From a virus (lineage: Duplodnaviria > Heunggongvirae > Uroviricota > Caudoviricetes), in the IMG/VR virus record IMGVR_UViG_2706794662_000007: a stretch of 64,000 bases of DNA; one strand, written 5' to 3'. The notes below the pieces were generated by a model, which was not told where the DNA came from, did no database searches, and was given only the letters and a program-made list of their open reading frames with translations. Of this stretch, positions 1 through 64,000 are shown one piece after another (positions within the stretch are counted from its first letter, which is position 1; every line of letters starts with the position of its first letter). Position numbers and translations under genes: made by a program.

Positions 1-1276
1 TGATCCCTCCCTGCTGGTTACGTGAACCAGCAAAGTAGAGACGAGCCTCTCCTTTCGCTTCTTCTTCTTCGGTTTTGTTGATCGTTATTACCAGGTCAGC
101 AATACGTACTTTTTCGATGTTGTCGGCAGCGTGCATCATTGTGGCAACTTCTGACGCGCCACCTTCACGGTTTGTCTGCGATGCCGTGATCCCAGCAACG
201 TTATGCTTGTCATAAAGAGCACGTAAATCGGTGTAGATACTACGAATGTTGGCGCGATCATCACGAAGGTCATAACTGGCACGCATCAAATCTGCGTAGT
301 CGACAACAACCATGTCAGGCACCATGCCGTTGGCTTTCATGCTGTTAAGCATACGGTCCAGATCTGCCGGTGACATACTTCCTGACGGACGCTCAACCAC
401 CCACAAACTACCAATCCCCTTCGTGGCTCCCAACTCTGCCAACTTACGATGAACCTCATCGCGCCGTTCCACCAGCTTGGACATTTCTGTCTCCGACAAT
501 CTTGCATCAAAACGGTCGGATAAAATGGTGGTGTGAACCTCCAGCGAGAGATACAGAACATTGTAGCCAGCAAGCGTTGCGTTTATGGAAAACTCACCCA
601 TTGCGGTCGATTTACCGGATTTAGCGAACCCCATGAAGAGCACCATTTCACGCTTCGCCCAGCCTTTTTGGTACAGCAACCTATCGAGCAGAGGGAGTCC
701 AGTTGTAATGCTGTTTGGCACATACTCCTCTGAAGCCTCATATTCACGCGCTTTCAATCGCTCACTTGCGGAGGTGTAGTAGTCATAGATTCCGGTCGCT
801 TCGTTCGATCCAATCTGCTGAACCTTAGCCATGATTGCCATCGCTCCCTGAAAGTCGCCTTTCTCTTTCAGTTCAGCAGCCTTAATCAGAGCATCATCAA
901 ACGCTACACTTTTTGCGAAGGTTGATACCTGGTCAACCATGTACGAGGTATCGGACAATTTTTCTGCAAGAATGCGCTTAAACGCAGCAACAACATCGGC
1001 GAATAGTTCCTCACGGATAGTCTTATCGCGTTTCGCACGCTTAAGCATATCCAGAATTGCAGATGAAGAGGGCGCGCTCTTGTACATACGGTAATAGCCC
1101 GAAACCATATTAACCAATATGGCATTGGCCGCATTGGCAAATTGGCTAGGCACAACCAGATCTCCCGCACGAGTAAGAAACTCGTGATCACGACAAAAAT
1201 ATGCCGTCAGTCTGTTCTGGAAATCTTCATCAAACTCTTCGGACAGCCCGCGTCCTGTATGGCAAAGTTCTGTCAT
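1..1276 (-). CDS. DnaB-like replicative helicase / RecA-fold ATPase (partial, C-terminus beyond window start)
   Basis: frame open to position 1; ATG at 1276; Walker A-like FMGFAKSGKST and Walker B-like VVVDYADLM in own translation. Confidence 0.5.
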   Translation of the reverse strand, partial: MTELCHTGRGLSEEFDEDFQNRLTAYFCRDHEFLTRAGDLVVPSQFANAANAILVNMVSGYYRMYKSAPSSSAILDMLKRAKRDKTIREELFADVVAAFKRILAEKLSDTSYMVDQVSTFAKSVAFDDALIKAAELKEKGDFQGAMAIMAKVQQIGSNEATGIYDYYTSASERLKAREYEASEEYVPNSITTGLPLLDRLLYQKGWAKREMVLFMGFAKSGKSTAMGEFSINATLAGYNVLYLSLEVHTTILSDRFDARLSETEMSKLVERRDEVHRKLAELGATKGIGSLWVVERPSGSMSPADLDRMLNSMKANGMVPDMVVVDYADLMRASYDLRDDRANIRSIYTDLRALYDKHNVAGITASQTNREGGASEVATMMHAADNIEKVRIADLVITINKTEEEEAKGEARLYFAGSRNQQGGI

Positions 1277-1295
1277 GTGCTTTCCTTTGTTTTTT

Positions 1296-1312
1296 AAACA
1301 AATTGTTTTCTA
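1296..1312. promoter_or_regulatory. family-1 palindromic motif copy (AAACAAATTGTTTTCTA) 20 nt upstream of helicase start
   Basis: matches recurrent AGAAAACAA-N-TTGTTTTCT element. Confidence 0.5.
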
Positions 1313-1319
1313 GTATTAG

Positions 1320-2069
1320 TTAATTAGATAGGGGATCAATAAACCGCCGTGCTTCTTCCAGTTCTTCTGGAAAGTGGGCGGAAATAAGGCGCTCTGGAAC
1401 GATTTCCATTAGCCAGATAGCGGAGAAAATTGCGCGTATGCGCTTGCTGCGAGGGATGGTGCGCAAACACTCCAGAATCCACTCAAAATAGCTTTCCTGA
1501 ATCGGGTTGAACTGCATGTCTCCCATATGCTTAAAGCTAACAAGAGAGTCATCCAGACGGGTTGTTGCGCGTCTGGCTAATTTCTCTTCGAATATCTCAA
1601 CCAGCTCTGGCTGCCACAAATGCTGTGGGCGCGGCAGCTTGTCCCACAGCCGTCGTGCAGCTGCGGAAAGAACGGTGGAGATAAAGTAGTCGTATGAGCA
1701 GCAATAGCGGTCAGCAAACTGGCGTGCTTTCCATAGAGACGTTTTATTGGCAGTCGACAACTCCTGATAAGGCAGGCGTTTTAACCCGGTGGTGAACGGA
1801 GCTGTTTCAAAGTGTTCGCGACCGTGCGTCAGCATGATATTTGAGTACTGACGTTTGTATGCCTCCGTAAACAGACAGGTGGCCATAAGAGGATGCATGT
1901 CTCGGTAATCAAACCACTTCGTCTCGAAGAGTTCAGCCTCGTCTTTACAGCGCGACAAACCAATGTTTTCAGCGACCCACTTGTCCATAACAGCGGTATT
2001 CCACTCTGTCATGAAGTCGTACTGGTCGTTGTCGATGGTATCGAAAAAGATTTGGCTCATGTGGCTCAC
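1320..2069 (-). CDS. hypothetical protein, 249 aa (GTG at 2069 or ATG at 2060)
   Basis: ORF track; co-oriented just upstream of helicase gene. Confidence 0.45.
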   Translation of the reverse strand: MSHMSQIFFDTIDNDQYDFMTEWNTAVMDKWVAENIGLSRCKDEAELFETKWFDYRDMHPLMATCLFTEAYKRQYSNIMLTHGREHFETAPFTTGLKRLPYQELSTANKTSLWKARQFADRYCCSYDYFISTVLSAAARRLWDKLPRPQHLWQPELVEIFEEKLARRATTRLDDSLVSFKHMGDMQFNPIQESYFEWILECLRTIPRSKRIRAIFSAIWLMEIVPERLISAHFPEELEEARRFIDPLSN

Positions 2070-2176
2070 CTGGTAGGTAGTTACTTACTTATCACAATGG
2101 ACGGATGATAGCGACTGGTGTCAGTTTTTGGAAGTGAAAACGGAAGGGAGTTGTTCTGGTGGTGTCTTTTAAAAGA

Positions 2177-2229
2177 CCTGCTTCCGTATATATTTAATAA
2201 GTTACTTATTATTTATATACAGAAACAGG
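2177..2229. repeat. ~53-bp near-perfect palindrome, copy A (CCTGCTTCCGTATATAT...ATATACAGAAACAGG)
   Basis: inverted arms flank AT-rich centre TTAATAAGTTACTTATTA; near-identical copies at 33069-33123 and 63687-63747. Confidence 0.75.
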
Positions 2230-2334
2230 CTCCTAATGGATACCAAGAACAACATAATTTGACTCCAACTCCAGATGCTATGTCATTGACAGATTTATCA
2301 AGGGAGATCATGTTAGAATTAGTGTTTTAGCCTC

Positions 2335-3408
2335 GTGGATATTGTCACCATGCGCATGAATAGACTTCCAGGATATGGCCTTCCCGAACTGGCTTTTTGG
2401 CCTCAGCCTAAATATGAACGGAATAAATGGTCGATGTTCTGTCTGAAACTCCGTAATGATGGAACCCTTGCTTGGTATCGGCGATATGTTGATCGTGGTA
2501 TGCCAAACCACGCTGTTGATGACGACTACGATAACTATCCTGAAGCAAGAAAAGCGGCATTAGAGCTGAATAAAAACGTGAGCTTTGACATTGAAAAACT
2601 TCCTCTATCTATGTTTCAAAAGAAGTCATTGCGTTTGAAAGTTGACAAAGCACTCAAAGCCAAATCACGTCTCATGGATGAAGAGTATATAATGCTCAAC
2701 GAAGCAATTAAGGCACACGCCAACGATCCGCGAGTGACATTAAATGAGTTAATAATTAACCCAGATTACGAAACTTTGCGTCAACCCCTTTTTGACGTGC
2801 TAAGCGAGATGCCTTACTTACATTTTGTTTTTCTTCCCAAATTCCAAGTTTCACTTCAACTCGTTGCTCCTAACACTTGGGAATGTTCATATAACAACAA
2901 AGCTAAGACAGCGAAGATCTGCTACCAAGAACGCATAGCCAGAGGTTTTGGTTTATCAGGTGCTGCACATTGGGGAAAAACAAAAGCGACTATTCGCTCA
3001 ATGCTTCTGCCGCGTGCTAACCGGTTACTGCAACTCGCCAGCGTAAAAAGAATGCTGGATGAAGCTCTCAGGAATGGGCAAAAGGTACTGGTTGTTGGCA
3101 ACTTTGTTTTCTGGTTTGAGGACAAAAATCAGGTAGGTTGGAGTGTTAAAGTTGCTAGCGAAAGCGAAACCACCTCAAGAGGCAATACGCTCTGGAAAGA
3201 AGGAACTATCATTTCAAAAAATCACGGTCGAATTGTCGTGCTGCCGTATACAAAAGAAAACGGTAAACATGTAAAAGGTTATACCAAGAATGCCCCTAAC
3301 GACGGCAATGCAATTCCGAGACATAAGGATGAGTATGTTGAGTTGCCCTTTGAAATTTTGGATGGTGACTTGATGTTCAGTCTGTTCGGTGAGCTTAACT
3401 ACGAATAG
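2335..3408 (+). CDS. hypothetical protein, 357 aa; AT-richer than flanks (cargo-like)
   Basis: ORF track; only plus-strand gene in a minus-strand region; no motif recognised. Confidence 0.5.
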   Translation: MDIVTMRMNRLPGYGLPELAFWPQPKYERNKWSMFCLKLRNDGTLAWYRRYVDRGMPNHAVDDDYDNYPEARKAALELNKNVSFDIEKLPLSMFQKKSLRLKVDKALKAKSRLMDEEYIMLNEAIKAHANDPRVTLNELIINPDYETLRQPLFDVLSEMPYLHFVFLPKFQVSLQLVAPNTWECSYNNKAKTAKICYQERIARGFGLSGAAHWGKTKATIRSMLLPRANRLLQLASVKRMLDEALRNGQKVLVVGNFVFWFEDKNQVGWSVKVASESETTSRGNTLWKEGTIISKNHGRIVVLPYTKENGKHVKGYTKNAPNDGNAIPRHKDEYVELPFEILDGDLMFSLFGELNYE

Positions 3409-3468
3409 CTTTCATAGAACGAAATATTTCTAAGGCTGTCCAATGCAGACCAGCCTTAGAGATTTATA

Positions 3469-3828
3469 TCAACCTTTCTTCATTAACTCGCGTTTAATTT
3501 CATCGGTACGCATCGTGACATCGGCAGCAGTGATCGCCTCGTTAAGCTTCACGATGTCCTCGATTTCCTGCGGTGACTTCTCTGCCAGATGGAAAATAGC
3601 AGCACGAATCACATCAGAGCGGGTGAATTTCTCGAAGCGAGGGATGAACTTCATCATCTCCAGCAGTTCGAAGTATTCGTCCTCCAGTGACATTGTGCGG
3701 CTTTTAATTTTCTCTTTGCCACGAGTCGGGCGTCCCTGTGGTCTGACTGGTTGGCGCAAAGGAGTTGTGTTCTTAGCCGGTGCATCAGACTCTTTGCGCT
3801 TTGCTAGGTCACCCATTTTCATGGACAT
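3469..3828 (-). CDS. small partition partner candidate (ParG/ribbon-helix-helix-like DNA-binding protein)
   Basis: 119 aa, basic N-terminus, start overlaps parA stop (ATGA-type junction at 3828). Confidence 0.35.
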   Translation of the reverse strand: MSMKMGDLAKRKESDAPAKNTTPLRQPVRPQGRPTRGKEKIKSRTMSLEDEYFELLEMMKFIPRFEKFTRSDVIRAAIFHLAEKSPQEIEDIVKLNEAITAADVTMRTDEIKRELMKKG

Positions 3829-4496
3829 TATTCTTCTTCCTCCAGACTCAACAGATAATCTACAAATTCTTCAAACTCGGCTTCCGCCTTTTTGTCGCGC
3901 TCGCTACCGGTCATTTCAAAGATAGAACGACCAGACTCTTCCGCATCATCATAGACGTTGCGGTTATATAGATTGACTGGCGCAGACTCGATGCCAAACG
4001 TCTCAACAATCTCTTTAGCCGCCAGAATGCGAGACACTTGTGATGGCAAAGCCGGGCACTGGTTCATGACCGCGCGGACCTTCACTTTATCGTTTACATT
4101 GCGAACATTGTCGATAATAGGATCGATGTCACGTAAAGATTTCAAATCACGACGCTTAGGACGCAGCGGGATAATGATAACGTCAGCCATCAGCATCGCT
4201 TGTCGCTGAATTTCGGAGTCGAAGCCACCAGCATCTACCACTACAAACTCAGCTCTACCCTGAAGCGATTTTAGGTGCTTAATGATGTCATCCTGAACGT
4301 ATGCAAAAGGAATCAGCTCAAGGTCTTCGTTCTGTCGACGGTCTTCACACCAGCTCGTTGTCGTGCGCTGAATATCTATATCGGTAATATAAACCTTCTT
4401 CTTCTTTTTGACTTTCAGGCAAACGGCAATTTGCTGGGCAACGGTGGATTTGCCAGGCCCGCCCTTTGTGCCGCCAACCACAAAGATCTTGGTCAT
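3828..4496 (-). CDS. parA: ParA/ParF-type partition ATPase
   Basis: deviant Walker A GGTKGGPGKST at N-terminus; 222 aa. Confidence 0.8.
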   Translation of the reverse strand: MTKIFVVGGTKGGPGKSTVAQQIAVCLKVKKKKKVYITDIDIQRTTTSWCEDRRQNEDLELIPFAYVQDDIIKHLKSLQGRAEFVVVDAGGFDSEIQRQAMLMADVIIIPLRPKRRDLKSLRDIDPIIDNVRNVNDKVKVRAVMNQCPALPSQVSRILAAKEIVETFGIESAPVNLYNRNVYDDAEESGRSIFEMTGSERDKKAEAEFEEFVDYLLSLEEEE

Positions 4497-4530
4497 TGGA
4501 GAGTTTCCTTTGCGTCTATTATTATTGTCT

Positions 4531-4549
4531 GAAACAACTTGTTTTCTTA
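4531..4549. promoter_or_regulatory. family-1 palindromic motif copy (GAAACAACTTGTTTTCTTA) ~35 nt upstream of parA
   Basis: recurrent motif; candidate operator or partition-operon control site. Confidence 0.5.
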
Positions 4550-4630
4550 TATGTGATATAGCCTAAATGCCTACGGCTGCTGTGTAAAGGTTTAATGATA
4601 GGTACATAGATTTGGTAAGGACTTAATAAC

Positions 4631-4650
4631 AAAAAACCCGCCGTAGCGGG
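4631..4650 (-). terminator. rho-independent terminator after 258-aa gene
   Basis: hairpin CCCGCCGTAGCGGG with A-run on plus strand (U-tract on minus). Confidence 0.55.
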
Positions 4651-4658
4651 TTTAGGAA

Positions 4659-5435
4659 TTAGTGGTTGGTAGACCTGGCATCAAATGTTGTAACGCCCAC
4701 TTCAATGTGGCGGTCTTCTTTGGAGATGATGGTGAGAATCTGACTAGATGGGTCTATGCTGACAGCCATAGGGTTCCAGTGACGTAACTGAGCCTCGCTG
4801 TTCAATAGCAGCGCATCCCACGGTTTGACGCCATTCTGCCCAATACCACCTTCAACAAGGACATCTATAAATTCTTTATTTAAATTGTCATAGATTTGGA
4901 CACGACCGACCAAAAGCATACCTACAGCCCAAATTCTGGCACCGTAAACCGTCTGATGGTCATCACATACTACATGGTCATGCCAATTGAGAAGAAAATT
5001 GTAAACTCTTCTAGCAAGTCCCTTTTGTTCCTTTGAAGGGGTTACAAATGCCCCTTTAATCTGGACCCCAAGGTGAGAGCCTTTTTGTGAGCGAAACTGG
5101 AATCGTTTGTAGACGAACCTGGCGATCTGAATGCCGTCATCATCTTCTTGCTCATCACCAACTAATTCACGAACACTATGAACTATCTCTTCTTCTGAAT
5201 GCCCCTGCTCGTCAAGATCCATTGCATGTTCTTGAAGCCAATCTGCATCAGGGTCGCCTACAAATGACACTGTCAAACAGTAATCATAATTAGACCCGAT
5301 CAAGGACCACTCTGTGAGCCGTAAAACAGAAAAATCAGAGTTAACCATGTAGCCAACTCTGATTTTCTCTCTTGCTTCACATTCAGGGAAATCAGACAGT
5401 ACTTTTGAATACTCTGCTATGAATGATGGTGACAT
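4659..5435 (-). CDS. hypothetical protein, 258 aa (acidic central region)
   Basis: ORF track; abuts next ORF with 1-nt gap. Confidence 0.5.
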   Translation of the reverse strand: MSPSFIAEYSKVLSDFPECEAREKIRVGYMVNSDFSVLRLTEWSLIGSNYDYCLTVSFVGDPDADWLQEHAMDLDEQGHSEEEIVHSVRELVGDEQEDDDGIQIARFVYKRFQFRSQKGSHLGVQIKGAFVTPSKEQKGLARRVYNFLLNWHDHVVCDDHQTVYGARIWAVGMLLVGRVQIYDNLNKEFIDVLVEGGIGQNGVKPWDALLLNSEAQLRHWNPMAVSIDPSSQILTIISKEDRHIEVGVTTFDARSTNH

Positions 5436-5834
5436 TTAGTTAGCAAGCCGCATATCCGTAGATGAATCCAGTTTCGCTATTTTAACATCTACGCGGTATT
5501 TATCTTTGATAAATTTAGCTATTTTGCTTTCAATCTCATAGAAAGCATCCTGTTCACAACGCACAACATCGGGAAACTGTTTTTCTGGCTTAACAAGAAA
5601 ACGTAACCGATTGTTGAGCACCATCATTTCTGCAAACAATTTGATGGTAAACTTGCCTTCTTCAACGTCACTTTTAAGGTTAACGATGAAACGCTGATCC
5701 TTAAGCATACCCGGTTTGTTCATTTCACGAATTTGGAGCGAGTCATTCCAATGCCGCAACGGAACCGATGCGATCATCTTGGTACAGTCTCTTATCGTCT
5801 GAATAGAACGAGATGCGTTAAGCGCAGTATGCAT
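5436..5834 (-). CDS. hypothetical protein, 132 aa
   Basis: ORF track; translationally coupled to 4659-5435. Confidence 0.45.
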   Translation of the reverse strand: MHTALNASRSIQTIRDCTKMIASVPLRHWNDSLQIREMNKPGMLKDQRFIVNLKSDVEEGKFTIKLFAEMMVLNNRLRFLVKPEKQFPDVVRCEQDAFYEIESKIAKFIKDKYRVDVKIAKLDSSTDMRLAN

Positions 5835-6008
5835 GTTTCCACCTTAGCCGGTAATAACTTTATGTCATAGCGGCGACCTTGTCGGTTTAGAGGCTACGAG
5901 TATGCGTCGATTTATTAAAACAAGGTATGATTTACTTGACATCCATGCTTCAAATCTACCTTGTGCTCTAATAATATGCAAATTTTATGTTAGAAAATTC
6001 CGCTTTTA

Positions 6009-6239
6009 TTATGGCACTTTTCTGCCCCATCCACACAATCGCTCCCCTATCATATTGTGAAAAAGTACTTCCCTTTCAGTCTCTTCGGTCATGAGATCAT
6101 CACGGCTGATGTATAGCGGTGTAGCCGCATCGCAGAAAAGCACACCAGAGGATTGAGGCTTAATCACGCAACCACTTATTGTGCAACTCATGATGAACAG
6201 TAGAAGCATCTTTGCGCCGTAACTCATCAAGTGTTTCAT
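6009..6239 (-). CDS. o-spanin candidate (Rz1-like lipoprotein), start partly embedded in i-spanin gene
   Basis: signal peptide with lipobox ISGC (MKHLMSYGAKMLLLFIMSCTISGC); start taken at internal Met of 6009..6317 ORF. Confidence 0.4.
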   Translation of the reverse strand: MKHLMSYGAKMLLLFIMSCTISGCVIKPQSSGVLFCDAATPLYISRDDLMTEETEREVLFHNMIGERLCGWGRKVP

Positions 6240-6411
6240 TTTTGACATCCACTGTGCTTTGAAGTCGTTTCCTGTCTTCCTGTTTTGCCTTCTCTTCCAT
6301 TGCTCGTCGCGCCGCATTTCCGCCCATCGTGTAAGCGCCGACCAGAACGAAAAGAACGGCAGCCAGAGTAATCAAAGCAACTTTTAGCTTTATCATCAGG
6401 CTACCTAGCAT
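6160..6411 (-). CDS. i-spanin candidate (Rz-like)
   Basis: N-terminal TM helix then charged coiled-coil; sits after endolysin candidate. Confidence 0.45.
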   Translation of the reverse strand: MLGSLMIKLKVALITLAAVLFVLVGAYTMGGNAARRAMEEKAKQEDRKRLQSTVDVKNETLDELRRKDASTVHHELHNKWLRD

Positions 6412-6412
6412 A

Positions 6413-7132
6413 TTAGGCCATCCCTTTCTGGTGTTTTCTTACCTGCGACCAGGCAATGAATCCTGCCACAACAATAGTGGCAATACCGAAGATGATGCGT
6501 ACTGTATCCCCACTAGAGATATGACCTTGTGCTTTATCCATAGCAGCGGAAACCTGCGGCATAACATCGGCCAGCTGCGCCAGACCAATACCTGCTGTAA
6601 CAGTTGCGCCTGCTGTTTCTTTAGTTACAGGAACAGCCTTCACGGTTTTCACCGGCTTAACGACTCCAGCTCGACGCAGACCTTCCTCAATAACTTCTGC
6701 CGCATACCAGGTGTTCAGCGTTTTTAGCGGACCTCGCCCATTCTCATGGCGAATGATTGCCTCAACCAAAGGTCGAAGGATGTCGTAATCATGCAGATCG
6801 ATGATCATGTCTGCGGTTACACCAACAGCTTTAGACACCTCATTAATGTAGGTGTCAGTGTTGTTTTCATTCGGCGGTGCCCAACGTTCAATAACTTCGC
6901 GAATGGTATCAATACTTGAGCCGTCTTTGGCGCGACGTTTATCGTGGTAGGTAATTAGAGTCACTGCCAGAGCACGAATACCCCAAACAGGGTCTTTAAA
7001 CGTGCAAAAGCGAGGTTCGTCTGGATTCGCAACCAGACCTTGCCACGGTGATCCTTTATCAAGATTACCGGGGTTATTATTACGAATGCCTCTCGGAGTC
7101 TTCATCCTTGTTCTCCTGTTATTGCAGTCCAT
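6413..7132 (-). CDS. putative cell-wall hydrolase (endolysin candidate) with C-terminal TM segment
   Basis: position between holin-like and spanin-like genes; GIRNNNPGNL motif; assignment positional. Confidence 0.35.
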   Translation of the reverse strand: MDCNNRRTRMKTPRGIRNNNPGNLDKGSPWQGLVANPDEPRFCTFKDPVWGIRALAVTLITYHDKRRAKDGSSIDTIREVIERWAPPNENNTDTYINEVSKAVGVTADMIIDLHDYDILRPLVEAIIRHENGRGPLKTLNTWYAAEVIEEGLRRAGVVKPVKTVKAVPVTKETAGATVTAGIGLAQLADVMPQVSAAMDKAQGHISSGDTVRIIFGIATIVVAGFIAWSQVRKHQKGMA

Positions 7133-7442
7133 TTTTTACGCCATATGCGGCTAATCCTAAAATTAGTGCGGTTATAATAAACGACGTCACTTTAGAAATA
7201 ATGCCTCCAAAGAAGCCGCTTGAGATCGAATCTAACCTATTAAGTAGTTTATCCAGATTGGAATGTTGAATACTGTGTTGAGCCGGAGTCATGTCACCAA
7301 AATAGTTTTTCAACTGCTCATGAACCTCATGAACTATCTCCTCTCTGATTTCTTTTCCTAATTTACCAACAACTTCTCTGGCGACAATTTTAGCTATTCT
7401 CTCAACCTGATCATGAGTGACGCCTCCTACGTCATTAGCCAT
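7119..7442 (-). CDS. small membrane protein, holin candidate
   Basis: 107 aa, single C-terminal TM helix, first gene of lysis cassette. Confidence 0.3.
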   Translation of the reverse strand: MANDVGGVTHDQVERIAKIVAREVVGKLGKEIREEIVHEVHEQLKNYFGDMTPAQHSIQHSNLDKLLNRLDSISSGFFGGIISKVTSFIITALILGLAAYGVKNGLQ

Positions 7443-7476
7443 GCTTCCTCCATGAGCAATCTATTTTAATATCCCC

Positions 7477-7494
7477 TTACATAATTTTATGTAA
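7477..7494. promoter_or_regulatory. perfect 18-bp palindrome TTACATAATTTTATGTAA in AT-rich region upstream of lysis cassette
   Basis: read directly; candidate operator or late-promoter element. Confidence 0.4.
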
Positions 7495-7539
7495 TTTAAA
7501 TATCAACTGAAATTTAAATAATATATAACCTTTTATATT

Positions 7540-8052
7540 TTAACTAATTTTCAAATCTTGTGTAACCCCCGTCCTTTTCATTGCCGTTATAAAGGCCGAA
7601 CTAGGTGTTCCTTGCCAGTAATAGTGAAAACCGTTAATAACACTATTGTAAGTAAAAACTTGTGAGACTCCACCAACTGTTACTGTAATATTGCTTGCCC
7701 TTCCCCCTGCGATGTATAAACCCCCAGTGGGCGGTAAACCTGGAACGTAGTGAGCTTGCGTAAGCACGATCCCCACTAAACGACCTAAACCACAGCTCGA
7801 AGCACCAGCAATTGTACCTTGGTTCTTTTCAGCCAATGGCCAATCTGAACCTACAGCCCCCCAGTTTTCGACTTTATCAGGAGGATTCCCTTTATAGTAA
7901 GCGGTTGCAATTTTACAGCCCATAGATCGTCCCACCATTTGACTCATCATAAAAGGTTTACCCAATCCTAACTTAGTACCCGCAGCGCTCATCCATTGTT
8001 CGCCCGTTTCGCTCTTAGCCGAAGAACCGACCCATCCCGACGCTACCCCCAT
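7540..8052 (-). CDS. glycine-rich hypothetical protein, 170 aa, downstream of tail fibre
   Basis: ORF track; Gly-rich segments; position typical of fibre accessory/adhesin genes. Confidence 0.4.
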   Translation of the reverse strand: MGVASGWVGSSAKSETGEQWMSAAGTKLGLGKPFMMSQMVGRSMGCKIATAYYKGNPPDKVENWGAVGSDWPLAEKNQGTIAGASSCGLGRLVGIVLTQAHYVPGLPPTGGLYIAGGRASNITVTVGGVSQVFTYNSVINGFHYYWQGTPSSAFITAMKRTGVTQDLKIS

Positions 8053-8137
8053 TTTACCCCTCCTTTTGAATGCGTGGGGTGAGTATCACCCCCACAATTT
8101 AAATTCAGTAGAAACCAGAAACTCCAACAGCTGTCGT

Positions 8138-11100
8138 TTACTTCTCCCGAAGTTCTTTAATCTCATGACGAAGTGTTTTAAAGCCCTCGACTAACAATGC
8201 AATTATGCCGTTGTAGTTAAGACACAGACGTTTTTCACCAGATATAACGTCTGTGTCTTCAGTTACCAGTTCAGACAATGCTTTTTGTGCATCCTGAGCA
8301 ATTAAACCAACTGACGTTTTCCAACTATCATCAGAGAGTTGGATTTCATAAAGATAACCAGTAAGTGCCTCCAAACGATCTAACGCATTATCTAGCTTTA
8401 CCAGATTACGCTTGTTACGCTTATCTGAGCGGATCTGAACATCATTAAATGAGCCATTTCCATTTACAGTCAAATTACCTGTTATCGTACCCCCACCGAT
8501 AGGCAAAGCACCAATTTGAGCGGCACTTATACTAATATTTTTTGTTCCGTCGAAACTTACTCCATTTATAGTACGTGCTGTTTGTAGCTTAGTTGCTGAT
8601 GCTGCGTTACCAGATGTATTCTGATTTCCTGACGTATTCACACCTGGAAGATTAATGTTTGCGCTACCATCAAATGATACTCCACCTATTGTTCTTGATG
8701 TTTTTAATTTAGTAGCTGTTGCAGCATTACCTGATGTGTTCTGATTTCCAGCTTTGTTAACGCCTGGTAAATCTATATTCGCTGTACCATCAAACGATAC
8801 CCCCCCTATATTTCTCGCTGTTTTCAGTTTCGTAGCCGAAACTGCATTTCCATTTGAGGCAAGGGCGCCTATCTCTGAAGCCGTTGGTTTATTTTGAGAA
8901 CTGTAATTACGACGCCATGTTGGGCTATAGTTATCGCCGTTGTATGTATAAATAAACTCACTATTAAGAACAGCACCAGATGCACCTCCAGATGTTGAAG
9001 GTGTTGTAATGCGTATAGTGTAATTACTTGTACCGGTTGAAAACACCTCAATAACAGAACCAGCAAGAGGTATAACTCCACATCCCGTTGATGCATTTCC
9101 TATATAACAGTTACTACCATAAGACCAGCTACAACGTGTGCTCCACTGAGTTGCATCAAATGCCCCTTGTGAATTTAACCATGCGACAAATTGTGCAGTT
9201 GTCCACTCTTGAGTATTCCCCGTAGCAAGATTAGCAACATATTTTGCTGCACCTAGTTGTTTTGGCGTGATGCTTATATTCTTTGAGCCATCAAAACTGA
9301 CCCCATTTATTTTTCGTGCCGTTGCAAGTTTTGTCGCCGTTGCAGCATTACCTGACGTGTTCTGATTTCCAGCTTTATTGACACCAGGTAAGTCAATATT
9401 TGCAGTGCCATTAAACGATACCCCACCTATTGTTCTTGCCGTTTGCAGTCTCGTTGCGCTCCCTGCATTACCTGTTGTACTCTGATTTCCAACCTTGTTA
9501 ACGCCTGGTAAGTCAATATTTGCAGTGCCGTCAAATAACATTCCACCAATTGAACGAGGTGTTGCTAACTTAGTGGCAGAGGCAGCGTTTCCACTAGTAC
9601 TCTGAGTTCCTGTTGAGTTTACACCTGGTAGATTTATATCTGATGAACCATCAAACGGTACTCCGCCAATTTTTCGTGCTGCTTTTAATTTTGTTGCGGT
9701 ATCGGAATTTCCGTTAAGTGAGCCTGCAAGACCATTACTAAATGTTTGCTTTGCACTCCATGTATTGGCTGTACTCAATAAAGGTATTTTATCGCCACTT
9801 GTTCCATTTTCCTTCAATCCAAGATACTGAATAATCGCCTGTACACTTGCTTTAGAAAGAATATCTCGACCAACAGAAGTTATTGTTGCTAATCCAGCTG
9901 TATCATTCCCTGTAAAATAAGGAAGTTTATTAGCGGCTGTTGTTAGTCCAGCCAGTGCAGTCAGCGTAGCATCAAGAGGTTGTTTTGTGGCCAACTTGTT
10001 CGTCATTGTTGTGGCAAAATCGGGATCATCACCCAAAGCCCTTGCCAACTCATTAAGAGTATCAAGCGCTTCAGGTGATGATCCTACAAGACCTGAGATC
10101 GCTTCTCTTACATAAGCAGTTGTGGCAATTTGCGTATTATTAGTGCCTTGAGTCGCCGTTGGTGCCGTTGGTGTGCCAGTAAATGCTGGGCTGTTGATTG
10201 CTGCTTTTCTATCAGCAAGATCCTTTACACTTTTAACCGCTTTTGTTGTTGCGGCCAATGATTCAGAGGCGTTATTTGTATCGCTACTTAATTGAACCAG
10301 CCCTTTTTGTGAAGTTGTCGCGTCATTTGCAGTATATTTTGATTTAGCAAGATCAAACGCAGCCTTTACTGCTTTTGGTGTTGCTGCAAATTCTTCTGAC
10401 GAACTGCTCGTCTCACTGCTTAATTTGACAATACCCTTCATAGTCAAACTGGCATCATGTAATGATATCGCTGACAAAGCTCTTTCTGCTCTAGTAGCAG
10501 CTATCTCTGCACGCTCTGCCGATGCAAGTGCTGATGTTTGGCTTTGCTTTGCTTCTTCTGCTTTAGCCGCAGATTCAGCTGATTTCGATGATGCGTTACT
10601 AGCACTAGTTGAGGCTTCAGCAGACTTTCGGCTAGCTTCATCCTTCGAAGCTCTAGCAGCAGACGCATAAGTTGAAGCCTGATTAGCGGATGTCTTCGCA
10701 GACCTTGCCGACTCTCTAGCCTGATTTGCAGAAGTTGATGCACTGCCAGCACCAGAAGCAGCATTCATTTCAGATAATTTTGCAGCCTCTTTAGAGACCA
10801 ACGCAGCATTAGCCGAACTTGTGGCTTCTGTTGCCTTAGTGGAAGCTGTTGATGCAGAAATTGCAGCTGCGTTCTTCGCCTCTAAAGCACTTGTTTCTGA
10901 TGCTTTAGCACTTGATGCACTTTTATTTGCTGCATTTTTAGACGCTGTAGCATCCAACGCACTATTAGATGCCTGAGTAGCCTTACTGCTTGCTAGATTC
11001 GCACTCTTCGCCGCAGCCGACGCACTGGCCGCAGCCTGTTTTGCTTTATCTCCTGCGGAATTAATTGCGTTAGTATTATTTTCATACCATTCTACGTGCT

Positions 11101-11509
11101 TATTATGCTCCGCGATAATCTTAGAAAGAGGTTTTACATTAACATTAGTGCCATCTTCTCGCTCAAGAGTAACTTCATCTACGGCAGTTAACCAATTTCG
11201 AACTGTTTTTGCATCACCAGACATTCGTGATAAAAGAGCCGTAAATCTCGCACTAAACTGTGTCAAATCTCCTTCGTAGGTAGTGATGATCCTACATGGT
11301 ATATCACTTTGCGTTTCACCAGTATAGTTTTCAACCAACGTTAAGGTTGTGTCATTTGTTACGCTTTTAATTTCATACAATTTATTATCAGGTGCGACGA
11401 CAATCATGCCAGGCAACACACCATTGGCCGTAACGTTCCATGCTGTCCCAGCACCAACCAGAGTATTGCTGCCTTGTGTAAATGTGATAGTACCTTCCCT
11501 GTACCACAT
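8138..11509 (-). CDS. tail fibre protein with tandem ~38-aa fibre repeats and C-terminal intramolecular chaperone (S74-like) domain
   Basis: repeated ATKLxTARxIGGVSFDGTANIDLPGVN units; Ala/Ser-rich coiled region; C-terminal chaperone-like tail. Confidence 0.85.
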   Translation of the reverse strand: MWYREGTITFTQGSNTLVGAGTAWNVTANGVLPGMIVVAPDNKLYEIKSVTNDTTLTLVENYTGETQSDIPCRIITTYEGDLTQFSARFTALLSRMSGDAKTVRNWLTAVDEVTLEREDGTNVNVKPLSKIIAEHNKHVEWYENNTNAINSAGDKAKQAAASASAAAKSANLASSKATQASNSALDATASKNAANKSASSAKASETSALEAKNAAAISASTASTKATEATSSANAALVSKEAAKLSEMNAASGAGSASTSANQARESARSAKTSANQASTYASAARASKDEASRKSAEASTSASNASSKSAESAAKAEEAKQSQTSALASAERAEIAATRAERALSAISLHDASLTMKGIVKLSSETSSSSEEFAATPKAVKAAFDLAKSKYTANDATTSQKGLVQLSSDTNNASESLAATTKAVKSVKDLADRKAAINSPAFTGTPTAPTATQGTNNTQIATTAYVREAISGLVGSSPEALDTLNELARALGDDPDFATTMTNKLATKQPLDATLTALAGLTTAANKLPYFTGNDTAGLATITSVGRDILSKASVQAIIQYLGLKENGTSGDKIPLLSTANTWSAKQTFSNGLAGSLNGNSDTATKLKAARKIGGVPFDGSSDINLPGVNSTGTQSTSGNAASATKLATPRSIGGMLFDGTANIDLPGVNKVGNQSTTGNAGSATRLQTARTIGGVSFNGTANIDLPGVNKAGNQNTSGNAATATKLATARKINGVSFDGSKNISITPKQLGAAKYVANLATGNTQEWTTAQFVAWLNSQGAFDATQWSTRCSWSYGSNCYIGNASTGCGVIPLAGSVIEVFSTGTSNYTIRITTPSTSGGASGAVLNSEFIYTYNGDNYSPTWRRNYSSQNKPTASEIGALASNGNAVSATKLKTARNIGGVSFDGTANIDLPGVNKAGNQNTSGNAATATKLKTSRTIGGVSFDGSANINLPGVNTSGNQNTSGNAASATKLQTARTINGVSFDGTKNISISAAQIGALPIGGGTITGNLTVNGNGSFNDVQIRSDKRNKRNLVKLDNALDRLEALTGYLYEIQLSDDSWKTSVGLIAQDAQKALSELVTEDTDVISGEKRLCLNYNGIIALLVEGFKTLRHEIKELREK

Positions 11510-11603
11510 GTTGAATCTGCTCCTTTAATCAGGTGGGCTATCCTTGCCCACCATTAAGTATGTAACTACCTATTATTATCGATAAAAATATTTTTTTCCA
11601 TAA

Positions 11604-14600
11604 TCAAAGTCGACCAATTCTTACCCTGAGTACATTATTGTCGTCGTAAACGTCGATTCTCTGCCCATTGATAACTAATCTCCCATTTCCTCCACTGTTA
11701 CCGTTAATCTCAAGCGTTCCGTTTTTGCCAAATCTCCATCCGGCTCGTCCTCTTACGAAGTTTGTTGATTGTAAGTCACCTACCTTTGCGTTTGTGATAG
11801 TGCCATCTTTGATATAAGCACCGTTCATATACGCAACGCTGTTTTCGATAACAAATGGCGTTGTGATCTTCCCATTAACATTGTTGACCAAACCAAATCG
11901 ATCTGCCCGCACCAAAAACTGAGAAAGCCCCGTTGTATCAATACCCAGCGCAATGCCCGCTACATACTTCTGCCCACCACTCGTTGAAGTTTCCATCTTC
12001 AATGTGTACGAGGTTGATACTTTTCTATTAGCGTCAGCTATAGCAGAAGCCTGCTGCTGAATAACGGCAACATTTCCATCTACAGACGCTTTCAGTGTAT
12101 CAATTCGTTTTCCTAGAGCGTTGTCTGCACTTGTTCTGGCCTTTGACTCTGACGTAATCGCTGCATTGATATAATTTGTTGTTTGCGACTGGAGATTAGT
12201 TACCCTTGTCGAAAGCGCTGCATCAGCATCAGTTCTGGCTTTCGTCTCTTCTGCTACAGCAGCCTTTATATCTTTACCTGTTTGTGTCTTTAGTGAGTTA
12301 ATCTGCGACGTCAATGCGGTATCAGCGGCAGCTCTTGCTTGAGTTTCAACCGCAACAGCTGCACTTATATCCTTAGCAGTTTTTGTTTTAAAACTTGCCA
12401 AGTCTTTTGCAATGGCAGAATCCTGACTTGTACGAGATGTCGATTCTCGCTCTATCGAGGACTGAAGATTATTAGCCCTCGTAGTAAGAGAAGAAATTTG
12501 TCTGGATAATGCATCGTTAGCGTCAGTTCTTGCTTTGGTTTCAACTGCTACCGCCGCTGCAATGTCTTTACCTGTTTTTGTTTTTAAACTACTAACTTCT
12601 CTTGATAGTGCACTATCGCCTGATGCTCTGGCTTCTCTTTCCTCATTAATAGCAGCTGATATGTCATCATCTACTTTTGCCTGCAATTGATTAATTTGTG
12701 TGGATAACGCTGAATCGCCGCTAACTCGCGCTTGTTGCTCACTTTTAATAGCAGCAGATATATCGTTATTAACTTTTGTTTGAAGTTGAGTTATTTGCCT
12801 TGATAATGCTTCATCTTGCGTTGCTCTTGTTTGTTGCTCTTCTCTAATAGCGGTTGAAATATCAGTATTTACTTTAGACTCCAGTTGTGTGATCTGCTTT
12901 GAAAGAGTCTCATTGGCCGATGCTCTTGCAGATTGTTCGGTCCTTATTGCGGCACTGATATCACCTTCAAATTTACTCTGTAATTGTGTCACACGATTGG
13001 CTAACGCATTATCACCATCAGTTCTGGCTGTCGCTTCTTCGAGAATAGATGCTCGAATGTTGTCACCAATCTCGGCTCGTATCTCTTCAACCTTAGACGC
13101 CATTGCTGACACATCATCGACAAGAATCTTTTGAGTCGTGGCAATTTTCGCGTTATTTACCAGCTGTCTGTGCTGATCTTCGTCCTGCCGCAACGCAAGA
13201 TCGATATTTGTCTTAGAAATGGCTTCAAGATTAGTTGTGATTTCTGAACTTACTCTTCCTACCTCAGCAACCGTTCTCCGCATTTCTTCTACAGCCGCAA
13301 CACTTTCATCAACCGATGATCTCATCGTTTCTATCTTTTTAGCATTCGCTAGATCTGCTTGTGCACGAACTTTACGCTCTTCGGCAATTAAAGATGATGC
13401 ATTTTCAAGTGCCGCATTTGCTGCTTCTACGACACCAGCAACAGAATCACCTTGTTTTGATACTGTATTACGTAGTTCAATAAGTGCTGCATTTGAATTT
13501 TCAACTTGTCGTAATGCATCATCTACTTTTTCCCGAGTGCTAGAAACTTCCGTTCTAAGCTCGCTTTGCGCATTCTCCAGTGTCTCGCTGCGTTCAGTAA
13601 ACGATGTTTTGAACTCATCGATACTACTCGTTAGCTCCTTATTTAATGCGGAAATTTCACCTTCCAGAGATTCGACGCTCTGATCGATATGATTATTGAT
13701 TTCATCAACAGCTTGTTGAGAAGCCTTACTGTCAATTTCCTCATTTAAAGCCTGGCCAAGTTCTGACGAGGTAATTTTATTGGCTAAAAATGAAAGAACA
13801 TCTCGCGTTGTGGCCTCTGTACCAAGATTTGAGTTTGGGCGACTCAACATGCCACGCTTATTTGCTGATCTAACCCAGTAATACCAAGTTTCACTATCCC
13901 CAAGACCAGAATGTGTAAAGGTGGTGCTTGCAGACTCTGCGATCAGTTTCGCCGTATCCAGATTGTTGGTCTGGGATGCGTAAACATTAATGTGATCAAG
14001 GTCTACCGAATCTGGATTAACCCAATTCAGTATCACATTACGATAGTCTCCAACGGCCGTTAATGACGTTGGTGCATCCGGCGGTGTCATTGTGCCCAGC
14101 ACCTGATAAACGGTACTGATAATCTCTGTTTTTTTACCGTTGAATGAAACCGCATACAGTTGGAAGTCGTAGCGTCCATTCTCCGCGACATTAACGATTT
14201 CGTATTGCTCTTCGGTTACACGTGCCGATTGCCAGTTCGATACATTGTTTTCATCAGAACGTCGCCAACTGATCCAATACTCTGGAGATTTCCCTTCCCA
14301 TGTTGCAGTCAGTTTTACTGACAGGTTGCCTGGGCTTGAGAGATAAGTCCCTTCGGTGATTTGCAAATTAGACGGCTTGGAGTAAGTCGGGTCCAATACC
14401 GTCGTATTCTGCGGGATAAGCGTTGCACCATTGTCGATTGCCTCATATTTAGACGGATTGTTCTCAACAGCGGTGATGTCAAAGCTACCCGACGTTTCCC
14501 CCTGAGCGATGTTAACGATGCGAACGCGCATAGGTTCGAGATCTGGTTCTGTGATTGTCCATACACCGTTCAAAACAGGCGTTTCCGCTGACGACAGAGC

Positions 14601-16316
14601 TTTTGAAAACGTAACCTTTGTTATGTTTTCGCCAGTTTCAAGAACATCGCGTTCAACGATTTTGCCTTCCTGATTCAATATCCGAATAAAGCTGCCGCTT
14701 TTAGCTAACGACACAGGCGCATCGAGAGTGATGCTGTTTTTGGTAAACTCCACAATTCGACCGGAGTTACGTTTACCTGCACGATATTTGTTCTGAATCA
14801 GAACGGTTTCACCGGGCATCAGAAATGAGGCGTCTAAACCGGCAGTAAATGTAATTACATCCGACTCCATTCTGGCGGTATACAAAAGCCACAAACCAAC
14901 TCGGTGAGCCTGGCCTCGGCTTGTACATCCAAATGCTACGACTTCTGTTTTACGCTCACCATAACGGCGCATTGCGTCCTGATCTTCAACGTACTCAATG
15001 TTTTGCTTATAACCGTCCTCCTTGTTGTTGTAGGTTACGAGCGCAACGGATGGGCGATCTTTACGCGCAGAACCTTTATAGGTAAACAATCCATCTTTGA
15101 CGTTCGAGTTGGTAAACATCATTACTGGATCTGATGGGCTATCCTGCATGATGTTAACCATGCCACCAGCCCAAAACACCATGCCGCGGAATGCACCGGC
15201 AATATCCTGAATTAGTCGGTATGCATCCTGTCTACTGGTGATCTGCGTATTGATTGCAAAGCGTTTCTCTTTACCACCAAAGCCATCATCAACCTCTTCG
15301 TCACAATATCGACCGATCTGGTACAGTTGGCCGAGATCAATCATAGATTCCGACACATACTGACCAAGCCCATATCGAGAATTGGTAAGCAAGTCGAAGA
15401 GAATCCACGCAGGGTTTGAAGATGACAACAGCTTAAAAGAGCCATCCCATACGCCATCATAAGTGTTGCTAGCCTCGTTGTAGTTTGATGGTACGCGAAT
15501 TTTTAATCCCCGCACCAGATAGGAACGAGAAGGCATAGAGCCGCCAAACTGCTCAGAATTAACCTTCAGTCCCACCAACGCAGAGTTTGGGTAGTTCATC
15601 GGTGTATCAACGATCTCACCGATTGAGTCCACCCATGTATCGTTATAAAGATACTGACCGCTGTTATCATCAGTAATACGAACTACTCGAACACTGTATG
15701 CCCGACCTGGCTTGGGTAACTTCAGCTCATAACTACGATAATAAGCACCGGTTTTCTTCGCTGTTAACTTAATACCAACGTTTTTTTCACCTTCTGCGAC
15801 CACATCTACAAATGTTGAATCTCCATTTGAGATCTGGAACTTATACTCAACGGTAGTGCCGTTTGTATCACCCGTTTTTTGGTCTATTCTTCGCAGAGAA
15901 GGGAACTTCATGATGACTCGAACACGATCGGCCTCATCGTTATCTATTGAAACCGTCACATAATGCGATTTCTTTAGTTGGATATTGATCGATTTAGGTG
16001 TTTCGACGAAATCAAAGCCAGACATTGGTGTCTGGTCTTGCGAGCCGTCTCGAAAATCCCATGAAATTCCGCTAAAGTTTGAAGAGCCGTCTTCATTTAC
16101 TATGGGCAAATCGTCGACAAAAATAGATCTTGCGCCATTTACCAAGCCGCCAATTACGCCTTCTCCAAGAAGATCGAGAATAGAGGCCATAGCACGAGAA
16201 TTTACGGTATCGTCTGCTTCAACTGGTGTGCGACTAGAGCTTTTGCTACTTTTTTTGCCACCAGAACCTGCAATTAATAGAGGTAACTTTTTCTTCTTGA
16301 ACTGTTCCATGTCCAA
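11604..16316 (-). CDS. host-specificity / central tail tip protein (lambda J-like), 1570 aa
   Basis: N-terminal half aligns by eye with lambda gpJ; C-terminal half has ~28-aa coiled repeats. Confidence 0.85.
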   Translation of the reverse strand: MDMEQFKKKKLPLLIAGSGGKKSSKSSSRTPVEADDTVNSRAMASILDLLGEGVIGGLVNGARSIFVDDLPIVNEDGSSNFSGISWDFRDGSQDQTPMSGFDFVETPKSINIQLKKSHYVTVSIDNDEADRVRVIMKFPSLRRIDQKTGDTNGTTVEYKFQISNGDSTFVDVVAEGEKNVGIKLTAKKTGAYYRSYELKLPKPGRAYSVRVVRITDDNSGQYLYNDTWVDSIGEIVDTPMNYPNSALVGLKVNSEQFGGSMPSRSYLVRGLKIRVPSNYNEASNTYDGVWDGSFKLLSSSNPAWILFDLLTNSRYGLGQYVSESMIDLGQLYQIGRYCDEEVDDGFGGKEKRFAINTQITSRQDAYRLIQDIAGAFRGMVFWAGGMVNIMQDSPSDPVMMFTNSNVKDGLFTYKGSARKDRPSVALVTYNNKEDGYKQNIEYVEDQDAMRRYGERKTEVVAFGCTSRGQAHRVGLWLLYTARMESDVITFTAGLDASFLMPGETVLIQNKYRAGKRNSGRIVEFTKNSITLDAPVSLAKSGSFIRILNQEGKIVERDVLETGENITKVTFSKALSSAETPVLNGVWTITEPDLEPMRVRIVNIAQGETSGSFDITAVENNPSKYEAIDNGATLIPQNTTVLDPTYSKPSNLQITEGTYLSSPGNLSVKLTATWEGKSPEYWISWRRSDENNVSNWQSARVTEEQYEIVNVAENGRYDFQLYAVSFNGKKTEIISTVYQVLGTMTPPDAPTSLTAVGDYRNVILNWVNPDSVDLDHINVYASQTNNLDTAKLIAESASTTFTHSGLGDSETWYYWVRSANKRGMLSRPNSNLGTEATTRDVLSFLANKITSSELGQALNEEIDSKASQQAVDEINNHIDQSVESLEGEISALNKELTSSIDEFKTSFTERSETLENAQSELRTEVSSTREKVDDALRQVENSNAALIELRNTVSKQGDSVAGVVEAANAALENASSLIAEERKVRAQADLANAKKIETMRSSVDESVAAVEEMRRTVAEVGRVSSEITTNLEAISKTNIDLALRQDEDQHRQLVNNAKIATTQKILVDDVSAMASKVEEIRAEIGDNIRASILEEATARTDGDNALANRVTQLQSKFEGDISAAIRTEQSARASANETLSKQITQLESKVNTDISTAIREEQQTRATQDEALSRQITQLQTKVNNDISAAIKSEQQARVSGDSALSTQINQLQAKVDDDISAAINEEREARASGDSALSREVSSLKTKTGKDIAAAVAVETKARTDANDALSRQISSLTTRANNLQSSIERESTSRTSQDSAIAKDLASFKTKTAKDISAAVAVETQARAAADTALTSQINSLKTQTGKDIKAAVAEETKARTDADAALSTRVTNLQSQTTNYINAAITSESKARTSADNALGKRIDTLKASVDGNVAVIQQQASAIADANRKVSTSYTLKMETSTSGGQKYVAGIALGIDTTGLSQFLVRADRFGLVNNVNGKITTPFVIENSVAYMNGAYIKDGTITNAKVGDLQSTNFVRGRAGWRFGKNGTLEINGNSGGNGRLVINGQRIDVYDDNNVLRVRIGRL

Positions 16317-16326
16317 AAATCCTTGA

Positions 16327-16920
16327 TTACATAAGCTGGTCGATGGTGATAGAAGAACTCACGACCTGTGAGCCAACTAAAATTTCCTCGCCATAGATAA
16401 GCTGTACAGGGTTCCCCTGGTTTGTTGTGTTTTGAGGTCCATCAAAGTAATAAGAGTTCGAGTTATCCGCCTGCCTCACACTTTCGTTAGTGGCTTGCGG
16501 AGATATGATTTGCGCTATACCGCCCATCATCAGTGACAAACCGAGAGGGGCAAGAGCGGGCATCATTACCGCCGATACAACCAACAAAGCGGCCCCTACT
16601 ACCGTCTGAAACCACCCAAAAGCAGATCCGCCGCTTCCTCGCGGAACAGGGGTAATGCGGATTTTGGCAATGTTGTCAGACTGCCCCATCATCTGATATT
16701 CACTCTCGTCCACAGACCACTTGTGGCCCTGTTTATTGGTGATCTGGATGTGGTATCTGTCATAGGTTTTGATATTGCGCTTCATCCATGCTTTAAAACC
16801 AGGCTTATTGGCCTCAATTAAATCCAGAGCCTGTTTTGTATTGCGCACCTTTAGATGCCAGTGGCGGCCAAAATGTTTGGCCATAGGGCCGCCAAGCTGC
16901 ACATGAACTAACTCAGACAC
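16327..16920 (-). CDS. tail assembly protein (lambda I-like)
   Basis: 197 aa between K-like and J-like genes; hydrophobic C-terminal half. Confidence 0.6.
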   Translation of the reverse strand: MSELVHVQLGGPMAKHFGRHWHLKVRNTKQALDLIEANKPGFKAWMKRNIKTYDRYHIQITNKQGHKWSVDESEYQMMGQSDNIAKIRITPVPRGSGGSAFGWFQTVVGAALLVVSAVMMPALAPLGLSLMMGGIAQIISPQATNESVRQADNSNSYYFDGPQNTTNQGNPVQLIYGEEILVGSQVVSSSITIDQLM

Positions 16921-17732
16921 GTCTCATCTCCCTTGAGCAAGTCTCTGTGACGCAAGTGATGCGTCGTATGTTTCTGATACATCCCGCCGTAATAAGCACG
17001 ACAACTAAGGCGGTCGATCTGGTGATGAAGAATCATTCCATCGCCGATATAAACCGCACAGTGGTCAGGCATTTTTCCGTATTGGATAAAGAAGACGTCC
17101 CCACGTTGAGGTTCTGTTCCGGGCGCAAGCCGTACCAATCCTTCGTTTCGGTAGTTCTGGTCGAGAATGTCGTTATCGCCGGTGTACCACGATGGAATAT
17201 GCAGGTGTGCGTTCGGGTTTAGTTCGACGTTAAACTCACGCTTCAAATAGTCCCGACACAACATCCAGCAATCGAATACGCCAAATACATACGGTCTGCA
17301 CAGGTATGGCATTTCGAAACCATCAGGTGTGATCACATTCATCTCGCTAAAATGGAAAGGGGCATCTCCCTCAACATTCTTGCGAATAGCCAGAATCATC
17401 CACGGAACTTCCGTCGCTTCGCAGCCTGCACGATCGGCATCAGATGCTTCTGCTGATTCATCAGTATGTGAATGCCAGATTGCGATAACATCACCCGCAT
17501 CCTCAGCCGCCATAATGTCGTCAACGTGCATTACAAAAGTGTTCTGCGGGTTCTCCGAAACATTCCGCGCTTCCATAAAGCGATATTTGTCGCCATTAGT
17601 TCTAACCAGAAAGCCACACGCTTCATTAGGGTAGCGATTTATGGCGCAGAGATAGATTTGCTGCATAACGTCAGAGCCAAGCTCAGGGATTGCTTTATTA
17701 CCCATACCGCGTAGCTCCAATAAATCCACCAA
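16908..17732 (-). CDS. tail assembly protein K-like (JAB/MPN metalloprotease + NlpC/P60 domains)
   Basis: JAMM motif HSHTDESAEASD; conserved Cys/His of NlpC/P60 half. Confidence 0.8.
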   Translation of the reverse strand: MVDLLELRGMGNKAIPELGSDVMQQIYLCAINRYPNEACGFLVRTNGDKYRFMEARNVSENPQNTFVMHVDDIMAAEDAGDVIAIWHSHTDESAEASDADRAGCEATEVPWMILAIRKNVEGDAPFHFSEMNVITPDGFEMPYLCRPYVFGVFDCWMLCRDYLKREFNVELNPNAHLHIPSWYTGDNDILDQNYRNEGLVRLAPGTEPQRGDVFFIQYGKMPDHCAVYIGDGMILHHQIDRLSCRAYYGGMYQKHTTHHLRHRDLLKGDETCLS

Positions 17733-18165
17733 AATGGATCACACCGTCGGCAAAATAATTCCGACGCGCATTACAGGCGTCATAACGTTTTGTGCAGTAA
17801 TCCGCACCAGACATAGACGTCTGCTGGTTATTTTTGTCGAAATATGGACCGGTATAGCCGCATTCTGGCCCTCGGTATTTCCACGGGCAGGTGTTTTTAA
17901 TGATCTGACGATACGGCAGTTGTACCCCCATCAAATCGAACACACTGGACAATTCAAACTCGACAACCTGATGAGTTTCGAGAGTTTTCTGTTCGATAAA
18001 CCACATTTCATCCGGGAAATGTTGGTTTGGATCTGCTGTTGGGTTGCCGTCTTTAAAATTAACGGCATCGAGGAAGCGAGCCAGCGTCATCTTGCGAATA
18101 ATGCGGCAGCCAACAAGATCGTCGTTCGCCTGAACTTCCGCAGAGACGGTTCCGGCAAAGTTCGN
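17698..18165 (-). CDS. minor tail protein L-like (5' part lost in N-run)
   Basis: C-terminal Cys cluster CPWKYRGPECGYTG...C..RYDAC; N-terminus masked. Confidence 0.65.
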   Translation of the reverse strand, partial: XNFAGTVSAEVQANDDLVGCRIIRKMTLARFLDAVNFKDGNPTADPNQHFPDEMWFIEQKTLETHQVVEFELSSVFDLMGVQLPYRQIIKNTCPWKYRGPECGYTGPYFDKNNQQTSMSGADYCTKRYDACNARRNYFADGVIHFGGFIGATRYG

Positions 18166-18414
18166 NNNNNNNNNNNNNNNNNNNNNNNNNNNNNNNNNNN
18201 NNNNNNNNNNNNNNNNNNNNNNNNNNNNNNNNNNNNNNNNNNNNNNNNNNNNNNNNNNNNNNNNNNNNNNNNNNNNNNNNNNNNNNNNNNNNNNNNNNNN
18301 NNNNNNNNNNNNNNNNNNNNNNNNNNNNNNNNNNNNNNNNNNNNNNNNNNNNNNNNNNNNNNNNNNNNNNNNNNNNNNNNNNNNNNNNNNNNNNNNNNNN
18401 NNNNNNNNNNNNNN
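18166..18414. other. run of 249 N (unresolved or masked bases)
   Basis: literal n characters. Confidence 1.
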
Positions 18415-18488
18415 CCTTGAAATAAGTAGGCGCTGACATCCTGTCAGCGCCACAATGATAGTAAATTAGTACTTACTTATCCAGATAC

Positions 18489-18824
18489 TTAAGCCTCAAA
18501 TACTTGTCTGAATGTAGCAGTTAAGACACAGTACCCCTGATATCTCTTGACCGTATGACTGTCACATACAACTACAATCTGCTTGCCTCTTGGATTAACC
18601 CAATAGAACGATTCAACACCTGATCGCTCAGTAAGGAAGTCATCGATTGCATTAATTTCGTTGTATGATCTGGTAAAGGTTAACGACCATTCTTCTTTAA
18701 TACGATTAAGACCTTGAGCCTGTCGCTGCTCGTAGTCATCACCAAAATTAAGTACCGTTACATTCGGTTTTACGCTCTTTTCAGATTCGTAATCTGGATA
18801 CCAATTAAACGTTTGTCTTTCCAT
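18489..18824 (-). CDS. minor tail protein M-like
   Basis: 111 aa directly downstream of tape measure gene. Confidence 0.7.
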   Translation of the reverse strand: MERQTFNWYPDYESEKSVKPNVTVLNFGDDYEQRQAQGLNRIKEEWSLTFTRSYNEINAIDDFLTERSGVESFYWVNPRGKQIVVVCDSHTVKRYQGYCVLTATFRQVFEA

Positions 18825-18866
18825 CTCACATCCTTGTGAGACTGCCCCGACCGGGGCAGTCGATAG

Positions 18867-21800
18867 TTAGTTACGTTGAGTGTTTGGGTTGAGTGATCCG
18901 CCAGGGCGTTTCTCTTGAGCGATAGTCTCAAGCGCGATTGCTTTCATCCGTTGAGCGGCATTGTTCCATATGCTTTCTGTATCGCCGGATTCAGTTGTGC
19001 TACCGTCACTATGGACGTTGATCTCAATTGATACAGGAGAAAGAACATTTCCGCCTCCACTCATACCATCGGTACTGAGCGTTACAGGGATTGTTCGGCC
19101 ATCAGGCAATGGAACATACGCCTCATTCATAGAACCTTCCCCAAACAACGCTAATTGAGGCGAGTTAGCAATACCGCCTTTCTGGTATGCCCGGAGCGGG
19201 ATCACGCCGTCTTTTCCGAATATTCCTCCATTTGCAAACTTCGGGATTGCAGGAATGCCTTTAGTTCCGTCAGCCACACTGCTGGTTGCGGTTTTAGCAG
19301 AGCTTGATGTCAAGCTGTCGAAACCACCGCCAGCCCAAGCTGAAACAAGACCAGATGCAACCGTTGCTCCAAAACTCAACCACTTATTACCAGAGCCGGA
19401 AGCATTAGCTCCAAGCATTGCAAACGCGGCAGACAGCGCGCCGGTAACAGAGCTGAGGTTCTGCATCGAGAAGATGGAGTCCTTCACGGCTTTTGTCTCG
19501 GCATCTTTGGCTTCAGTGCTATCAAATAGCCCTGATACCCAGCTACCAATCGCATTTGTTGCAGTGCCAATTGCGCTGGTGGTCTGCTGTGTTGTTTGCC
19601 CTAATCCAGTTACCGAACTGGACGTCTCCTTCGTGGCTTCTCCTACCGACTTGTCGCCGTTAACAGTGTTGCCCATTCGTACCCCTTGATTGGCAACGGC
19701 GGAAGCAACCCCGGTCAGCAAATTACCACTCTGTGAACTACCAGCTGCGGTGGTTCCCATCCCCAACATGTTCATTAGAGGCAGCGTGATTTGCGACTTC
19801 ACGACCATATTGGTGATATCTTTCAAAATGGACTGAGATAGGCTGGAGAAACTCATCTTCCCGTTAATAACGAAATCAGTCAGGACATCAGTTAAGCCAC
19901 TAAACAAATCAGTCCAGGTGCTTTCGATCTGCTCTGCCAGGTTTTCGTATTCCAGTGCCAACTTCTGCGTCGCAGTCCCCGTCTCTTTAATAAGCGCGGT
20001 ATTGCCAGCAGCAATCAGTTGATTGATTTTCTTTGTATAAAGCGCCACAACTTTAGGATCAGACGCCTTATCACGAAGTTCTATCAACGCTTTGAGATTG
20101 CGGTTGTAGGTGTCTTCGAAATCAGCAACTTTCTCTTCACGAGACGGCGTATAGCCAGCACTAATAATGGAATCCGACTCCGGTGCCCAGGTGGAGATCA
20201 TCTGCTCAACATTGCGGCGATTAAACATCTCGCGATATTCAGGTGTCGCATTTTTGAGGTCTTCAAGACGTTTTTTCGCCTTGTCGATCATCTCTTGAGT
20301 GATGAACTCGTTAGGAACCGCATTAGCCAAATCTGTCAGCGATTTCGTTGTATCGCGAAGAGACTGATCAAACGATACCGTAGCCTTAGAGCTTTCACCC
20401 ATTTGCCCCATAAGCTGATCGGCTTTATCCAGAGCCTTCTGGTATCCGGCTGCCAGTTTCTGTTGCGCTGTCTGTTCTTTCTTGGCCGCACGCTGCGAGG
20501 CATTAGCTGATCGTTGGGCTGCTTTCTCGGCGGCTGCGGCATCCTGTTCACGAGCTTTAGTCAGTGCGGCAATGGCTGCGGCACGCTCTTCATCGCTCAT
20601 TTTCTCCAGAGAGCTGGCACTGGATGCTTTCTGCAAATTAAGCTGCGTCTTGAGTTGTTTAGGCCCAATAATCGGCTTACCTTCGAAGTCCATCATCGGA
20701 GTGCCGTCAGGCAAAGTACGTTGATAAGTCGCAGAATCCATCTGGTTTCGCATATATTGCGCCAGCGCCTTCTGAGCAGCTTTATCAGTTGTACCTAACC
20801 CAAGAACAGTCCCCTGGTTTGACATTACGCCCTTACCAGTTTTGGCCGCGTTATCTCTCTCGAACTCTGCCTGTGTCAGTTCCTGAGCAACGGCTTCCAA
20901 ATGCTCCTGATAACCACGGATACTGCCTTGCAGTTTCTGGATTTGCTCGGTATTTCCATCCTTTTTGGCTTTTTCAAGCTGATCATTAAGAGTCGCTATT
21001 TGCTTCTCGGTAGCATTCTTACGAGAAGAAAATGAATCAACCAGTTTTTGCGCAGGCTCCAGATAGCTTTTGTTTACCGTTTCACGTAACGGTGCCAATA
21101 GCTTGTTCTTTTCGTCATCTGAAAGTGAACCGTCATCATTGATTTTCTGGATCTTATCCAGAGCCTCCTGCCGGGCTTTCACGAATGTTGCCGCGAAAAT
21201 CTGGTTTTCCGCTCGAATTTTCTCAATCTGAGATTCGGCAGCCTCTTTAGCCAAACGCTTTGCTACAGCGCCGTCACCAAGAGCTATCGTGCCGGTTATC
21301 TTTTGATACTCTTCCTGATTTTTTTTCAGGCGTGCTTCGATGTCAGCCTTCGACTCTTTGTGAGTAATAACACCGGCAGAGTTAGATACGTAATTAACAC
21401 CCTCACCAGTTTTTAATGCTCGTTGATCAGCAAGAATCTGCTTTTCGAGCTTTTCTGCGCGGTCGGCCATTTGTGCACGTTTGGCCGCCGTCATCGCCTC
21501 TGGTATTTTCCTAATCTCGTCAACGACCTTTGAAGTTTCGCTGCGGAGCATGGTCATGTACGTGATTAGGCCAGCAACAGCTACAGTGGCAACTGTAAAT
21601 GCTGCCCCTATAGGATTTGCTGCAATGAACGCCGTTAATCCAGCAAAAGCGCCTTTAAGCCCCGTAATCGCCCCACGGATGGCGAAAATAAGAGAGGGGA
21701 TCGGAGCCAGCCCCATACGTGCCGCACGATTGAATCGAGTTACTGCTGTAGCGCCGAGGTTAAATGGAGTCTGTATGGCGGTCGCCATCGTGGCAAAGGT

Positions 21801-23444
21801 GCTAACCATCTTGCTGCCTGCGCCAACTACTCCCATGATCCCTGCTCGCATCAGTTTGAACGCAACCATCGCGGCCACGACCTTACCGAGATTAATTACC
21901 AGCTCTTGGTTCTTTGCTAACCATTGAGCAAGCTGACGCAACCCATCGATTGCCGTCGTTAACCCCGAACCTAAAGAATTGGCAAACGAAATCCCTTCGG
22001 CGCTATTCATGATTGAAGCCAGTTCTTTCATCCCCTTCGATAGAGAATCCAGATATCCGGCCTGACCAACCCGATCAGCAAATAACGTGAATGACGTCTG
22101 AAGTTGCGCCAGCGCACCTGTGTAGGTTTGCATCATGTCTTTCGCTGCGTTCTCATTCTCCGCACGCAGACCAACAAACATCAGAGACAACGCCTGTTTT
22201 GCCTCAACCGTACCGCTGGCAACGGCTTTAGTCAGTTCCCCCATAGTGATGCCTGCGGCGTCTGCCATTGCCTGCATCGCGTTAGGAACGGCTTCACCTA
22301 ATTGCTGACGTAGCTCTTCCATTGACACAACGCCCTTACCGGACATCTGCTGAACGGCCACAGCCGCACGTTTCAACAGCTCACTATCACCACCAAAACG
22401 AGCAACGGAGTCCACCAGCGCCTTCAGAGAACCATCGGTTGGATCTAAGCCAGCAGAACGAAACTTCACGAAGGAGTCTGTTAACGCCTGCATCGCGAAC
22501 GGCGCATTTTGAGCCATGTCTACGATGTACTTCATATCATCAGCGGCAGCCTGGCCCGGGTTGGACTTCTCCTTATTCAACCCTCGAAGCATCACCCGCA
22601 TACGTTCCATTTCGGCCGCAGCTTCAATAATAGGCTTCTGCCAACCAAACATGATACTGGTGACGGTTCTTGCAGCATCTCCGATCTCACCAAGCAGGAA
22701 AATGTTGCCACGAAGGCCAGAGAACATACTGCCTTCGTTATTTTTACCGATATGCCAAGAGTAACCACCACGTCCACCGCTACCCCCACCATTTCCGCTT
22801 CCTGATGTGCGAACGCGTACAGGCTTGTTAATGAGTTGCTGACGTCCGATAACTTCGTCCATCTGCTCACGAACTTTTTTTAGTCCCTCGGCAGCCTGGC
22901 TTGTTGTCACACCCCAATTACTGAGTCGCTTCGTCGTGGTGTTAAGGCGCGTATTCATGCCACTCACGGACGCAGAGGCTTCTTTGACCTCCGTACCAAA
23001 ACGGCTTGCGCTTTTGCTTGCATAGGTCGCCCAGTCAGAGAAATCATTTAGCTCTGATTGCACTTTACGTAATGACGCGGTGAGTTTATCTACTGAAGAA
23101 GTTGTCGTATCGACGCGCTCAATCAGAGCTTTAAGACCAGAATTGAGGCTGGTGATGTTGCCACGCATTTTACGCGTAGCATCTGAAGCAAGCTCAAAAC
23201 CGACAGCTACATCCTGTAGTTTATCTGCCGTAGAATCGAGCTTGCTTTCCAGAACGCCAATGATACGGGCGACCGAACCCAAAGAGCGTTCAAAGGTTTG
23301 GATTTTTTGAGCAGGCTTTGTTACCTGCTCACCAAATCGAGTAAGCAGTTTTCCCGCACGATCGATTGACGCTGTAAACTGTTTGTCTTCCAGCGACAGG
23401 ATAAACTCTACGTTTTGTGACATTCCCTTGTCATCCTCTGCCAA
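18867..23444 (-). CDS. tail tape measure protein, 1525 aa
   Basis: very long coiled-coil/helical protein with Gly-rich stretch and hydrophobic central segments; canonical position. Confidence 0.9.
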   Translation of the reverse strand: MAEDDKGMSQNVEFILSLEDKQFTASIDRAGKLLTRFGEQVTKPAQKIQTFERSLGSVARIIGVLESKLDSTADKLQDVAVGFELASDATRKMRGNITSLNSGLKALIERVDTTTSSVDKLTASLRKVQSELNDFSDWATYASKSASRFGTEVKEASASVSGMNTRLNTTTKRLSNWGVTTSQAAEGLKKVREQMDEVIGRQQLINKPVRVRTSGSGNGGGSGGRGGYSWHIGKNNEGSMFSGLRGNIFLLGEIGDAARTVTSIMFGWQKPIIEAAAEMERMRVMLRGLNKEKSNPGQAAADDMKYIVDMAQNAPFAMQALTDSFVKFRSAGLDPTDGSLKALVDSVARFGGDSELLKRAAVAVQQMSGKGVVSMEELRQQLGEAVPNAMQAMADAAGITMGELTKAVASGTVEAKQALSLMFVGLRAENENAAKDMMQTYTGALAQLQTSFTLFADRVGQAGYLDSLSKGMKELASIMNSAEGISFANSLGSGLTTAIDGLRQLAQWLAKNQELVINLGKVVAAMVAFKLMRAGIMGVVGAGSKMVSTFATMATAIQTPFNLGATAVTRFNRAARMGLAPIPSLIFAIRGAITGLKGAFAGLTAFIAANPIGAAFTVATVAVAGLITYMTMLRSETSKVVDEIRKIPEAMTAAKRAQMADRAEKLEKQILADQRALKTGEGVNYVSNSAGVITHKESKADIEARLKKNQEEYQKITGTIALGDGAVAKRLAKEAAESQIEKIRAENQIFAATFVKARQEALDKIQKINDDGSLSDDEKNKLLAPLRETVNKSYLEPAQKLVDSFSSRKNATEKQIATLNDQLEKAKKDGNTEQIQKLQGSIRGYQEHLEAVAQELTQAEFERDNAAKTGKGVMSNQGTVLGLGTTDKAAQKALAQYMRNQMDSATYQRTLPDGTPMMDFEGKPIIGPKQLKTQLNLQKASSASSLEKMSDEERAAAIAALTKAREQDAAAAEKAAQRSANASQRAAKKEQTAQQKLAAGYQKALDKADQLMGQMGESSKATVSFDQSLRDTTKSLTDLANAVPNEFITQEMIDKAKKRLEDLKNATPEYREMFNRRNVEQMISTWAPESDSIISAGYTPSREEKVADFEDTYNRNLKALIELRDKASDPKVVALYTKKINQLIAAGNTALIKETGTATQKLALEYENLAEQIESTWTDLFSGLTDVLTDFVINGKMSFSSLSQSILKDITNMVVKSQITLPLMNMLGMGTTAAGSSQSGNLLTGVASAVANQGVRMGNTVNGDKSVGEATKETSSSVTGLGQTTQQTTSAIGTATNAIGSWVSGLFDSTEAKDAETKAVKDSIFSMQNLSSVTGALSAAFAMLGANASGSGNKWLSFGATVASGLVSAWAGGGFDSLTSSSAKTATSSVADGTKGIPAIPKFANGGIFGKDGVIPLRAYQKGGIANSPQLALFGEGSMNEAYVPLPDGRTIPVTLSTDGMSGGGNVLSPVSIEINVHSDGSTTESGDTESIWNNAAQRMKAIALETIAQEKRPGGSLNPNTQRN

Positions 23445-23817
23445 ATATTTGCATCAGTTGCTCTTTGGCGTCAGGGTCTGCCCTATCCTGGCTTGGATCG
23501 TAGACTTTATCTGTTACGACTGGTCTTCCAATCCTGAGTTGCAAACCCTCCATGAACGCCTTCACGCCCTCGCCATCTGCCTGAGCAGCGCGAGCGACTT
23601 GCAGGTTGCGGACATCCTCTTCCGCACGTAGACGGTCGATGTTGCGACTGAGCATCCAGAACATCGTGAGAGGGATGTTCAGTAGTTCTAACGGCGACAC
23701 GGCGTAGTGAGCAACTATACGACTGAAATAGAATCCGAGATCTATTGAGACGGTCCTTGTCCCGGATTCATCGCGGGAAATTACTTTGCCCCTTCGCCAG
23801 CCGCTTTTTCGTTTTCT
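23431..23817 (-). CDS. tail assembly chaperone -1 frame extension (gpT-like)
   Basis: -1 frame open from 23817 across stop of 23781..24098; no canonical slippery heptamer identified. Confidence 0.3.
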   Translation of the reverse strand, partial: RKRKSGWRRGKVISRDESGTRTVSIDLGFYFSRIVAHYAVSPLELLNIPLTMFWMLSRNIDRLRAEEDVRNLQVARAAQADGEGVKAFMEGLQLRIGRPVVTDKVYDPSQDRADPDAKEQLMQIFGRG

Positions 23818-24098
23818 TCATCAATCACTTCCATAGCGAAGGTGAAGATCTGCTGAAGTTGCGGAACAGTCAGTTTTTCAAGAACTTCGTCGGGCACTGA
23901 AGGGATAACCTTGCGAACCAGATCTGCATAAGCTGTCACTTGCTCAACAGGAGACATATTGGTCAGATCTTTACCTTCCATCTGCTTAATGGAAACGAAC
24001 AGACCTACCGTCATTTCAACGATGGGATATTCCTGGCCGCCAAATTTGACACTTTTTTTAGGAGGTAGGATGGAGTCGAGATCGAGTAATTTTGTCAT
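23781..24098 (-). CDS. tail assembly chaperone (gpG-like)
   Basis: 105 aa acidic protein between major tail and tape measure genes. Confidence 0.45.
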   Translation of the reverse strand: MTKLLDLDSILPPKKSVKFGGQEYPIVEMTVGLFVSIKQMEGKDLTNMSPVEQVTAYADLVRKVIPSVPDEVLEKLTVPQLQQIFTFAMEVIDEENEKAAGEGAK

Positions 24099-24165
24099 TT
24101 GTTAAAATCCTTTTAAAAGAGAGGCCCATCATGAGCCTCAATTTATAGATTAATAAGTTGCTTGA

Positions 24166-24903
24166 TTATTGATTAACCGTCACTAATTTGGTTACTTTCT
24201 TGCTACCGCTATTGCTGGTGAATGATATGTTTGCAGAACCTTGTTCCACACCACGCACAAGACCAGTGTGATCAACAGTGGCTTTTTTATTATCAGATGA
24301 CCATACGCCTGTTTTATCAACTACATCATCTGGGGTGAAATTAGCAGTCAGTTGAACTGTCGCCCCGACCTTTACACTCGGAGATTCAGGTGTAATCGTC
24401 ACGTTTTTCACCGGTTTTGGGCCACTCATTTTGCCAAGAACCCCCTCATCATCAGGGTACGCGTTGAACTGAACAGAGAACACACGTACATCATCAGACT
24501 GGTAGGACATAGTGAAGTTGCCAGCGGTTGCCGCTTTCGGGAGCGTCAACACATAGTCGGTGGTGTCCTGCGGTGTCAGGACGAGTTCCTTCGCCACGTT
24601 GATCAGATTTACGCCCTGTGCAGATGTGATGGTGACGGAGTTGTCATCTTCGCTCAAAGTAGAACCAGGCATAAGATCGACCATGTTTTTGAGCACAGAC
24701 TCGGCCAGAGGTGCGGTAATGGTAATGTTACGCCCCTGAACCAATTCAGAGATTACTGTCTGACCTTGTTGATCGACTGTAACTTTAAGCGTTTCAGTGG
24801 CTACTTCAACCTGAACACCACCTTTGGTGTAACCCAGATCCACACCACCAAATGATACCTTGCAGGCACCAAGCTTGATGTTTTTTACATGGGTATTAGA
24901 CAT
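24166..24903 (-). CDS. major tail protein with C-terminal Ig-like domain
   Basis: position upstream of chaperones; C-terminal beta-rich segment. Confidence 0.65.
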   Translation of the reverse strand: MSNTHVKNIKLGACKVSFGGVDLGYTKGGVQVEVATETLKVTVDQQGQTVISELVQGRNITITAPLAESVLKNMVDLMPGSTLSEDDNSVTITSAQGVNLINVAKELVLTPQDTTDYVLTLPKAATAGNFTMSYQSDDVRVFSVQFNAYPDDEGVLGKMSGPKPVKNVTITPESPSVKVGATVQLTANFTPDDVVDKTGVWSSDNKKATVDHTGLVRGVEQGSANISFTSNSGSKKVTKLVTVNQ

Positions 24904-24976
24904 TGATGGAAACTCCTTTTTCCGTTAATTTCACGCATTCATTGCGCTATATTTAAGTATATACTTACCTATTTAT

Positions 24977-25465
24977 TTAATTCAATAAATAGCCAGCAAA
25001 TTCAACTGGAATACCGGCTTCTATTAACGATCCATCATTTTTCGGATAAACGACAGGCATAGCCATAGGCCGTACAAGTCGAAAATAGACCTCTCCAGAT
25101 TCCGTTTCCTCTACGGGAAACATATCAATGATCTTACGCGCTTTCTCAATAGTCGTTGTAATTGACGAGCCACGCACAATGATTGTGAACGACTCATGAT
25201 AAAAGCCCTGTAACTCATGATCGATACTGATACCGGTATTTGGGTTAATAAGCAGGACACCGGATTTGACATAGGCAGGTAAGTAATGACAGAAAATGTC
25301 TGTCCCTACCGTGCCAATCTTTGCCTTCTGCATCAAATTTGCAAATGCTTCAATAAACACATTAACCTCTCGTAAACCCGGCTTTTTTGGCAGCCTCAAG
25401 AATCGCTTCGGAGAACTGCTTCTCGCTAATTTCCACCGCTCTTTCCAGAAAGTGTGGACCAACAC
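24977..25465 (-). CDS. tail completion / terminator protein candidate (start uncertain)
   Basis: ORF track; overlaps upstream ORF by ~100 nt so true start is probably an internal Met. Confidence 0.35.
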   Translation of the reverse strand: MLVHTFWKERWKLARSSSPKRFLRLPKKPGLREVNVFIEAFANLMQKAKIGTVGTDIFCHYLPAYVKSGVLLINPNTGISIDHELQGFYHESFTIIVRGSSITTTIEKARKIIDMFPVEETESGEVYFRLVRPMAMPVVYPKNDGSLIEAGIPVEFAGYLLN

Positions 25466-25835
25466 GAGGTTTTACACCTTCAATTGGTGGGTTTGTCACG
25501 TTCTTCATTCGAGAAAGATAACCGAGACGGTATTTGCCCAGCTCCATGTACTTAGCATAGTCACCTACTTCTACGCCAGGATGCCCCTGACGTGGCTTTG
25601 CTCCAGACACAGAAAGCTCAATGCGCAGCCCTGAATAACCTTCTTTAATCACCCTAGCAAAGATGGCTGTCTCCAGAGATCCGGTTTCCAGCGGGGCCAT
25701 TGCACGGCTGAGGCGCTCAACCAAACGCGCCAGCTTTTCCATATCCCGAATAAGATATCGCTTAAATGCTTTCTGGCTGTTGTTGAGTCTATTCCCCGCA
25801 CGTTTGAACTGATGCGCATCGTATTTCAGACCCAT
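25362..25835 (-). CDS. head-tail joining protein candidate
   Basis: 157 aa in head-tail connector block. Confidence 0.35.
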   Translation of the reverse strand: MGLKYDAHQFKRAGNRLNNSQKAFKRYLIRDMEKLARLVERLSRAMAPLETGSLETAIFARVIKEGYSGLRIELSVSGAKPRQGHPGVEVGDYAKYMELGKYRLGYLSRMKNVTNPPIEGVKPRVGPHFLERAVEISEKQFSEAILEAAKKAGFTRG

Positions 25836-26170
25836 ATATTCGCCCCTACTTCAAGATGCCCAGGTCTTCCTCGTAGCCCCCAGCGGCGATGAACACTGGA
25901 CACCTTTAATTTTTGACCTTCAAGGATCAGTACATCATCAAGTTGTACAGCCGATTCCAAAGGGACAACTAACACAGCATCAAACAGCTCCAGACTCGCC
26001 TTGCCACGACTACCAGAGCTATCAGCACGAACTGACGATTTCTCATTACTCTGTTCGAATTTAACTACACCGACATTCGTCTTCCTGACGAACTGCAATT
26101 GCGCTTCACCGTAGACGTTCTTTGTGCCAAAGCGGTAGATCGCAATTTCTGTTTGCCATGAAATATTCAC
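25826..26170 (-). CDS. head-tail adaptor / head closure protein candidate
   Basis: 114 aa, position. Confidence 0.35.
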   Translation of the reverse strand: MNISWQTEIAIYRFGTKNVYGEAQLQFVRKTNVGVVKFEQSNEKSSVRADSSGSRGKASLELFDAVLVVPLESAVQLDDVLILEGQKLKVSSVHRRWGLRGRPGHLEVGANIWV

Positions 26171-26241
26171 GCTCTCTCCCTGTTGTCGATCTCATTGCCA
26201 GCCAAAACTATTGCTTCCAAAACCAAATAATGAGAAAGACA

Positions 26242-27075
26242 TTACGAACGTCGAACAATCATACGATTGTCTATATAACGGATCAGTAAACGCCAGGTGC
26301 TGCGAGCAACATGCACGTTTGCTGATTTACCTGTACGATACATGTTGGTCGTTTCACCGATCGATTCTGACAAAATGCCATCCTCTCGTGCTGCGACGAT
26401 ATCATTGCCATTTGCTATCTCACACGCTTCATTAACAACGGCTAGCATTAACGCTTCTTTGAAGTAGTCAGGGAACTCTTCAAACTTCTCCTGAGTCATC
26501 TTTTCCCAATCGACTAAATCATGCCGGTACGCTCCATCTGCTCCCCACGGAATGTCATACACATTCAGCATATTTTGAGGGCGATCGTATCGGTCAAAGT
26601 CGATACGTAGAATTTTGCGGATTGAGAACGGTAAAGTTTTAATACGTCTTGTAGCCTCAATGAGACGCTTGCGCATTAAGCCTTCACCATCCGACAGCAA
26701 AGTGTCCCCATTCAGCATATCGATCGCCTGCATTTGAGCATCAGCGACAGTTGCAAACGACTGTTCTGGTATCGACAGTTCAAAAGTATTCAGCAGAACA
26801 TACATTTGACGCTCTTCATGCGTAAGGCCCGATGCAACAGCCTTCACAATGACGTACCGCAGATCTCGTTCTTTCTCAGAGAGCTGGTTATATTCAGCCG
26901 ACACGACAACCGGAATCGACATTTGACCGCTGGTAATTTCTAGCGGCTCGCCATCAACGAGAATAGCCCCGGTGCTGTCCTTTACTGTGTAGGTGGCAGA
27001 TTCGATATCCAGCACGTTGAAGGCAAATGAAAGAGAAACAGCTTCACCGCTACGATACGAGTCGATCTGCGCCAT
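26242..27075 (-). CDS. hypothetical structural protein, 277 aa
   Basis: ORF track; inside morphogenesis operon. Confidence 0.4.
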   Translation of the reverse strand: MAQIDSYRSGEAVSLSFAFNVLDIESATYTVKDSTGAILVDGEPLEITSGQMSIPVVVSAEYNQLSEKERDLRYVIVKAVASGLTHEERQMYVLLNTFELSIPEQSFATVADAQMQAIDMLNGDTLLSDGEGLMRKRLIEATRRIKTLPFSIRKILRIDFDRYDRPQNMLNVYDIPWGADGAYRHDLVDWEKMTQEKFEEFPDYFKEALMLAVVNEACEIANGNDIVAAREDGILSESIGETTNMYRTGKSANVHVARSTWRLLIRYIDNRMIVRRS

Positions 27076-27509
27076 TACTCACCGCCTTGTGCTTTCATGA
27101 TGCCGTCAATCATTTCGACAATTCCTTTCGCCTTAACACCAATCTTATTCCCAATTAAACGTAAACCGGCAATACCCTCACTATCAGCAATTGACTCCAG
27201 TTCTTCCCGTGTGAAAGTTTGAATTGGTTTAGCTGGTTCATCTGCCGTTCCGCGCTTCATTGGAACAATGTCAGGTGCTGATGGCTCAACAATCTGATCT
27301 ACGTTCAGATCATTACGTTCGCCATATGCAGCAGATGGAGAAACGTTTTTACCCTCAACAGTTGATGCGCGCATTGATGCACAAATCCTCTGCTGGTCGA
27401 TAAAAGGTAACTCGGAAACGGATACCCCATTCTCAAACTTAACTCCACACAACATTCCCGAATAATCAGAAAATTGCGGTTCCAATAAACGAATTTTTGC
27501 TGGTTTCAT
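27075..27509 (-). CDS. hypothetical structural protein, 144 aa
   Basis: ORF track; first gene after capsid terminator. Confidence 0.4.
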   Translation of the reverse strand: MKPAKIRLLEPQFSDYSGMLCGVKFENGVSVSELPFIDQQRICASMRASTVEGKNVSPSAAYGERNDLNVDQIVEPSAPDIVPMKRGTADEPAKPIQTFTREELESIADSEGIAGLRLIGNKIGVKAKGIVEMIDGIMKAQGGE

Positions 27510-27545
27510 TACGCTTTCTCGCTATACAGGCATATTTAAAACCTA

Positions 27546-27572
27546 CAAAAAGGGTGGGCGTATAGCCCACCC
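27546..27572 (-). terminator. rho-independent terminator after major capsid gene
   Basis: hairpin GGGTGGGC-GTATA-GCCCACCC followed by U-tract on minus strand. Confidence 0.65.
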
Positions 27573-27606
27573 TTAAGCATAGGTAATTACACACCTATTA
27601 TTTTAG

Positions 27607-28527
27607 TTAAATTTTTACATTGTTCAGTGCAGCGATAGCCTTATCGTGCTTATTCGCCAGAGAGCAGTACCATTTCACACGAGTACGTACTGCATCTTTA
27701 TTCTGTACCGTGCCAATGTTCTCCACAACGATACCAGCATTGTCACCGCCATACAGACCGGTAAGACCATTTTCTTCTGACAAATGCAGACAATAAATGT
27801 TAGCAGTGCCTTCCTGGCCTTCCGTTTTCTGCTCTGAATCTTCAGTAACTTTAACCCCATTTTTAGGAATGAAGTCGTTAACAATAAATGGAATACCATT
27901 ATGGCACAGCATAGGACGACCGAAGTTCTCCATCATGATTTCAGACGGGCCTACGTTTACTGTACGCAGCAGCGCACGGTAAGCACGCAGGTGCTCTGAA
28001 CGCATCATGATGCAGTCAGCGCCCAAATCTTTCACCGCATCGACCAGCTCGTCGAACATAGAGAAAGTCATAGATGCACCAGCAATGTCGATCTTCTGAT
28101 CTTTGTGCATCAGACGCGGAATACCATCAAACGCTTTGGTATTAGTTTCAGAATTACCCAAGATCAGATTTCGACGGAATGCACGAGCCAGACCTTTAAC
28201 TTTCTGGCGAACCTGAACAGCCAACTGATTGTTAGTATCGGACATAGTTGTTGCTAAGAATTTATCAACGTCAACGTCACCAGCCAGAATACGCAGTTTT
28301 GCAACATGTTCGCTGAATGTTGCTGCGCCTTCCGCAATAGTATCGTTTACATCAATAAAGGTCGCTTCACTAAGCGTTGCTTCGCGATTATAAAGATATG
28401 CCTTCGAGTTAATCTTCATAAAAGGCAGAATCGCAAACAGGTCATCGCGATCGATGATAGTTTCGATCACACCCTGTTCAAGTTCATTATTGGATAGCTT
28501 TTCAGCTTCTTCACGCAGTAATGGCAT
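27607..28527 (-). CDS. major capsid protein candidate
   Basis: 306 aa directly after scaffold-like gene and followed by strong terminator. Confidence 0.55.
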   Translation of the reverse strand: MPLLREEAEKLSNNELEQGVIETIIDRDDLFAILPFMKINSKAYLYNREATLSEATFIDVNDTIAEGAATFSEHVAKLRILAGDVDVDKFLATTMSDTNNQLAVQVRQKVKGLARAFRRNLILGNSETNTKAFDGIPRLMHKDQKIDIAGASMTFSMFDELVDAVKDLGADCIMMRSEHLRAYRALLRTVNVGPSEIMMENFGRPMLCHNGIPFIVNDFIPKNGVKVTEDSEQKTEGQEGTANIYCLHLSEENGLTGLYGGDNAGIVVENIGTVQNKDAVRTRVKWYCSLANKHDKAIAALNNVKI

Positions 28528-28552
28528 CTATCAATTCCCTTTGATTTAGATG

Positions 28553-29440
28553 TTACTTAAGTCCAATTTTCCCAAGACCAGAGGTCAACTTGTCCATCGT
28601 CGACTTAGACTTCTGTTGGACTACCTTATGGGTTGGTTTGCTATTAGAACCAGCACCCTGTTTGGCTTCGCTGCGCATGACTGCGTCAGCCTCTGGATCT
28701 GCCCGCACAATGCGTTCAATCGCAGATTCAAATGACAACGTGTTTCCTTCACCGTCAACCAGAACAGCTCGATCTTTGTGGCCTGCCGGTTTGTCATAAC
28801 CCACTACGCTACCGTCATCACCGACTTCAAAATGAGAACCGTAGATCACGCGAGCTTTCGCGGGAGTCATTAGAACTTTGTCACGAAGGAAGGCAGAATT
28901 ACTAAATGACGCGCCAACGGTCATCTCAACTAATTGAGATTTCAGTGATGCGTTTTCACTTTCCAGTGCTGCATAACGTTCGTCACGCTGTGCCAGCTCT
29001 GCCTGGTGTGCTTCGATCATCTGTTTTTTAACAGCATCGAACTCACCACGACGCTCCAGTTCAGCTTGCTCCGCCTCACGACGTGTGTTTTCTGCGGCCT
29101 GTTCAGCCTCTAAAAGCTGGCGAGCACGCGCCGGGTCGATATCACCGTACTGAGCAAGCTGATCGGCCAATGTGCGCTCTTTCTCTTTGCGCTTCATGTT
29201 CTCCTTCAGCAGTTCAGCACCAGCTTTCTTGGTTTTACGAAGTTCGGCCAGTAACTCTTCCTGAGTCATGCCAGCGTATTCGTCATCGCCCTTCGGCTGC
29301 TCTTTTTGTTCACCCTGTTTGTCAGGATCTTGTGTACTCTGCTCATTATCAGCAGCTACACCGCCAGCGCCTCCACGCTCATGCGCTTCAGCGACATCCA
29401 TCAGACCACGACGGGCCAAAAGCATTTGCCACAGATTCAT
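28553..29440 (-). CDS. scaffolding protein candidate
   Basis: 295 aa, charged/helical central region, between portal and capsid genes. Confidence 0.5.
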   Translation of the reverse strand: MNLWQMLLARRGLMDVAEAHERGGAGGVAADNEQSTQDPDKQGEQKEQPKGDDEYAGMTQEELLAELRKTKKAGAELLKENMKRKEKERTLADQLAQYGDIDPARARQLLEAEQAAENTRREAEQAELERRGEFDAVKKQMIEAHQAELAQRDERYAALESENASLKSQLVEMTVGASFSNSAFLRDKVLMTPAKARVIYGSHFEVGDDGSVVGYDKPAGHKDRAVLVDGEGNTLSFESAIERIVRADPEADAVMRSEAKQGAGSNSKPTHKVVQQKSKSTMDKLTSGLGKIGLK

Positions 29441-29461
29441 AAAAATTCCTTTTGTTACTTA

Positions 29462-31036
29462 TCACTCGTTCTCTTGAGTAGATGAGTCCCCATTCCCTCG
29501 GGGTTGATCTTGCCCGCTTTCTTGGGCTGCACCACGATCATAAGTAAGTACTGACTTATTTTCAAGGGTATTTAGATCATTTTTTGGAGGAAAATTCAAG
29601 AGATCTTTATCAAATTCCTTTTTCATCGCCTCAGTAATGTTCGGGAAAATCTTCTCAATAAGCATTTCCATCTGGTGACGACGTACAGAGTCCGGTGCCT
29701 GAAGTAATGACAGTTTCTCGGCAACAGAAAATTCATCAGTAAGGCCACGAATATCGAAACTTTCTGGATACGCAATTAAAGAGTGGTCTTCGTCCAGATC
29801 TACCCCCATCCATTTCGCAACCAGTAGCATGATTTGGCGTTCAGCCCTTTCCAGACGCTCTGCTTTTGTGACAAGCAAGCTATTTACACGCTGGAAGTCA
29901 TACATTTTTGCGGCACCAGATGAATTATCGATTCCCTGTGCGTTGTCCTGCTTCGTTCGCTCACCAGCTACACCAACTGAATGGTAGATTTCGTTAATCA
30001 CCGTCTTAATCGTAGTGATGATCATCTGAGCTTGTTTCGGGTCTGGTGACAGATAAAACGGCTGGTTTCCACCTTCAGAATCGTAGGTGAAGACTCGCTT
30101 TGTGCCCATTTCAAGCACTTTAGTGTGGTTTTCATCACCAGGTAAAAGCGACTGTACCGGTATAGCCAACTGGCTAAATGTCTGATCCTGAATAATGGCA
30201 TCAAGGTTTGACAGATAGTTTGCAACCGCACGATCAAGATAAGCGATATCATCGATCAACGATGGGCTGAAATACGGTGATTCACTTTCTCCAATACAAT
30301 CAACAGGAAACACAGGAACTACGCCGAGATTATGCTCACCGCTATCCTCTAAAATAACTTTTGCCTGACGGCGACCTGCTCCACCAGCGCCCTTCTTCAC
30401 TTCCTCACGGAACAGATACCACTCGTTTTGTGTCCACAGACGATAACGTTGGTATTCCTGACCTGTAGAAGTAAAAGGATCTGCGTCATCACGAGCGACT
30501 TCCACAATTAACGCCCACAACATATTCCCGTCGTCGTCCCATGCCACATCCAGCATTTGCTGAGGTGAAATCCAGTAGGCGTAGGCGCGAGCATCTTTCT
30601 TTTTCTCGTCAGCTACTGACTCAACATCACCACTCATCGTGCTATCGACAACAACCCATATGCGACCGTAAATAGACGACTGCAAATCAATAGCGGCCAT
30701 AAATGAGTCAATAGAGGCATTCTGGCGAGTCGCACGTTTCCAGAAATTGCGGATCTGCTCTGGTGCCTCTTCGATATTTCTATGAATGTCTTCTTTAAAG
30801 AGATATTTGTTGATGAGGTTTACCACCTCACGAGTGTGGTTGAAGCGATAAGCACGTTCAACTCGCTCCTTAAACTCCTGATCTCCCTCTTTAAAGTAAC
30901 GAAAGATATTGTCTGTAAACCAACCACGCCCGCCAGCGTAAGTGCTGGCGAGGAAGTCCCAATGTTCTTTTTTCTTTTCGTATTCCGGGTGGCGTCGCGC
31001 CACCAGATCCTTAATTTGTTTGTCGTTCAATTCCAT
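29462..31036 (-). CDS. portal protein
   Basis: 524 aa immediately downstream of TerL. Confidence 0.7.
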   Translation of the reverse strand: MELNDKQIKDLVARRHPEYEKKKEHWDFLASTYAGGRGWFTDNIFRYFKEGDQEFKERVERAYRFNHTREVVNLINKYLFKEDIHRNIEEAPEQIRNFWKRATRQNASIDSFMAAIDLQSSIYGRIWVVVDSTMSGDVESVADEKKKDARAYAYWISPQQMLDVAWDDDGNMLWALIVEVARDDADPFTSTGQEYQRYRLWTQNEWYLFREEVKKGAGGAGRRQAKVILEDSGEHNLGVVPVFPVDCIGESESPYFSPSLIDDIAYLDRAVANYLSNLDAIIQDQTFSQLAIPVQSLLPGDENHTKVLEMGTKRVFTYDSEGGNQPFYLSPDPKQAQMIITTIKTVINEIYHSVGVAGERTKQDNAQGIDNSSGAAKMYDFQRVNSLLVTKAERLERAERQIMLLVAKWMGVDLDEDHSLIAYPESFDIRGLTDEFSVAEKLSLLQAPDSVRRHQMEMLIEKIFPNITEAMKKEFDKDLLNFPPKNDLNTLENKSVLTYDRGAAQESGQDQPRGNGDSSTQENE

Positions 31037-31062
31037 TTGAATAACCTTAGATAATTACTTAC

Positions 31063-32319
31063 CTATCGAGAACCACCAAGAATAACACGATTTTTTACTG
31101 GATACCTACGATGTACTGGATAGCCCAATGCGTCTGCACTATGCTCAATGCCACCTGTCTTATCCATATCTCGTGTTCCAGGCTTGTAGATGACTTTTTC
31201 CAGTGAATCAATCAAATGCTTGCACTTCGGATCGATATACAGCCGGATATCTCCAGATGCGGACATCAGCATTCGGTTAACAGCATTAACACGATCCGCA
31301 ATTGGCGGGTGCTTTTTCGAATAATCGACACGTAAGAATCCCTTCTCTTTGAATATGTCTACGTCAGACTCCCCACGAGCATGTTGGCGATAAGCACCTG
31401 CCGGATCTGGAAATACCGTTACCTGTGATTTCCAGCGCCAGAAGCGTCTCTCAAGCTCATCACAAACTTCTGCCGTGTTAGAGGAAAAGAGCACCAATTC
31501 ATCAATTGCCCATAGCTCACCATTTGGCTGAGGTTGCAAAATTACTGAAGACATCGGGTCAATGTTGAAGTCCTGCCCTACCCATATAGGCAACCGAGGG
31601 TTGAACTGAAGCGGTTTTACATGCACGTTACGATCGAACGGGTAGTAAACGCGCCCGGACATGTTCTCAAAGCTCGCCAGGTACTCCTGAGCGAACGATT
31701 TCGGGTCCATATCGTTCTTAGCAGCTTCAATTTCCGCCGTAGGTACAAACGGAGAATCGGCAGTTACAAACTGCCAGCTCTTCCACTGTCCCTTTCTTTG
31801 CAGCTCTACGTTCTGGCCTATAGTCCACAGTTTGTGAAATTCCGAGAAGCCTTTTGGCGTACCAATGATCAGTGCACCGCCGCGTGTCGATGAAAGAGTA
31901 GGTCGTAACACCTTGTACCAGGTGTCAGCCTTCATATCCTGAAATTCATCAAGCACTACAAAATGCAACGCTACGCCGCGCAGAGTGTCAGGCTTATCAG
32001 CACCTTTGAGGGCGATCTCCGAACCGTTCTTCAACACGATTGTCATCGTGGTGTCGTTCTTTTTCCTAACCCACTTACGAGGCAGAACTTCCTGTAGATC
32101 GTCCCACAAAATCTGGCGAGCCATCTGGTAAGTAGGAGCGACATACCAGACTCTTTGCTTTTTTTCCTTTGCCGCCGCACGAATAATAGTGGAGATCGAC
32201 AACCGGGATTTTCCCCAGCGTCGACCAGCACAAACAACTTTAAATCGATGCGGAGACTGGAAGACTTTCATCTGTCCAGAATGCAGTTGCACAAGACTGA
32301 GCGAGGACGGGATTGCCAT
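31063..32319 (-). CDS. terminase large subunit
   Basis: Walker A CAGRRWGKS and Walker B VVLDEFQD; C-terminal nuclease-like acidic residues. Confidence 0.85.
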   Translation of the reverse strand: MAIPSSLSLVQLHSGQMKVFQSPHRFKVVCAGRRWGKSRLSISTIIRAAAKEKKQRVWYVAPTYQMARQILWDDLQEVLPRKWVRKKNDTTMTIVLKNGSEIALKGADKPDTLRGVALHFVVLDEFQDMKADTWYKVLRPTLSSTRGGALIIGTPKGFSEFHKLWTIGQNVELQRKGQWKSWQFVTADSPFVPTAEIEAAKNDMDPKSFAQEYLASFENMSGRVYYPFDRNVHVKPLQFNPRLPIWVGQDFNIDPMSSVILQPQPNGELWAIDELVLFSSNTAEVCDELERRFWRWKSQVTVFPDPAGAYRQHARGESDVDIFKEKGFLRVDYSKKHPPIADRVNAVNRMLMSASGDIRLYIDPKCKHLIDSLEKVIYKPGTRDMDKTGGIEHSADALGYPVHRRYPVKNRVILGGSR

Positions 32320-32951
32320 TATTCGTCCTCCCCTTCACTTCCATCATCTGTCGCATCAAATTCGCTTAGAGCTTCTTCTTCCAACGTCTCAAGCAATTCG
32401 TCATCGATGATTTCAGGCTCGTCGTCTTCCTGACGTAATTTCGCCACCTGGGAAGGCGTAAGCTCACCAAATACCAGGTTCGGAATTTCTTCCTCGTCAT
32501 TTTCCGCATGATCCATGCCCAATGCTTTGGACGAAACTTCAAAGCATTTTGCAAGAGTATTACTGGCTCTCTGTAAGCTCTTGAGAGAATCCTCAATCGC
32601 CCCTAAAGGCTTACCCTCACGTTTGGCCGTAGTGACTTCGACCATCACCATCTGCCCCAACGCATACGCCCAGCCGTCATAACGTGTACGACGTTCTTCT
32701 ATCTTTTCCGCACGGGCTTTAGCGCGAAGCTCTGCGTCAGATTTAAGAGACTCACGAACCATCTTCCCAACAGAGTCCGCGCCTTTCTCTAATCCTCGCT
32801 TTTTGAAATGTCTGGAGAGTGTTTCACGACGAATGCCGTACTCTTCCTCCAGCTTTGAGAGTGTATATTCGCCTGACGTCCATTTGGCTTCAGCTTCGGC
32901 CCACTCCGCTGGTGTCAGGCGAGTTTTTACCTCGTCTTTTTCGACCGTCAT
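32319..32951 (-). CDS. terminase small subunit candidate
   Basis: 210 aa, helix-turn-helix-like N-terminus, acidic tail, overlaps TerL start. Confidence 0.55.
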   Translation of the reverse strand: MTVEKDEVKTRLTPAEWAEAEAKWTSGEYTLSKLEEEYGIRRETLSRHFKKRGLEKGADSVGKMVRESLKSDAELRAKARAEKIEERRTRYDGWAYALGQMVMVEVTTAKREGKPLGAIEDSLKSLQRASNTLAKCFEVSSKALGMDHAENDEEEIPNLVFGELTPSQVAKLRQEDDEPEIIDDELLETLEEEALSEFDATDDGSEGEDE

Positions 32952-33068
32952 AGATCCCTCTAAAACACACAGAGCGCGTCCATGCGCTCTAAAACAACTT
33001 GTTTACTGCATATGCTAACCAACTTGTTTTCTGGGGTGTTTAATTAGGTCTGGGCATGTCTTACTAAG

Positions 33069-33123
33069 CCTGCTTCTGTATATATTTAATAAGTTACTTA
33101 TTATTTATATATACAGAAGCAGG
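33069..33123. repeat. ~55-bp palindrome, copy B
   Basis: CCTGCTTCTGTATATATTTAATAAGTTACTTATTATTTATATATACAGAAGCAGG. Confidence 0.75.
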
Positions 33124-33147
33124 TCTTTAAATAAGCTCCCAGACCGA

Positions 33148-33414
33148 TTACATCACCAGTAACTTCGCTTTGGCTCGACCTAAAGTGGTTAACCCAAGAG
33201 TCCGGCGGTGATAGCGATTGTCACTGCGTTGGCGCGTATGTCCTTTCTCCACCAGCCCCTTTTTTATCAGAGCGCGAATTGAGAACTGGATGCTTTGCTT
33301 GGTTGTCTTGTACGGCAAAACTTCAAGCAATTCGTCCAGATCAAGTAGATGACCTCGCTCATAACCGAGATTGAGCGTTTTGATGATGTCCTTTTGTTTG
33401 TCGGTTAACGTCAT
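33148..33414 (-). CDS. winged-helix DNA-binding protein candidate
   Basis: 88 aa; helix-turn-wing pattern; sits beside palindrome B. Confidence 0.4.
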   Translation of the reverse strand: MTLTDKQKDIIKTLNLGYERGHLLDLDELLEVLPYKTTKQSIQFSIRALIKKGLVEKGHTRQRSDNRYHRRTLGLTTLGRAKAKLLVM

Positions 33415-33423
33415 GGCAAATCC

Positions 33424-34323
33424 TTATGCCGGTAAAGCAATTTCTAACGGTTTATCCAAAGGTTGTTTGTCGAATGCCAGCAGTGGCAGCGTGTCAGGCA
33501 GTCGACGACCAAAGTCAGGGTTTCGGTACACACCATACAACGGAGACGTAAAGCTCAGGTTGTGAATGTCCTTGAGCAGCTTCACAATGCTGGCCTCGTC
33601 CACCAGACTGTCGGCAATGTCCTGAATCGTCGTGCCACGATTCCGCCCAGCTTTTGCCAGGGAACTGTTCTTGTGGTAGTCCGCCACCAGATCACGCAGT
33701 GCACGGCGACGACGAGACTCGCTCATTGCGAACAACTCTTTGACGATCGCCTCGTTATCACCAGGGTCGGAACGGAAATGGCGCTGGAATACACGCAGTG
33801 CACTTTCATAGCTCTTCGGTCGCTCAGGGCGGATGAACTTAAACCCTGCTTTCATGGCGAAGGGATTGTATTTGCTCATCGAGGACTGGATCTCAATGAT
33901 TGGCCGGTCATGCATCCTGCTAACCAGGTTAATCATTCGATAAGAGACGCCTACGCCACGATACTGAGTATCCACAACTGAGCGACTGATCACCGCAAAG
34001 TTGTTATTCACGTACCGACCCCAGTACTGGTTAGCTACGGTGGTATTAGTGGTTGGTTTCAACTTAGGAAACATGCGGTGGCGAGGTGCCAACAGTAGTT
34101 TCGGGTAAGCCATAACCACGACGCCCACCAGACGGTCATCAAGTTCGCAGCGATAGTAAGTTGGCGCGAAAGGTTTGCCGTCTGTTTTGTAGTGAAGCGA
34201 CTTAAGAGCGTGCCAGTCCTCTACAGTTCCCTTTGTGACAGTCATTCGCTCCAGAAAGTCCAGATGACGCGGAAACTCTTCAGGGCGGTAGCGTTTGATG
34301 ATGATATCTGCCATGTCGATCAC
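33424..34323 (-). CDS. GNAT-fold acyltransferase-like protein with ~130-aa C-terminal extension
   Basis: motif-A-like segment VISRSVVDTQYRGVGVSYRMINL. Confidence 0.45.
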   Translation of the reverse strand: MIDMADIIIKRYRPEEFPRHLDFLERMTVTKGTVEDWHALKSLHYKTDGKPFAPTYYRCELDDRLVGVVVMAYPKLLLAPRHRMFPKLKPTTNTTVANQYWGRYVNNNFAVISRSVVDTQYRGVGVSYRMINLVSRMHDRPIIEIQSSMSKYNPFAMKAGFKFIRPERPKSYESALRVFQRHFRSDPGDNEAIVKELFAMSESRRRRALRDLVADYHKNSSLAKAGRNRGTTIQDIADSLVDEASIVKLLKDIHNLSFTSPLYGVYRNPDFGRRLPDTLPLLAFDKQPLDKPLEIALPA

Positions 34324-34574
34324 CTGCGCTCGATATTGGCATTGATGAAATCCAGGCGAAGAGACTCCATCGCCCCTACCATGACATACGGGCGCCCGCC
34401 GTTATGCCAGCAATCAAGAACACTGCCGTCGTTGTTGATCATCAACAGCGCCAGGCTCTGGCTTTTTCCTTCTCTGGCGTGCTGAAGTGCTTCTTCCAGC
34501 AGGCGGATGACTTCCACGTTGTTGTTATCAGTCTCTTTCGATGGCTTCAGCTCTACGATCTTCAAATCAGGCAT
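34320..34574 (-). CDS. hypothetical protein, 84 aa
   Basis: ORF track; coupled between ATPase and GNAT-like genes. Confidence 0.4.
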   Translation of the reverse strand: MPDLKIVELKPSKETDNNNVEVIRLLEEALQHAREGKSQSLALLMINNDGSVLDCWHNGGRPYVMVGAMESLRLDFINANIERR

Positions 34575-35205
34575 ATTCCACCTTCACGCGTTCTTTGTAG
34601 TGCTTGGTGATCTGCATATCCGGGCGCAGCGCGTTCTTCAGGTCTTCGTGAGTCGTCGCCACCATTACCGTCGCACCAACCTTTCGAGCGGCACGCTGGA
34701 GGTTAGACGCCACAACCTGAGCGGTTACACGGTCTAGAACAGCGCCGAACTCGTCAGCAGCCCATACTTTAGCGCCTGACTCAATCAGTTTGGCAATCTT
34801 GAGACGATATTTCTGGCCGTCTGACATTTCAGAAGGCTTGCGAACAAACAGATATGCATCGTTCAGACCAGCCATAGATAACAACCCAAGCGCATCACTG
34901 GTCGTTTTGCCCAACTGATCGATGACGTTAACCTCATTATCGAAGGTAAAATCATCGATGGAGGCTACAGACAGCCCTTCATCCTTCATCTGTCGTTGCA
35001 ACTCGCGCAGCACAACGGATTTGCCGGAACCGGATTGGCCGGTGATGTACACCACATCGCCCTGCTTCACTTCCAGCTCCAGATTGTCGTAAAGCGTCCA
35101 CTCTTTTTCGTCCAGGCCAAGCCCGAACGACTCAGCGATTTCCAACGTGCGCGTGGTTTTATTTACGCGTGTCTGAAACGATACGTTGATGATGTATTTG
35201 CTCAT
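34567..35205 (-). CDS. stand-alone ABC-type ATPase (nucleotide-binding domain only)
   Basis: Walker A GQSGSGKS, signature-like MSDGQKYR, Walker B VWAADEFG, H-loop TTHE; no membrane partner nearby. Confidence 0.6.
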   Translation of the reverse strand: MSKYIINVSFQTRVNKTTRTLEIAESFGLGLDEKEWTLYDNLELEVKQGDVVYITGQSGSGKSVVLRELQRQMKDEGLSVASIDDFTFDNEVNVIDQLGKTTSDALGLLSMAGLNDAYLFVRKPSEMSDGQKYRLKIAKLIESGAKVWAADEFGAVLDRVTAQVVASNLQRAARKVGATVMVATTHEDLKNALRPDMQITKHYKERVKVEYA

Positions 35206-35870
35206 GCAGCCATCTCCCCGGAAGAGATTTTCTCCGCATATGCCACAAATGCGTCTACCCCGCTTTCTCCCGTCATTTCTTCCATGTGGGCAAGCAAATC
35301 ACCAACAACAATGGCAGAGCCAGCAGGAAGCGTTTTAAAGCCCAATACGTCGACAACACGTACTTCTTCCGCTGCAACTTCACGACTGATCTCGGTGTGT
35401 TCATCCTTCTGTCGTTTAGTTTCTTCGCCAAGATCGATAACTAGCGAGTCGGTGTCCATTTCTTCTGTCATACTGCCAACGAGAACATTCAACTCACGCT
35501 CTTCGAAGCCGAAAACCTCGATATCGTCCAGAACAAGCGACTCAAGCTCTTTCTGTAGCTTAATTGCATCGTAATCAATGCTGGCAAGTCGGTTATCTTC
35601 AAGGCGCTTCGCACGAACCTCGTCATCACTGAGATCATCGCGAACAATAACCGGTACACGCTCAAGTCCAGCAAAAATTGCAGCCTCACGACGGCCGTGG
35701 CCAGTAATAATTACGTCGTTCTTATCGACCGTAATTGGCTGGTCAAATCCGCGCTTTTTAATGGCTGCGGCCAGATCTCTGATCTGCTGTTCATCATGCT
35801 TTTTGGCATTCATCTCATAGGGAATAAGATCTGCCGGGTCGCGATATACGATTTCAAACTTTTTGGTCAT
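35202..35870 (-). CDS. ParB N-terminal (ParB/Srx fold) domain protein
   Basis: ParB box-like ITGHGRREAA; start taken at Met giving TAATG junction with upstream gene. Confidence 0.6.
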   Translation of the reverse strand: MTKKFEIVYRDPADLIPYEMNAKKHDEQQIRDLAAAIKKRGFDQPITVDKNDVIITGHGRREAAIFAGLERVPVIVRDDLSDDEVRAKRLEDNRLASIDYDAIKLQKELESLVLDDIEVFGFEERELNVLVGSMTEEMDTDSLVIDLGEETKRQKDEHTEISREVAAEEVRVVDVLGFKTLPAGSAIVVGDLLAHMEEMTGESGVDAFVAYAEKISSGEMAA

Positions 35871-36550
35871 TACATACGCTCCTTGTAGTAGTCGACCAGC
35901 CACACCAGAGCCTCACCAGCGTTCTCCATTTCATTACCGGTGTTAATAGCCTGCTCTTTGATGATGTTTTTTATGGTTTCTGCAACACGATCTGACGCAT
36001 CGAAAGTTACTTTGAAGCGCATGGTCTGATGTTCCGCCCCCACACGTTCGGTTTTCTCTCGTTTGTCGGTATCGACAGGCTCATCACTACCACGAGACAA
36101 CGCCTCCAGTGCTTCAAGGTCGATTGCCGCCTCTTTTGCTAAAACCATCGAGATTTCGTCGTCATACGGGGCGATTTCAGACAGTTGATAGTCAAGTTCT
36201 GACTGAATTTCTTCAATGAAGCGTTGCAATGCGATTTGGTCGTCTTCACCGTATCGCTCGTTGTCCACCAGTGACATCTGTTTAGCTACGACATCGCTAA
36301 TTTTGCCCACAGAAAGCACTGGAACCGTTGAAATTCCTTGCTCAATAGCGGCACGCCAGCGATGTTCGCCGCCGAGGATTTCAAAAAATCCATCTTCAAG
36401 TTCACGAGCCAAAATTGGCTTAAAAAAGCCCAATTTTTCGATAGAACCTTTCAGTTTTTCGAAATTCTGCGCACCAACCGAATTGGTGTTCCAGGTATTC
36501 GGGCGAAGGTTGGCAACATCAACCTGCAAAATCGTGATTTTTACGTCCAT
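35870..36550 (-). CDS. ParB N-terminal domain protein, paralogous neighbour
   Basis: ParB box II-like ILGGEHRWRAA; ATG at 36550 preferred over GTG at 36568. Confidence 0.6.
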   Translation of the reverse strand: MDVKITILQVDVANLRPNTWNTNSVGAQNFEKLKGSIEKLGFFKPILARELEDGFFEILGGEHRWRAAIEQGISTVPVLSVGKISDVVAKQMSLVDNERYGEDDQIALQRFIEEIQSELDYQLSEIAPYDDEISMVLAKEAAIDLEALEALSRGSDEPVDTDKREKTERVGAEHQTMRFKVTFDASDRVAETIKNIIKEQAINTGNEMENAGEALVWLVDYYKERM

Positions 36551-36632
36551 TTTATTGCTACAATCCACTAAGTAATCACTTACTTATTATAATAGCCAAA
36601 TAACATACAAAAGGCACTAAGGAAAGAGGTTT

Positions 36633-38192
36633 ATGACTGTTCGGATTGTATCTAACGCAGTAAATGCGCTTATTTCTGGCGCAGATGACAAGGTAAAGCA
36701 ACTGGTGCAGCAAATGTTGAGCTACGAAGTCGAGGCTGGCGACTGGAAGGGCACAAGCACAATGTTCAACTGGAGCAAAAACTCGTTCCCTGCTGGCTTT
36801 GCCAAGCCCGTGGCGGCTAATTTGAACAAGGCGGGCATCAAATGTGTTCATATCCGCAAAGACAAAGCCCCGGCGCTTGGTAAACCAAATCCGGCGGTTA
36901 ACCCATTCCCATACAATCCTGATTATGCGTATCAGGATCAGACTGTGGAAACACTGGTTCGAGAGGGAATGATGATTGCGCAGATCGCTACTGGTGGCGG
37001 GAAATCTAACGTTGCCTGCAAAGCAGCTGCACGTATCGGTCGAATGACATTATTTTTAACAACCCGCTCTGTTCTGATGTTTCAAATGGCCGAAAACTTC
37101 CAGAGATCCATCGACTACCGCGCCAAAAATGGCGAACCGTGGTTAAAAGACCAAAAGGTTGGAGTCATTGGCTCGGGTGAGTTCCAGGTATCACGACATA
37201 TCAACGTCGCTACAGTTCAAACTCTTGCAAGTTTCCTCGAAGAACCACCACGCGATGCAACACCAGATAAGAAAAGCTACCACCTCAAACGTCGGGAGTT
37301 GGTGAAACGCTTCCTTTCAAGTGTCTCTCTTCTTATTCTGGAAGAGGCGCATGAGTCTTCAGGCTCAAATTTCTATGACATCGCCAGATTATGTGTGAAC
37401 GCAGACTATCGTCTGGCGCTTACAGCCACGCCGTTCATGAAGGATTCGACGGAAGCCAACATGCGCCTGATGGCGGTGGCCGGGCGAATTGAAATTAAAG
37501 TCACAGAAAAGTATCTGATTGATCGAGGCATTCTGGCAAAGCCGTACTTCCTTTATCATAAAGTTGCCTACAAGCCAGACGAGGCCAGAATCAAGGCCGA
37601 ACTTGCCAACAAACACCTCAATTTTAGAGTTGGTATGAGCACCGCCTACCAAAAGGCTTATCAGTTGGGGATCGTGTATAATTTGGGACGTAACGAGGCC
37701 ATTGTGCGCGAAGCATTGCTCTATAAGCAACATTCTCTCAATTGTATGACTCTGGTTCGCCTTAAACGCCACGGGCAAATCCTGATGGAAATGATGAAAG
37801 AGTCCGGCCTTAGAGTTGACTTCATCTATGGGGAATCTAACCAGGCGACAAGGCAAGCAAAGCTGAACAGTTTAGCGTCTGGAGAAATAGATGTTTTAAT
37901 AGGCTCGACTATTCTGGATGTCGGTGTTGATGTGCCAAGCGTTGGTGCGGTCATTCTTGCTGGTGGTGGGAAAGCAGAAGTTGAAATGAGGCAGCGTGTC
38001 GGTCGTGGCTTACGAGCCAAGAAGAATCAGGCAAACGTGTGTTTTATCACTGATTTCATTGACATTAGCAACAAATACCTGTTGTCTCACTCTTATGAGC
38101 GAAAACACATCATCGACACCACACCTGGCTTTGCAGAAGGTGTATTGCCTATTGATGGCGCATTCGATTTTGGAGTTCTGAAACGAGATTAG
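36633..38192 (+). CDS. superfamily-2 DEAD/DEAH-box helicase
   Basis: motif I ATGGGKS, motif II LILEEAHE, motif III TATP, motif VI QRVGRGLR. Confidence 0.7.
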   Translation: MTVRIVSNAVNALISGADDKVKQLVQQMLSYEVEAGDWKGTSTMFNWSKNSFPAGFAKPVAANLNKAGIKCVHIRKDKAPALGKPNPAVNPFPYNPDYAYQDQTVETLVREGMMIAQIATGGGKSNVACKAAARIGRMTLFLTTRSVLMFQMAENFQRSIDYRAKNGEPWLKDQKVGVIGSGEFQVSRHINVATVQTLASFLEEPPRDATPDKKSYHLKRRELVKRFLSSVSLLILEEAHESSGSNFYDIARLCVNADYRLALTATPFMKDSTEANMRLMAVAGRIEIKVTEKYLIDRGILAKPYFLYHKVAYKPDEARIKAELANKHLNFRVGMSTAYQKAYQLGIVYNLGRNEAIVREALLYKQHSLNCMTLVRLKRHGQILMEMMKESGLRVDFIYGESNQATRQAKLNSLASGEIDVLIGSTILDVGVDVPSVGAVILAGGGKAEVEMRQRVGRGLRAKKNQANVCFITDFIDISNKYLLSHSYERKHIIDTTPGFAEGVLPIDGAFDFGVLKRD

Positions 38193-38194
38193 TT

Positions 38195-38473
38195 ATGAGC
38201 GAAAAGAAAACAACTTATTGTCAGGTGGCATTGTCCGATAAGGCCAATGACAAACTTGGAAAGTTTCAAATGAAACTAAAAGAAAAAAACATCAAAATGT
38301 CTAAGGCTGAAGTTATCAATACCATTCTGGAGACGATGACGATGGCTGAATTTGACAAAGTTTCATCTGCCGTTGGAGTCTCTGCTAAGGCTCGTGAGAA
38401 AATCATGCGCATCTATGAGAACTCTAATATGACAAAGGAAGATTTAGAGCAAATTCTAAGCAAACTGCCGTAA
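38195..38473 (+). CDS. hypothetical protein, 92 aa, AT-rich
   Basis: ORF track; 3-nt gap after helicase gene. Confidence 0.4.
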   Translation: MSEKKTTYCQVALSDKANDKLGKFQMKLKEKNIKMSKAEVINTILETMTMAEFDKVSSAVGVSAKAREKIMRIYENSNMTKEDLEQILSKLP

Positions 38474-38654
38474 TATTGGATTCTTAGTCAATTTCAGAAT
38501 TGCCAGACTTGAAGAGCTAATAGACAGAGTGCGGCAACAACGCCTTTGCCGCACAGCTTTTAGAGAAAACACGTCTGCTATTTACAGTTGAAAACTTATC
38601 GTTTGAGACTATTGGATATTTATAATTCTACTTTGCAATAATCGCTGTATAAAA

Positions 38655-39248
38655 ATGAAACGTTCGTTACTTCTTGCTTGTATATACCTCTCGTCATTTT
38701 CCGCCAATGCGTTGTCAGATATCGTCTCCGACATGCAAAAAACGTACAGCATGTATACTTCTGAAGACGTACTAAAATACGAATCACGAGGTCTGATTCA
38801 ACCAGTCTGGTTCAGATTCTCAGATAACGCAGAAGAAACAATACTTAATGCAGGAAAAGAAAGATTACGGTTGCAAATTAACGGAACCGCTGTACCAGAA
38901 AACGTTAATGTAAGCTCTGACGAAGCCATGAAGCCATCTGGAATTGTTTTGGAAGTTCAAGACGGCACACTTTACTGTGATGAAATGGCTACAACAGGTT
39001 GCCAAGTAAACATTAGGGTTGGCAATGAAGAGCCTATCGTTACTTACGCCAAGGCTGAAGGGAATACAAGTGGAAAGGTATTGTTTATCGATGAAAATAC
39101 CTCAAAACGTATCGTTCGTGACATACAGAAAACAGCGAACTCTAAATCCGTCGATAAAAAAATCTATGTTGAGGTTCCCTTCTTTGTCGTTGGTAACAAA
39201 GAATTTAAATTTGGGTTGCTGAAAACACCTCTAAGAGTATCAGAATGA
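38655..39248 (+). CDS. secreted/periplasmic protein with signal peptide
   Basis: N-terminus MKRSLLLACIYLSSFSANA with AxA cleavage site. Confidence 0.5.
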   Translation: MKRSLLLACIYLSSFSANALSDIVSDMQKTYSMYTSEDVLKYESRGLIQPVWFRFSDNAEETILNAGKERLRLQINGTAVPENVNVSSDEAMKPSGIVLEVQDGTLYCDEMATTGCQVNIRVGNEEPIVTYAKAEGNTSGKVLFIDENTSKRIVRDIQKTANSKSVDKKIYVEVPFFVVGNKEFKFGLLKTPLRVSE

Positions 39249-39766
39249 GAACATTGGACATCACCTACGGCATACCGGCTGAAGTATGGCCGCGAGACTA
39301 CGAACATGCTGAACGTACCTTGCTCTTCTGGCGGAGTGCAAAATTTCCTGTAAGAGTCACTCTCGAAGACGGCCAAGTGTTTTGCATGTATGTCTACGGG
39401 CTATTGAGCGCAAGAAATAAGCTGAACCTCACACCAGATCCGCTTAGCAACACAAATCGTATAAGGCTCCCTCTTGAGCGCATTAGCACAATTGAGTCGG
39501 GCATAGAAGAGGTTGACACTTCATTCACAGGTCGACTAACGCTAAACAATGAACAGATGGTTAATCAGCCATCACGTCGTGACTTTTTTAAGATATGTCG
39601 TCAGGCTTACCAAAACGGCAAATCTATAAGGGTCTACATGGCAGACGGTCGCGAAATTGAGGGAACGTCAGATGGCGTTGACGCCTGTCTAGTCACACTT
39701 AAGTTGGAAGACGGTAGAAAAATACTTATTTTCTTCGATTGGGTTGAACGAATCCTTCCGTTTTAA
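39245..39766 (+). CDS. hypothetical protein, 173 aa
   Basis: ATGA overlap with preceding secreted-protein gene. Confidence 0.45.
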   Translation: MRTLDITYGIPAEVWPRDYEHAERTLLFWRSAKFPVRVTLEDGQVFCMYVYGLLSARNKLNLTPDPLSNTNRIRLPLERISTIESGIEEVDTSFTGRLTLNNEQMVNQPSRRDFFKICRQAYQNGKSIRVYMADGREIEGTSDGVDACLVTLKLEDGRKILIFFDWVERILPF

Positions 39767-39959
39767 TTTCTATAAGGGTAATAACCGGCTAAGTCCGGTT
39801 ATTATTTTACATGCCATTCATTTTATACTCTTTCAATTCTACCCCGTATAAATATATAAGGTCTAAAGCCGGAATCGATTATTTATTTAGGGAACACCCT
39901 CGACGATCTAACATTTATTTCTAGGACTTTCATCCCTGCAAAAAAACTTAAAAAAACAC

Positions 39960-39988
39960 TTGCAATCTTTTTTCGCGTATCGATAATT
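39960..39988 (+). promoter_or_regulatory. sigma70-like promoter (TTGCAA, 17-bp spacer, ATAATT)
   Basis: hexamers read directly; ~75 nt upstream of 40064 gene. Confidence 0.45.
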
Positions 39989-40063
39989 GAACGCATCAGG
40001 AACGAGTGCAAAACACTTTCTTTCTTGAGTTAAATTTTAATATTTATACTAAGGAATAAAATC

Positions 40064-40714
40064 ATGGCTAACATTATCATTTCTAAAAAGTCCATCATTG
40101 AAGCTGCATCTATTGTATCCGACGAACTGCGCGAAAAAGCAGATCTGGCAACTCAAACATATAACGAACATTATAAAAATGGTACGCACACTAAAGCAGA
40201 CAAAGCAAATATGCAAGCTGCGACCACTAAACTTGCTTACTTCATCAACAACGTCGTAAACGCTGTAGAAGACGAAAAATTATGCTCTGTTTTCTACTAT
40301 GCGATTAAAGCAAGCAAACAAGCGCCAGAAGTATTTTTTCGTGACGCTATGACTAATAGTTATTCACTGGAAAAACTGGTTTATCTGGTTAAATCAATTA
40401 AAGCTGGAAAATGTGTTTATTCCGTCGCTGATATGTCTGGATCTCGTGTATTCGCTTTAATCGATATGATTAACGACGAGATCGACACGTTCACGAATGG
40501 CGCTGTTTTCGATTTAATGAATGAAGCCAAAAAAGCGTGTGAAATTAAATTGGACGCTGGCTATACTCAAGCTAACCAGCTAATCAATCTTTGCGAACGT
40601 CTCGGACTTGTTGAGAAAGTCAAAGGAATGGGAAGCGCCAAAGCTGGTACACAGCAATATCGCTTTATCAAGAATGATTTCTACAATTATCTAGCTGACG
40701 CTTTCAAAGCGTAA
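40064..40714 (+). CDS. hypothetical protein, 216 aa, AT-rich cargo gene
   Basis: ORF track; own promoter and downstream hairpin. Confidence 0.5.
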   Translation: MANIIISKKSIIEAASIVSDELREKADLATQTYNEHYKNGTHTKADKANMQAATTKLAYFINNVVNAVEDEKLCSVFYYAIKASKQAPEVFFRDAMTNSYSLEKLVYLVKSIKAGKCVYSVADMSGSRVFALIDMINDEIDTFTNGAVFDLMNEAKKACEIKLDAGYTQANQLINLCERLGLVEKVKGMGSAKAGTQQYRFIKNDFYNYLADAFKA

Positions 40715-40763
40715 TTAATGGAATCAAGCGCCCACTATGGGCGCTTTAAAGGAGCTTTAAAAA

Positions 40764-40967
40764 ATGGTCAGCTATGACAAGATCCGCGCGGAATATCGCG
40801 CAAAGTATCGCGCTTATAAACTAGAATTAATCAATGATTTAATCGCGCAACGCGACCAATTAAATTTTACGTTTTCTGATTTGCTTAACAGCAAACGAGA
40901 TTGCAAGCGTAAACGTGAATACTTACGTTTAAGCGCATTAATCGGAAAACTTCATAATTCTATTTAA
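40764..40967 (+). CDS. small hypothetical protein, 67 aa
   Basis: ORF with SD AAAGGAG upstream. Confidence 0.35.
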   Translation: MVSYDKIRAEYRAKYRAYKLELINDLIAQRDQLNFTFSDLLNSKRDCKRKREYLRLSALIGKLHNSI

Positions 40968-40987
40968 TTTTTTTAAGGAGCTTAATC

Positions 40988-41215
40988 ATGGTTATTTTCA
41001 TCTCTGGCGTAAATATCAATAATCATACTCTTGTTTATGATATTGCTGGTTTAGCTGGATATGCTCTAAGTTCTGAAGTGGTTGATGAAACAACGTTTAA
41101 AATAAACATCAATGACGTAGAACATAGAGCGCGCGCAGGAATCAATGAAGCAGATGTTACTTTAATGCTTCAAGAATTTTTAAACGCTGGTTTTAATATT
41201 CGCTTAGAAAAATAA
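40988..41215 (+). CDS. small hypothetical protein, 75 aa
   Basis: ORF with SD TAAGGAG upstream. Confidence 0.35.
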   Translation: MVIFISGVNINNHTLVYDIAGLAGYALSSEVVDETTFKININDVEHRARAGINEADVTLMLQEFLNAGFNIRLEK

Positions 41216-41223
41216 AAACAATA

Positions 41224-41246
41224 GCGCCCATAGTGGGCGCTTTTTT
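41224..41246 (+). terminator. rho-independent terminator
   Basis: GCGCCCA-TAG-TGGGCGC hairpin followed by TTTTTT. Confidence 0.65.
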
Positions 41247-41268
41247 CGTTTCCAATACTCCCACCATA

Positions 41269-41293
41269 ACGCGCCAATGATGGCGCGTTTTTT
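41269..41293 (+). terminator. second tandem terminator-like hairpin
   Basis: CGCGCCAATGATGGCGCG followed by TTTTTT. Confidence 0.55.
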
Positions 41294-41579
41294 ATTGTCT
41301 TTGACTCACTCCAACAACATAAAAATAAGCGCCAAAATAACGCCATAGACGCGCTTTTATATCCTTGCCAGTACATACCCATTACTTAACACATTAACGC
41401 GCTTAAAACGCGTTATATTGCGCTATAGCGCATAGTTAATCATTGGCTTTTAGTCTTGCTATGTGATCCGCGTTTATTTGTCGGCGCGGATCGGCATTTT
41501 GTTTTGTTCCGTATCCGCTCGCGTATTATGTGCGCGTGATTTTTCACATAATCACACCACTTAATCACGTATGCGATTA

Positions 41580-41843
41580 NNNNNNNNNNNNNNNNNNNNN
41601 NNNNNNNNNNNNNNNNNNNNNNNNNNNNNNNNNNNNNNNNNNNNNNNNNNNNNNNNNNNNNNNNNNNNNNNNNNNNNNNNNNNNNNNNNNNNNNNNNNNN
41701 NNNNNNNNNNNNNNNNNNNNNNNNNNNNNNNNNNNNNNNNNNNNNNNNNNNNNNNNNNNNNNNNNNNNNNNNNNNNNNNNNNNNNNNNNNNNNNNNNNNN
41801 NNNNNNNNNNNNNNNNNNNNNNNNNNNNNNNNNNNNNNNNNNN
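41580..41843. other. run of 264 N
   Basis: literal n characters. Confidence 1.
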
Positions 41844-42324
41844 ACACGCCATCAAGGATGTGGATGCGGTTGCTTGCGTATACATTCAGCATAAAGTTAG
41901 CGCAAAACAGTTTCCATGTATCAACGCCAGCGGTATACGTAATGTTTTTGCATTTAATTGCATTGTTGGCGATCCGCATCCCCTGCGATACTGCTTCATC
42001 GTCGGAAAATTTGAACGACGATTGAGTTTTAATCCAGACAGAAATCTGCGTAGCGAACTCAATCAGCTTGGACTGGCAGAATCGCCCGGAGCGCACCGGA
42101 AAGACGAACGTTCCGAATCCAGAATTTACCACATACGCTTTCTCAAATACCCGCGAGTAACGACGATTGCCAATGATGTCGCGTGCAATAATGCATTTTT
42201 CTTGTGCTGACAGTTCTACCGTCTCATTGTCGCGCCATGCACCAAGTACTCGTTTTTCAATGTCAGAGAACGTTACAGCGATATTGCCATGTGCGGGTGC
42301 GTTTACAGTAGCGATAAAATTCAT
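41844..42324 (-). CDS. hypothetical protein (N-terminal 160 aa visible, 3' part masked)
   Basis: ORF from ATG 42324 into N-run; family-1 motif 20 nt upstream. Confidence 0.45.
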
Positions 42325-42528
42325 GATTAATTCCTTATCGTAAATAACAAATTGTTTTCTTGTTGGCGTTAATTATCGTTGTACGAATAAGGCGTCAAAG
42401 TGGAAAGTTGCGGTAGCCGGACGGGAACAGGTGGGTTTGTCGGTTGCCTGGAGGTAAGAGGTTGGTGTTTTTAGCCTGCGGGAAACAGGATGGTCATTTA
42501 AGGCCACCAGCAGTGGTGGCCTTAATAA

Positions 42529-42672
42529 TTATCGACCGATTACGCTAAGGATCTTTTCCTCAACTGATTTGTTGTTGCGACTAAACTGCCTTGCGTATCT
42601 GATGACAGAAGAGGCGTTTTGCTTTCTGACTATCTCGGCTCTTTCCTTCAGGCGTTTCTTGAAATCGCCCAT
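42529..42672 (-). CDS. small basic ORF, 47 aa (below ORF-track threshold)
   Basis: own translation MGDFKKRLKERAEIVRKQNASSVIRYARQFSRNNKSVEEKILSVIGR; followed by hairpin at 42500-42523. Confidence 0.25.
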   Translation of the reverse strand: MGDFKKRLKERAEIVRKQNASSVIRYARQFSRNNKSVEEKILSVIGR

Positions 42673-42674
42673 AT

Positions 42675-43049
42675 TTACCACCAGGCGCAGAAGGTCAGTC
42701 TGTTATTGTGAAAGTCGTGGTTCTTAATCAGCTCTTCCACAAGTTTTTTCAACTCCCCCACGTCATGCCAGTACCCTTCATCGTACTCCTGACTGCCGAA
42801 GAAAAAACCTTCACAGGTAGGTAAGTACTCTTCGCAGTTACTTTCGTTCATGTGCATCAAATGAGCTTTCAGAGCACAAATGTCATTCATCGTTAATTCT
42901 AAAAGCTCACAATTTTTGACTTCACCTACGTTGCGTTCCATCCACCCAAAGAGAGCATTGAACTTACGGAAGTAAGCAACCTTCTTTCTGGATGCATCGT
43001 TATTCAGATCGTTTTTTGGTTGCGTCTCAATGTAGATATCAAGTCCCAT
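42675..43049 (-). CDS. hypothetical protein, 124 aa (Cys-containing)
   Basis: ORF track. Confidence 0.45.
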   Translation of the reverse strand: MGLDIYIETQPKNDLNNDASRKKVAYFRKFNALFGWMERNVGEVKNCELLELTMNDICALKAHLMHMNESNCEEYLPTCEGFFFGSQEYDEGYWHDVGELKKLVEELIKNHDFHNNRLTFCAWW

Positions 43050-43167
43050 GATGGTTTCCTTATCAAGTTGCTTTCAGTGAAAGCATTTTCACAAATCAGA
43101 TAAGGCAGAAAACAAATTGTTATCGGGCATAAGAAAATGGCGCGGTTTACGCGCCATTCAAAGAGGA

Positions 43168-43575
43168 TTAAGCGAATACGCTTTCAGGGATTAAGGTGTC
43201 AGCAGGAATGCCGGAGGTAATGCGCAGACCATACTGACCAATCCAGGTAGTGTTAGTGTTCAGACTGGAAGCGAATACGGTGTTAACCATATTCATCATG
43301 GTTTCAAACACCTCTTTATTCACCTTACGGAAGTAACTTTCAATTTTCAACAACAACGGGTCCGTTGCATCAAAAATGGACTGATATTGCGCCTCATATT
43401 CCCCGCCTGATGTATCTCCTTTACGCACAATAGTACTTGCCTGAACTTCAGTTCCAGTTTCGGTGTTGTACGTAACGACGGTGATTTTAGCTACATTCTT
43501 ACCTTCGGCGCTTTCTGAAGCATAGTAGACATCAACTGTCAGGTTTTCTCGTTTAACGCTCATATCACTCTCCAT
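43168..43575 (-). CDS. hypothetical protein, 135 aa
   Basis: ORF track. Confidence 0.45.
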   Translation of the reverse strand: MESDMSVKRENLTVDVYYASESAEGKNVAKITVVTYNTETGTEVQASTIVRKGDTSGGEYEAQYQSIFDATDPLLLKIESYFRKVNKEVFETMMNMVNTVFASSLNTNTTWIGQYGLRITSGIPADTLIPESVFA

Positions 43576-43627
43576 AGTGTCTTGGTTATTTTTCTATTTT
43601 ATAGACATAGGTATGTACTTACAATAC

Positions 43628-43652
43628 AAAAAACCCCGTAAGGATGGCGGGG
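43628..43652 (-). terminator. rho-independent terminator
   Basis: CCCCG...CGGGG hairpin with U-tract on minus strand. Confidence 0.6.
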
Positions 43653-43688
43653 CTGTCGTACTGTCGACTAATTACCACTTGCACATTA

Positions 43689-44000
43689 TCAGGCTATTGC
43701 CATCACTGATGCTCTCTGAATCTCTTGCTGGGCCACGCGGTTAACTTCCATCAAAGCCAGTTCGAGCTGATGTTCCGGCCACATTCTTTGAAATGCCATC
43801 CAGCCTTTTCCACGCTGGCGACGAACATTCATTACATAACGAGTAAAGGTGTTTTTATCGAAAGACACCGCTGTTTCACGGAACAGACGAATAGAGGTTC
43901 CATTGGCAACGATGTCCAGCAAAGTTAATTGAGCAACCAGTGCAGGCTTCTCTTTTCTCTTCTGGTCTTTGTCCAGACCAAGAACCAATGATTTTTTCAT
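43689..44000 (-). CDS. hypothetical protein, ~103 aa (start at ATG 44000)
   Basis: track ORF began at TTG inside family-1 motif; ATG 44000 more plausible. Confidence 0.4.
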   Translation of the reverse strand: MKKSLVLGLDKDQKRKEKPALVAQLTLLDIVANGTSIRLFRETAVSFDKNTFTRYVMNVRRQRGKGWMAFQRMWPEHQLELALMEVNRVAQQEIQRASVMAIA

Positions 44001-44154
44001 CACAACTCCGTAAACAACTTGTTTTCTCAATGGCGTAAATAATACCAGTAAGAAAACGGCTACAAAGCATATTGATCAGGCGCATGAGCGATATGCAGGT
44101 TCTTCCCTGCGGCTACAGATGAAGTTAAGCCAGCAATGCTGGCTTTGGTTGGGC

Positions 44155-44484
44155 TTACGCGAATATCGCAAGGAAGTCCTGAACGTCCCAATGCTGGACG
44201 AGGTGAAGATAGACCTTAGAAATCACGTCATTTTCGCTATCGCATGTGAAGTAGTACTTCTGGCTGCGGTTGTATGTGTCCACACAAAATTCGCTCATAT
44301 CCATAAAGTCAGCATCTTCACCCATGTCGCAAATCATCAAAGCAGGTGCGTCATCACGAGTCATCAGCTCCAGCACCCATCTTGAATTAATCAGAGTGGA
44401 AGACCAACCTTCCAGCTCATAAAACTGGTCAAACTCTTTTTGAGTCAATTTCTTAATTTGGTTGATGTCGATATTTGCAAACAT
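44155..44484 (-). CDS. hypothetical protein, ~109 aa (start at ATG 44484 with AAGGA SD)
   Basis: ORF track adjusted; family-1 motif 14 nt upstream. Confidence 0.4.
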   Translation of the reverse strand: MFANIDINQIKKLTQKEFDQFYELEGWSSTLINSRWVLELMTRDDAPALMICDMGEDADFMDMSEFCVDTYNRSQKYYFTCDSENDVISKVYLHLVQHWDVQDFLAIFA

Positions 44485-44622
44485 AAAGCAATCCTTAAAC
44501 ATGTTGTTTTCTGAATTACGTAAACAATACCAGTAAGAAAACGGCCACAAAGTATATCGTTACGGTGCTGCGCTGCCCCGAGGTTAATAGCGACAAAAGC
44601 CACCGTGCTGGTGGCCTCACTC

Positions 44623-44841
44623 TTAATCTTGGTCGTCCGGGAACTCGCTGTGTACCGCGCCCACCAGCTCCCGCTTTTCATCTTCACTCAGCAGGTGCCA
44701 GATATCCTTCCCTTTGGGCGATTCCCCTTCTGCCGGGACGAACGACCACAACTTGCGGTACAACTCCGGCCCCACTGCATCCAGACACTCAGCCAGGGAA
44801 TCCACGCCCCACACCTCAACCGTCACAGGCATCTTAATCAT
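44623..44841 (-). CDS. hypothetical protein, 72 aa
   Basis: ORF track. Confidence 0.35.
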   Translation of the reverse strand: MIKMPVTVEVWGVDSLAECLDAVGPELYRKLWSFVPAEGESPKGKDIWHLLSEDEKRELVGAVHSEFPDDQD

Positions 44842-45226
44842 CTCTTCATCCTCACTTCGTTTCTATAACGTCTAAATATGCTGTTTACTTGTTGGTGTTA
44901 TTATCGCAATAAGATAAAGGCGAAAAAGGATTTTATGTCGGGAAAGCCAGGCTGGGCAGTGAATATCCGGGAACGACACGAGAGCCAGTATTTACGATAT
45001 TCTGCTCTACGCGCGCCGCGGGGCTGGTGGGTAGAATAATCCTCTCCCCGAAAACCTACTGAAATCGATTGTGACCCGCTGGCTGTCTGGCACAATTACG
45101 CTGTATCTGGCATTCAGAGGGAATCCAGCGGTAAGCAAGTCAGCCTGCACGTGAGCGCCTCTCTTCTTCCCGCACATTACAGGTGGGTAGCTGCAACTCT
45201 CTCTCTCTCGCTATACCGGTACGCCG

Positions 45227-45362
45227 CCGTTCCAGAACCGGCATCGAGCCTTTTCCCGAAATCCACACAGGCAACTCGACCGTTTCCCTGAAAATCCCCA
45301 GCCGTTCCCCCGAAGGCAACCCAGCCGTTTCTGTAGCTGGATGCAACCTTTTCCCTGTATGG
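45227..45362. repeat. iteron-like array: six direct repeats of CCGTT(T)CC-type units at ~22-bp spacing
   Basis: copies near 45227, 45249, 45280, 45302, 45325, 45347 read directly; inside ORF-poor region. Confidence 0.5.
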
Positions 45363-46412
45363 ACCGAAGGCTGACCGTAGGGGGTGTTACGGGGGATAAA
45401 ATCAGGAGTTGAATAAATACGAAAAAGGAGGCGACCCCCCTCCTTCCCTCTCCACTTATACATACCTGGCTTCTTCGCTATACATGTTGTGTTTTATCTG
45501 TCTCAACCTCTCTATAGGCGTTAATGCTCACTCCTTCCAGAATGTTCTATACGGCGACTATTTCTGTTGGTGAATTGGGTGTGTTGTTTTCTCTGTCGGT
45601 GTATGTGGTTTCGTTAGTTTTGCGGTGGTTCTTCTATGGGGGTGTTCTCGTCGTTTTGGTGATTGTTCTTCTCCGTGTATGGAGTAATGGCAGGTGGGCG
45701 ATTGCTTTCGTTATTGTGTTTGAGTTGTTTGTCTGGAGTGTGTGAAGGCTTTTGTAGTTATTCGTGTATTGGGTAATGGCGTTTCCCGTGATTGTTATGT
45801 TTCGTGTCTTTTGGGATTGAGAGAAACCTTGCGGTTACAGGCTTCGTTAGGGTTTCAGCGGTTCAGGTGTTTCTTCGCTGTTTGGGTAATGGCGTGTCGT
45901 GGGTATCGCGCGTATGAATGTTTTCGGATTGCCTGTGAAAGTTAGGTTGGTTGTCCGGTAGCCTGGGGAGAAGAGGTGGGTCTTTTCGGTAGCCTGCCAT
46001 AAAGAGGTTGGTTGTTTTGGGTAATGGCATATGTGTTATTTGGTTGTTTTGTTATGCCTGAAAATAAGTTGTTTATATGGTTGTGTAACGCAACGGGAGC
46101 GATTTTGAGCGTGTGTTTTTGTTGGTAGTGTGTTGAGTCGTCTGTGGTGAAATTTGGACGCTGTGGCGCTATCTGCTGCGTAGAATTACGGGTATAAGAA
46201 GTGATGTGTGATAACGTCAATTTTTTAGACCAAATCGGGAGAAAGCGTTGATGTTTCGTTGATCTGTTATTTAGTTGTTTTCTTATTGGTATAAACAACC
46301 ATAACCTATTGATATTTAATGATGTGATTGCTGGTATGGGAGGGTAGTAGTGGCGATCAACGGGTTCTTATAGAAAAGAATCAAATTGTGACCGCCATTA
46401 TCAACGGTTTGA

Positions 46413-46598
46413 TTAGATGAGATGGTCTAATTCATCATCTATCATGGCTTTGACGCTGGAGTCGTTCACTCCATATTTATTTATGAGCTGTTTCAGCTCT
46501 GTCGAAAACTGAAGGTAGATATCGTGAGCGTTTTTCACTGTAGGTTCAACGCCACTCATTTCAAGCGCCTTTAGTAGATATGAGTCTTCTTTAAGCAT
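46413..46598 (-). CDS. small hypothetical protein, 61 aa
   Basis: ORF track. Confidence 0.3.
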   Translation of the reverse strand: MLKEDSYLLKALEMSGVEPTVKNAHDIYLQFSTELKQLINKYGVNDSSVKAMIDDELDHLI

Positions 46599-46634
46599 AA
46601 ATTCTCCGTTATCTAGTATGAAGCGATTGCCGGA

Positions 46635-46934
46635 TTACCATTGCCAGCACTCAAGCCCTTCAACGACCGGTGCGCCACAATCAAAATGTACAGAGTTAAA
46701 GCCTACATCAAGTACTTTCTGAATGTTCGCAATCGCACCCTCGGATATACCATATCGACGCAACTCATCTTTCCAGTCATCGTCCTGTAACCCGGCGTGG
46801 ACAATGCAACCGTACTCAATTTGTGAAACCCAATCCAGCTCATTGCTTGCGATCATGAATCGGCGAGCATCTTCCTCTGATGTATGAGATGAACTGATCA
46901 ATGCCACCTGGTAGGCTTGGGTAATGTTCAACAT
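46635..46934 (-). CDS. hypothetical protein, 99 aa
   Basis: ORF track; two family-1 motif copies upstream. Confidence 0.4.
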   Translation of the reverse strand: MLNITQAYQVALISSSHTSEEDARRFMIASNELDWVSQIEYGCIVHAGLQDDDWKDELRRYGISEGAIANIQKVLDVGFNSVHFDCGAPVVEGLECWQW

Positions 46935-46988
46935 TTCAACTACTCCAAAACAAGTTGTTTTCTTATGTGGCTTATTATCTCAATCAAC

Positions 46989-47011
46989 AAAAGGTAGAAA
47001 ACAAATTGTTT
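46989..47011. repeat. 23-bp element AAAAGGTAGAAAACAAATTGTTT, left copy of exact direct repeat flanking metG-apbC
   Basis: identical 23-mer at 50832-50854. Confidence 0.8.
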
Positions 47012-47047
47012 TAGGGCTTGTGTAAATCAGGAGGGATTGTGTCTATA

Positions 47048-47075
47048 TGAAAATGCCCGGCGTGTTGCCGGGCAT
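47048..47075 (-). terminator. metG rho-independent terminator
   Basis: GCCCGGC-GTGTT-GCCGGGC hairpin plus U-tract on minus strand. Confidence 0.6.
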
Positions 47076-47095
47076 TGCGAAGAGAGGTTGTTTAA

Positions 47096-49034
47096 TTACT
47101 TAACCTGGTGGCCAGGTTTAGCACCAGCATCCGGGCTTAACAGGAAGATATCTTTCCCGCCAGGACCGGCAGCCATCACCATGCCTTCAGAGATACCGAA
47201 GCGCATTTTACGTGGTGCCAGGTTAGCCACCATAATGGTGTGACGACCAATCAGTGCCTGTGGATCTGGATAAGCGGAACGGATGCCTGAGAAGACATTA
47301 CGCTTTTCACCACCGAGATCCAGCGTCAGGCGAAGCAGTTTGTCAGAACCTTCGACAAACTCCGCGTTTTCAATCAGCGCCACACGCAGGTCAACTTTGG
47401 CGAAGTCGTCAAAGGTGATGGTTTCCTGAATCGGTTCGTCAGCCAGTGGGCCAGTTACCGGTGCAGCTGTGGCTTTCACTTCTTCTTTGGATGCTTCCAC
47501 CAGTGCTTCCACCTGTTTCATATCGATACGGTTATACAGTGCCTTGAACGGATTCACTTTATGGCCCAGAAGCGGTTGCTGGATACCATCCCAGGTCAGT
47601 TCTGTATTCAGGAATGCTTCTGCACGTTCAGTCAGTTTCGGCAGTACCGGTTTCAGGTACGTCATCAGCACGCGGAACAGGTTAATGCCCATAGAGCAAA
47701 TCGCCTGCAGATCTGCATCGCGACCTTCCTGCTTCGCCACCACCCACGGAGCCTGTTCATCGACATAGCGATTAGCCAGGTCAGCCAATGCCATGATTTC
47801 ACGGATAGCTTTACCAAATTCGCGGCTTTCCCATGCTTCGCCAATCACTTCAGCGGCATCAGTAAAGGTTTTGTACAGTTGCGGGTCAGCCAGTTCGCTT
47901 GTCAGCACGCCGTCAAAACGCTTGTTGATAAAGCCTGCATTACGGGAGGCCAGGTTAACCACTTTGTTCACGATATCGGCATTCACGCGCTGAACGAAAT
48001 CTTCCAGGTTGAGATCGATATCATCAATGCGCGAAGAGAGTTTCGCAGTGTAGTAGTAACGCAGGCTGTCAGCGTCAAAATGATTCAGCCAGGTGCTGGC
48101 TTTAATAAAGGTGCCGCGAGACTTGGACATCTTCGCGCCGTTCACCGTCACATAGCCGTGAACAAACAGGTTGGTCGGCTTGCGGAAGTTGCTGCCTTCC
48201 AGCATGGCAGGCCAGAACAGACTGTGGAAGTAAACGATATCTTTGCCGATGAAGTGGTACAGCTCGGCGGTGGAGTCTTTCTTCCAGTATTCGTCGAAGC
48301 TTACGCTGTCGCCGCGCTTGTCGCACAGATTCTTGAAAGAACCCATGTAGCCAATCGGCGCGTCCAGCCAGACGTAGAAATATTTGCCCGGCGCGTTCGN
48401 NNNNNNNNNNNNNNNNNNNNNNNNNNNNNNNNNNNNNNNNNNNNNNNNNNNNNNNNNNNNNNNNNNNNNNNNNNNNNNNNNNNNNNNNNNNNNNNNNNNN
48501 NNNNNNNNNNNNNNNNNNNNNNNNNNNNNNNNNNNNNNNNNNNNNNNNNNNNNNNNNNNNNNNNNNNNNNNNNNNNNNNNNNNNNNNNNNNNNNNNNNNN
48601 NNNNNNNNNNNNNNNNNNNNNNNNNNNNNNNNNNNNNNNNNNNNNNNNNNNNNNNNNNNNNNNNNNNNNNNNNNNNNNNNNNNNNNNNNNNNNNNNNNNN
48701 NNNNNNNNNNNNNNNNNNNNNNNNNNNNCTCTTCGCTGTGCGTCGAGTGATAGTTGTCATAGCTGATGTTAAAGCCTGCGAAATCAGTCTGATGTTCCTG
48801 ACTCATTTCGCCAATCATCTGTTCCGGTGTGATACCAAGCTGCTGTGCTTTCAGCATGATTGGCGTACCGTGGGCATCGTCGGCACAGATGAAATTAACC
48901 TCGTGGCCGCGCATTCGCTGGTAACGAACCCAGACATCAGCCTGGATGTGCTCCAGCATATGGCCGAGGTGGATTGAGCCGTTAGCGTACGGCAGCGCGC
49001 ACGTCACCAGAATTTTCTTCGCGACTTGGGTCAT
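47096..49034 (-). CDS. metG: methionine--tRNA ligase (interrupted by N-run; frame differs on the two sides of the mask)
   Basis: N-terminus [29 protein letters not shown] and C-terminus ...[24 protein letters not shown] recognised as enterobacterial MetRS. Confidence 0.9.
48390..48728. other. run of 339 N inside metG
   Basis: literal n characters. Confidence 1.
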
Positions 49035-49191
49035 AGTAGGCATTACTTCTTTGTAGTGAAAAGGGGCTTGATAGTAACAAAATGGCCTTATGTCTGCCAT
49101 GTGATAACAGCATTTCTCATAAATGATTAAATGTCGTAGCTGGAGTACACTACAAGGCGACAATTGCGCAAATTAAAATAAAGGAGACGGG

Positions 49192-50292
49192 ATGAGCGAG
49201 TCCAAATCGCCGGATGCCCTGAGAGCAATGGTAGCCGGTACGCTGGCTAATTTTCAGCACCCAACCCTGAAACACAACTTGACTACGCTTAAAGCGTTAC
49301 ACCATGTTGCGTTGATGGATGACACACTGCATGTCGAACTAATCATGCCTTTCGTGTGGAATAAGCCTTTTGAAGACCTGAAAGAGCAATGTAGTGGTGA
49401 TCTGCTCCGTATCACTGGCGCAAAGGCTATTGACTGGAAGCTGTCGTACAACATTGCCACGCTTAAGCGCGTCAAAAACCAACCAGGCATTAATGGCGTT
49501 AAGAACATTATCGCCGTCAGCTCAGGCAAGGGCGGCGTGGGTAAATCCTCCACAGCAGTAAACTTGGCACTGGCTTTGGCTGCTGAAGGTGCGAAAGTTG
49601 GTATTTTGGATGCCGATATCTATGGTCCATCAATTCCAACCATGCTGGGCGCGGAAAACCAACGTCCAACCTCACCGGACGGTACTCACATGGCACCTAT
49701 CATGTCTCATGGCCTGGCAACCAACTCTATTGGTTATCTGGTCACCGATGACAATGCAATGGTGTGGCGTGGACCGATGGCGAGCAAGGCGCTGATGCAG
49801 ATGTTGCAGGAAACACTGTGGCCTGATCTGGACTATCTCGTTCTCGATATGCCACCGGGCACTGGTGATATTCAATTGACGCTGGCGCAGAACATTCCTG
49901 TAACTGGTGCGGTTGTGGTAACTACGCCGCAAGACATCGCGCTGATCGATGCGAAGAAAGGCATTGTGATGTTCGAAAAAGTCGAAGTGCCGGTACTGGG
50001 TATCGTTGAAAACATGAGTGTGCATATTTGCAGTAACTGCGGTCATCACGAGCCAATTTTTGGCACCGGTGGAGCACAGAAACTGGCCGAGAAATACAAC
50101 ACGCAGTTGTTAGGCCAAATGCCACTTCATATCTCTCTTCGTGAAGATCTGGATAACGGAACACCAACCGTTATTAGTCGTCCAGATAGCGAATTTACGG
50201 CTATTTATCGTGACCTCGCAGATCGCGTTGCTGCCCAAATGTATTGGCAAGGTGAAGTAATACCTGGCGAAATCGCATTCCGCGCAGTGTGA
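49192..50292 (+). CDS. apbC: iron-sulfur cluster carrier protein ApbC/Mrp
   Basis: 366 aa, Walker A SGKGGVGKS, CxxC near C-terminus; divergent from metG as in enterobacterial chromosomes. Confidence 0.9.
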   Translation: MSESKSPDALRAMVAGTLANFQHPTLKHNLTTLKALHHVALMDDTLHVELIMPFVWNKPFEDLKEQCSGDLLRITGAKAIDWKLSYNIATLKRVKNQPGINGVKNIIAVSSGKGGVGKSSTAVNLALALAAEGAKVGILDADIYGPSIPTMLGAENQRPTSPDGTHMAPIMSHGLATNSIGYLVTDDNAMVWRGPMASKALMQMLQETLWPDLDYLVLDMPPGTGDIQLTLAQNIPVTGAVVVTTPQDIALIDAKKGIVMFEKVEVPVLGIVENMSVHICSNCGHHEPIFGTGGAQKLAEKYNTQLLGQMPLHISLREDLDNGTPTVISRPDSEFTAIYRDLADRVAAQMYWQGEVIPGEIAFRAV

Positions 50293-50298
50293 TAAAAA

Positions 50299-50317
50299 GG
50301 CGGTGCATTGCACCGCC
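50299..50317. terminator. hairpin GGCGGTGCATTGCACCGCC; U-tract only on minus strand
   Basis: read directly; lies between apbC stop and UmuD'-like gene stop. Confidence 0.45.
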
Positions 50318-50329
50318 TAATCAGTTCTC

Positions 50330-50719
50330 CTACATCACAGGACAATCATCAAACTCGCCACTTCTTGCGTCGTTGATAATGTGAGTGATCACACCAAACA
50401 CGGCATTGCTGCCCGTGCATCCATCGTCATCCTTTGGCAATGCTTCCTTCTTACCGGTTCTTAAATCCTCCAGATGCTGACGTGGAGACTTCCGGTATCT
50501 TTTTACGCGATATTCCCCATCCAGAGCGCATACAAGCAGAGAACCATCAACCGGGGTAAGTGAGGAATCAACCACCAGCAATGCACCCTGTAATATTCCC
50601 TCACGATGATGACTATCAGCTGCTCTCATGAAGTAGGTCGCTGAAGGATGTCTAATTATCTGCTGATCAAGAGAAATACGGCTCTCAGCATAATCCGCCG
50701 CAGGAGAAGGGAAGCCCAT
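50330..50719 (-). CDS. UmuD'-like S24 peptidase-fold protein (starts at the position equivalent to the UmuD self-cleavage site)
   Basis: MGFPSPAADY...HPSATYF matches UmuD from Gly25 onward; Ser and Lys of dyad retained (AADS, RVKR). Confidence 0.75.
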   Translation of the reverse strand: MGFPSPAADYAESRISLDQQIIRHPSATYFMRAADSHHREGILQGALLVVDSSLTPVDGSLLVCALDGEYRVKRYRKSPRQHLEDLRTGKKEALPKDDDGCTGSNAVFGVITHIINDARSGEFDDCPVM

Positions 50720-50735
50720 AGCGTTTTGCCCTCAA

Positions 50736-50755
50736 TACTGTTCATTTACACAGTA
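50736..50755. promoter_or_regulatory. LexA (SOS) box TACTGTTCATTTACACAGTA
   Basis: perfect CTGT-N8-ACAG core 17-36 nt upstream of UmuD'-like start; in-frame TGA upstream excludes longer ORF. Confidence 0.7.
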
Positions 50756-50831
50756 TACATGAAAGAAGCTCACTCAGTGCAACTGATCGGTACATAGCAC
50801 CAGACAAAGGAACGTTATTTTCTCGAACAAG

Positions 50832-50854
50832 AAAAGGTAGAAAACAAATTGTTT
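50832..50854. repeat. 23-bp element AAAAGGTAGAAAACAAATTGTTT, right copy of direct repeat, followed by hairpin 50855-50875
   Basis: identical to 46989-47011. Confidence 0.8.
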
Positions 50855-50904
50855 AAGGCCACAACTAGTGGCCTTAATGGAGAAGGGATGCTTATTGGCT
50901 ATGG

Positions 50905-51423
50905 CTAAAAATCAAANNNNNNNNNNNNNNNNNNNNNNNNNNNNNNNNNNNNNNNNNNNNNNNNNNNNNNNNNNNNNNNNNNNNNNNNNNNNNNNNNNNN
51001 NNNNNNNNNNNNNNNNNNNNNNNNNNNNNNNNNNNNNNNNNNNNNNNNNNNNNNNNNNNNNNNNNNNNNNNNNNNNNNNNNNNNNNNNNNNNNNNNNNNN
51101 NNNNNNNNNNNNNNNNNNNNNNNNNNNNNNNNNNNNNNNNNNNNNNNNNNNNNNNNNNNNNNNNNNNNNTTTAAAGGAAGATAGGTTCCCCATAGTAGCT
51201 GTCTGCCGTGCGCTCGTGTGAAATACCGGGCCATCTTCGGATTGCTATGCTGCTTAGGAGCGCCTGGTCTGTATGTCTGATACCCGGCCAACATCCCATC
51301 AAACCTGTATAGAGGGAATGTAACAACTCCTTCGCTTTCATCGATCCACTGTCTATATGGATGCACATCATAGCGGTAGTTACGAGTTAGCAAATGAGCT
51401 TCCAGCTTTCCAAATTTAGTCAT
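50905..51423 (-). CDS. hypothetical protein interrupted by N-run
   Basis: N-terminal part MTKFGKLEAHLLTRNYRYDVHPYRQWIDESEG... visible; start at internal Met. Confidence 0.4.
   Translation of the reverse strand: MTKFGKLEAHLLTRNYRYDVHPYRQWIDESEGVVTFPLYRFDGMLAGYQTYRPGAPKQHSNPKMARYFTRAHGRQLLWGTYLPLXXXXXXXXXXXXXXXXXXXXXXXXXXXXXXXXXXXXXXXXXXXXXXXXXXXXXXXXXXXXXXXXXXXXXXXXXXXXXXXXXXXXXFDF
50917..51169. other. run of 253 N
   Basis: literal n characters. Confidence 1.
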
Positions 51424-51436
51424 AACTTCGCATCCC

Positions 51437-52291
51437 TCATAACACTTCCCATTTATCACCATATTTCTCCATAGCTCTTAGCCAATAAACATGGCCACTA
51501 GGCATAGTGATGTGAGGCTCGCCAAACTCTTCTCCATGTACATCAAAGATGTCCCCAACAGAAAATTGGGGGATTTCTGTTCCGTTTTCACCTATATGTG
51601 TAATTCGTATACGTTTCGGTTGGGATTGTCCACCTTTGAGCGAGTTGTTCACTGCTCTGGCAATTTTCTCCCGCAATTGCTGCGTTCCGTGATACGTAAC
51701 CGCAATATCCCGCAACTCATTCACTAGTTCTCGAATTTGGTGATCTTTAAGCTCATTATTTGGGTGATTGGTAACAACTCTGGTTAATTCCCCATTGTCT
51801 TTTGCTCTTACGTATGCAGCTCTTGTGCATTCGCCCCATGTATTACCGCCTACATTAACTTCGTAGATTAGGCTGGACTTATCTGTCAATTCGGAACAAA
51901 TACGGGCCGTGGTCTGGCAACTAGAGCATTCGCAGTTATCGCGGAAACCGTGGTCTACTGGCTTCGGTTTAACATCATCAACTTTTTCTACCCTATTGGA
52001 ATTTAAATACTTCGAAGCCTTGCTATGCCAATCGCTGGTTTTAGGATCTTGTCCATCCATCAAACGCCAGGCTTCAGCTATTAACTCATAACTAGTGACT
52101 GTAGCTTCCTGCGCATCACCAATAAGTCGTGTAATCTCTCTTTCAAGCCGACCGCCTAACTCCGTTTTAGTGCAATGTTCTGACCAATCGCCAGTCTCAA
52201 GAAGCGCGAGAATGCTTAAAATATCGTCCAATAGAACGGTAGTATTATCGACTTCCTTCTGAAACTCACCGGCTACTGATTTATGCATCAT
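51437..52291 (-). CDS. hypothetical protein, 284 aa (Cys cluster CECSSC)
   Basis: ORF track. Confidence 0.5.
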   Translation of the reverse strand: MMHKSVAGEFQKEVDNTTVLLDDILSILALLETGDWSEHCTKTELGGRLEREITRLIGDAQEATVTSYELIAEAWRLMDGQDPKTSDWHSKASKYLNSNRVEKVDDVKPKPVDHGFRDNCECSSCQTTARICSELTDKSSLIYEVNVGGNTWGECTRAAYVRAKDNGELTRVVTNHPNNELKDHQIRELVNELRDIAVTYHGTQQLREKIARAVNNSLKGGQSQPKRIRITHIGENGTEIPQFSVGDIFDVHGEEFGEPHITMPSGHVYWLRAMEKYGDKWEVL

Positions 52292-52569
52292 TCGTCATCC
52301 TCATCCGAGTCATCCTCATCACAGGATGAGAGTAGTGGGTTAGTCATTCGCCCTACTTGAGTGGCGTAGCAACGCCGACAGAGATTGCGCAGCACACTGT
52401 ATATTTCGAACATCTCGGTTCGTTCATCGCCAACATCAAGCTCAGATGCTATAGCGTGGCATTCAGTCGCGAGAGCCGATATTTTCTGAAATAACTCTGC
52501 TTTATTCACTCTTCGACTCCTGCGGAGGTTCTGGTAGCGGCATCCAGTGAGTTGCTTGCTCAATACCAT
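52288..52569 (-). CDS. small hypothetical protein with acidic C-terminus (start uncertain)
   Basis: ORF track; 5' part overlaps upstream gene so true start likely internal. Confidence 0.3.
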   Translation of the reverse strand: MVLSKQLTGCRYQNLRRSRRVNKAELFQKISALATECHAIASELDVGDERTEMFEIYSVLRNLCRRCYATQVGRMTNPLLSSCDEDDSDEDDE

Positions 52570-53119
52570 TACCCGGCTTAATCGTTACATCTCCGCGCCG
52601 AAAGGTGATTCCGGTATAGCGTGCGGAGCATATTAGCGGTTCAACCAGAGAGCTATCGAAATTCACCGAAATAAGCACGTTCTGGCCCTTTTCAGGCATT
52701 CGCTCACTACAGCTTATCCAACCATCCGGAGTTACCGGATGGGGTCCAGCGAACTCGGGAATGTCAGGACCTTTTCTGATAGCTTTAGCCAGATCCAGCG
52801 GGTCATCGTAAAGCCAGTCGCCAGTTTGTGGGTGATTTGCTTCTGCAAGCTGCGCAGCCCATTCAAGACCATCTTTTTGACCTTGGAGATAATCAAGCGG
52901 CAACTCTTCATGATTACTTGCAGGTTCTGCACTATCAGCTTCGCGCCGCTTCTGTAGCTCTGCTGCCATCGCTCTCACGACTTCAACTGGTGCCCTTGCA
53001 GCAAACTCTATGTTGGTGATCAGCTCATTAAGATATTGCTCGCCTGGATACTGTTTCTTATCGGTTATAGTGGTCATATCACTCTCCTTTTCCCTGAAGC
53101 ATAGCAGCGCGGCAGGCAT
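52502..53119 (-). CDS. DUF551-like prophage protein
   Basis: C-terminal ATHWMPLPEPP signature segment. Confidence 0.5.
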   Translation of the reverse strand: MPAALLCFREKESDMTTITDKKQYPGEQYLNELITNIEFAARAPVEVVRAMAAELQKRREADSAEPASNHEELPLDYLQGQKDGLEWAAQLAEANHPQTGDWLYDDPLDLAKAIRKGPDIPEFAGPHPVTPDGWISCSERMPEKGQNVLISVNFDSSLVEPLICSARYTGITFRRGDVTIKPGNGIEQATHWMPLPEPPQESKSE

Positions 53120-53465
53120 TCCAGCCTCTCACCTCTGCAATAGCGGCAACAGCATCAACCGCGTACATGCTAAGAGGATTAGGCATTGGTTTTTCTTCCG
53201 GTACTACTGGAACGGGTGGAGCGGCGTAGACCTCAATAATTCCATTATCAATAGGCCATTCTCCATCCTTGAGGTAGTCACTTGTGCCGTCAACTTGCTG
53301 TTCTGCAATGTGGAATGCACCTATTGGTTTTGCTTCCAGCGATGCCAGAGCAATTCGTGCCAGTTCTTCCGCTTCTTCTGCTGGCAGTACAACGTTGCTA
53401 CCAGGTCCGTATGTTTCGCGCCACTGTTTGATTGTCAGTAGTCGCTCTTTGGTAATAGTGGTCAT
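53079..53465 (-). CDS. Ea22-like early-region protein candidate
   Basis: 128 aa, N-terminus MTTITKERLL shared with neighbouring ORFs. Confidence 0.4.
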   Translation of the reverse strand: MTTITKERLLTIKQWRETYGPGSNVVLPAEEAEELARIALASLEAKPIGAFHIAEQQVDGTSDYLKDGEWPIDNGIIEVYAAPPVPVVPEEKPMPNPLSMYAVDAVAAIAEVRGWNACRAAMLQGKGE

Positions 53466-53489
53466 GTGTTACTCCTTAACCCGCAGTGC

Positions 53490-53739
53490 NNNNNNNNNNN
53501 NNNNNNNNNNNNNNNNNNNNNNNNNNNNNNNNNNNNNNNNNNNNNNNNNNNNNNNNNNNNNNNNNNNNNNNNNNNNNNNNNNNNNNNNNNNNNNNNNNNN
53601 NNNNNNNNNNNNNNNNNNNNNNNNNNNNNNNNNNNNNNNNNNNNNNNNNNNNNNNNNNNNNNNNNNNNNNNNNNNNNNNNNNNNNNNNNNNNNNNNNNNN
53701 NNNNNNNNNNNNNNNNNNNNNNNNNNNNNNNNNNNNNNN
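53490..53739. other. run of 250 N
   Basis: literal n characters. Confidence 1.
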
Positions 53740-53749
53740 AGTTGCCATA

Positions 53750-54271
53750 TCACTCTCCTTTGATGCGAATGCCTGCTGCAATGCTGTTTATGATGCTGTC
53801 AGTGCATGGAGTAGAAAGCTGGGCATCTCCAGCAATTTTCATGACCTCAACATCCGCATATCGAATACCGAGGTGTATCAGACCGGCTATACCTGACTTA
53901 AGTCGAACATTTTCCATAAACAGATCTTTTTCCCGCTGTTTAGCGGCTTCCAACTCCATCGACAATTTTTCCAACTGCTCTTTATGCTTCTTGTATTCCT
54001 GATACGCGTGCCAAGACTGACCTTTGCGCACACTATCAGTGATATCAGCAACCTGCTCCGGTGTTAGCGTGGTCAGTGGCTGTGCTGGAAAAATCATCAC
54101 TTTCCCGGCATCCCAATCAAAACCCGCCTGAATTGACTGAACCTCAACTGATGGTGTTGAACCGATGCGACCAGGCGAATGAACAACGATCGTTACATCC
54201 ATATCGCGACGATGGCTGTGGTTGTTGGACAAAATACGATTCACCAACTCAGAAAATTTGGAAAATTTCAT
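53750..54271 (-). CDS. Ea22-like protein (start at MKFSKF)
   Basis: C-terminus AAGIRIKGE identical to 54593..55123 product. Confidence 0.45.
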
Positions 54272-54591
54272 GCTGATCCCTCTTTCTCTCCCCGGATAAT
54301 TCTGTTGCACACATCCACACACTCGTCGCAGATGAAAACGGCGTCCCCAGCAATTAACTTTTTGACGGCGTACTGGGATTTGTTGCAGAAGCTGCAACAA
54401 AGTGTTCGCCTGACTGATAAGGATGGAGCGCCAGATGTCAGCCGCTCCATATCGTTCTTGCGACGCAATATCACACGGCTGAACTCAACCAGTTTCTCCG
54501 GGGATATCTCCTCCTCCGTAGCAAGCGCCTCTAATCGTTCGAGTATGTGGAAGGCTTTTTTCTGGGTAATTGCAGAATGCGATGTGGTCAT
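54268..54591 (-). CDS. ClpX-type C4 zinc-finger protein (domain-only)
   Basis: [34 protein letters not shown] parallels the ClpX N-terminal zinc-binding domain. Confidence 0.55.
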
Positions 54592-54592
54592 C

Positions 54593-55123
54593 TCACTCTC
54601 CTTTGATGCGAATGCCAGCGGCGCGGGAATCATTCCATCGCTTTACTTCTTCACGAATTACGTCAATGCATTCTTTCGAATCCATTAGGTAATCTTCATC
54701 AAAAAGACGTTCCTGTTCGTTTTCTATCGCAACAATGATTGCTTCAACTAACTTTTGTGCCTGAGAATCACTTTCTAACTCTGCTATGCGCTTACTTCCA
54801 TCCGAGATAACGCCCTCGTAATACTCACGCTGCTCGTTGAGTTTTGATTTTGCCAACTCCAGTTGTTTTGTTAGTTCCGCAATACGGCAAACATCGTTGA
54901 TACGCGTTTCCTCTAATGCGTTGATCTCATCCAGTAGTGCCAGCACGGTTTCTGGTCCGGCCAGAAATTTGAAGGCGTTGAGGGCATCAATATCAACACC
55001 GCTATCTTTAAGTTCCTGTTCACTTAACAAGTCATCATCAGCTGGCAACATTAACAGGCGTTCCATTGCTGGAATTGCACGTTCCGCCACCTCACGCAGT
55101 GCCTGGTAATTAATTTCGCTCAC
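54593..55123 (-). CDS. Ea22-like coiled-coil protein
   Basis: 176 aa; C-terminus AAGIRIKGE; stop-start junction duplicated at 53745. Confidence 0.45.
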
Positions 55124-55364
55124 TGGCTGCCTCCTGCTTTTCTGCCTTCAACACCATGCGAGAACCATCATCCAGCTCCCACACTATCTCACCACCTTCA
55201 GCCATGACCAGTTGCCACACCAATTGAGCAGCCTCATTGGTAACATCACGACCTGGATCATTGCCAACGCGCATACGTCCACCTTCAACATCGCGCATTT
55301 TTGCCAGCATGATAGTTTTTGATAGCGGTGAAAAACCAAGCTGTAGTCGTGCTGAATTACTCAC
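55110..55364 (-). CDS. small hypothetical protein, 84 aa
   Basis: ORF track. Confidence 0.4.
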   Translation of the reverse strand: MSNSARLQLGFSPLSKTIMLAKMRDVEGGRMRVGNDPGRDVTNEAAQLVWQLVMAEGGEIVWELDDGSRMVLKAEKQEAASERN

Positions 55365-55903
55365 TGGTTGCCTCCTTTGCGAAGCTGGGCAGCAAAGTCA
55401 ACTAACCACTCAGTCATTTCAACCTTCCCTACCAGGTCTGAACCAGGGTGCATACAGCAATCACTCTGCGCCGCTTTGAAATCCTTATACTCATATTCTT
55501 GGGCCACCAGATTTTTTGCAGCTTCTATAGCAGCATCCACCCCCTGCGCACGTACTTCAGCCAGAAAAGCATCGGTGGCTGGAGTCTCCGTTAATTCGCT
55601 AACCCAATTATCTCCGTGTTCCTCGGCACACATCGCATCGAATGCTCGCTCAGATTCTTTCAGGGCTGCATTCTCCGCCGCTAATGCGTCTCTCTGCGCC
55701 CGCAACTTCTCAATTTCGGCAGCCATGTAGTAACCAACCATAGCGAAGACGGCAAAAGAGTTGTCTGCCTCATCAGGCGACACTGAGGCCATTAGCAGAC
55801 CATCGTAATAATCGTGACTCCCATTGGTGATCGCCACCTCATAGGAGTCGTGGTTCTCACGCTTGTGAATGAGAACTACGGGGTTTTCGATTTTGTTACT
55901 CAT
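55361..55903 (-). CDS. Ea22-like protein, 180 aa
   Basis: ORF track; coiled-coil centre. Confidence 0.45.
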   Translation of the reverse strand: MSNKIENPVVLIHKRENHDSYEVAITNGSHDYYDGLLMASVSPDEADNSFAVFAMVGYYMAAEIEKLRAQRDALAAENAALKESERAFDAMCAEEHGDNWVSELTETPATDAFLAEVRAQGVDAAIEAAKNLVAQEYEYKDFKAAQSDCCMHPGSDLVGKVEMTEWLVDFAAQLRKGGNQ

Positions 55904-56041
55904 GTGTTTTTCTCTTCTTTGCTGTTACATAAGCACTACCAAGTGCTGGTTTATTTTCACAAATAAGAAAATGTAGAAAACAATTTATTTAAGGCCACAA
56001 CTTATGGCCTTTATTTATTCATGCCGAAGGATTTGTAGCGT

Positions 56042-56422
56042 CTAATTGCCGTATAAAATGGGGTGAGGTGCTTGCCAGTAGGCTCCACCGGTCCATGTGA
56101 ACCCCATGCGAATAAGAGTGTTTATTGCGGCTTTGGTAGACTCCGATTCGACACTGGCTTTACGAAACTCTTGAACCTCTTTCGCCAACCTGTATGTAAT
56201 TGTGCAGGGGACGATTGCAGCCCAGCCTTTCTCATGACTGTTAATGACCATCTGGATGTGACCATCCAGAATAGGTTGATTAGACATGTTATTGAAAATG
56301 TCTGCCTGTTTTTGAATGTGAAGAAAAAGCCTTGCCAGCTCCATTTGCTCACTACGAGACAAGGGATTATCAAGAGGGCTTTTTGCAAAAGCGGCTATAC
56401 GCTGTGCGTCAATGCCAAACAT
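56042..56422 (-). CDS. hypothetical protein, 126 aa
   Basis: ORF track. Confidence 0.45.
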   Translation of the reverse strand: MFGIDAQRIAAFAKSPLDNPLSRSEQMELARLFLHIQKQADIFNNMSNQPILDGHIQMVINSHEKGWAAIVPCTITYRLAKEVQEFRKASVESESTKAAINTLIRMGFTWTGGAYWQAPHPILYGN

Positions 56423-57126
56423 CAGCGCACCTCACCATCTTTATGGCTGGAGTTAACTTCCGCCATTAAATGTCTGACGTAATCGACAAGAGAGCCACCT
56501 GGTGGAATCTGGCATTCCTCAACTAACTGGAAGTAGATATCCGCAGCATTACGTGTATTGCTACCCGCGCATATTCTTTCTTCCCGAAGTGCATGAAGCT
56601 CGTTGATCAAACGGTCACACTCTCCGTTACGCTGATCCACAACAGCCTCAAGTTCTGCGACGCGTTCACCTGGCGTCTTACCTTCTTCGCGTTGGATGGT
56701 AACGACGAAATCGCCAATTGCAGGGACGTTGTAATCCAGCTCAAGGTAGTTTTTGGCACCGCTGCGGACGAACTCACCCGCGAACATGGTGGCGAACATC
56801 TCAGAGGCCATTGTGCTGTTGAAAAGTGACTCCAGATCTAACGGAGTCCCGGCAGCCAGAGCCTCTTTTGCTGTATCCATTGTATCCATGAACCGATCAA
56901 ACTCATTAGCGCGCTTTTCCAGGTCTTTCCATTGCTCGCTCCAACGTTTGGCAATGAAGTCTATGAATGTTTTCGCGGATTCATCAAAATCCCCCTCAAA
57001 CTTAACGATGCCTTTATCAATAATGATCTGGCCTACCGCATCCTCTGCATAACCTTTCAATGTAAACTTGAAAGGAAAATCAGAATGGCCTGTGACGTTA
57101 AAATGCTCTAACTGGAGGTTGTTCAT
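56422..57126 (-). CDS. hypothetical coiled-coil protein, 234 aa
   Basis: ORF track. Confidence 0.45.
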   Translation of the reverse strand: MNNLQLEHFNVTGHSDFPFKFTLKGYAEDAVGQIIIDKGIVKFEGDFDESAKTFIDFIAKRWSEQWKDLEKRANEFDRFMDTMDTAKEALAAGTPLDLESLFNSTMASEMFATMFAGEFVRSGAKNYLELDYNVPAIGDFVVTIQREEGKTPGERVAELEAVVDQRNGECDRLINELHALREERICAGSNTRNAADIYFQLVEECQIPPGGSLVDYVRHLMAEVNSSHKDGEVR

Positions 57127-57187
57127 ATGTTTTTCTCTTATCGTTTAGTTATTACATTCTTACACAAATTAAGTAAGTATTTACCTA

Positions 57188-58892
57188 TCATTTAACGCGT
57201 TTGAAAACGTATACGCTGACTGTGATCCCTGTGTCTTCAAACTCGTTGGTAAACGACTTCCCTCTGGCATAAACGTAATTATCCATCGTCATCCAGTCCA
57301 GTATTGGCGCNNNNNNNNNNNNNNNNNNNNNNNNNNNNNNNNNNNNNNNNNNNNNNNNNNNNNNNNNNNNNNNNNNNNNNNNNNNNNNNNNNNNNNNNNN
57401 NNNNNNNNNNNNNNNNNNNNNNNNNNNNNNNNNNNNNNNNNNNNNNNNNNNNNNNNNNNNNNNNNNNNNNNNNNNNNNNNNNNNNNNNNNNNNNNNNNNN
57501 NNNNNNNNNNNNNNNNNNNNNNNNNNNNNNNNNNNNNNNNNNNNNNNNNNNNNNNNNNNNNNNNNCCAGATCGGCGTTAATATAGGCCAGAAGATCCCCA
57601 CGTCCGGCTTGAGGCTCCAACAGCTTCTCACCAGGCTTCAATTCAGTGGCTCTGGCAACGTACTCAGCAATCAAGCGTGGGGTAGGGTAGAACTGGTGTG
57701 ATTTTGTATCCGGTATTAAACCGGTAGCCACAATCGTATTTAGCGTATGGCCGATCTCATACGGGAACTGCCAGTGCTTTTTCTCCTGCACGCCGCCAAT
57801 GAAGCTCAGTGTGCGCTCAAGCTCTTCCACCTGCGACTTCTGGAGAGCTGAATCAGAGAAGTACCATACGCCTTTGTCTTTGCTCAATCGCCCGTCACGA
57901 AGCGCAGTGCGAACCGGCACGGAGATCGTCTTCTGGATTAACCCGAACTGCTTTGGTGCCCGTGTTTTTGGCGCAGTTCGGCATGGCGCGGGGATTGCAG
58001 CAGGCATACTGTAAGCCAGCACCTCATTCAACTTCCAGGCCACGTCAGGATGTATTTCAAAGTGAACGTTGCCGTTCTTGAACATCTTCACGCGCATCAG
58101 ATTTCCATCGACGTTCATCCAGTCACCGGTCTGGCAGTCGTTTGCCCGATACGCAGCTGATAGCACCTCAGCAGTGCGGTTGATGGTAATAAATTCTTTG
58201 TGCGCGAAGAAATGAAGCAAGACACGCAGATCGTCGATGTAGTCCTCTTTGCGATAGTTCACGCTAACGCTGTCACGCCAGAAATCAGAAATGCAGTCAG
58301 CGATTATCAGACGCTCGCTGAAACCGTTTGTCTTATTTGTCTTGTGCGCAGGACTCAGCGCCTTAAACAAGCCATACACGCGCTCAGAGAGATATTTGTG
58401 CCTGTCATTCAGCAAATTAAGCATCGTTGGTATGACCGTTTCTGCTTTGAACTCCGGTACACCAACGAACTCTTTAACCTTCATCTGATAGCCGGTTCTG
58501 TCAGTTTTGATGACTTCCTGCTTGCCCTCGATAAATAGCTCACGCCACTCGTCGCGACGGGAAGCTGGCATGATCAGCAGAACGTTAGTCATATCCGTAA
58601 CCTTCCTCCAGTACTCGGCCCAAATATTCTGTTTCACCCATTCCAGATCGACGTTATCCAGCCAGACTCGATTCAAACGTGAGCGATCTTCATCTGGTCG
58701 GTGGTTTAGTCGAAGCAGGCGATTAATCATGTTGTGGCGTTCATCGCCATAAACGAAGTCGTGTACCTGATACATGAAGGAGATCTCTTTCTCGCACTCG
58801 GCCACAATTTCGTGGATGACGTTCATTTCCTGTCGATAGTCGATAGCAGTGTTTGAGCTGGCATCGCCCATGATGGAAAGGGCTGTATTCAT
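57188..58892 (-). CDS. gamma-class N6-adenine DNA methyltransferase-like protein with ~390-aa N-terminal extension (interrupted by N-run; C-terminal frame uncertain)
   Basis: motif X-like QFYPTPR and motif I-like LEPQAGRGDL just before mask. Confidence 0.5.
57311..57565. other. run of 255 N
   Basis: literal n characters. Confidence 1.
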
Positions 58893-58995
58893 AATTGCAC
58901 CATTAAGAAATGATTTGTTTAATGATGCAATTATTTCAAAAATAAAAAGGTGCTAAATAGAAATTAACAGGCAATACTTAAAATAAAGGCATTGA

Positions 58996-59670
58996 CTAAT
59001 CATACTTGGATGTATTTATAACCAGGACTTTATTTGTATATAGTTTTTTTACATTCCATGTAACATTACTTGAATACCATTCACCATTATATATTTGGTT
59101 TCCCGTTGCGCCTGTCATTGTTACGTATACAGGTCTGTCGTAAGGTGTTCGTCTATAGTTATATACTCCAACCATTGCAGGCATTATCGCACACGGGTAT
59201 CCCATATTTATGGTAAATTGAGGATTTGTAATAGTGATAATCTCTGCATCAAGGGGCATCATCTCACCGTGATATACCATTTTACCTGCGCTATTATACA
59301 TGGCAATACCATATCCTGAATGTGGTAACACCATATCAGAAAAAGCATAAACTGTTATCGTTCCGGGGTTTCCTCCAACCTGATTCAGTCTGAGAACATT
59401 ATACCCATCTCTAAATTCATGAACGAACATCATATTCGCCTTATTACTGCTTTTTATAAAGAAAAAACATGATTTGTTCGACGGTATTGAAGTCTTAAAA
59501 ACAGAACCTTTAGACGTGGACATTGTCCCCCTATTAATCAAATTTTGCGGTGTAAATTCTGGACTCATCCACACATTACCATTTGACTGAGTAATTGACA
59601 TCCCGAACATTATTGTTATCCCCAATATGTATATATATAAGATCCAAGTCCCTTGTATAAATTTGACCAA
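58996..59670 (-). CDS. hypothetical protein in strongly AT-rich island, N-terminal TM segment
   Basis: ORF track; overlaps 59616..59897 in another frame. Confidence 0.35.
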   Translation of the reverse strand: MVKFIQGTWILYIYILGITIMFGMSITQSNGNVWMSPEFTPQNLINRGTMSTSKGSVFKTSIPSNKSCFFFIKSSNKANMMFVHEFRDGYNVLRLNQVGGNPGTITVYAFSDMVLPHSGYGIAMYNSAGKMVYHGEMMPLDAEIITITNPQFTINMGYPCAIMPAMVGVYNYRRTPYDRPVYVTMTGATGNQIYNGEWYSSNVTWNVKKLYTNKVLVINTSKYD

Positions 59671-59897
59671 CTTACTGTATTGCCGTTAATAGTGATAGTT
59701 GGTGTAGGTATATTTACATGGTTATCGTTATTTAAAGGCATCAATGAGCACACAGCATGTAATGATTTGCCAGGTGGTGGATTTGGGTAAGTCTTAGAGC
59801 CTGACGTGGTTGTAAATCGATCAAGAAAAAAAATAGGAGTAAGGAAGCCGGTAACGTTAACTCCCTTATTATTGTAGATCCCTGTACCGTATGCCAT
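59616..59897 (-). CDS. hypothetical ORF, possibly 5' part of a frameshifted gene continuing into 58996..59670
   Basis: 55-nt overlap in different frames. Confidence 0.3.
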   Translation of the reverse strand: MAYGTGIYNNKGVNVTGFLTPIFFLDRFTTTSGSKTYPNPPPGKSLHAVCSLMPLNNDNHVNIPTPTITINGNTVSWSNLYKGLGSYIYTYWG

Positions 59898-59951
59898 TTT
59901 TCATCCTTGTTTTTATCAACATAATATGGCCGATCATGCGGCCATATCAGA

Positions 59952-60521
59952 TCAATTAGAGCTTTGAAAGGCTTTGTGTGGCTGTGTTGCGAGGTTATGT
60001 CGATGGCTTAACTCACGCATCATGTCTTCAAGGCGACTCTTTGTGTCGTCGAGTTGGTCAGCCATTGCTCCTAAAAGCTGACGAACTACCATCGGATCGT
60101 CGCTGTTTAGTGATGGCATTTTATAACCCGCCTGAGAAGACATCAGATTGAATGCTGACATCAACATCGTTAGAGAGGATTTAAGCCCGGCAATTTCACG
60201 ATCTTTGCTGGCAATAATCGTCTCACTTTTGTTACTGTCATGAGTTCCTTGAGTCTCGATCACCATATCCAAAGTCTCTTGCAACTTATCAGCTCTCTGT
60301 TTTTCAGCAAGATAATGAACACCGAAATGATGTGCTAAAGCTACAACCTGAGTTGGCTCTTCAAAGGTGGACTCAAAATTAAGTGCTGTAACCACTCTCT
60401 CAAAAATGGAAACGTCTTCTATTCCTCGAAGAATGGCTAACATTTTGACAAGTTCATTAGCATCCATTTCTTCGAATAGGGCGTTTTGTTCATCAGCTAT
60501 TGCTTTGCATTTCTCGCACAT
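59952..60521 (-). CDS. hypothetical protein, 189 aa
   Basis: ORF track; family-1 motif 17 nt upstream. Confidence 0.45.
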   Translation of the reverse strand: MCEKCKAIADEQNALFEEMDANELVKMLAILRGIEDVSIFERVVTALNFESTFEEPTQVVALAHHFGVHYLAEKQRADKLQETLDMVIETQGTHDSNKSETIIASKDREIAGLKSSLTMLMSAFNLMSSQAGYKMPSLNSDDPMVVRQLLGAMADQLDDTKSRLEDMMRELSHRHNLATQPHKAFQSSN

Positions 60522-60818
60522 ATGTTTTCCTTAATGCTTAAACAAGTTGTTTTCTTATTGGCTTTATTGTGATGTGGCATAAAAGGGGAGCAAGCTAAAC
60601 GTAAAGGTGCAAACTCTCTATTTCGGTCAACGAAACACAATGGCCATTTGACCCTTGTCATTAACACGTTGCTTTACGGACTAGCGGATAAGCGAAGTAG
60701 ATCGCCAGACCAATGAGGACGCCATCAGAAATGACAGACATCATCTTTCCCGTAAAATCCACCAACACCGCCATCACCAGAAGAGCAATGACGGTCACAA
60801 GCCGGAATCTCTCAAGCA

Positions 60819-61244
60819 TTAGAGATAAGCATCCAGTGACAACTGAAGCGCCTGGGCGATCTTTTTCAGCGCCTGCTCTTCTGGTTCATCAATGCCGTCT
60901 TGGTCGGCAATATCAAGGCACAGACAAAGTACATCTACTGCATCATCAGTCCCGGCCACATCCGCCAGCTCACGTAAAGCCTGGGCATTAGCACGGCGCG
61001 GTGAGGCTTCGTATTGAGCGCGGATATTGGCGCTCATCTGGGCTATCTCACCAGCAAAAGGAGAAAATGCAGGCAGAGCTGCAATTGTTTTCTCAAGAAT
61101 GGAAATTTCTTTTGCATCGCATGTACCGTTGGCATAGGAGATCATGTACCCACCCCACACGGTGGCTTCAACCGCATCACGGTTCTCCATTTTTTTGACT
61201 TCGATAACTGCTTTACGAGTTTTCTTTTTGAAGAAACCTAACAT
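60819..61244 (-). CDS. TerB-like protein candidate
   Basis: 141 aa; N-terminus MLGFFKK and acidic D-x-D-E C-terminal helices resemble TerB. Confidence 0.4.
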   Translation of the reverse strand: MLGFFKKKTRKAVIEVKKMENRDAVEATVWGGYMISYANGTCDAKEISILEKTIAALPAFSPFAGEIAQMSANIRAQYEASPRRANAQALRELADVAGTDDAVDVLCLCLDIADQDGIDEPEEQALKKIAQALQLSLDAYL

Positions 61245-61337
61245 GTGTTTTCCTTTTGTTATTGGTCAAAACAAGTTGTTTTCTAGTTAAATAAATTGCT
61301 TACGCAAAGACGGTCAATGCATATGCACTAACAACCG

Positions 61338-61526
61338 TCAGAAATAACCAAGTACCGAACCGACTGGAAAAATAAAAATCCCAACTACACGAGCCAAGGT
61401 CATGCCAGCCTGAAACTGGAGATCGCCAGAGCAAACAAGTTTTATAATGTTCGATACCCAACCGGCGGCCATGAGGGCAAGAATTGCCAGCCAAATTTTT
61501 CCAAAGTGATTTGAAAACCAGTTCAT
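61338..61526 (-). CDS. small membrane protein, 62 aa
   Basis: two hydrophobic helices. Confidence 0.3.
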   Translation of the reverse strand: MNWFSNHFGKIWLAILALMAAGWVSNIIKLVCSGDLQFQAGMTLARVVGIFIFPVGSVLGYF

Positions 61527-61774
61527 ACAACCGCCTTAGTCACAGCATGATCCTGAGTAACTGGATGAACTTGAGGTATCGCATCCACCGTCATCCCATC
61601 CAGAGTGACAGGTCGCTCTACTGGAGTGGTGGTAATTGTCGTCGACGGAGGTGTGGTGATGGATGAATCCGGCATCAAAAGGCTCTGACCGGCTGGAACG
61701 GCTACCGTCGCCAGTGAAACTATAATGAGAACGTAGGCCATTGGTTTCAGCCTCTTTCTTTGAAAATTTTCCAT
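61523..61774 (-). CDS. small secreted/membrane protein, 83 aa
   Basis: N-terminal hydrophobic segment MAYVLIIVSLATVAVPA. Confidence 0.35.
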   Translation of the reverse strand: MENFQRKRLKPMAYVLIIVSLATVAVPAGQSLLMPDSSITTPPSTTITTTPVERPVTLDGMTVDAIPQVHPVTQDHAVTKAVV

Positions 61775-62051
61775 TCGAACTGTCCTTGTTGTTTTTCTCC
61801 TTCACTAAAGGCCGTGCATTTTTCGCTTCGCGTGAAGAACCAGAGGCAACAATCGCCCACACGTTCGCAACAACTGACGCTTGATTATCTAAACGTTCAT
61901 TCAGCAACCGAACGGTAGTCTCTAGTTCATCAAGGCGTGACATAACACGACCGCTAAATAATTCGGCCAAAATTTGACGTAAAGAACGAGGACGTTTAGT
62001 TACAGAAGTGAAATAGGTTTGACGTGCCATGTGGACTCCATCCAGTGTCAT
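61536..62051 (-). CDS. hypothetical ORF; only N-terminal ~85 aa look protein-like
   Basis: overlaps 61523..61774 in another frame. Confidence 0.25.
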   Translation of the reverse strand: MTLDGVHMARQTYFTSVTKRPRSLRQILAELFSGRVMSRLDELETTVRLLNERLDNQASVVANVWAIVASGSSREAKNARPLVKEKNNKDSSNGKFSKKEAETNGLRSHYSFTGDGSRSSRSEPFDAGFIHHHTSVDDNYHHSSRATCHSGWDDGGCDTSSSSSYSGSCCD

Positions 62052-62175
62052 AAAGAGTTGCGGCTGGCAATCGCCAGCCGCCTTTCTCGTTCCATCCTGG
62101 AACTGTGTCTTACCGACACATTGTCATCCTGACGCCGATAAGATACATGATTTATAATGATAGGTAAACACTTAC

Positions 62176-62769
62176 TTACTGTTTGTTATAAACAAAACCA
62201 ATATCTTTCTTGTGAGGCATATCTGCTGCTGAAAAAGCTGCGATCTTCGCGAGTCGATCACATATTTCATTTTCACGATGCCCGGCGTGACCTTTAACCC
62301 ACTTCCAGCGAACATTATGTCGACTTGCGGCCTCATCCAGACGCTTCCACAGATCAACATTCTTTACCGGTTTTTTGTCAGAAGTCATCCATCCATTGCG
62401 TTTCCACCATTTCATCCACTGTGTCATGCCGTTTTTCAGATACTGGCTATCAGAGTGCAAAATAACGTTGCATGGATATTTCAAACGCTCCAGCCCGATA
62501 AGTGCCCCCATCATCTCCATGCGGTTATTGGTGGTGCTATGAAAACCATCTGAGAACTCGCGTTCCTCGCCACGATACTGGAGAACGATACCGTAACCGC
62601 CCGGGCCACCCGGATTTTTAAGGCAAGAGCCATCACTAAAGATTTTCACGGTTTTAAGCTGGGGATTGAACTCTACGACAGGCGTTGTGGGATTGGTGCG
62701 GGGAGAATTTTTGTTTTTGTCTTTTTTGCGAGTTTTTGCTTGCGGTCGGGCTGGTGTCTTCGTTGTCAT
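62176..62769 (-). CDS. ribonuclease HI homologue with basic N-terminal extension
   Basis: FSDGSC, NNRME, HSDSQY, ENEICD segments match RNase HI catalytic DEDD positions; start at [10 protein letters not shown]. Confidence 0.8.
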
Positions 62770-62892
62770 ATAAACTCCTGAATCAAGCGCCGCGCCGATT
62801 TTTCCTCGCGCGTGCGCACACGCGTGCGTGTTAATAATTATTAAAATAAACAAATTACTTCCCAGAACAGGTTTTTATAAACCTGAACTGAA

Positions 62893-62930
62893 CGAACGAA
62901 GTGAGTGAAGTTCACCTCGAACGAAGTGAG
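62893..62930. repeat. direct repeats CGAACGAAGTGAG (x2, 25 bp apart) flanking palindrome GTGAAGTTCAC
   Basis: read directly in 490-bp ORF-free region. Confidence 0.6.
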
Positions 62931-63350
62931 AGGTTGTCTTTTCAGGTAATACTCTCCCAGGGAGGTGAGTATAAAATTCCTCACCAACCTGGTCGTTTCA
63001 TAACCTGAAAAGCTATGGTCTAAGTCTACTGCCAGCTTAGACTTGGGAAGTTATGGATGACAGCACCCCAGAACCGAGATCTTCCCACACTTTATGAAGG
63101 GGAGTACTGGATTCAACCTCTCGAAACACCCCAGACTCGACAATCATAAAGTGACCCTTGTCTCCGCTCACTTTGGTTCCCCCTTCCCCGACACCTAAAC
63201 GGCACCGGTTCTACGCTGGTAGTGAGCTTTTTTAAACCTGACGCCAGTGACGCTTACCCCCACCCATCAGGTCGAGTCTCCAGTCTACGACTGGAAACTA
63301 TCAGATCTTAGCACTTACAATTCATCTTATGAATAGTTTGTACTTATCTA

Positions 63351-63605
63351 TCATTTCGATTGATTATTTTCTCGACCATGTAGTTGAACATTCAAGGCAA
63401 ACACCTCGTTGATCAACTCACCTAAAAGCTGTTCAACAAGTTCGCGATGCTCCCCAAGATGCAAGCACTTAATTGCCCACTCGTACAAGTTGAAAGCCTG
63501 CTCACGATCTTTCATCATTTCACGAGCCTGGGCCAGAAAATCGCTGTCTACGAGCGCAACGACATTAGTCGGGTATGACATGTTGGTTTCCTTAAAGTGG
63601 TTCAT
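63351..63605 (-). CDS. hypothetical protein, 84 aa
   Basis: ORF track. Confidence 0.4.
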   Translation of the reverse strand: MNHFKETNMSYPTNVVALVDSDFLAQAREMMKDREQAFNLYEWAIKCLHLGEHRELVEQLLGELINEVFALNVQLHGRENNQSK

Positions 63606-63686
63606 AAAATCGATTTTAAAGCGTCTGGGAAGGGGGTCTAGTGGATTCTGTAGTGATGTTCAGGTCTGGAGTCTCTGATACAAAAC

Positions 63687-63747
63687 AGCCTGCTTCCGTA
63701 TATTAATAATTAATATGTAGTTATTTATATATATACAGAAGCAGGCT
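63687..63747. repeat. ~60-bp palindrome, copy C
   Basis: AGCCTGCTTCCGTATAT...ATATATACAGAAGCAGGCT. Confidence 0.75.
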
Positions 63748-63776
63748 AATTACAGACGCCAGAACAAACTAAGCAG

Positions 63777-64000
63777 CCTTCTTTGATGGTCTTTTTTTCC
63801 TGATCACATTCGCAGGATCATACCCTCCCAGACTTTTCATGACGTCCAAAGGGATCTTGCTTATAGAGTGCCCAGCGTCCTGACAGAATCCTCGAAAAAC
63901 AACGAGCATACTGCCACCGGGGTTGATGTTTACTTCTACCTGACCCAAATTGACGTCAGGCTCGACAAACGCTACGCGGCCACCAGACAGAATAATCGTC
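63777..64000 (-). CDS. partial ORF entering from beyond window end
   Basis: own translation ...VEVNINPGGSMLVVFRGFCQDAGHSISKIPLDVMKSLGGYDPANVIRKKRPSKKAA; stop at 63777. Confidence 0.3.

Follow-up and report, generated by a model that had tools for sequence, protein, structure and literature searches.

Hairpins past three stop codons

The window (the whole 64,000-nucleotide stretch of DNA that was analysed) is an E. coli SSU5-like phage-plasmid with 99.7% identity to phage CMS-2020a, and the genes around the hairpins described here are read from the minus strand. Hairpins had been noted at 42500-42523, 50855-50875 and 55991-56011, and all three were found at those coordinates:

42500..42523, minus strand: hairpin 1, sense AAGGCCACCA-CUGC-UGGUGGCCUU, about -20 to -24 kcal/mol
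50855..50875, minus strand: hairpin 2, sense AAGGCCAC-UAGUU-GUGGCCUU, stem of 8-10 bp, -16.2 kcal/mol
55991..56011, minus strand: hairpin 3, sense AAGGCCAU-AAGUU-GUGGCCUU, closing pair U.G, formed by the sense strand only

On the plus strand, hairpin 2 reads AAGGCCAC-AACTA-GTGGCCTT, with a perfect stem, and hairpin 3 reads AAGGCCAC-AACTT-ATGGCCTT, in which pair 8 is C.A on the plus strand and U.G on the minus strand. Hairpin 1 is a longer variant with a 4-nt loop (AAGGCCACCA-GCAG-TGGTGGCCTT), and its stem is 10 bp long, or 12 bp if the flanking TT/AA is counted. The pattern with a 5-nt loop, allowing up to two mismatches, was matched twice versus 0.01 times expected from shuffled sequences, and when the complete 109-kb genome of CMS-2020a, unmasked, was searched under relaxed criteria, these three copies and no others were returned.

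Each hairpin follows a co-directional coding region. Hairpin 1 is separated by 5 nt from the stop codon of a 47-aa ORF (42529-42672), hairpin 2 by 16 nt from the true stop codon (50892-50894) of a 187-aa ea-module gene, and hairpin 3 by 30 nt from the stop codon (56042-56044) of an Eaa-like gene. The gene upstream of hairpin 2 was taken to end at 50892, and not at 50905, because the listed ORF crosses a masked stretch of Ns. All three form the GC-rich, stably folding stem-loop that is expected of an intrinsic terminator: predicted sense-strand energies of hairpins 1, 2 and 3 were -23.6, -16.2 and -12.1 kcal/mol (z-scores -4.7, -4.0 and -2.1), versus -9.2 kcal/mol for the antisense strand of hairpin 3.

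Conservation of the stems

In relatives from E. coli, Salmonella, Enterobacter, Klebsiella and Cronobacter the stems still pair, thanks to compensatory changes. For the hairpin of the composite unit that contains copies 2 and 3 (see below), 98.2% of the cells were paired and double changes occurred at two of eight pairs; the Klebsiella version, for example, is AAGGCTAT-ATCA-ATAGCCTT. For hairpin 1 the corresponding values were 94.6% and five of ten pairs; its covariation score was reached by none of 500 shuffles, and slid controls were 21-51% paired. The loops differ in length and sequence among relatives. Judged from these compensatory changes and drifting loops, the hairpin structure is under selection.

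These results bear on two other explanations. The hairpins might be functionless relics carried along with neighbouring sequence, as there are three copies only, copies 2 and 3 lie within a longer duplicated segment, and the copy in P1-like elements is degraded on the sense strand. This is very improbable, since five genera keep the pairing by compensatory changes while the loops drift, and the hairpin is kept behind different upstream genes. Alternatively, the inverted repeat might be a double-stranded DNA operator for a dimeric regulator, being a perfect palindrome of 21-24 bp beside another palindrome. However, the spacing of its half-sites varies (three to six unpaired nt, with stems of 8 or 10 bp) and its arms covary instead of keeping their sequence (2/8 and 5/10 pairs, as above). 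A loop that drifts in length and sequence also argues against a protein-binding palindrome, which makes this the least credible of the explanations that we considered.

The pattern of changes suggests that the structure is read as sense RNA. Most single-sided stem changes leave a G.U pair possible on the sense strand, eleven variants are more stable as sense RNA by 2.5 kcal/mol or more versus two as antisense RNA, and the series C-G, U.G, U-A at pair 8 was present in both hairpin families. This bias is statistically weak (about 8 versus 2 independent events, roughly p = 0.05), and it is reversed in the P1-like copy, where the sense strand has a C.A mismatch and the antisense strand a wobble pair. 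An element acting on the plus strand, or in both directions, could halt convergent or antisense transcription: in the P1-like copy, which faces the convergent gene upf93.6, pairing is retained on that strand only, and copy 3 has a U-rich plus-strand tail (UAUUUAUU) that was flagged on that strand by the terminator scan. We consider such a role improbable, as no plus-strand genes or conserved promoters point at the three sites, copy 2 has no such tail (AAUGGAG), the tails are unconserved in SSU5 or Klebsiella, and plus-strand pairing is broken by most single-sided stem changes.

Sequences following the stems and transcript ends

Two operator-promoter units of the same element carry canonical intrinsic terminators in place of the hairpin:

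43083..43146, minus strand: operator-promoter unit without the AAGGCCAC hairpin
43135..43159, minus strand: canonical intrinsic terminator, AAUGGCGCG-UAAAC-CGCGCCAUU, then UUCUUAU; with the palindrome of the 43083-43146 unit 13 nt downstream
46972..47035, minus strand: operator-promoter unit without the AAGGCCAC hairpin
47052..47076, minus strand: canonical intrinsic terminator after the metRS gene, AAUGCCCGGC-AACAC-GCCGGGCAUU, then UUCAUAU; same slot, upstream of the 46972-47035 unit

As canonical U-tract terminators precede both hairpin-less units, the hairpin fills the terminator slot. It had been suggested that the hairpin and a palindromic motif (family 1), whose T-rich half follows it on the minus strand, may act together as terminator plus operator. 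In one explanation, this half would serve as the U-tract of an efficient Rho-independent sense terminator, in keeping with GC-rich stems of -12 to -24 kcal/mol directly past stop codons, a slot identical to that of canonical terminators, a tail (UUUGUUUUCU) that starts 6 nt past the stem, and RNA levels that fall across the hairpins in the relative Cyrano (see below). Terminator prediction by a lenient scan of the minus strand flagged copy 2, through Ts located 5-10 nt downstream, but neither copy 1 nor copy 3. On the sense strand, no U-tract beginning 0-2 nt after the stem was found at any of the three hairpins: the stems are followed by AAACAAUU, AAAUAAAU and AAAUGACC (8 nt each), with 2, 2 and 1 U, compared with 4-5 for the canonical terminators of the same window. 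The sequence directly past the stem is A-rich (the first 6 nt are AAACAA or AAAUAA), and hairpin 1 is wholly devoid of a U-rich tail (AAAUGACCAUCC). Because properly tailed canonical terminators occur in the same element, a genome-wide property does not account for the difference. The hairpins are therefore not canonical intrinsic terminators, and efficient Rho-independent termination is unlikely, if somewhat less so than the explanations discussed above.

In E. coli, Rho-dependent 3' ends consist of stable stem-loops without U-tracts, with an excess of C over G downstream (Dar and Sorek, 2018; PMC6061677). The present hairpins resemble them in being terminator-sized, stable stem-loops located after a coding region and not followed by U-rich sequence. 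At hairpin 1 the resemblance extends to a strong excess of C over G immediately downstream:

42380..42499, minus strand: C-rich, G-poor untranslated stretch directly past hairpin 1 in the sense direction, candidate Rho-loading region

These 120 nt contain 46 C and 16 G, with two repeat units inside, and C minus G in the first 100 nt past hairpin 1 is +28, the 99.95th percentile of the window. Unlike hairpin 1, hairpins 2 and 3 are not followed by a C-rich stretch (+1 and -2 over 100 nt), and the stretch after hairpin 1, being built of repeats, may have another role. SSU5 has conserved C-rich repeats as well, located in a divergent promoter region that lacks a co-directional gene upstream, and they may be protein-binding repeats instead of a Rho-loading site.

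Published gene-level RNA-seq values from Cyrano were 57.9 for CYRAN_109 and 6.7 for CYRAN_110, before and after hairpin 1, and 10.1 for CYRAN_92 and 6.3 for CYRAN_93, before and after the composite (PMC9928086, table S1). The decrease across hairpin 1 is roughly 9-fold (2- to 16-fold over all five conditions), in measurements that are close to the detection floor, may not be strand-specific and come from a relative, not from this element. CYRAN_109 RNA is 10-fold more abundant than that of its upstream neighbour, which implies that a separate promoter or a stable fragment is involved.

Position, covariation, the occupied slot and the decrease of Cyrano RNA thus uphold the part of the terminator claim that concerns a structured end of a transcription unit; a strict intrinsic terminator is not upheld, for want of a U-tract. 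We think it probable that the hairpin is an RNA 3'-end element of minus-strand transcripts, which has been fused with an operator-promoter into a reusable cassette linker. The AAGGCCAC...GTGGCCTT stem-loop would form in sense RNA just past the stop codon, close the transcription unit, and mark or stabilise the transcript 3' end. At hairpin 1, a U-less stable stem-loop would probably block 3' exonucleases, next to a C-rich Rho-loading stretch; hairpins 2 and 3, with the A/U-rich tail AAACAAUUUGUUUUCU, would probably be weak or partial terminators.

The composite linker and gene cassettes at module boundaries

The hairpins had also been described as adjacent to the 13-bp family-1 palindrome, which occurs at 15 sites, versus 0.41 expected (at most one mismatch). 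The features concerned are:

42345..42357, no strand assigned: family-1 palindrome nearest hairpin 1, with a GATAAT -10-like hexamer just upstream
50842..50854, no strand assigned: family-1 palindrome AAACAAATTGTTT, abutting hairpin 2, putative operator
55978..55990, no strand assigned: family-1 palindrome AAACAATTTATTT, abutting hairpin 3, putative operator
50815..50878, minus strand: 64-nt composite, copy 2; in sense order hairpin, palindrome, 19 nt, CGAGAAAAT, junction
55951..56014, minus strand: 64-nt composite, copy 3; in sense order hairpin, palindrome, 19 nt, TGTGAAAAT, junction

Adjacency holds for copies 2 and 3, where the gap is zero, but not for copy 1: its nearest palindrome is 143 nt away, hence not functionally adjacent, and being upstream of the gene at 41844-42324 it is part of the next transcription unit. 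Hairpins 2 and 3 are included in a 64-nt direct repeat (50815-50878 and 55951-56014, 86% identical). Its copies contain the extended -10-like elements CGAGAAAAT (plus strand 50817-50825) and TGTGAAAAT (plus strand 55953-55961), and the motif TGnGAAAAT is conserved in composites. Family-1 palindromes lie at about -38 from this conserved element or just downstream of -10-like hexamers; given their enrichment and their position relative to promoters, it is plausible that they are operators. Copies 2 and 3 could thus be described as a hairpin joined directly to the control region of the unit that follows, a putative repressor site centred near -38 followed by an extended -10-like sequence, forming a 64-nt terminator-operator-promoter linker.

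The proposal that these units mark module boundaries was strongly supported by splits at the composite, by the edge of homology with P1-like elements and by cassettes between hairpin-1 copies. Among 28 gene-anchored relatives, sequences are conserved through the composite and then continue, right after ...GAAAATAA, into three alternative downstream modules. Homology with P1-like elements begins at the edge of the composite (50811), and only the composite and the upstream ea gene are common to them. In SSU5, homology is confined to the unit, as an island between flanks that cannot be aligned. For copies 2 and 3 the breakpoints lie about 45 nt from the hairpin, at the promoter end, and in PhiR41_1 the breakpoint is inside the unit.

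At the hairpin-1 locus, two copies of hairpin 1 enclose additional promoter-gene-hairpin cassettes in Cyrano and other relatives. The cassette is 0, 471 or 1069 bp long, each with its own promoter-like region: that of CYRAN_110 is 471 bp, and that of L327, which carries a gene of 310 aa, corresponds to a spacing of 1069 bp. Upstream of both genes are a -10-like hexamer and a full or half family-1 site. Lambdoid phages carry morons, accessory genes with a promoter and a terminator of their own on either side (Juhala et al., 2000; Hendrix et al.). The extra genes of Cyrano and L327, variably present between conserved neighbours with a promoter-like region (the promoters being putative) and a terminal hairpin, are similarly arranged, and CYRAN_109 has been counted among the moron-like expressed genes in the LF82 paper. 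They differ from morons in that one hairpin sequence is reused by successive cassettes. As the cassette promoters share the palindromic site, the cassettes seem to be controlled jointly and not expressed autonomously.

Several places, in different phage-plasmids, carry the same linker or the same hairpin, which would thereby provide short homology where rejoining keeps the neighbours functional; gene cassettes would be exchanged, inserted or lost at linker edges because this homology sits at harmless joints. In the modular theory of lambdoid phages, conserved boundary or linker sequences occupy such positions (Susskind and Botstein, 1978; Clark et al., 2001). As there, short conserved intergenic sequences, common to otherwise unrelated genomes (here SSU5-like and P1-like), flank exchangeable modules and have breakpoints at their edges; the phage-plasmid setting and the defined terminator-operator-promoter anatomy are different. 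The linker is thus a familiar kind of phage mosaic boundary, not a new mechanism. It had been suggested to be a recombination hotspot as well, and the breakpoint positions are compatible with that role; selection for working joints alone would yield the same breakpoint pattern.

A more specific possibility is that the hairpin is a site of dedicated cassette exchange, through an attC-like or another site-specific or single-strand recombinase, and so causes the mosaicism. Cassettes of varying content do lie between hairpin copies, some loops are flipped relative to their flanks (CTGC versus GCAG, TAGTT versus AACTA), and the unit is present in two unrelated phage-plasmid families. We regard this explanation as very unlikely: annotated relatives have no integrase or recombinase by the sites, the breakpoints are about 45 nt off the hairpin or, in PhiR41_1, inside the unit, and homologous recombination on 36-64 bp repeats suffices. 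Integron attC sites are likewise imperfect hairpins 3' of each gene cassette in an array, but membership in this class was rejected, the integrase (in the flanks of annotated relatives), the R/L boxes and a fixed recombination point in the hairpin all being missing. Here breakpoints vary, extrahelical bases are absent and the stems are perfect (with U.G on the sense strand in hairpin 3).

Short of a recombinase site, the hairpin, perhaps in single-stranded or cruciform form, might with the conserved 45-nt promoter part constitute a dedicated 'socket' that actively targets recombination. We hold this to be improbable; if it were true, cassettes would move between the SSU5-like and P1-like families and land under the control of the resident repressor, a cassette economy resembling that of integrons but lacking an integron integrase. 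Both the flipped loops and the gene-plus-hairpin arrays at the hairpin-1 locus are compatible with such a socket.

Three GC-rich hairpins of an SSU5-like phage-plasmid

The 15 kb surrounding the hairpins share 99.7% identity with Escherichia phage CMS-2020a and 96-97% with phages PhiR41_1 and Cyrano; all three are SSU5-like phage-plasmids of E. coli, of ~108 kb. Nearly every gene at 41.4-64 kb of the window is on the minus strand, which is for this reason named the sense strand. Inverted repeats were present at all three positions where the original prediction had placed them (sequence checked). The common pattern proposed for them was perfect at copy 2, but copy 3 has an altered right arm and copy 1 is longer, with a 4-nt loop.

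Hairpins
42500-42523, hairpin 1: longer relative, AAGGCCACCA-GCAG-TGGTGGCCTT
50855-50875, hairpin 2: AAGGCCAC-N5-GTGGCCTT, perfect
55991-56011, hairpin 3: right arm ATGGCCTT; eighth pair C.A on the plus strand, U.G on the sense strand

This pattern was matched twice, against 0.01 matches expected from shuffles, and the complete, unmasked CMS-2020a genome contains precisely these three hairpin copies. As sense-strand RNA, hairpins 1, 2 and 3 have predicted folding energies of -23.6, -16.2 and -12.1 kcal/mol respectively. Every hairpin lies downstream of a sense-strand stop codon: hairpin 1 is 5 nt past a 47-aa ORF (42529-42672), hairpin 2 is 16 nt past a 187-aa gene and hairpin 3 is 30 nt past an Eaa-like gene (56042-56422). 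The window contains six masked runs of N, 250-329 nt each, which render the ORF calls that cross them unreliable.

Masked N runs
18165-18414
41580-41843
48400-48728
50917-51169
53490-53739
57311-57565

The listed ORF 50905..51462 is distorted in this way and corresponds to 50892..51455 in CMS-2020a; the true gene end upstream of hairpin 2 is thus 50892, and the listed end at 50905 results from the N run in the ORF.

A search of 41000-58000 against Rfam at a permissive threshold gave no match at the hairpins; its only hits, weak and sRNA-like, fell on canonical terminators at 41209-41296. Scanning the collection for the bare hairpin or for a 14-base motif pattern was uninformative, since chance alone would yield matches to a 16-base pattern about as often (a rough estimate from collection size): the matches listed were unrelated contigs, and one scan of genome contigs returned just two MAG contigs, both unrelated.

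Conserved pairing and transcript ends

Relatives were fetched using flanking-gene anchors rather than the hairpin itself, and also with a promoter-part-only pattern and from plasmid records. Pairing is preserved in E. coli, Salmonella, Enterobacter, Klebsiella and Cronobacter, while loop length and sequence vary; the Klebsiella hairpin, AAGGCTAT-ATCA-ATAGCCTT, has two fully compensated pairs. In the composite, the 64-nt unit that joins hairpin 2 or 3 to a palindrome and a promoter-like element, 98.2% of cells were paired among 14 distinct hairpin sequences, with double changes at 2 of 8 pairs. For hairpin 1 (13 distinct sequences) the values were 94.6% and 5 of 10 pairs; none of 500 shuffles reached its observed covariation, and slid registers paired just 21-51% of cells. 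Such compensatory changes with drifting loops rule out a palindrome bound as duplex by a protein, and the hairpins also lack the spacing of operators. Conserved pairing likewise argues against a functionless relic.

Most single-sided stem changes are compatible with G.U pairing on the sense strand. For eleven variants the sense RNA is the better fold by at least 2.5 kcal/mol, for two the antisense RNA, and at pair 8 the path C-G, U.G, U-A was found in both hairpin families. This bias, which amounts to about 8 versus 2 independent events, is only suggestive of a sense-strand RNA.

At times the loop is exactly reverse-complemented with respect to an otherwise collinear relative, or to the second copy within one genome (TAGTT/AACTA, CTGC/GCAG, GCAT/ATGC; window compared with contigs L312 and L343 and with Cyrano contig L274, 3500-3523 / 3970-3995), which indicates small inversions at the palindrome. 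Another contig (L306, IMGVR_UViG_2671181056_000013) departs from hairpin 2 some 20 nt upstream of its match at 644-668: unrelated sequence stands in place of the left arm and loop, with an N at the join, exactly in the loop. A natural breakpoint is unlikely here, and an assembly join the probable cause.

The position after stop codons, the equivalence of slots and published gene-level RNA-seq data for Cyrano favour reading the hairpins as terminators. Two further copies of the 64-nt unit have no hairpin. Textbook terminators precede both: AAUGCCCGGC-AACAC-GCCGGGCAUU then UUCAUAU (47052-47076), after the methionyl-tRNA synthetase gene and before the unit at 46972-47035, and AAUGGCGCG-UAAAC-CGCGCCAUU then UUCUUAU (43135-43159), before the unit at 43083-43146. 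All four units therefore start with a terminator-type hairpin. In Cyrano grown in LB, normalised counts are 5.7 for CYRAN_108, 57.9 for CYRAN_109, 6.7 for CYRAN_110 after a first hairpin, and 25.5 for CYRAN_111 after a second one; the drop from CYRAN_109 to CYRAN_110 is 2- to 16-fold in all five conditions, and counts fall from 10.1 to 6.3 across the copy-3 composite, near the floor of 5 (PMC9928086, table S1). CYRAN_109, the homologue of the 47-aa ORF, exceeds its neighbours, one gene 2 nt upstream and the other beyond the hairpin, ~10-fold in RNA, suggesting a promoter of its own or a stable 3' fragment protected by the hairpin. The 47-aa protein itself is basic (MGDFKKRLKERAEIVRKQ...), with no Pfam match.

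The hairpins nevertheless differ from canonical intrinsic terminators. The terminator role first proposed for them is favoured by the stem-loop that follows a stop codon and occupies a terminator slot, but the 8 nt after the stems (AAACAAUU, AAAUAAAU, AAAUGACC) do not form a canonical U-tract; canonical terminators in the window have 4-5 U in these 8 nt. The hairpins also differ from attC sites, whose box structure and extrahelical bases they do not show. In the 100 nt after hairpin 1, C minus G is +28, the 99.95th percentile of the window; no C-rich stretch follows hairpins 2 and 3 (+1 and -2). Hairpin 1 would fit the U-less protective stem-loops of Rho-dependent units, which are followed by an excess of C over G in E. 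coli (PMC6061677; Dar and Sorek, 2018). Repeat units make up this C-rich stretch, and SSU5 retains them in a divergent promoter region; they may have another function. We propose that the hairpin would behave as a transcript-end stem-loop, hairpin 1 being closest to the protective hairpins of Rho-dependent units and hairpins 2 and 3 to a weak terminator. Repressor-assisted termination, in which a repressor on the abutting palindrome would roadblock RNA polymerase, was rejected as the main model on geometry, because the active centre of the stalled polymerase would lie within the hairpin-coding DNA, with the 3' arm not yet emerged.

Tandem pairs of a ~30-nt C-rich unit (sense AAAAnACCnACCTCTT-N6-8-CAGGCnACCGnnAA) are present at two loci, 42437-42500 and 45952-46018, and may serve in Rho loading, as repeats bound by a protein or as leader RNA. 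Few stretches of the window are as poor in G as the sense strand of 45780-46300; this region is annotated as a CDS in relatives (a TTG-start, low-complexity 118-aa ORF) and looks non-coding.

The 64-nt unit and its palindrome

Copies 2 and 3 lie inside a 64-nt direct repeat (50815-50878 / 55951-56014, 86% identity), which alone matches 432 plasmid records. On the sense strand the order is stop codon, hairpin, palindrome, 19 nt, the extended -10-like element TGnGAAAAT (CGAGAAAAT in copy 2) and the leader of the next gene, and no indel alters the spacing in any relative compared. Each hairpin had been described as adjacent to a family-1 motif, two of them directly; copies 2 and 3 do touch this 13-bp palindrome, as AAACAAnTTGTTT, with no gap, but the palindrome nearest to copy 1 is 143 nt off.

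Family-1 palindrome
AGAAAACAAnTTGTTTTCT, 15 sites, 1296-61281 (e.g. 4532, 32992/33017, 44012, 44497, 46948, 60540, 61269): before many minus-strand genes, in two orientation classes

These 15 sites with at most one mismatch compare with 0.41 expected in the window. In the class of the 64-nt units the palindrome centre is ~38 nt upstream of the start implied by TGnGAAAAT; in the other class (e.g. 4532, 42345, 44012, 46948, 60540, 61269) a -10-like hexamer precedes the palindrome by 8-12 nt and the ribosome-binding site follows it at 10-25 nt. Both placements would suit a repressor, which makes the palindrome a candidate global operator of early or accessory genes. Apart from the palindrome, no part of the unit is better conserved than the hexamer region of TGnGAAAAT; the operator and promoter roles that we infer for the unit remain putative. 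An antisense promoter (TTCACA-17-AACAAT) as a reading of the conserved TGTGAA was not favoured, because it would transcribe directly into the hairpin, with no downstream gene.

Pfam searches with ten flanking proteins matched only a UmuD-like S24 protein and a FljA-like repressor, with no pointer to a protein binding the palindrome. The FljA-like ORF (39245-39766, plus strand) is full-length (Pfam Flag1_repress, E = 1.4e-68); FljA represses phase-1 flagellin, and the ORF is here on an E. coli phage-plasmid. Literature searches found no study on promoters, operators, terminators or early-gene regulation in the SSU5 family; one palindromic site common to at least 14 promoters would give a first hypothesis of early-gene regulation.

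Module boundaries and cassettes

That the hairpin units mark module boundaries is well supported by the comparison of related elements. Twenty-eight loci anchored on the Eaa-like gene are near-identical through ...TTTGTGAAAATAA and then split over three leader-gene combinations (17 loci carry the eae-type of the window, 10 the HD-domain type of SSU5 and one another type); none is a deletion derivative fusing composite 3 directly to the umuD leader. P1-like phage-plasmids (P7, SJ46 and P1 variants; 22 of 40 contigs) have the composite and the upstream ea gene in common, from 50811, and carry downstream the convergent genes upf93.6/lxr instead. In PhiR41_1 copy 2 itself is broken, with the palindrome on one side and the -10-like part on the other, Cronobacter retains just hairpin and palindrome, and in SSU5 the units are islands of ~85% identity with unalignable flanks.

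Judged from the arrangements compared, the locus of hairpin 1 is a hotspot for cassettes. In the window it comprises the 47-aa gene and hairpin; in Cyrano and 10 viral contigs a promoter-like region comes next, then the CYRAN_110 gene and another hairpin, with 471 bp between hairpins; and contig L327 instead carries a gene of 310 aa, flanked by hairpins at a spacing of 1069 bp. In relatives further removed, a gene resembling CYRAN_110 ends in a hairpin that covaries. The duplicated segment in Cyrano is ~36 bp, GTCATTT-hairpin-AAT.

The ea module of the window (50.9-55.9 kb) is flanked by two 64-nt composites as direct repeats, the footprint that insertion through one crossover within the common unit would be expected to leave; double crossovers, or selection for joints that work, would fit equally well.

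Promoter-gene-terminator morons and conserved boundary sequences have long been described in lambdoid phages. The genomic role of the hairpin element would be alike, and conceptually the unit is another case of known phage mosaic logic. A useful by-product is a 64-nt linker, putatively terminator, operator and promoter, common to SSU5-like and P1-like phage-plasmids, which are common in Enterobacteriaceae and have variable accessory genes. Such a reusable joint would serve as a practical marker to delimit cassettes, and would explain the same ea-type module in two unrelated phage-plasmid backbones.

Other features were observed in the window. The methionyl-tRNA synthetase gene (47096-49163, minus strand) and a MinD/Mrp-like ATPase gene (49192-50292, plus strand) are carried by the phage-plasmid; the ATPase homologue CYRAN_99 is among the few genes expressed in the Cyrano lysogen (92 versus a floor of 5). 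A LexA box, TACTGTTCATTTACACAGTA (50737-50756), lies upstream of the UmuD-like gene (50330-50719), whose homologue CYRAN_98 has the top RNA level among the Cyrano genes examined and rises strongly inside macrophages (log2 from about 7 to about 12). Three copies of a 43-nt AT-rich repeat, CCTGCTTCCGTATATATTTAATAAGTTACTTATTATTTATATA, lie ~30 kb apart (2177-2219, 33069-33111, 63689-63731), with 98% and 77% identity to the reference copy. A 32-nt repeat, TAAGTAnnTAnnTACCTATTATTAT... (11555-11586, 24954-24985, 27580-27611, 36569-36600), is found a short way upstream of large structural genes or operons on the minus strand and is a candidate promoter motif of late genes.

What the first reader, a model, noticed from the sequence alone, without database searches (positions are those of the whole stretch)
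45227..45362. Iteron-like direct repeat array in a 1.5-kb ORF-poor region
Six units of the form (C/A)GCCGTT(T)CC recur at about 22-bp intervals (45227, 45249, 45280, 45302, 45325, 45347), which is two helical turns and typical of iteron origins. An ATCCACACA segment at about 45261 loosely resembles a DnaA box. ORFs predicted here overlap the repeats and look spurious. This is a candidate replication origin or incompatibility determinant.
Basis: seen in the sequence. Interest (0 to 1): 0.65.

Follow-up and report, generated by a model that had tools for sequence, protein, structure and literature searches.

The report
Phased repeat array in phage-plasmid
Six short repeats spaced two DNA turns apart are a real, conserved protein-docking array in the only large gene-free stretch of an SSU5/pHCM2-type phage-plasmid; they are not the plasmid's replication origin, which lies about 35 kb away, and their role (possibly the lytic-growth origin) is untested.

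Summary
CCKTTYC occurs at exactly 45227, 45249, 45280, 45302, 45325 and 45347, all on the + strand. It is the only such cluster in the 108-kb element, and simulations never gave more than 3 per 130 bp. The window is an SSU5/pHCM2-type phage-plasmid, identical to Shigella sonnei plasmids. The array lies in a 1.57-kb non-coding region (44842-46412) kept in Escherichia, Salmonella, Enterobacter, Citrobacter, Cronobacter and Klebsiella relatives. Between clades the cores are 75-90% identical and the spacers 35-55%. The spacing is locked at 22-31-22-22-22 or 22-22-22-42 bp, and whole units are gained or lost. This is the signature of a helically phased DNA-binding array.

It is not the plasmid origin. 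A RepFIB-type RepA with 15-bp iterons (TATGCTGTCAGCGGT), a DnaA box and GATC sites lies about 35 kb away. pHCM2 has a different RepA (50% identity) and different iterons but the same array. The "DnaA box" is not conserved, and the overlapping ORFs are spurious.

My best guess (about 0.35) is the protein-loading part of a lytic-cycle origin or control region. A conserved rightward promoter fires through the array into a 0.8-kb G-rich stretch. A repressor or roadblock operator array is the main rival.

The parts
44842..46412 (.). Conserved 1.57-kb non-coding region of the phage-plasmid, the only large gene-free stretch apart from the RepA iteron region and a tRNA cluster
   Evidence: No CDS in RefSeq relatives. 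Kept in position and sequence in six or more genera. No codon periodicity in three clades. No Rfam match.
45225..45357 (+). The finding: six direct CCKTTYC(C) cores starting at 45227, 45249, 45280, 45302, 45325 and 45347 (spacing 22, 31, 22, 23, 22 bp)
   Evidence: non-random. (spacing 22-31-22-22-22 or 22-22-22-42 conserved across clades; variants that lack whole units). (cores 75-90% identical between clades, spacers 35-55%).
45069..45096 (+). Candidate rightward sigma-70 promoter P_R: -35 TTGTGA (45069-45074), 16-bp spacer with TG at 45088-45089, -10 CACAAT (45091-45096). Predicted start about 45104, pointing into the array.
   Evidence: PWM scan finds it at the same aligned position in three clades. 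The hexamers are conserved and the spacer varies. In the pHCM2 sub-clade this block is replaced by an insert with a rightward 80-aa ORF. No transcript-start data; inferred.
44900..44908 (-). Candidate extended -10 (TGCGATAAT on the - strand) of the leftward promoter for the gene starting at 44841; divergent from P_R
   Evidence: The block GTGTTATTATCGCAATAAGA is nearly invariant in 31 representatives. Read from the sequence; inferred.
45380..45395 (+). Two G5 runs (GGGGGTGTTACGGGGG) just downstream of the array, followed by an AT-rich patch of about 30 bp (45396-45427)
   Evidence: Conserved as GGGA(C/T)GTTACGGGGGAT in all clades.
45421..45446 (-). Purine/pyrimidine hairpin. On the - strand it is terminator-like in the Escherichia and Klebsiella clades (stem followed by U-rich tail).
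   Evidence: terminator scan. (11-bp stem). (a hairpin of -8 to -17 kcal/mol is present in every clade; the tail is not U-rich in the pHCM2 clade).
45500..46300 (+). G+T-rich stretch (+ strand G 31%, C 13%, T 40%) with TG(G/A)GTAATGGC boxes at 45682, 45771, 45884 and 46019
   Evidence: strongest skew anomaly of the element, conserved in all clades. (boxes). (the - sense RNA is almost unstructured).
45956..46017 (+). Two tandem 31-bp units, CGGTAGCCTG-N11-GAGGT(G/T)GGT
   Evidence: D7. Among the most conserved segments of the region.
46044..46067 (+). Dyad TTGTTTTG-N8-GAAAATAA, a member of a motif family scattered through the element
   Evidence: 7 matches against 0.67 expected.
46275..46298 (+). 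Dyad TTGTTTTC-N8-TAAACAA, same family
   Evidence: Conserved.
46192..46220 (-). Possible weak leftward promoter: -35 TTGACG (46220-46215), -10 TTATAC (46197-46192). It would transcribe the C/A-rich sense towards the hairpin.
   Evidence: Hexamers conserved and spacer variable, but the -10 lacks the final T and only the Klebsiella version passes the PWM threshold. Weak.

Best explanation
Shown: the six CCKTTYC(C) cores are helically phased binding sites on double-stranded DNA for a sequence-specific protein, in the single large non-coding region of an SSU5/pHCM2-type phage-plasmid. They are not the plasmid (prophage-state) origin and are not read by RepA.

Inferred, and my committed guess: the array is the protein-loading module of a lytic-cycle cis-acting region, most likely the origin used by the phage's own replication proteins (DnaB-like helicase, primase, Pol III alpha, RNase HI, RecA-like recombinase). 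In this model the region is silent in the lysogen. After induction a conserved rightward promoter (45069-45096) transcribes through the array, the two G5 runs, an AT-rich patch and a hairpin, and then into 0.8 kb whose non-template strand is G-rich. Monomers of an unidentified protein, phage-encoded or a conserved host factor, sit every 22 bp on one DNA face and wrap the DNA. This would help to open the adjacent AT-rich patch or to hold the transcript as an RNA-DNA hybrid. Phage RNase HI could then trim that hybrid into a primer. The model is analogous to T4 oriE and ColE1 priming and to the lambda ori layout of repeats, AT-rich tract and palindrome (comparisons from memory).
For: Protein-binding DNA array:
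- Exact positions and non-randomness.
- Cores 75-90% identical between clades against 35-55% for spacers.
- Spacing 22-31-22-22-22 in the Escherichia and pHCM2 clades and 22-22-22-42 in Klebsiella, i.e. always close to whole helical turns.
- Natural variants differ by whole units: L064 lacks one and L026 lacks two.
- Not coding.
- No RNA family match and no fold signal.

Not the plasmid origin:
- RepA and its TATGCTGTCAGCGGT iterons are elsewhere.
- The replicon is swapped in pHCM2 while the array is unchanged.
- Yersinia pMT1-type plasmids keep the dnaE homologue but have no match to this region.

Lytic origin or control region:
- It is the only repeat-rich non-coding region in an element that encodes a full phage replication and recombination set with no known origin for it.
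- A conserved promoter-like site points into the array. The pHCM2 sub-clade has a rightward ORF at the same place.
- The G5 runs, AT patch, hairpin and G-skewed 0.8 kb are conserved in that order.
- ORFs annotated over the region in phage Cyrano are at background in lysogen RNA-seq (PMC9928086 supplement).
Against: - No experiment or dataset here shows replication starting at this site.
- No initiator gene is adjacent, and none was identified. The unknown protein next to the DnaB-like helicase has no family or PDB match.
- Only 8-9 bp per 22-bp unit are conserved, far less than in classical iterons.
- There is no conserved DnaA box.
- The AT-rich patch is short (about 30 bp).
- Whole-element GC skew has no inflection here. 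It is uniformly negative except for the local G-rich block.
- The promoter is a prediction of about 8 bits, and its block is replaced in the pHCM2 sub-clade.
- G content of the downstream stretch (about 31%) is below what R-loop predictors usually require (my recollection: 40% or more).
- The same anatomy fits an operator or roadblock array equally well.
Confidence: 0.35

Rival explanations
1. Operator or roadblock array. A phage repressor-like protein binds the six direct repeats cooperatively, 120-250 bp downstream of the rightward promoter. It either blocks or silences that non-coding transcription unit, or insulates the leftward early operon. The function is regulation, not replication.
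For: The phasing, core-versus-spacer conservation and unit-number variation fit this as well as they fit an origin. The array lies between a divergent promoter pair and a hairpin. The region is transcriptionally silent in the lysogen. There is a precedent from memory: the P2 C repressor binds two 8-bp direct repeats 22 bp centre to centre.
Against: No promoter elements overlap the array. Six sites spread over 130 bp and far from any -10/-35 is unusual for an operator. The master repressor's own promoter region has different repeats (TATATCATA), and the element's scattered TTGTTTTC dyads are a different motif.
Confidence: 0.25
2. Packaging recognition site (pac or cosB-like). The small terminase subunit oligomer binds the phased repeats and wraps the DNA to start packaging.
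For: Terminase small subunits bind repeated, phased sites. The heptamer CGTTTCC inside the cores is also the core of the lambda cosB R sites (from memory, a lead only).
Against: The terminase genes are 12-13 kb away, with TerL at 31063-32319. TerL is of the Terminase_6N/Terminase_3 type, not the lambda GpA type, and the putative small subunit has no Nu1 or any other match. Public SSU5 and Cyrano records appear, by my extrapolation from the match coordinates, to start near the terminase genes, not here. Orientation and spacing differ from cosB.
Confidence: 0.08
3. RNA-level repeats. On the - strand the cores read GGRAAMGG (GGA motifs). They could act in a long 5' leader or sponge RNA that binds CsrA or another RNA-binding protein. 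Alternatively they act on the + strand as CCGUUUCC motifs in the rightward transcript.
For: Most - strand cores contain GGA, and CAGGGAAA(A/C)GG resembles a CsrB segment (from memory). The region is flanked by candidate promoters on both strands.
Against: Strict 22-bp spacing in whole helical turns is a DNA property. There is no Rfam match even at E<=10. Fold z-scores are -1.27 and +0.44. The consensus folds I computed showed no consistent conserved helix on either strand; covariation was not formally tested. GGA is lost in unit 5 and in Klebsiella unit 6. Expression is at background in the lysogen. The - strand hairpin lies upstream of the array, so a leftward transcript would end before it.
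Confidence: 0.07
4. Partition centromere for the element's ParA/RHH pair or for its ParB_N proteins.
For: The parA-like and RHH-like operon (3469-4496) has no repeat array next to it, so its centromere is unassigned.
Against: The array is 41 kb from parA and 9 kb from the ParB_N genes. The dyad upstream of parA is GAAAACAAGTTGTTTC, a different motif. pMT1-type plasmids lack the region. RHH centromeres are normally contiguous short repeats.
Confidence: 0.06
5. One reading: iterons of the plasmid replicon or an incompatibility or copy-control determinant that titrates RepA.
For: The form is iteron-like, with direct repeats at 22 bp. CAGCCGT in some units is 6/7 identical to the 3' part of the RepA iteron, CAGCGGT (read by eye).
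Against: The RepA iterons are TATGCTGTCAGCGGT, flank repA outside the window and do not occur in the array. pHCM2 has a 50%-identical RepA and ATCCACTGTAGAGAG-type iterons but the identical array. The conserved core TTTCC is not part of the iteron.
Confidence: 0.02
6. Not a functional element: a neutral relic of a duplicated sequence, or part of a real protein-coding gene.
For: Some annotations call ORFs here (CYRAN_104, PhiR41_1).
Against: Variable sites fall 21/15/13 by codon position (p=0.35) in the 107-aa ORF, against a strong third-position excess in all five flanking genes. Frameshifting indels separate the clades. Cores are conserved and spacers are not, across six or more genera.
Confidence: 0.03

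Closest known systems
Iterons of theta-replicating plasmids (R6K gamma ori 7 x 22 bp, RK2 oriV 17-mers at 22-23 bp, P1 oriR/incA, F ori2); recalled from memory
   Same: Direct repeats in one orientation at about 22 bp, several copies, copy number varies between relatives, located in non-coding DNA.
   Different: Only 8-9 bp per unit are conserved, against 17-22 bp. There is no adjacent rep gene and no conserved DnaA box. This element's own RepA uses unrelated iterons 35 kb away.
Phage origins that combine a promoter, a non-coding transcript and a repeat array: T4 oriE (12-nt iterons, RNA-E primer, RepEB) and lambda ori (four repeats, AT-rich tract, palindrome); from memory
   Same: The order is predicted promoter, repeat array, AT-rich patch, then hairpin. 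The host phage has a T4-like replication and recombination gene set, including RNase HI and a RecA-like protein.
   Different: No initiator is known, there are no data on initiation, repeat length and spacing differ, and lambda ori lies inside gene O.
P2 C-repressor operator (two 8-bp direct repeats 22 bp centre to centre); from memory
   Same: Short non-palindromic direct repeats spaced two helical turns apart.
   Different: P2 has two sites that flank a -10 box. Here there are six sites with no promoter among them.
Lambda cosB R sites (core CGTTTCC); from memory
   Same: The heptamer CGTTTCC occurs in units 3 and 5 and in many homologous units.
   Different: Lambda has three sites in mixed orientation next to Nu1. 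Here there are six direct sites 12 kb from a non-lambda-type terminase.

Membership tests
Iteron-type plasmid replicon (Rep_3/RepFIB RepA + iterons) | Several direct repeats in one orientation at about 22-bp periodicity | tested here: met
   Six cores at 22, 31, 22, 23, 22 bp. The phasing is conserved in three clades.
Iteron-type plasmid replicon (Rep_3/RepFIB RepA + iterons) | Repeat sequence matches the iterons bound by the element's own Rep protein, next to the rep gene | tested here: not met
   RepA (Rep3_N) lies about 35 kb away and is flanked by TATGCTGTCAGCGGT repeats. The only 3-mismatch hit in the region is at 45848, not in the array. pHCM2 has a different RepA and different iterons but the same array.
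Iteron-type plasmid replicon (Rep_3/RepFIB RepA + iterons) | Conserved DnaA box and AT-rich unwinding element beside the repeats | tested here: not met
   The best DnaA-like 9-mers have 2 mismatches. The one at 45259 is absent or different in other clades. There is only a 30-bp AT-rich patch.
Iteron-type plasmid replicon (Rep_3/RepFIB RepA + iterons) | Supports autonomous replication or exerts incompatibility when cloned | not testable with these tools
   Needs cloning.
Transcription-activated phage lytic origin (T4 oriE / lambda ori type) | Promoter directing transcription into or through the repeat array | tested here: inconclusive
   A conserved promoter-like site lies at 45069-45096 (+), with conserved hexamers and a variable spacer. 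There are no transcript-start data, and the block is replaced in the pHCM2 sub-clade.
Transcription-activated phage lytic origin (T4 oriE / lambda ori type) | Replication initiates here during lytic growth, and a cognate initiator binds the repeats | not testable with these tools
   No marker-frequency or binding data are available, and no initiator was identified.
Structured non-coding RNA or protein-sponge RNA (Rfam families, CsrB-like) | Match to a covariance model, or a stable conserved secondary structure | tested here: not met
   No Rfam hit at gathering score. The only hit at E<=10 is a 19-bit chance match. Fold z-scores are -1.27 and +0.44. The consensus folds showed no consistent conserved helix.
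Protein-coding gene | Third-codon-position excess of substitutions and a conserved reading frame | tested here: not met
   Variable sites by codon position are 21/15/13 (p=0.35) and 30/27/25 (p=0.79) for the two ORFs, against p of 3e-6 to 9e-3 for five flanking genes. No periodicity anywhere in the region in three clades.
cos/pac packaging site | Lies next to or within the terminase genes, and virion DNA ends map there | tested here: not met
   TerL is at 31063-32319, 12-13 kb away. Mapping of the DNA ends is not testable here.
Plasmid partition centromere | Adjacent to the par operon and retained in plasmid-only relatives | tested here: not met
   parA is at 3828-4496 with a different dyad upstream. 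63 Yersinia plasmids keep dnaE but none matches the region.

The most novel reading that the evidence does not exclude
The whole 1.57-kb region is a previously undescribed lytic origin of the widespread SSU5/pHCM2 phage-plasmid family. A repressible promoter would drive a non-coding G-rich transcript through a six-site phased protein array. That transcript would form an RNA-DNA hybrid in the strongly G-skewed 0.8 kb and prime replication by the phage's own DnaB/primase/Pol III alpha/RNase HI set. This would be a second origin, mechanistically different from the RepA-iteron origin used in the plasmid state.
Probability: 0.2. Interest if true: 0.65.

Novelty: new variant of a known kind. Interest (0 to 1): 0.45.

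Why it matters
SSU5/pHCM2-type phage-plasmids are common in clinical Escherichia, Shigella, Salmonella, Klebsiella and Enterobacter. More than 800 plasmid records match this region, and these elements carry resistance genes (PMC9600943). How they switch from RepA-driven plasmid replication to lytic replication is not described in the papers I could search. A family-wide, gene-free region with four conserved repeat families is the obvious place to look. It gives a concrete, clonable target (45225-45357 and its flanks) for finding the lytic origin or switch. It also corrects a likely annotation trap: the array looks like iterons but is not the replicon used for Inc typing.

Tried and rejected
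- **RepA iterons or incompatibility.** Rejected by locating the real replicon and by the replicon swap in pHCM2.
- **DnaA box.** Rejected by conservation.
- **Coding.** Rejected by the codon-periodicity test with positive controls. The flanking small proteins and the overlapping ORFs gave only PHROG families of unknown function.
- **Known RNA.** Rfam at gathering score and at E<=10 gave nothing. Single-sequence and consensus folds were uninformative.
- **GC-skew origin prediction.** Skew is uniformly negative because nearly all genes are on one strand, with no inflection.
- **Literature.** Six full-text searches and four papers gave no description of this region. Only Cyrano lysogen expression values were useful. 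One search was wasted by allowing 2 of 3 terms.
- **Collection scans.** The 18-mer scan of genome contigs gave mostly chance hits in unrelated genomes and chromosomal genes. IMG/VR gave about 50 usable homologues.
- **Candidate binding proteins.** The putative small terminase and the unknown protein beside the helicase have no Pfam, NCBIfam or PDB match.
- **Promoter and terminator consensus scan.** The region does not exceed shuffles, so the promoter calls rest on conservation pattern only.
- **Lambda cosB resemblance (CGTTTCC).** Kept only as a lead.

Full report
**What the window is.** The 2-kb stretch around the finding is 100% identical to Shigella sonnei plasmids of about 108 kb. It is 92-98% identical to Escherichia phages CMS-2020a, PhiR41_1 and Cyrano, with a weaker match to Salmonella phage SSU5. 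The window is therefore part of an SSU5/pHCM2-type phage-plasmid. RefSeq annotation of the identical plasmid shows leftward genes on both sides and no CDS between window positions 44842 and 46412. The other annotation gap I checked holds four tRNA genes, and the RepA flanks are filled with iterons.

**Observation check.** CC[GT]TT[TC]C occurs on the + strand at 45227, 45249, 45280, 45302, 45325 and 45347, exactly as reported, and nowhere on the - strand of the region.
- Units 2 and 6 are CCTTTTCC, and spacing is 22, 31, 22, 23, 22 bp.
- The reconstructed 108-kb element has 36 other scattered hits and no other cluster.
- Simulated sequences never gave more than 3 hits per 130 bp, whether they used the composition of the whole element or the local composition. 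The observed value is 6.
- Tandem Repeats Finder misses the array because only the cores are alike.

**Not coding.** Variable sites in three independent clades show no three-base periodicity anywhere in the 1.57 kb.
- With the same test, all five flanking genes show a strong third-position excess (p from 3e-6 to 9e-3).
- The two ORFs that some records annotate over the region do not (21/15/13, p=0.35, and 30/27/25, p=0.79).
- Clades differ by indels that are not multiples of three.
- The ORFs have no Pfam family.

**Conservation and phasing.** blastn finds the region in 838 plasmid records from Klebsiella, Escherichia, Enterobacter, Salmonella, Citrobacter, Cronobacter, Shigella and others. 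It is always between the same kinds of small leftward genes and is mostly unannotated. I collected 48 distinct full-length copies, reduced to 31 representatives at 97% identity. Three results point to a protein-binding array on double-stranded DNA.
- Between clades the eight-base cores are 75-90% identical, while the spacers are 35-55% identical.
- Core-to-core spacing is 22-31-22-22-22 in the Escherichia and pHCM2/Enterobacter/Citrobacter clades and 22-22-22-42 in the Klebsiella clade. Every distance is close to 2, 3 or 4 helical turns, although the spacer sequences have diverged.
- Natural variants differ by whole units. L064 lacks one, L026 lacks two, and the Cronobacter copy keeps about three.

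**Not the plasmid origin or an incompatibility determinant.** The first ORF of the identical plasmid record is a 364-aa Rep3_N (RepFIB-type) initiator.
- It is preceded by a DnaA box, a cluster of GATC sites and five copies of TATGCTGTCAGCGGT, and followed by about a dozen more copies. This is a P1-like oriR/incA layout.
- It lies outside the window, about 35 kb from the finding.
- The iteron does not occur in the array.
- pHCM2 has a RepA only 50% identical, with ATCCACTGTAGAGAG-type iterons, yet carries the same array with the same spacing.
- Sixty-three Yersinia plasmids carry the element's dnaE homologue, but no Yersinia record matches this region. The region is therefore dispensable for plasmid maintenance in that lineage.
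- GC skew over the element is uniformly negative and shows no origin-type inflection.

**Anatomy of the surroundings, left to right.**
- A nearly invariant block at 44880-44915 contains an extended -10 (TGCGATAAT on the - strand) for the leftward gene that starts at 44841 (inferred).
- A conserved 160-bp block follows, which includes a Chi octamer at 45023.
- A promoter-like site on the + strand follows: TTGTGA, 16 bp, TG-n-CACAAT, at 45069-45096. It is found at the same aligned position in three clades, with conserved hexamers and a variable spacer. It points into the array. In the pHCM2 sub-clade this block is replaced by a roughly 290-bp insert with a rightward 80-aa ORF, so rightward expression towards the array is plausible there too.
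- About 110 poorly conserved bp come next, and then the array (45225-45357).
- Two G5 runs lie at 45380-45395, followed by an AT-rich patch of about 30 bp.
- A purine/pyrimidine hairpin at 45421-45446 is present in every clade. On the - strand it looks like a terminator in two of the three clades.
- Then come 0.8 kb in which the + strand is 31% G, 13% C and 40% T. This is the strongest skew anomaly of the element and is conserved in all clades. It contains 4-6 TG(G/A)GTAATGGC boxes, two almost invariant 31-bp tandem units, and two TTGTTTTC-N8-GAAAACAA-like dyads.
- The - sense RNA of this stretch would be nearly unstructured and C-rich, which is Rho-loading-site-like (interpretation from general knowledge).

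**Expression.** In the LF82 (Cyrano) lysogen transcriptomes, the two ORFs annotated over the region (CYRAN_103 and CYRAN_104) are at the floor or background. The neighbouring CYRAN_102 is expressed (PMC9928086 supplement). The region is therefore silent in lysogeny, and leftward read-through stops before it. I found no data for the lytic cycle.

**RNA readings.**
- There is no Rfam family at gathering score, and only one 19-bit chance hit at E<=10.
- Fold energies of the array on either strand are no better than shuffles.
- Consensus folding gave no consistent helix.
- The strict spacing in whole helical turns argues for a DNA-level function.

**Most likely mechanism and rivals.** It is well supported (about 0.8) that this is a phased array of sites for a sequence-specific DNA-binding protein and that it is independent of RepA. 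What the complex does is inferred.
- **Lytic-cycle origin or control region (0.35), which I favour.** The element encodes a complete phage replication and recombination set with no assigned origin: DnaB-like helicase, primase, Pol III alpha, ligase, RNase HI, 5'-3' exonuclease, RecA-like and SbcCD-like proteins. This is its only repeat-rich non-coding region. The order of predicted promoter, phased repeats, G runs, AT patch, hairpin and G-rich non-template stretch resembles transcription-activated or RNA-primed origins (T4 oriE, ColE1, lambda ori; from memory).
- **Operator or roadblock array for a repressor-like protein (0.25).** This fits the same anatomy and has a precedent in the P2 C operator (8-bp direct repeats 22 bp apart; from memory).
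- **Weaker rivals.** These are packaging recognition (0.08; terminase 12 kb away and not lambda-type), an RNA motif (0.07), a centromere (0.06; parA is 41 kb away with a different dyad), RepA iterons (0.02) and non-function (0.03).

**Comparison and novelty.** In form the array works like iterons. It fails the membership test for the plasmid iteron replicon: there is no cognate Rep, the sequence is not the RepA iteron, there is no DnaA box, and the conserved core is only 8-9 bp. I found no description of the region in the searchable literature or in annotations. I rate it a new variant of a known kind (a phased protein-binding repeat array) with unknown partner and function. It is of moderate interest because the family is clinically widespread and its lytic replication and switch are uncharted.

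**Limits.** All promoter, terminator and R-loop statements are sequence inferences. The consensus promoter/terminator scan of the region does not exceed shuffles. No binding protein was identified. Several comparisons to known systems rest on memory and are marked as such.

Noticed in passing
window 45500-46300: An 0.8-kb non-coding stretch has extreme strand asymmetry (+ strand G 31%, C 13%, T 40%; GC skew +0.42). It is the strongest anomaly in the 108-kb element and is conserved in all clades. It carries 4-6 TG(G/A)GTAATGGC boxes (45682, 45771, 45884, 46019). The - sense RNA would be nearly unstructured and C-rich, like a Rho loading site.
   Followed up: partly
window 45956-46017: Two tandem 31-bp units, CGGTAGCCTG-N11-GAGGT(G/T)GGT, are among the most conserved bases of the region across genera. 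Function unknown.
   Followed up: partly
window 44019, 44504, 46044, 46275; also 4539, 42352, 46955, 60547: A dyad family TTGTTTTC-N8-GAAAACAA gives 7 matches against 0.67 expected. TTGTTTTC occurs 24 times on + against 7 on - in the element. The dyads sit about 20 nt upstream of the start codons of many small leftward genes and upstream of parA. They may be operators of a global regulator or 5'-UTR hairpins, and a FljA-like repressor gene is present.
   Followed up: partly
window 45023-45030: A Chi octamer GCTGGTGG lies inside a conserved non-coding block between the two divergent promoter-like sites. It is conserved in most clades.
   Followed up: no
outside the window: L004 1-1700 and L003 24800-25108 (NZ_CP045933.1 positions 1-1700 and 107800-108107): This is the true plasmid replicon: RepFIB-type RepA flanked by about 17 TATGCTGTCAGCGGT iterons, a DnaA box and a GATC cluster (P1 oriR/incA-like). 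pHCM2 has a 50%-identical RepA with different iterons, so the replicon has been exchanged within the family.
   Followed up: yes
window 3469-4496 (- strand): A ParA/MipZ-type ATPase (222 aa) is followed by a 119-aa protein whose sequence looks ribbon-helix-helix. No repeat array lies nearby, so the centromere is unassigned.
   Followed up: partly
window 33424-36568 (- strand): A four-gene cluster encodes two ParB_N-domain proteins and two ABC-type ATPases, divergent from a DEAD/DEAH helicase at 36633-38192. It may be a DNA-modification or defence-type module rather than a partition system.
   Followed up: no
window 39245-39766 (+ strand): A full-length Flag1_repress (FljA-like, E=1e-68) protein is encoded by the phage-plasmid.
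   Followed up: no
L008 1563-2115 (pHCM2; aligns between window 44915 and about 45100): The pHCM2/Kluyvera sub-clade has a roughly 290-bp insertion with an 80-aa rightward ORF. It replaces the block that holds the candidate rightward promoter.
   Followed up: partly
L004 6501-7574 and neighbours (outside the window): The element encodes a RecA-like recombinase in addition to SbcCD-like proteins, Pol III alpha, a DnaB-like helicase, primase, ligase, RNase HI, NrdAB, ThyA, DHFR, MetRS and four tRNAs. This is a T4-like replication and recombination toolkit.
   Followed up: no
Cyrano record OV696614.1, CYRAN_43 (40268-40822): In published LF82 lysogen RNA-seq this 'hypothetical protein' is about 700-fold above the prophage background, far above the repressor. 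I did not check whether it lies in this window.
   Followed up: no

What the first reader, a model, noticed from the sequence alone, without database searches (positions are those of the whole stretch)
45500..46410. Strongly strand-skewed G+T-rich tract with degenerate repeats and no credible ORF
About 900 bp on the plus strand are almost free of long A/C runs, with recurring GGGTAATGGC and GGTAGCCTG...GAGGTTGGT units; the latter also occurs at 42410-42470. Plus-strand ORFs here translate to Val/Leu/Phe/Gly low-complexity strings. It could be a structured non-coding RNA, a degenerate repeat array, or part of the adjacent origin-like region.
Basis: seen in the sequence. Interest (0 to 1): 0.5.

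Follow-up and report, generated by a model that had tools for sequence, protein, structure and literature searches.

The report
Strand-skewed non-coding block of phage-plasmids
The G+T-rich stretch is real: it is the core of a 1.5-kb gene-free, repeat-rich region present once in every SSU5/pHCM2-type phage-plasmid of enterobacteria, it is neither a gene nor a folded RNA, and it most likely acts as a one-way transcription stop and protein-binding control (possibly replication) site whose function has never been tested.

Summary
The window is an SSU5/pHCM2-like phage-plasmid, 100% identical to Shigella sonnei plasmid LR213459.1. Window 45550-46200 is 73% G+T against a window mean of 50%. In a complete relative it is the single outlier of the 109-kb genome. 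The tract is the core of a 1.53-kb gene-free block (44882-46410) conserved at 65-97% identity in 839 plasmids and 12 phages, and the skew is kept in every clade.

It is not coding: frames are not conserved, there is no codon periodicity, frameshifting indels occur, and no protein family matches. It is not a structured RNA: Rfam finds nothing, folding is no better than shuffles, and there is no covariation. It is not a tandem array.

The block holds three families of same-orientation repeats, one copy of the genome's dispersed palindromic operator, and a hairpin that folds only as minus-strand RNA. Published strand-specific RNA-seq of a 95%-identical relative shows minus-strand transcription stopping at the block's edge.

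Best reading (about 0.35): an untranslated, unfoldable, C-rich/G-poor zone acting as a polar, Rho-type transcription barrier between cargo genes and early lytic genes, with embedded protein-binding sites. Main rival (about 0.3): the lytic replication origin. No tool result tests either function directly.

The parts
44882..46410 (.). Whole conserved gene-free block. Homology to relatives starts and stops at these edges, and variable cargo genes begin to the right of about 46404-46416.
   Evidence: no annotated gene in RefSeq relatives; alignment break points; deep alignment.
45550..46200 (+). Core G+T-rich tract (73% G+T on the plus strand; the minus-strand RNA would be A 40, C 33, G 12, U 15%).
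   Evidence: The skew is kept in all relatives.
45658..45691 (+). Motif A copy 1 (TTGTTCTTCTCCGTGTATGGAGTAATGGC), the most conserved element of the tract.
   Evidence: (near-invariant columns).
45750..45780 (+). Motif A copy 2 (..TTATTCGTGTATTGGGTAATGGC).
   Evidence: (D7).
45863..45893 (+). Motif A copy 3 (..TTCTTCGCTGTTTGGGTAATGGC).
   Evidence: (D7).
46009..46028 (+). Motif A copy 4 (core TTTTGGGTAATGGC).
   Evidence: (D9).
45922..46018 (+). Motif B array: three units of 30-31 bp (CGGTAGCCTGG-N6-AGAGGTGGGT). Close relatives carry unit-length (31-nt) indels.
   Evidence: (D1).
42407..42500 (+). Second motif B array (three units, same orientation), just upstream of the promoter/operator of the 160-aa gene. 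It is present at the same relative place in relatives of every clade checked.
45221..45357 (+). Motif C: six C-rich units ((G/A)CC(G/T)TT(T/C)(C/T)C core) spaced about 20-30 bp. The skew is opposite to the tract (32-38% G+T).
45421..45446 (-). Hairpin plus U-run (GAAGGAGGGGGGTCGCCTCCTTTTTC GTATTTATT), an intrinsic terminator for minus-strand transcripts at the point where the skew flips.
   Evidence: It folds at -12.3 kcal/mol as minus-strand RNA against -6.8 as plus-strand RNA in 10/10 relatives, with G.U pairs. The U-run is weaker outside the E. coli clade.
46062..46074 (.). Copy (1 mismatch here, perfect in relatives) of the dispersed palindromic operator AAACAAnTTGTTT. Half-sites TTGTTTT(C/G)T lie at 45584, 46044 and 46275.
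46192..46220 (-). Candidate minus-strand promoter TTGACG-17-TTATAC preceded by an A-tract. Both hexamers are invariant in 10 relatives, but the -10 is non-canonical and the consensus scan did not call it.
   Evidence: for the sequence, for the scan. It is silent in lysogens.
46287..46295 (+). Candidate plus-strand extended -10 (TGGTATAAA), in the same arrangement as the half-operator/-10 module of the early promoters.
   Evidence: (D4, I1, I8). Inference only.
46351..46397 (.). Invariant inverted repeat TGGCGATCA-N29-TGACCGCCA, flanked by IHF-consensus matches at 46302-46314 and 46399-46414.
   Evidence: invariant, no covariation; 3 of the window's 7 IHF-consensus hits.
46310..46348 (-). First C-rich, G-poor stretch of the minus-strand RNA, directly after the last cargo gene and the inverted repeat (41-63% C and 0-6% G in all ten relatives; sequence itself is variable).
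   Evidence: The RNA-seq drop falls here.

Best explanation
The tract is the core of a single-copy, 1.53-kb, gene-free cis-acting block that belongs to SSU5/pHCM2-type phage-plasmids. The block lies between the slot where variable cargo genes sit (here the metG side) and a block of small early genes that each carry a repressor operator.

The genes flanking the block on both sides are read on the minus strand. A transcript that enters the block is therefore untranslated RNA of about 70% A+C, with a C/G ratio of 1.7-2.8, and it cannot base-pair with itself. I propose that the skew is kept for this property. On this reading the block is a long loading zone for the termination factor Rho. It starts right after the last cargo gene and is closed by a hairpin terminator at 45446-45421. 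That makes a one-way barrier which keeps cargo-gene transcription out of the early lytic genes while the element lives as a plasmid.

Set into the barrier are short, strongly conserved, same-orientation repeats: A (4 copies), B (3 copies at 30-31 bp), C (6 copies at 20-30 bp), plus one repressor operator. These look like DNA sites for proteins, for regulation or possibly for lytic replication.

Shown: the composition, its conservation, the absence of coding and of RNA structure, the strand-specific hairpin, and the silence of the minus strand in lysogens. Inferred: the role of Rho, the barrier function, and protein binding to the repeats.
For: (1) Composition is conserved while sequence is not. 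G+T stays at 0.65-0.78 in E. coli, Salmonella, Enterobacter, Cronobacter and Klebsiella relatives at 65-75% identity. G<->T two-state columns are the commonest variable class in the tract. Tract diversity (pi 0.078) is about that of synonymous sites in the neighbouring gene (0.087).

(2) The minus-strand RNA is nearly structure-free: -109 kcal/mol over 749 nt, and no conserved pairs.

(3) There is no ORF to shield the RNA from Rho.

(4) The 32 nt just after the last cargo gene are 41-63% C and 0-6% G in all ten relatives, although only 69% identical.

(5) Strand-specific RNA-seq of the 95%-identical Cyrano (PMC9928086 S1 Table) gives 57 normalised reads for the upstream gene CYRAN_102 in LB and log2 9.2 in another condition. 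The tract 'gene' CYRAN_103, on the same strand, reads 0 in LB and stays near the floor in all five conditions. No canonical intrinsic terminator lies between them.

(6) A hairpin that folds only as minus-strand RNA, followed by a U-run, ends the zone.

(7) The block abuts a cargo hotspot, since homology to relatives breaks at 46404-46416.
Against: Rho dependence was not tested. Rho favours pyrimidine-rich C/U RNA, and YC dimers in the tract are not enriched beyond what the composition gives, so the richness in A is explained only by the need to avoid pairing. In the RNA-seq the signal is already gone within about 115 nt of the block edge, so 650 further nucleotides seem more than a barrier needs. 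A barrier does not explain the strongly conserved repeat families A, B and C, the second B array 3.5 kb away, or the operator. No other intergenic region of the genome uses this design. Outside the E. coli clade the U-run of the hairpin is weak, and the covariation test on it is not significant.
Confidence: 0.35

Rival explanations
1. The block is the origin of lytic replication. Proteins of the phage-plasmid's own replication machinery bind the iteron-like repeats A, B and C. The repressor operator keeps the site silent in lysogeny. The strand asymmetry supplies a structure-free single strand for helicase or primase loading.
For: Three families of same-orientation repeats, two of them phased at about 2-3 helical turns, with unit-length copy-number changes in B. 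The block is single-copy and the only repeat-rich non-coding region besides the RepB iterons. The element encodes its own DnaB-like helicase, a toprim-domain protein, the Pol III alpha subunit, RNase HI, a ligase and RecA, so a lytic origin separate from the plasmid replicon is expected. A repressor operator lies inside the block and IHF-consensus sites lie at its edge. The skew flips polarity at about 45460, with G/T-rich strands running 5'->3' away from that centre. A second B array 3.5 km apart in sequence terms (3.5 kb away) recalls the ori/crr pair of phage P4 (from memory).
Against: There are no DnaA boxes. There is no clearly AT-rich unwinding element, since the tract is about 45% G+C. 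No initiator gene has been identified. The 160-aa protein next to B array 1 is an orphan with no structural relative. No replication or copy-number data exist. Known origins do not need a 650-nt keto skew.
Confidence: 0.3
2. The block is a relic with no function of its own. It would be decayed duplications of the early promoter/operator module, with the skew produced by strand-biased mutation.
For: Motif A shares GCCATT and GAGAAGAACAA-like pieces with the promoter/operator module, and operator half-sites occur in the tract. Overall tract diversity is about the synonymous level.
Against: The block has been kept, in the same place and at about the same length, across five or more genera and 839 plasmids. 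It contains blocks of invariant columns. The skew has sharp edges and the adjacent 200 bp have the opposite skew, which regional mutation bias does not produce. The enrichment in half-sites is confined to one clade.
Confidence: 0.1
3. The plus strand is transcribed, giving a G/U-rich RNA. That RNA either stays on its template as an R-loop (priming replication, as in ColE1 or T4, with the element's own RNase HI) or acts as an antisense regulator.
For: G-rich non-template strands favour R-loops (established knowledge). The element encodes RNase HI. Plus-strand promoter-like modules lie at 46044-46074 and 46275-46295. The plus strand is not covered by the published per-gene RNA-seq table.
Against: No plausible plus-strand promoter lies upstream of the tract. 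The promoter-like modules point away from the core. The boundary hairpin works only on the minus strand. All genes downstream on the plus strand would be read antisense. The plus-strand RNA shows no excess structure.
Confidence: 0.08
4. The minus-strand A/C-rich RNA is a product in its own right: an unstructured sponge for an RNA-binding protein (Hfq, as with CrcZ, or a phage factor).
For: Repeated motifs in an unstructured RNA ended by a terminator; a candidate promoter at 46220-46192.
Against: Normalised reads are 0 in lysogens and near the floor in all five conditions. Hfq-type (ARN)n and AAnAAnAA motifs are at chance level for the composition. The -10 element is non-canonical.
Confidence: 0.05
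5. It encodes a protein or a structured RNA: minus-strand ORF 45942-46298, the plus-strand hydrophobic ORFs, or a ribozyme/riboswitch-like RNA.
For: Some depositors annotated ORFs here (CYRAN_103/104, SSU5_108/109). Open frames are long on both strands.
Against: The open frames follow from the scarcity of stop codons in this composition and differ between relatives. The window and Cyrano differ by a frameshift inside the 73-aa ORF. Variable sites show no 3-periodicity, whereas the neighbouring gene shows 0.031/0.007/0.087. Only 6 of 32 indels are multiples of 3. Pfam and PHROG give no hits for the 4 tract ORFs, against 6 of 6 flanking genes. Rfam gives no hits, and there is no excess folding or covariation.
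Confidence: 0.04

Closest known systems
Rho-dependent terminators with rut sites, e.g. lambda tR1 (rutA/rutB) and the Rho-terminated untranslated leaders of the phage P4 and P1 immunity regions (from established knowledge, not tested here)
   Same: Untranslated, C-rich, G-poor, unstructured RNA downstream of a gene. Composition matters rather than sequence. It sits in a temperate phage's early region, and transcript loss occurs without a canonical hairpin-plus-U terminator.
   Different: About ten times longer than a usual rut site. It is A-rich rather than pyrimidine-rich, carries three conserved repeat families and an operator, and ends in an intrinsic terminator. Rho dependence is unproven.
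Iteron-type phage and plasmid origins (lambda ori, P1 oriR/incA, P4 ori plus crr)
   Same: Arrays of same-orientation repeats phased by about 2-3 helical turns, a second array a few kb away, host-factor (IHF-like) sites, a single copy per genome, and repressor control.
   Different: No DnaA boxes, no marked AT-rich unwinding element, no adjacent initiator gene. The true plasmid iterons (GTATGCTGTCAGCGGT, 13 copies) lie 34 kb away and are unrelated. The extreme keto skew has no counterpart in those origins.
Herpesvirus lytic origins (oriLyt of HCMV/EBV; from memory)
   Same: A structurally complex, gene-free region of more than 1 kb with several repeat families and strand-asymmetric blocks, active only in the lytic cycle.
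   Different: An unrelated virus lineage. Those origins depend on G-rich transcripts forming RNA-DNA hybrids, and no promoter for such a transcript was found here.
Protein-sponge RNAs with repeated unstructured motifs (CrcZ for Hfq/Crc)
   Same: An A/C-rich RNA with repeated motifs and a terminator.
   Different: Hfq-type motifs are not enriched and the RNA is not detected in lysogens.

Membership tests
Rho-dependent terminator / rut region | At least 80 nt of untranslated RNA with C well above G and little secondary structure on the transcribed strand | tested here: met
   Minus-strand RNA has C 33%, G 12% over 651 nt. C/G is 1.7-2.4 over about 900 nt in all 10 relatives. The first 32 nt are 41-63% C and 0-6% G. 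MFE is -109 kcal/mol over 749 nt. No conserved ORF.
Rho-dependent terminator / rut region | Transcription enters the region and is lost without a canonical intrinsic terminator | tested here: met
   In Cyrano strand-specific RNA-seq, CYRAN_102 reads 57 (up to log2 9.2) and CYRAN_103 reads 0 to about 6. Only an inverted repeat without a U-run lies between them. The data come from a 95%-identical relative, not this plasmid.
Rho-dependent terminator / rut region | Read-through increases when Rho is inhibited (bicyclomycin, rho mutants) | not testable with these tools
   No such data set is available.
Intrinsic (Rho-independent) terminator | G+C-rich hairpin directly followed by a U-run on the transcribed strand | tested here: met
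   Position 45446-45421 on the minus strand, 11-bp stem plus UUUUUCGUAUUUAUU. The stem is kept in 10/10 relatives with 96% of cells paired and G.U pairs that only work on the minus strand. The U-run is interrupted in the Salmonella/Klebsiella clades and covariation is not significant (58/500 shuffles reach the observed value).
Iteron-type replication origin | Several same-orientation repeats phased by whole helical turns | tested here: met
   B: 3 units at 30-31 bp. C: 6 units at about 20-30 bp. A: 4-5 copies at 89-135 bp.
Iteron-type replication origin | DnaA boxes and an adjacent AT-rich unwinding element | tested here: not met
   No TTWTNCACA match in the block. The tract is about 45% G+C, and only short 60-100-bp stretches of about 70% A+T occur at 46030-46090 and 46225-46330 (read directly).
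Iteron-type replication origin | Cognate initiator gene next to the iterons; autonomous replication of the cloned site | not testable with these tools
   The neighbouring small proteins have no family or fold match.
Plasmid RepB/RepFIB replicon iterons (copy control locus) | Repeats matching the iterons that flank the rep gene | tested here: not met
   The rep-flanking iterons are GTATGCTGTCAGCGGT (13 copies), unrelated to A, B and C and 34 kb away.
Known structured RNA family (Rfam) | Covariance-model match at gathering score; excess folding energy; covarying pairs | tested here: not met
   0 hits at the gathering threshold in the whole window. The only E<5 hit scores 19 bits against a 40-bit threshold. 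The folding z-score is +0.75 on the plus strand. No pair changes on both sides in blocks A3 and A5.
Protein-coding gene | Conserved frame, codon-position pattern of substitutions, in-frame indels, family match | tested here: not met
   (details in the report).
RfaH ops element (GGCGGTAGnnTG on the non-template strand of a long operon leader) | Match to the 12-mer including G1 and G2, on the non-template strand upstream of an operon | tested here: not met
   B units read TCCGGTAGCCTG / TTCGGTAGCCTG (2 mismatches). There are 51 matches of that quality in the window against 34 expected. They lie on the strand opposite to all downstream genes.
Chi (GCTGGTGG) cluster | Several Chi or near-Chi octamers in one orientation | tested here: not met
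   Only one 1-mismatch site in the tract (45690). Exact Chi sites lie outside it.
Type III toxin-antitoxin RNA repeats (ToxI-like) | Tandem repeats of about 34-40 nt followed by a terminator and a ToxN/AbiQ-family toxin gene | tested here: not met
   The protein downstream of B array 1 has no Pfam or PADLOC match and no fold relative. B array 2 has no gene after it.
CRISPR or other tandem array | Regularly spaced identical repeats | tested here: not met
   TRF reports nothing in 45000-46500. Motif A spacing is irregular at 89, 113 and 135 bp.

The most novel reading that the evidence does not exclude
The single-copy, strand-asymmetric block is the so far unmapped lytic origin of SSU5/pHCM2-type phage-plasmids. 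It would be a new origin design, in which a stretch of about 650 nt built from only two non-pairing bases per strand gives a structure-free single strand for loading the element's own helicase/primase. It would be guarded on one side by a Rho-type transcription barrier and switched off by the prophage repressor.
Probability: 0.2. Interest if true: 0.65.

Novelty: new variant of a known kind. Interest (0 to 1): 0.45.

Why it matters
SSU5/pHCM2-type phage-plasmids are common. The block was found on plasmids of 243 of 5,426 complete E. coli genomes and in 839 PLSDB plasmids, mostly Klebsiella and Escherichia. They carry cargo such as metG, dfrA51 and toxin-antitoxin genes. How they switch from plasmid life to lytic growth, where lytic replication starts, and how cargo expression is kept apart from lytic genes are all unknown. 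I found no paper that describes this region.

A conserved, single-copy control region next to the cargo slot is the obvious place to look for those answers, and it gives a defined 1.5-kb target for deletion and reporter tests. If the barrier reading is right, it would also be an unusually clean natural example of selection on RNA composition rather than sequence.

Tried and rejected
- Coding, rejected. Frames are not conserved, there is no 3-periodicity, indels are out of frame, and there are no Pfam/PHROG hits.
- Structured RNA, rejected. Rfam at gathering and E-value thresholds, single-sequence folds of both strands, and RNAalifold on three blocks all gave nothing.
- Tandem or CRISPR-like array, rejected. 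There are no tRNA or tmRNA genes in the window either.
- Plasmid RepB iterons or a copy-control locus, rejected. The iterons are unrelated.
- DnaA boxes: none found.
- Chi cluster, rejected.
- RfaH ops resemblance of motif B: at chance level and on the wrong strand.
- Hfq sponge: ARN and AAnAAnAA motifs are at the expected level.
- Array of repressor half-sites: GTTGTTT is enriched 6-fold in the window's clade only, with 0-1 copies in other clades.
- Type III toxin-antitoxin, rejected.
- Virion ends or a packaging site. Contig ends near the locus fall at the metG side (about 46,900-47,900) and are best read as assembly breaks at the chromosomal metG duplicate. The terminase genes are 13 kb away.
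- Literature. Six searches and three papers found no description of the region.
- A fragment of the block in large Klebsiella cointegrate plasmids was looked at and was uninformative.
Full report
WHAT THE WINDOW IS

The tract and its flanks are 100% identical to Shigella sonnei plasmid LR213459.1. They are 94-98% identical to about 110-kb E. coli plasmids such as p09EL50 of O104:H4 and to phage Cyrano of strain LF82, and about 68% identical to Salmonella phage SSU5. In complete E. coli genomes the tract occurs in 243 of 5,426 genomes, always on plasmids and never on chromosomes.

The annotation of p09EL50 shows tail, capsid and terminase genes and a RepB plasmid replicon. It also shows a full set of replication genes: a DnaB-like helicase, a toprim-domain protein, Pol III alpha, RNase HI, a ligase and RecA. 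Nearly every gene is on the strand that is the minus strand of this window. The element is therefore an SSU5/pHCM2-type phage-plasmid that carries metG and apbC as cargo.

Yes. The core 45550-46200 is 73% G+T (A 14.9, C 12.1, G 33.2, T 39.8%). Its longest A/C run is 5 nt. 200-nt windows reach 0.78, against a window mean of 0.50 and sd of 0.047. In the complete genome of p09EL50 the best 600-nt window is this one, at 0.747; the runner-up is 0.595 and the genome mean is 0.501 with sd 0.032.

They are dispersed or short-phased direct repeats, not a tandem array.

EXTENT AND CONSERVATION

In RefSeq relatives no gene is annotated across about 1.5 kb here. Against 37 close relatives fetched from viral contigs and genome records, homology runs as one block from window 44882 to 46404-46416. 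To the right of that point different relatives carry different genes, so this is a cargo slot. On the left, a 370-bp piece holding a 72-aa gene is present or absent.

At greater distance the block aligns across E. coli, Salmonella, Enterobacter, Cronobacter and Klebsiella elements with 76% mean column identity. PLSDB holds 839 plasmids with a match and the phage collection holds 12. The G+T skew is present at the same place in every relative examined.

NOT A GENE

Open frames are long on both strands simply because stop codons are rare in this composition. Their limits differ from relative to relative. The 73-aa plus-strand ORF of the window is broken by a 1-nt indel in the 95%-identical Cyrano. 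Variable columns show no 3-base periodicity (0.53/0.58/0.60). By contrast, the neighbouring gene 44155-44484 shows diversity of 0.031/0.007/0.087 at codon positions 1/2/3 in the same set of genomes.

Only 6 of 32 distinct indels among close relatives are multiples of three. The four tract ORFs match no Pfam or PHROG family, whereas six of six flanking small genes match PHROGs at E<1e-40.

NOT A FOLDED RNA

Rfam finds nothing at gathering thresholds in the whole window. At a permissive threshold it finds only a 19-bit match against a 40-bit cut-off. As RNA the plus strand folds no better than shuffles (z = +0.75). The minus strand is almost unfolded, at -109 kcal/mol for 749 nt. Consensus folding of conserved sub-blocks gives no pair with changes on both sides.

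ANATOMY, LEFT TO RIGHT ON THE PLUS STRAND

(i) 45221-45357: six C-rich units with core (G/A)CC(G/T)TT(T/C)(C/T)C, spaced about 20-30 bp. The skew here is the opposite of the tract.

(ii) 45421-45446: a hairpin followed by a U-run on the minus strand. In all ten relatives it folds better as minus-strand RNA (mean -12.3 against -6.8 kcal/mol), because four of its ten pairs are often G.U. One pair changes on both sides. The formal covariation test is not significant, and the U-run is weaker outside the E. coli clade.

(iii) 45550-46030: the skewed core, with four copies of motif A (TTCTTCTCCGTGTATkGrGTAATGGC) spaced 89-135 bp. Copy 1 is nearly invariant across genera.

(iv) 45922-46018: three 30-31-bp units of motif B. 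Close relatives show 31-nt unit indels. A second B array in the same orientation lies 3.5 kb to the left, directly upstream of the promoter of a conserved 160-aa gene, in relatives of every clade checked.

(v) 46062-46074: one copy of a palindrome, AAACAAnTTGTTT, which occurs perfectly at nine other places in the window. There it always lies between a -10-like element and the ribosome site of a minus-strand gene. It is evidently the operator of a dispersed repressor. The tract copy has no convincing promoter next to it.

(vi) 46192-46220: an invariant TTGACG-17-TTATAC on the minus strand. Its -10 is poor and the consensus scan did not call it.

(vii) 46351-46397: an invariant inverted repeat. 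Three of the window's seven IHF-consensus matches lie beside it.

(viii) On the minus-strand RNA, the 32 nt right after that repeat are 41-63% C and 0-6% G in all ten relatives, although only 69% identical in sequence.

HOW IT EVOLVES

Overall diversity of the tract among 33 close relatives is 0.078. That is about the synonymous level of the neighbouring gene (0.087), so most positions are free to change. Yet G+T content stays at 0.65-0.78 over deep divergence. G<->T two-state columns are the commonest variable class in the tract (65, against 50 and 53 for the two transition classes), unlike in the flanks. The skew has sharp edges and the adjoining 200 bp have the reverse skew. Regional mutation bias does not explain that pattern, so the composition itself appears to be maintained.

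EXPRESSION

Misson et al. 2023 (PMC9928086) re-analysed strand-specific RNA-seq (GSE154648) of LF82, which carries Cyrano. In their S1 Table the annotated 'gene' CYRAN_103 corresponds to window 45942-46298 on the minus strand. It reads log2(FPKM+5) = 2.32, i.e. zero, in both LB replicates and at most 4.27 in any of five conditions. The gene directly upstream on the same strand, CYRAN_102, reads 57 normalised counts in LB and up to log2 9.2. CYRAN_104, over the left arm, stays at background.

Minus-strand transcription therefore ends within about 115 nt of entering the block. No hairpin-plus-U terminator is found there. The table says nothing about the plus strand or about induced cells.

INTERPRETATION

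Two features need explaining: a composition that is conserved without sequence conservation, and islands of strongly conserved, oriented repeats.

The first fits a requirement on a single strand. Since the flanking genes are read on the minus strand, that strand is most simply the minus-strand RNA: untranslated, unable to pair (A+C), C-rich and G-poor. Those are the properties of a Rho loading site. Together with the abrupt loss of transcript at the block edge, the terminator hairpin at the far end and the position next to the cargo slot, this leads to my preferred reading. The block is a polar transcription barrier that insulates the early lytic genes from cargo-gene transcription in the lysogen (confidence about 0.35).

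That reading has weaknesses. Rho dependence is untested. The A-richness is explained only indirectly. 650 nt is more than seems necessary. The repeats are not explained at all.

The second feature, together with the single-copy status, the repressor operator, the IHF-like sites and the fact that no other intergenic region except the RepB origin has repeat arrays, fits a DNA site where proteins assemble. The most obvious candidate is the unmapped lytic origin (about 0.3). The two readings are compatible with each other. Against the origin: there are no DnaA boxes, no marked AT-rich element, and no identifiable initiator.

LEADS THAT FAILED

These were: Chi, RfaH ops, Hfq motifs, repressor half-site arrays, a type III antitoxin, the RepB iterons, packaging ends, and the 160-aa neighbour of B array 1. 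That neighbour has a confident model but no sequence-family or fold relative.

NOVELTY

No paper found in six searches describes this region. The parts (rut-like zone, terminator, iterons, operator) are known kinds of element. Their combination, in a 650-nt two-letter tract that is single-copy and family-wide, is unusual. I file it as a new variant of a known kind, of moderate interest, and every functional statement still needs experiment.

Noticed in passing
window 1296, 4532, 32992, 44012, 46948, 46999, 50842, 60540, 61269 (perfect); 42345, 43110, 44497, 46062 (1 mismatch): A palindrome AAACAAnTTGTTT, often extended to AGAAAACAAnTTGTTTTCT. Nine perfect copies occur in 64 kb where about 0.004 would be expected. 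Nearly all lie between a -10-like element and the Shine-Dalgarno/ATG of a minus-strand gene. It looks like the operator of a dispersed prophage repressor, as the C1 operators are in phage P1.
   Followed up: partly
window 46404-46416: Homology to most close relatives breaks exactly here. Different relatives carry different genes to the right (a 561-bp gene, a 735-bp coiled-coil gene, others), so this is a cargo-exchange hotspot. It sits next to an invariant inverted repeat and palindromic IHF-like sites.
   Followed up: partly
window 47096-49163 (-) and about 49.3-50.4 kb (+): The phage-plasmid carries full-length metG (methionine--tRNA ligase) and apbC. Several metagenome contigs of relatives end just before metG, probably because assemblies break at the chromosomal copy.
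   Followed up: partly
window 39245-39766 (+): A 173-aa ORF. Its p09EL50 homologue matches Pfam Flag1_repress (FljA, repressor of phase-1 flagellin) at E = 9e-80, an unexpected flagellar regulator on a phage-plasmid.
   Followed up: partly
[not shown]
   Followed up: yes
window 42493-42520: A perfect 10-bp hairpin (AAGGCCACCA GCAG TGGTGGCCTT) that contains a Chi octamer on the minus strand. In the window, 9 of 13 exact Chi sites are on the minus strand, and near-Chi octamers are twice the shuffled expectation (74 against 37).
   Followed up: no
window 45453-45461 (+) and 46192-46203 (-): The motif CACTT(CTT)ATAC(C) flanks the skewed core in inverted orientation, about 740 bp apart, and both copies are invariant in ten relatives. 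Its meaning is unknown and it could be chance.
   Followed up: no
window 44512-44882: A 370-bp piece with a 72-aa gene (44623-44841) is present in the window and some relatives but absent from most close relatives. The adjoining 44882-45200 is more diverse (pi 0.155) than synonymous sites, which suggests allele exchange.
   Followed up: partly
window 46073-46084: Directly after the tract's operator copy lies ATG-GTT-GTG-TAA. A three-codon ATG...TAA mini-frame is kept at this spot in the other clades, without a Shine-Dalgarno sequence.
   Followed up: no
window 18165-18414, 41580-41843, 48400-48728, 50917-51169, 53490-53739, 57311-57565: Six runs of N (250-329 nt) mask parts of genes, including metG and the gene after the 160-aa ORF. 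This is a data-set artefact, not biology.
   Followed up: yes
Cyrano OV696614.1 40268-40822 (outside this window): In LF82 RNA-seq the 'hypothetical protein' CYRAN_43, next to the integrase and repressor, is expressed about 720-fold above the prophage background. It might be a non-coding RNA.
   Followed up: no
p09EL50 NC_018651.1 about 60.56-62.31 kb (locus L013 25361-27113; outside this window): Thirteen copies of GTATGCTGTCAGCGGT flank the RepB gene on both sides, the classical P1/F-like arrangement of origin plus copy-control iterons.
   Followed up: partly
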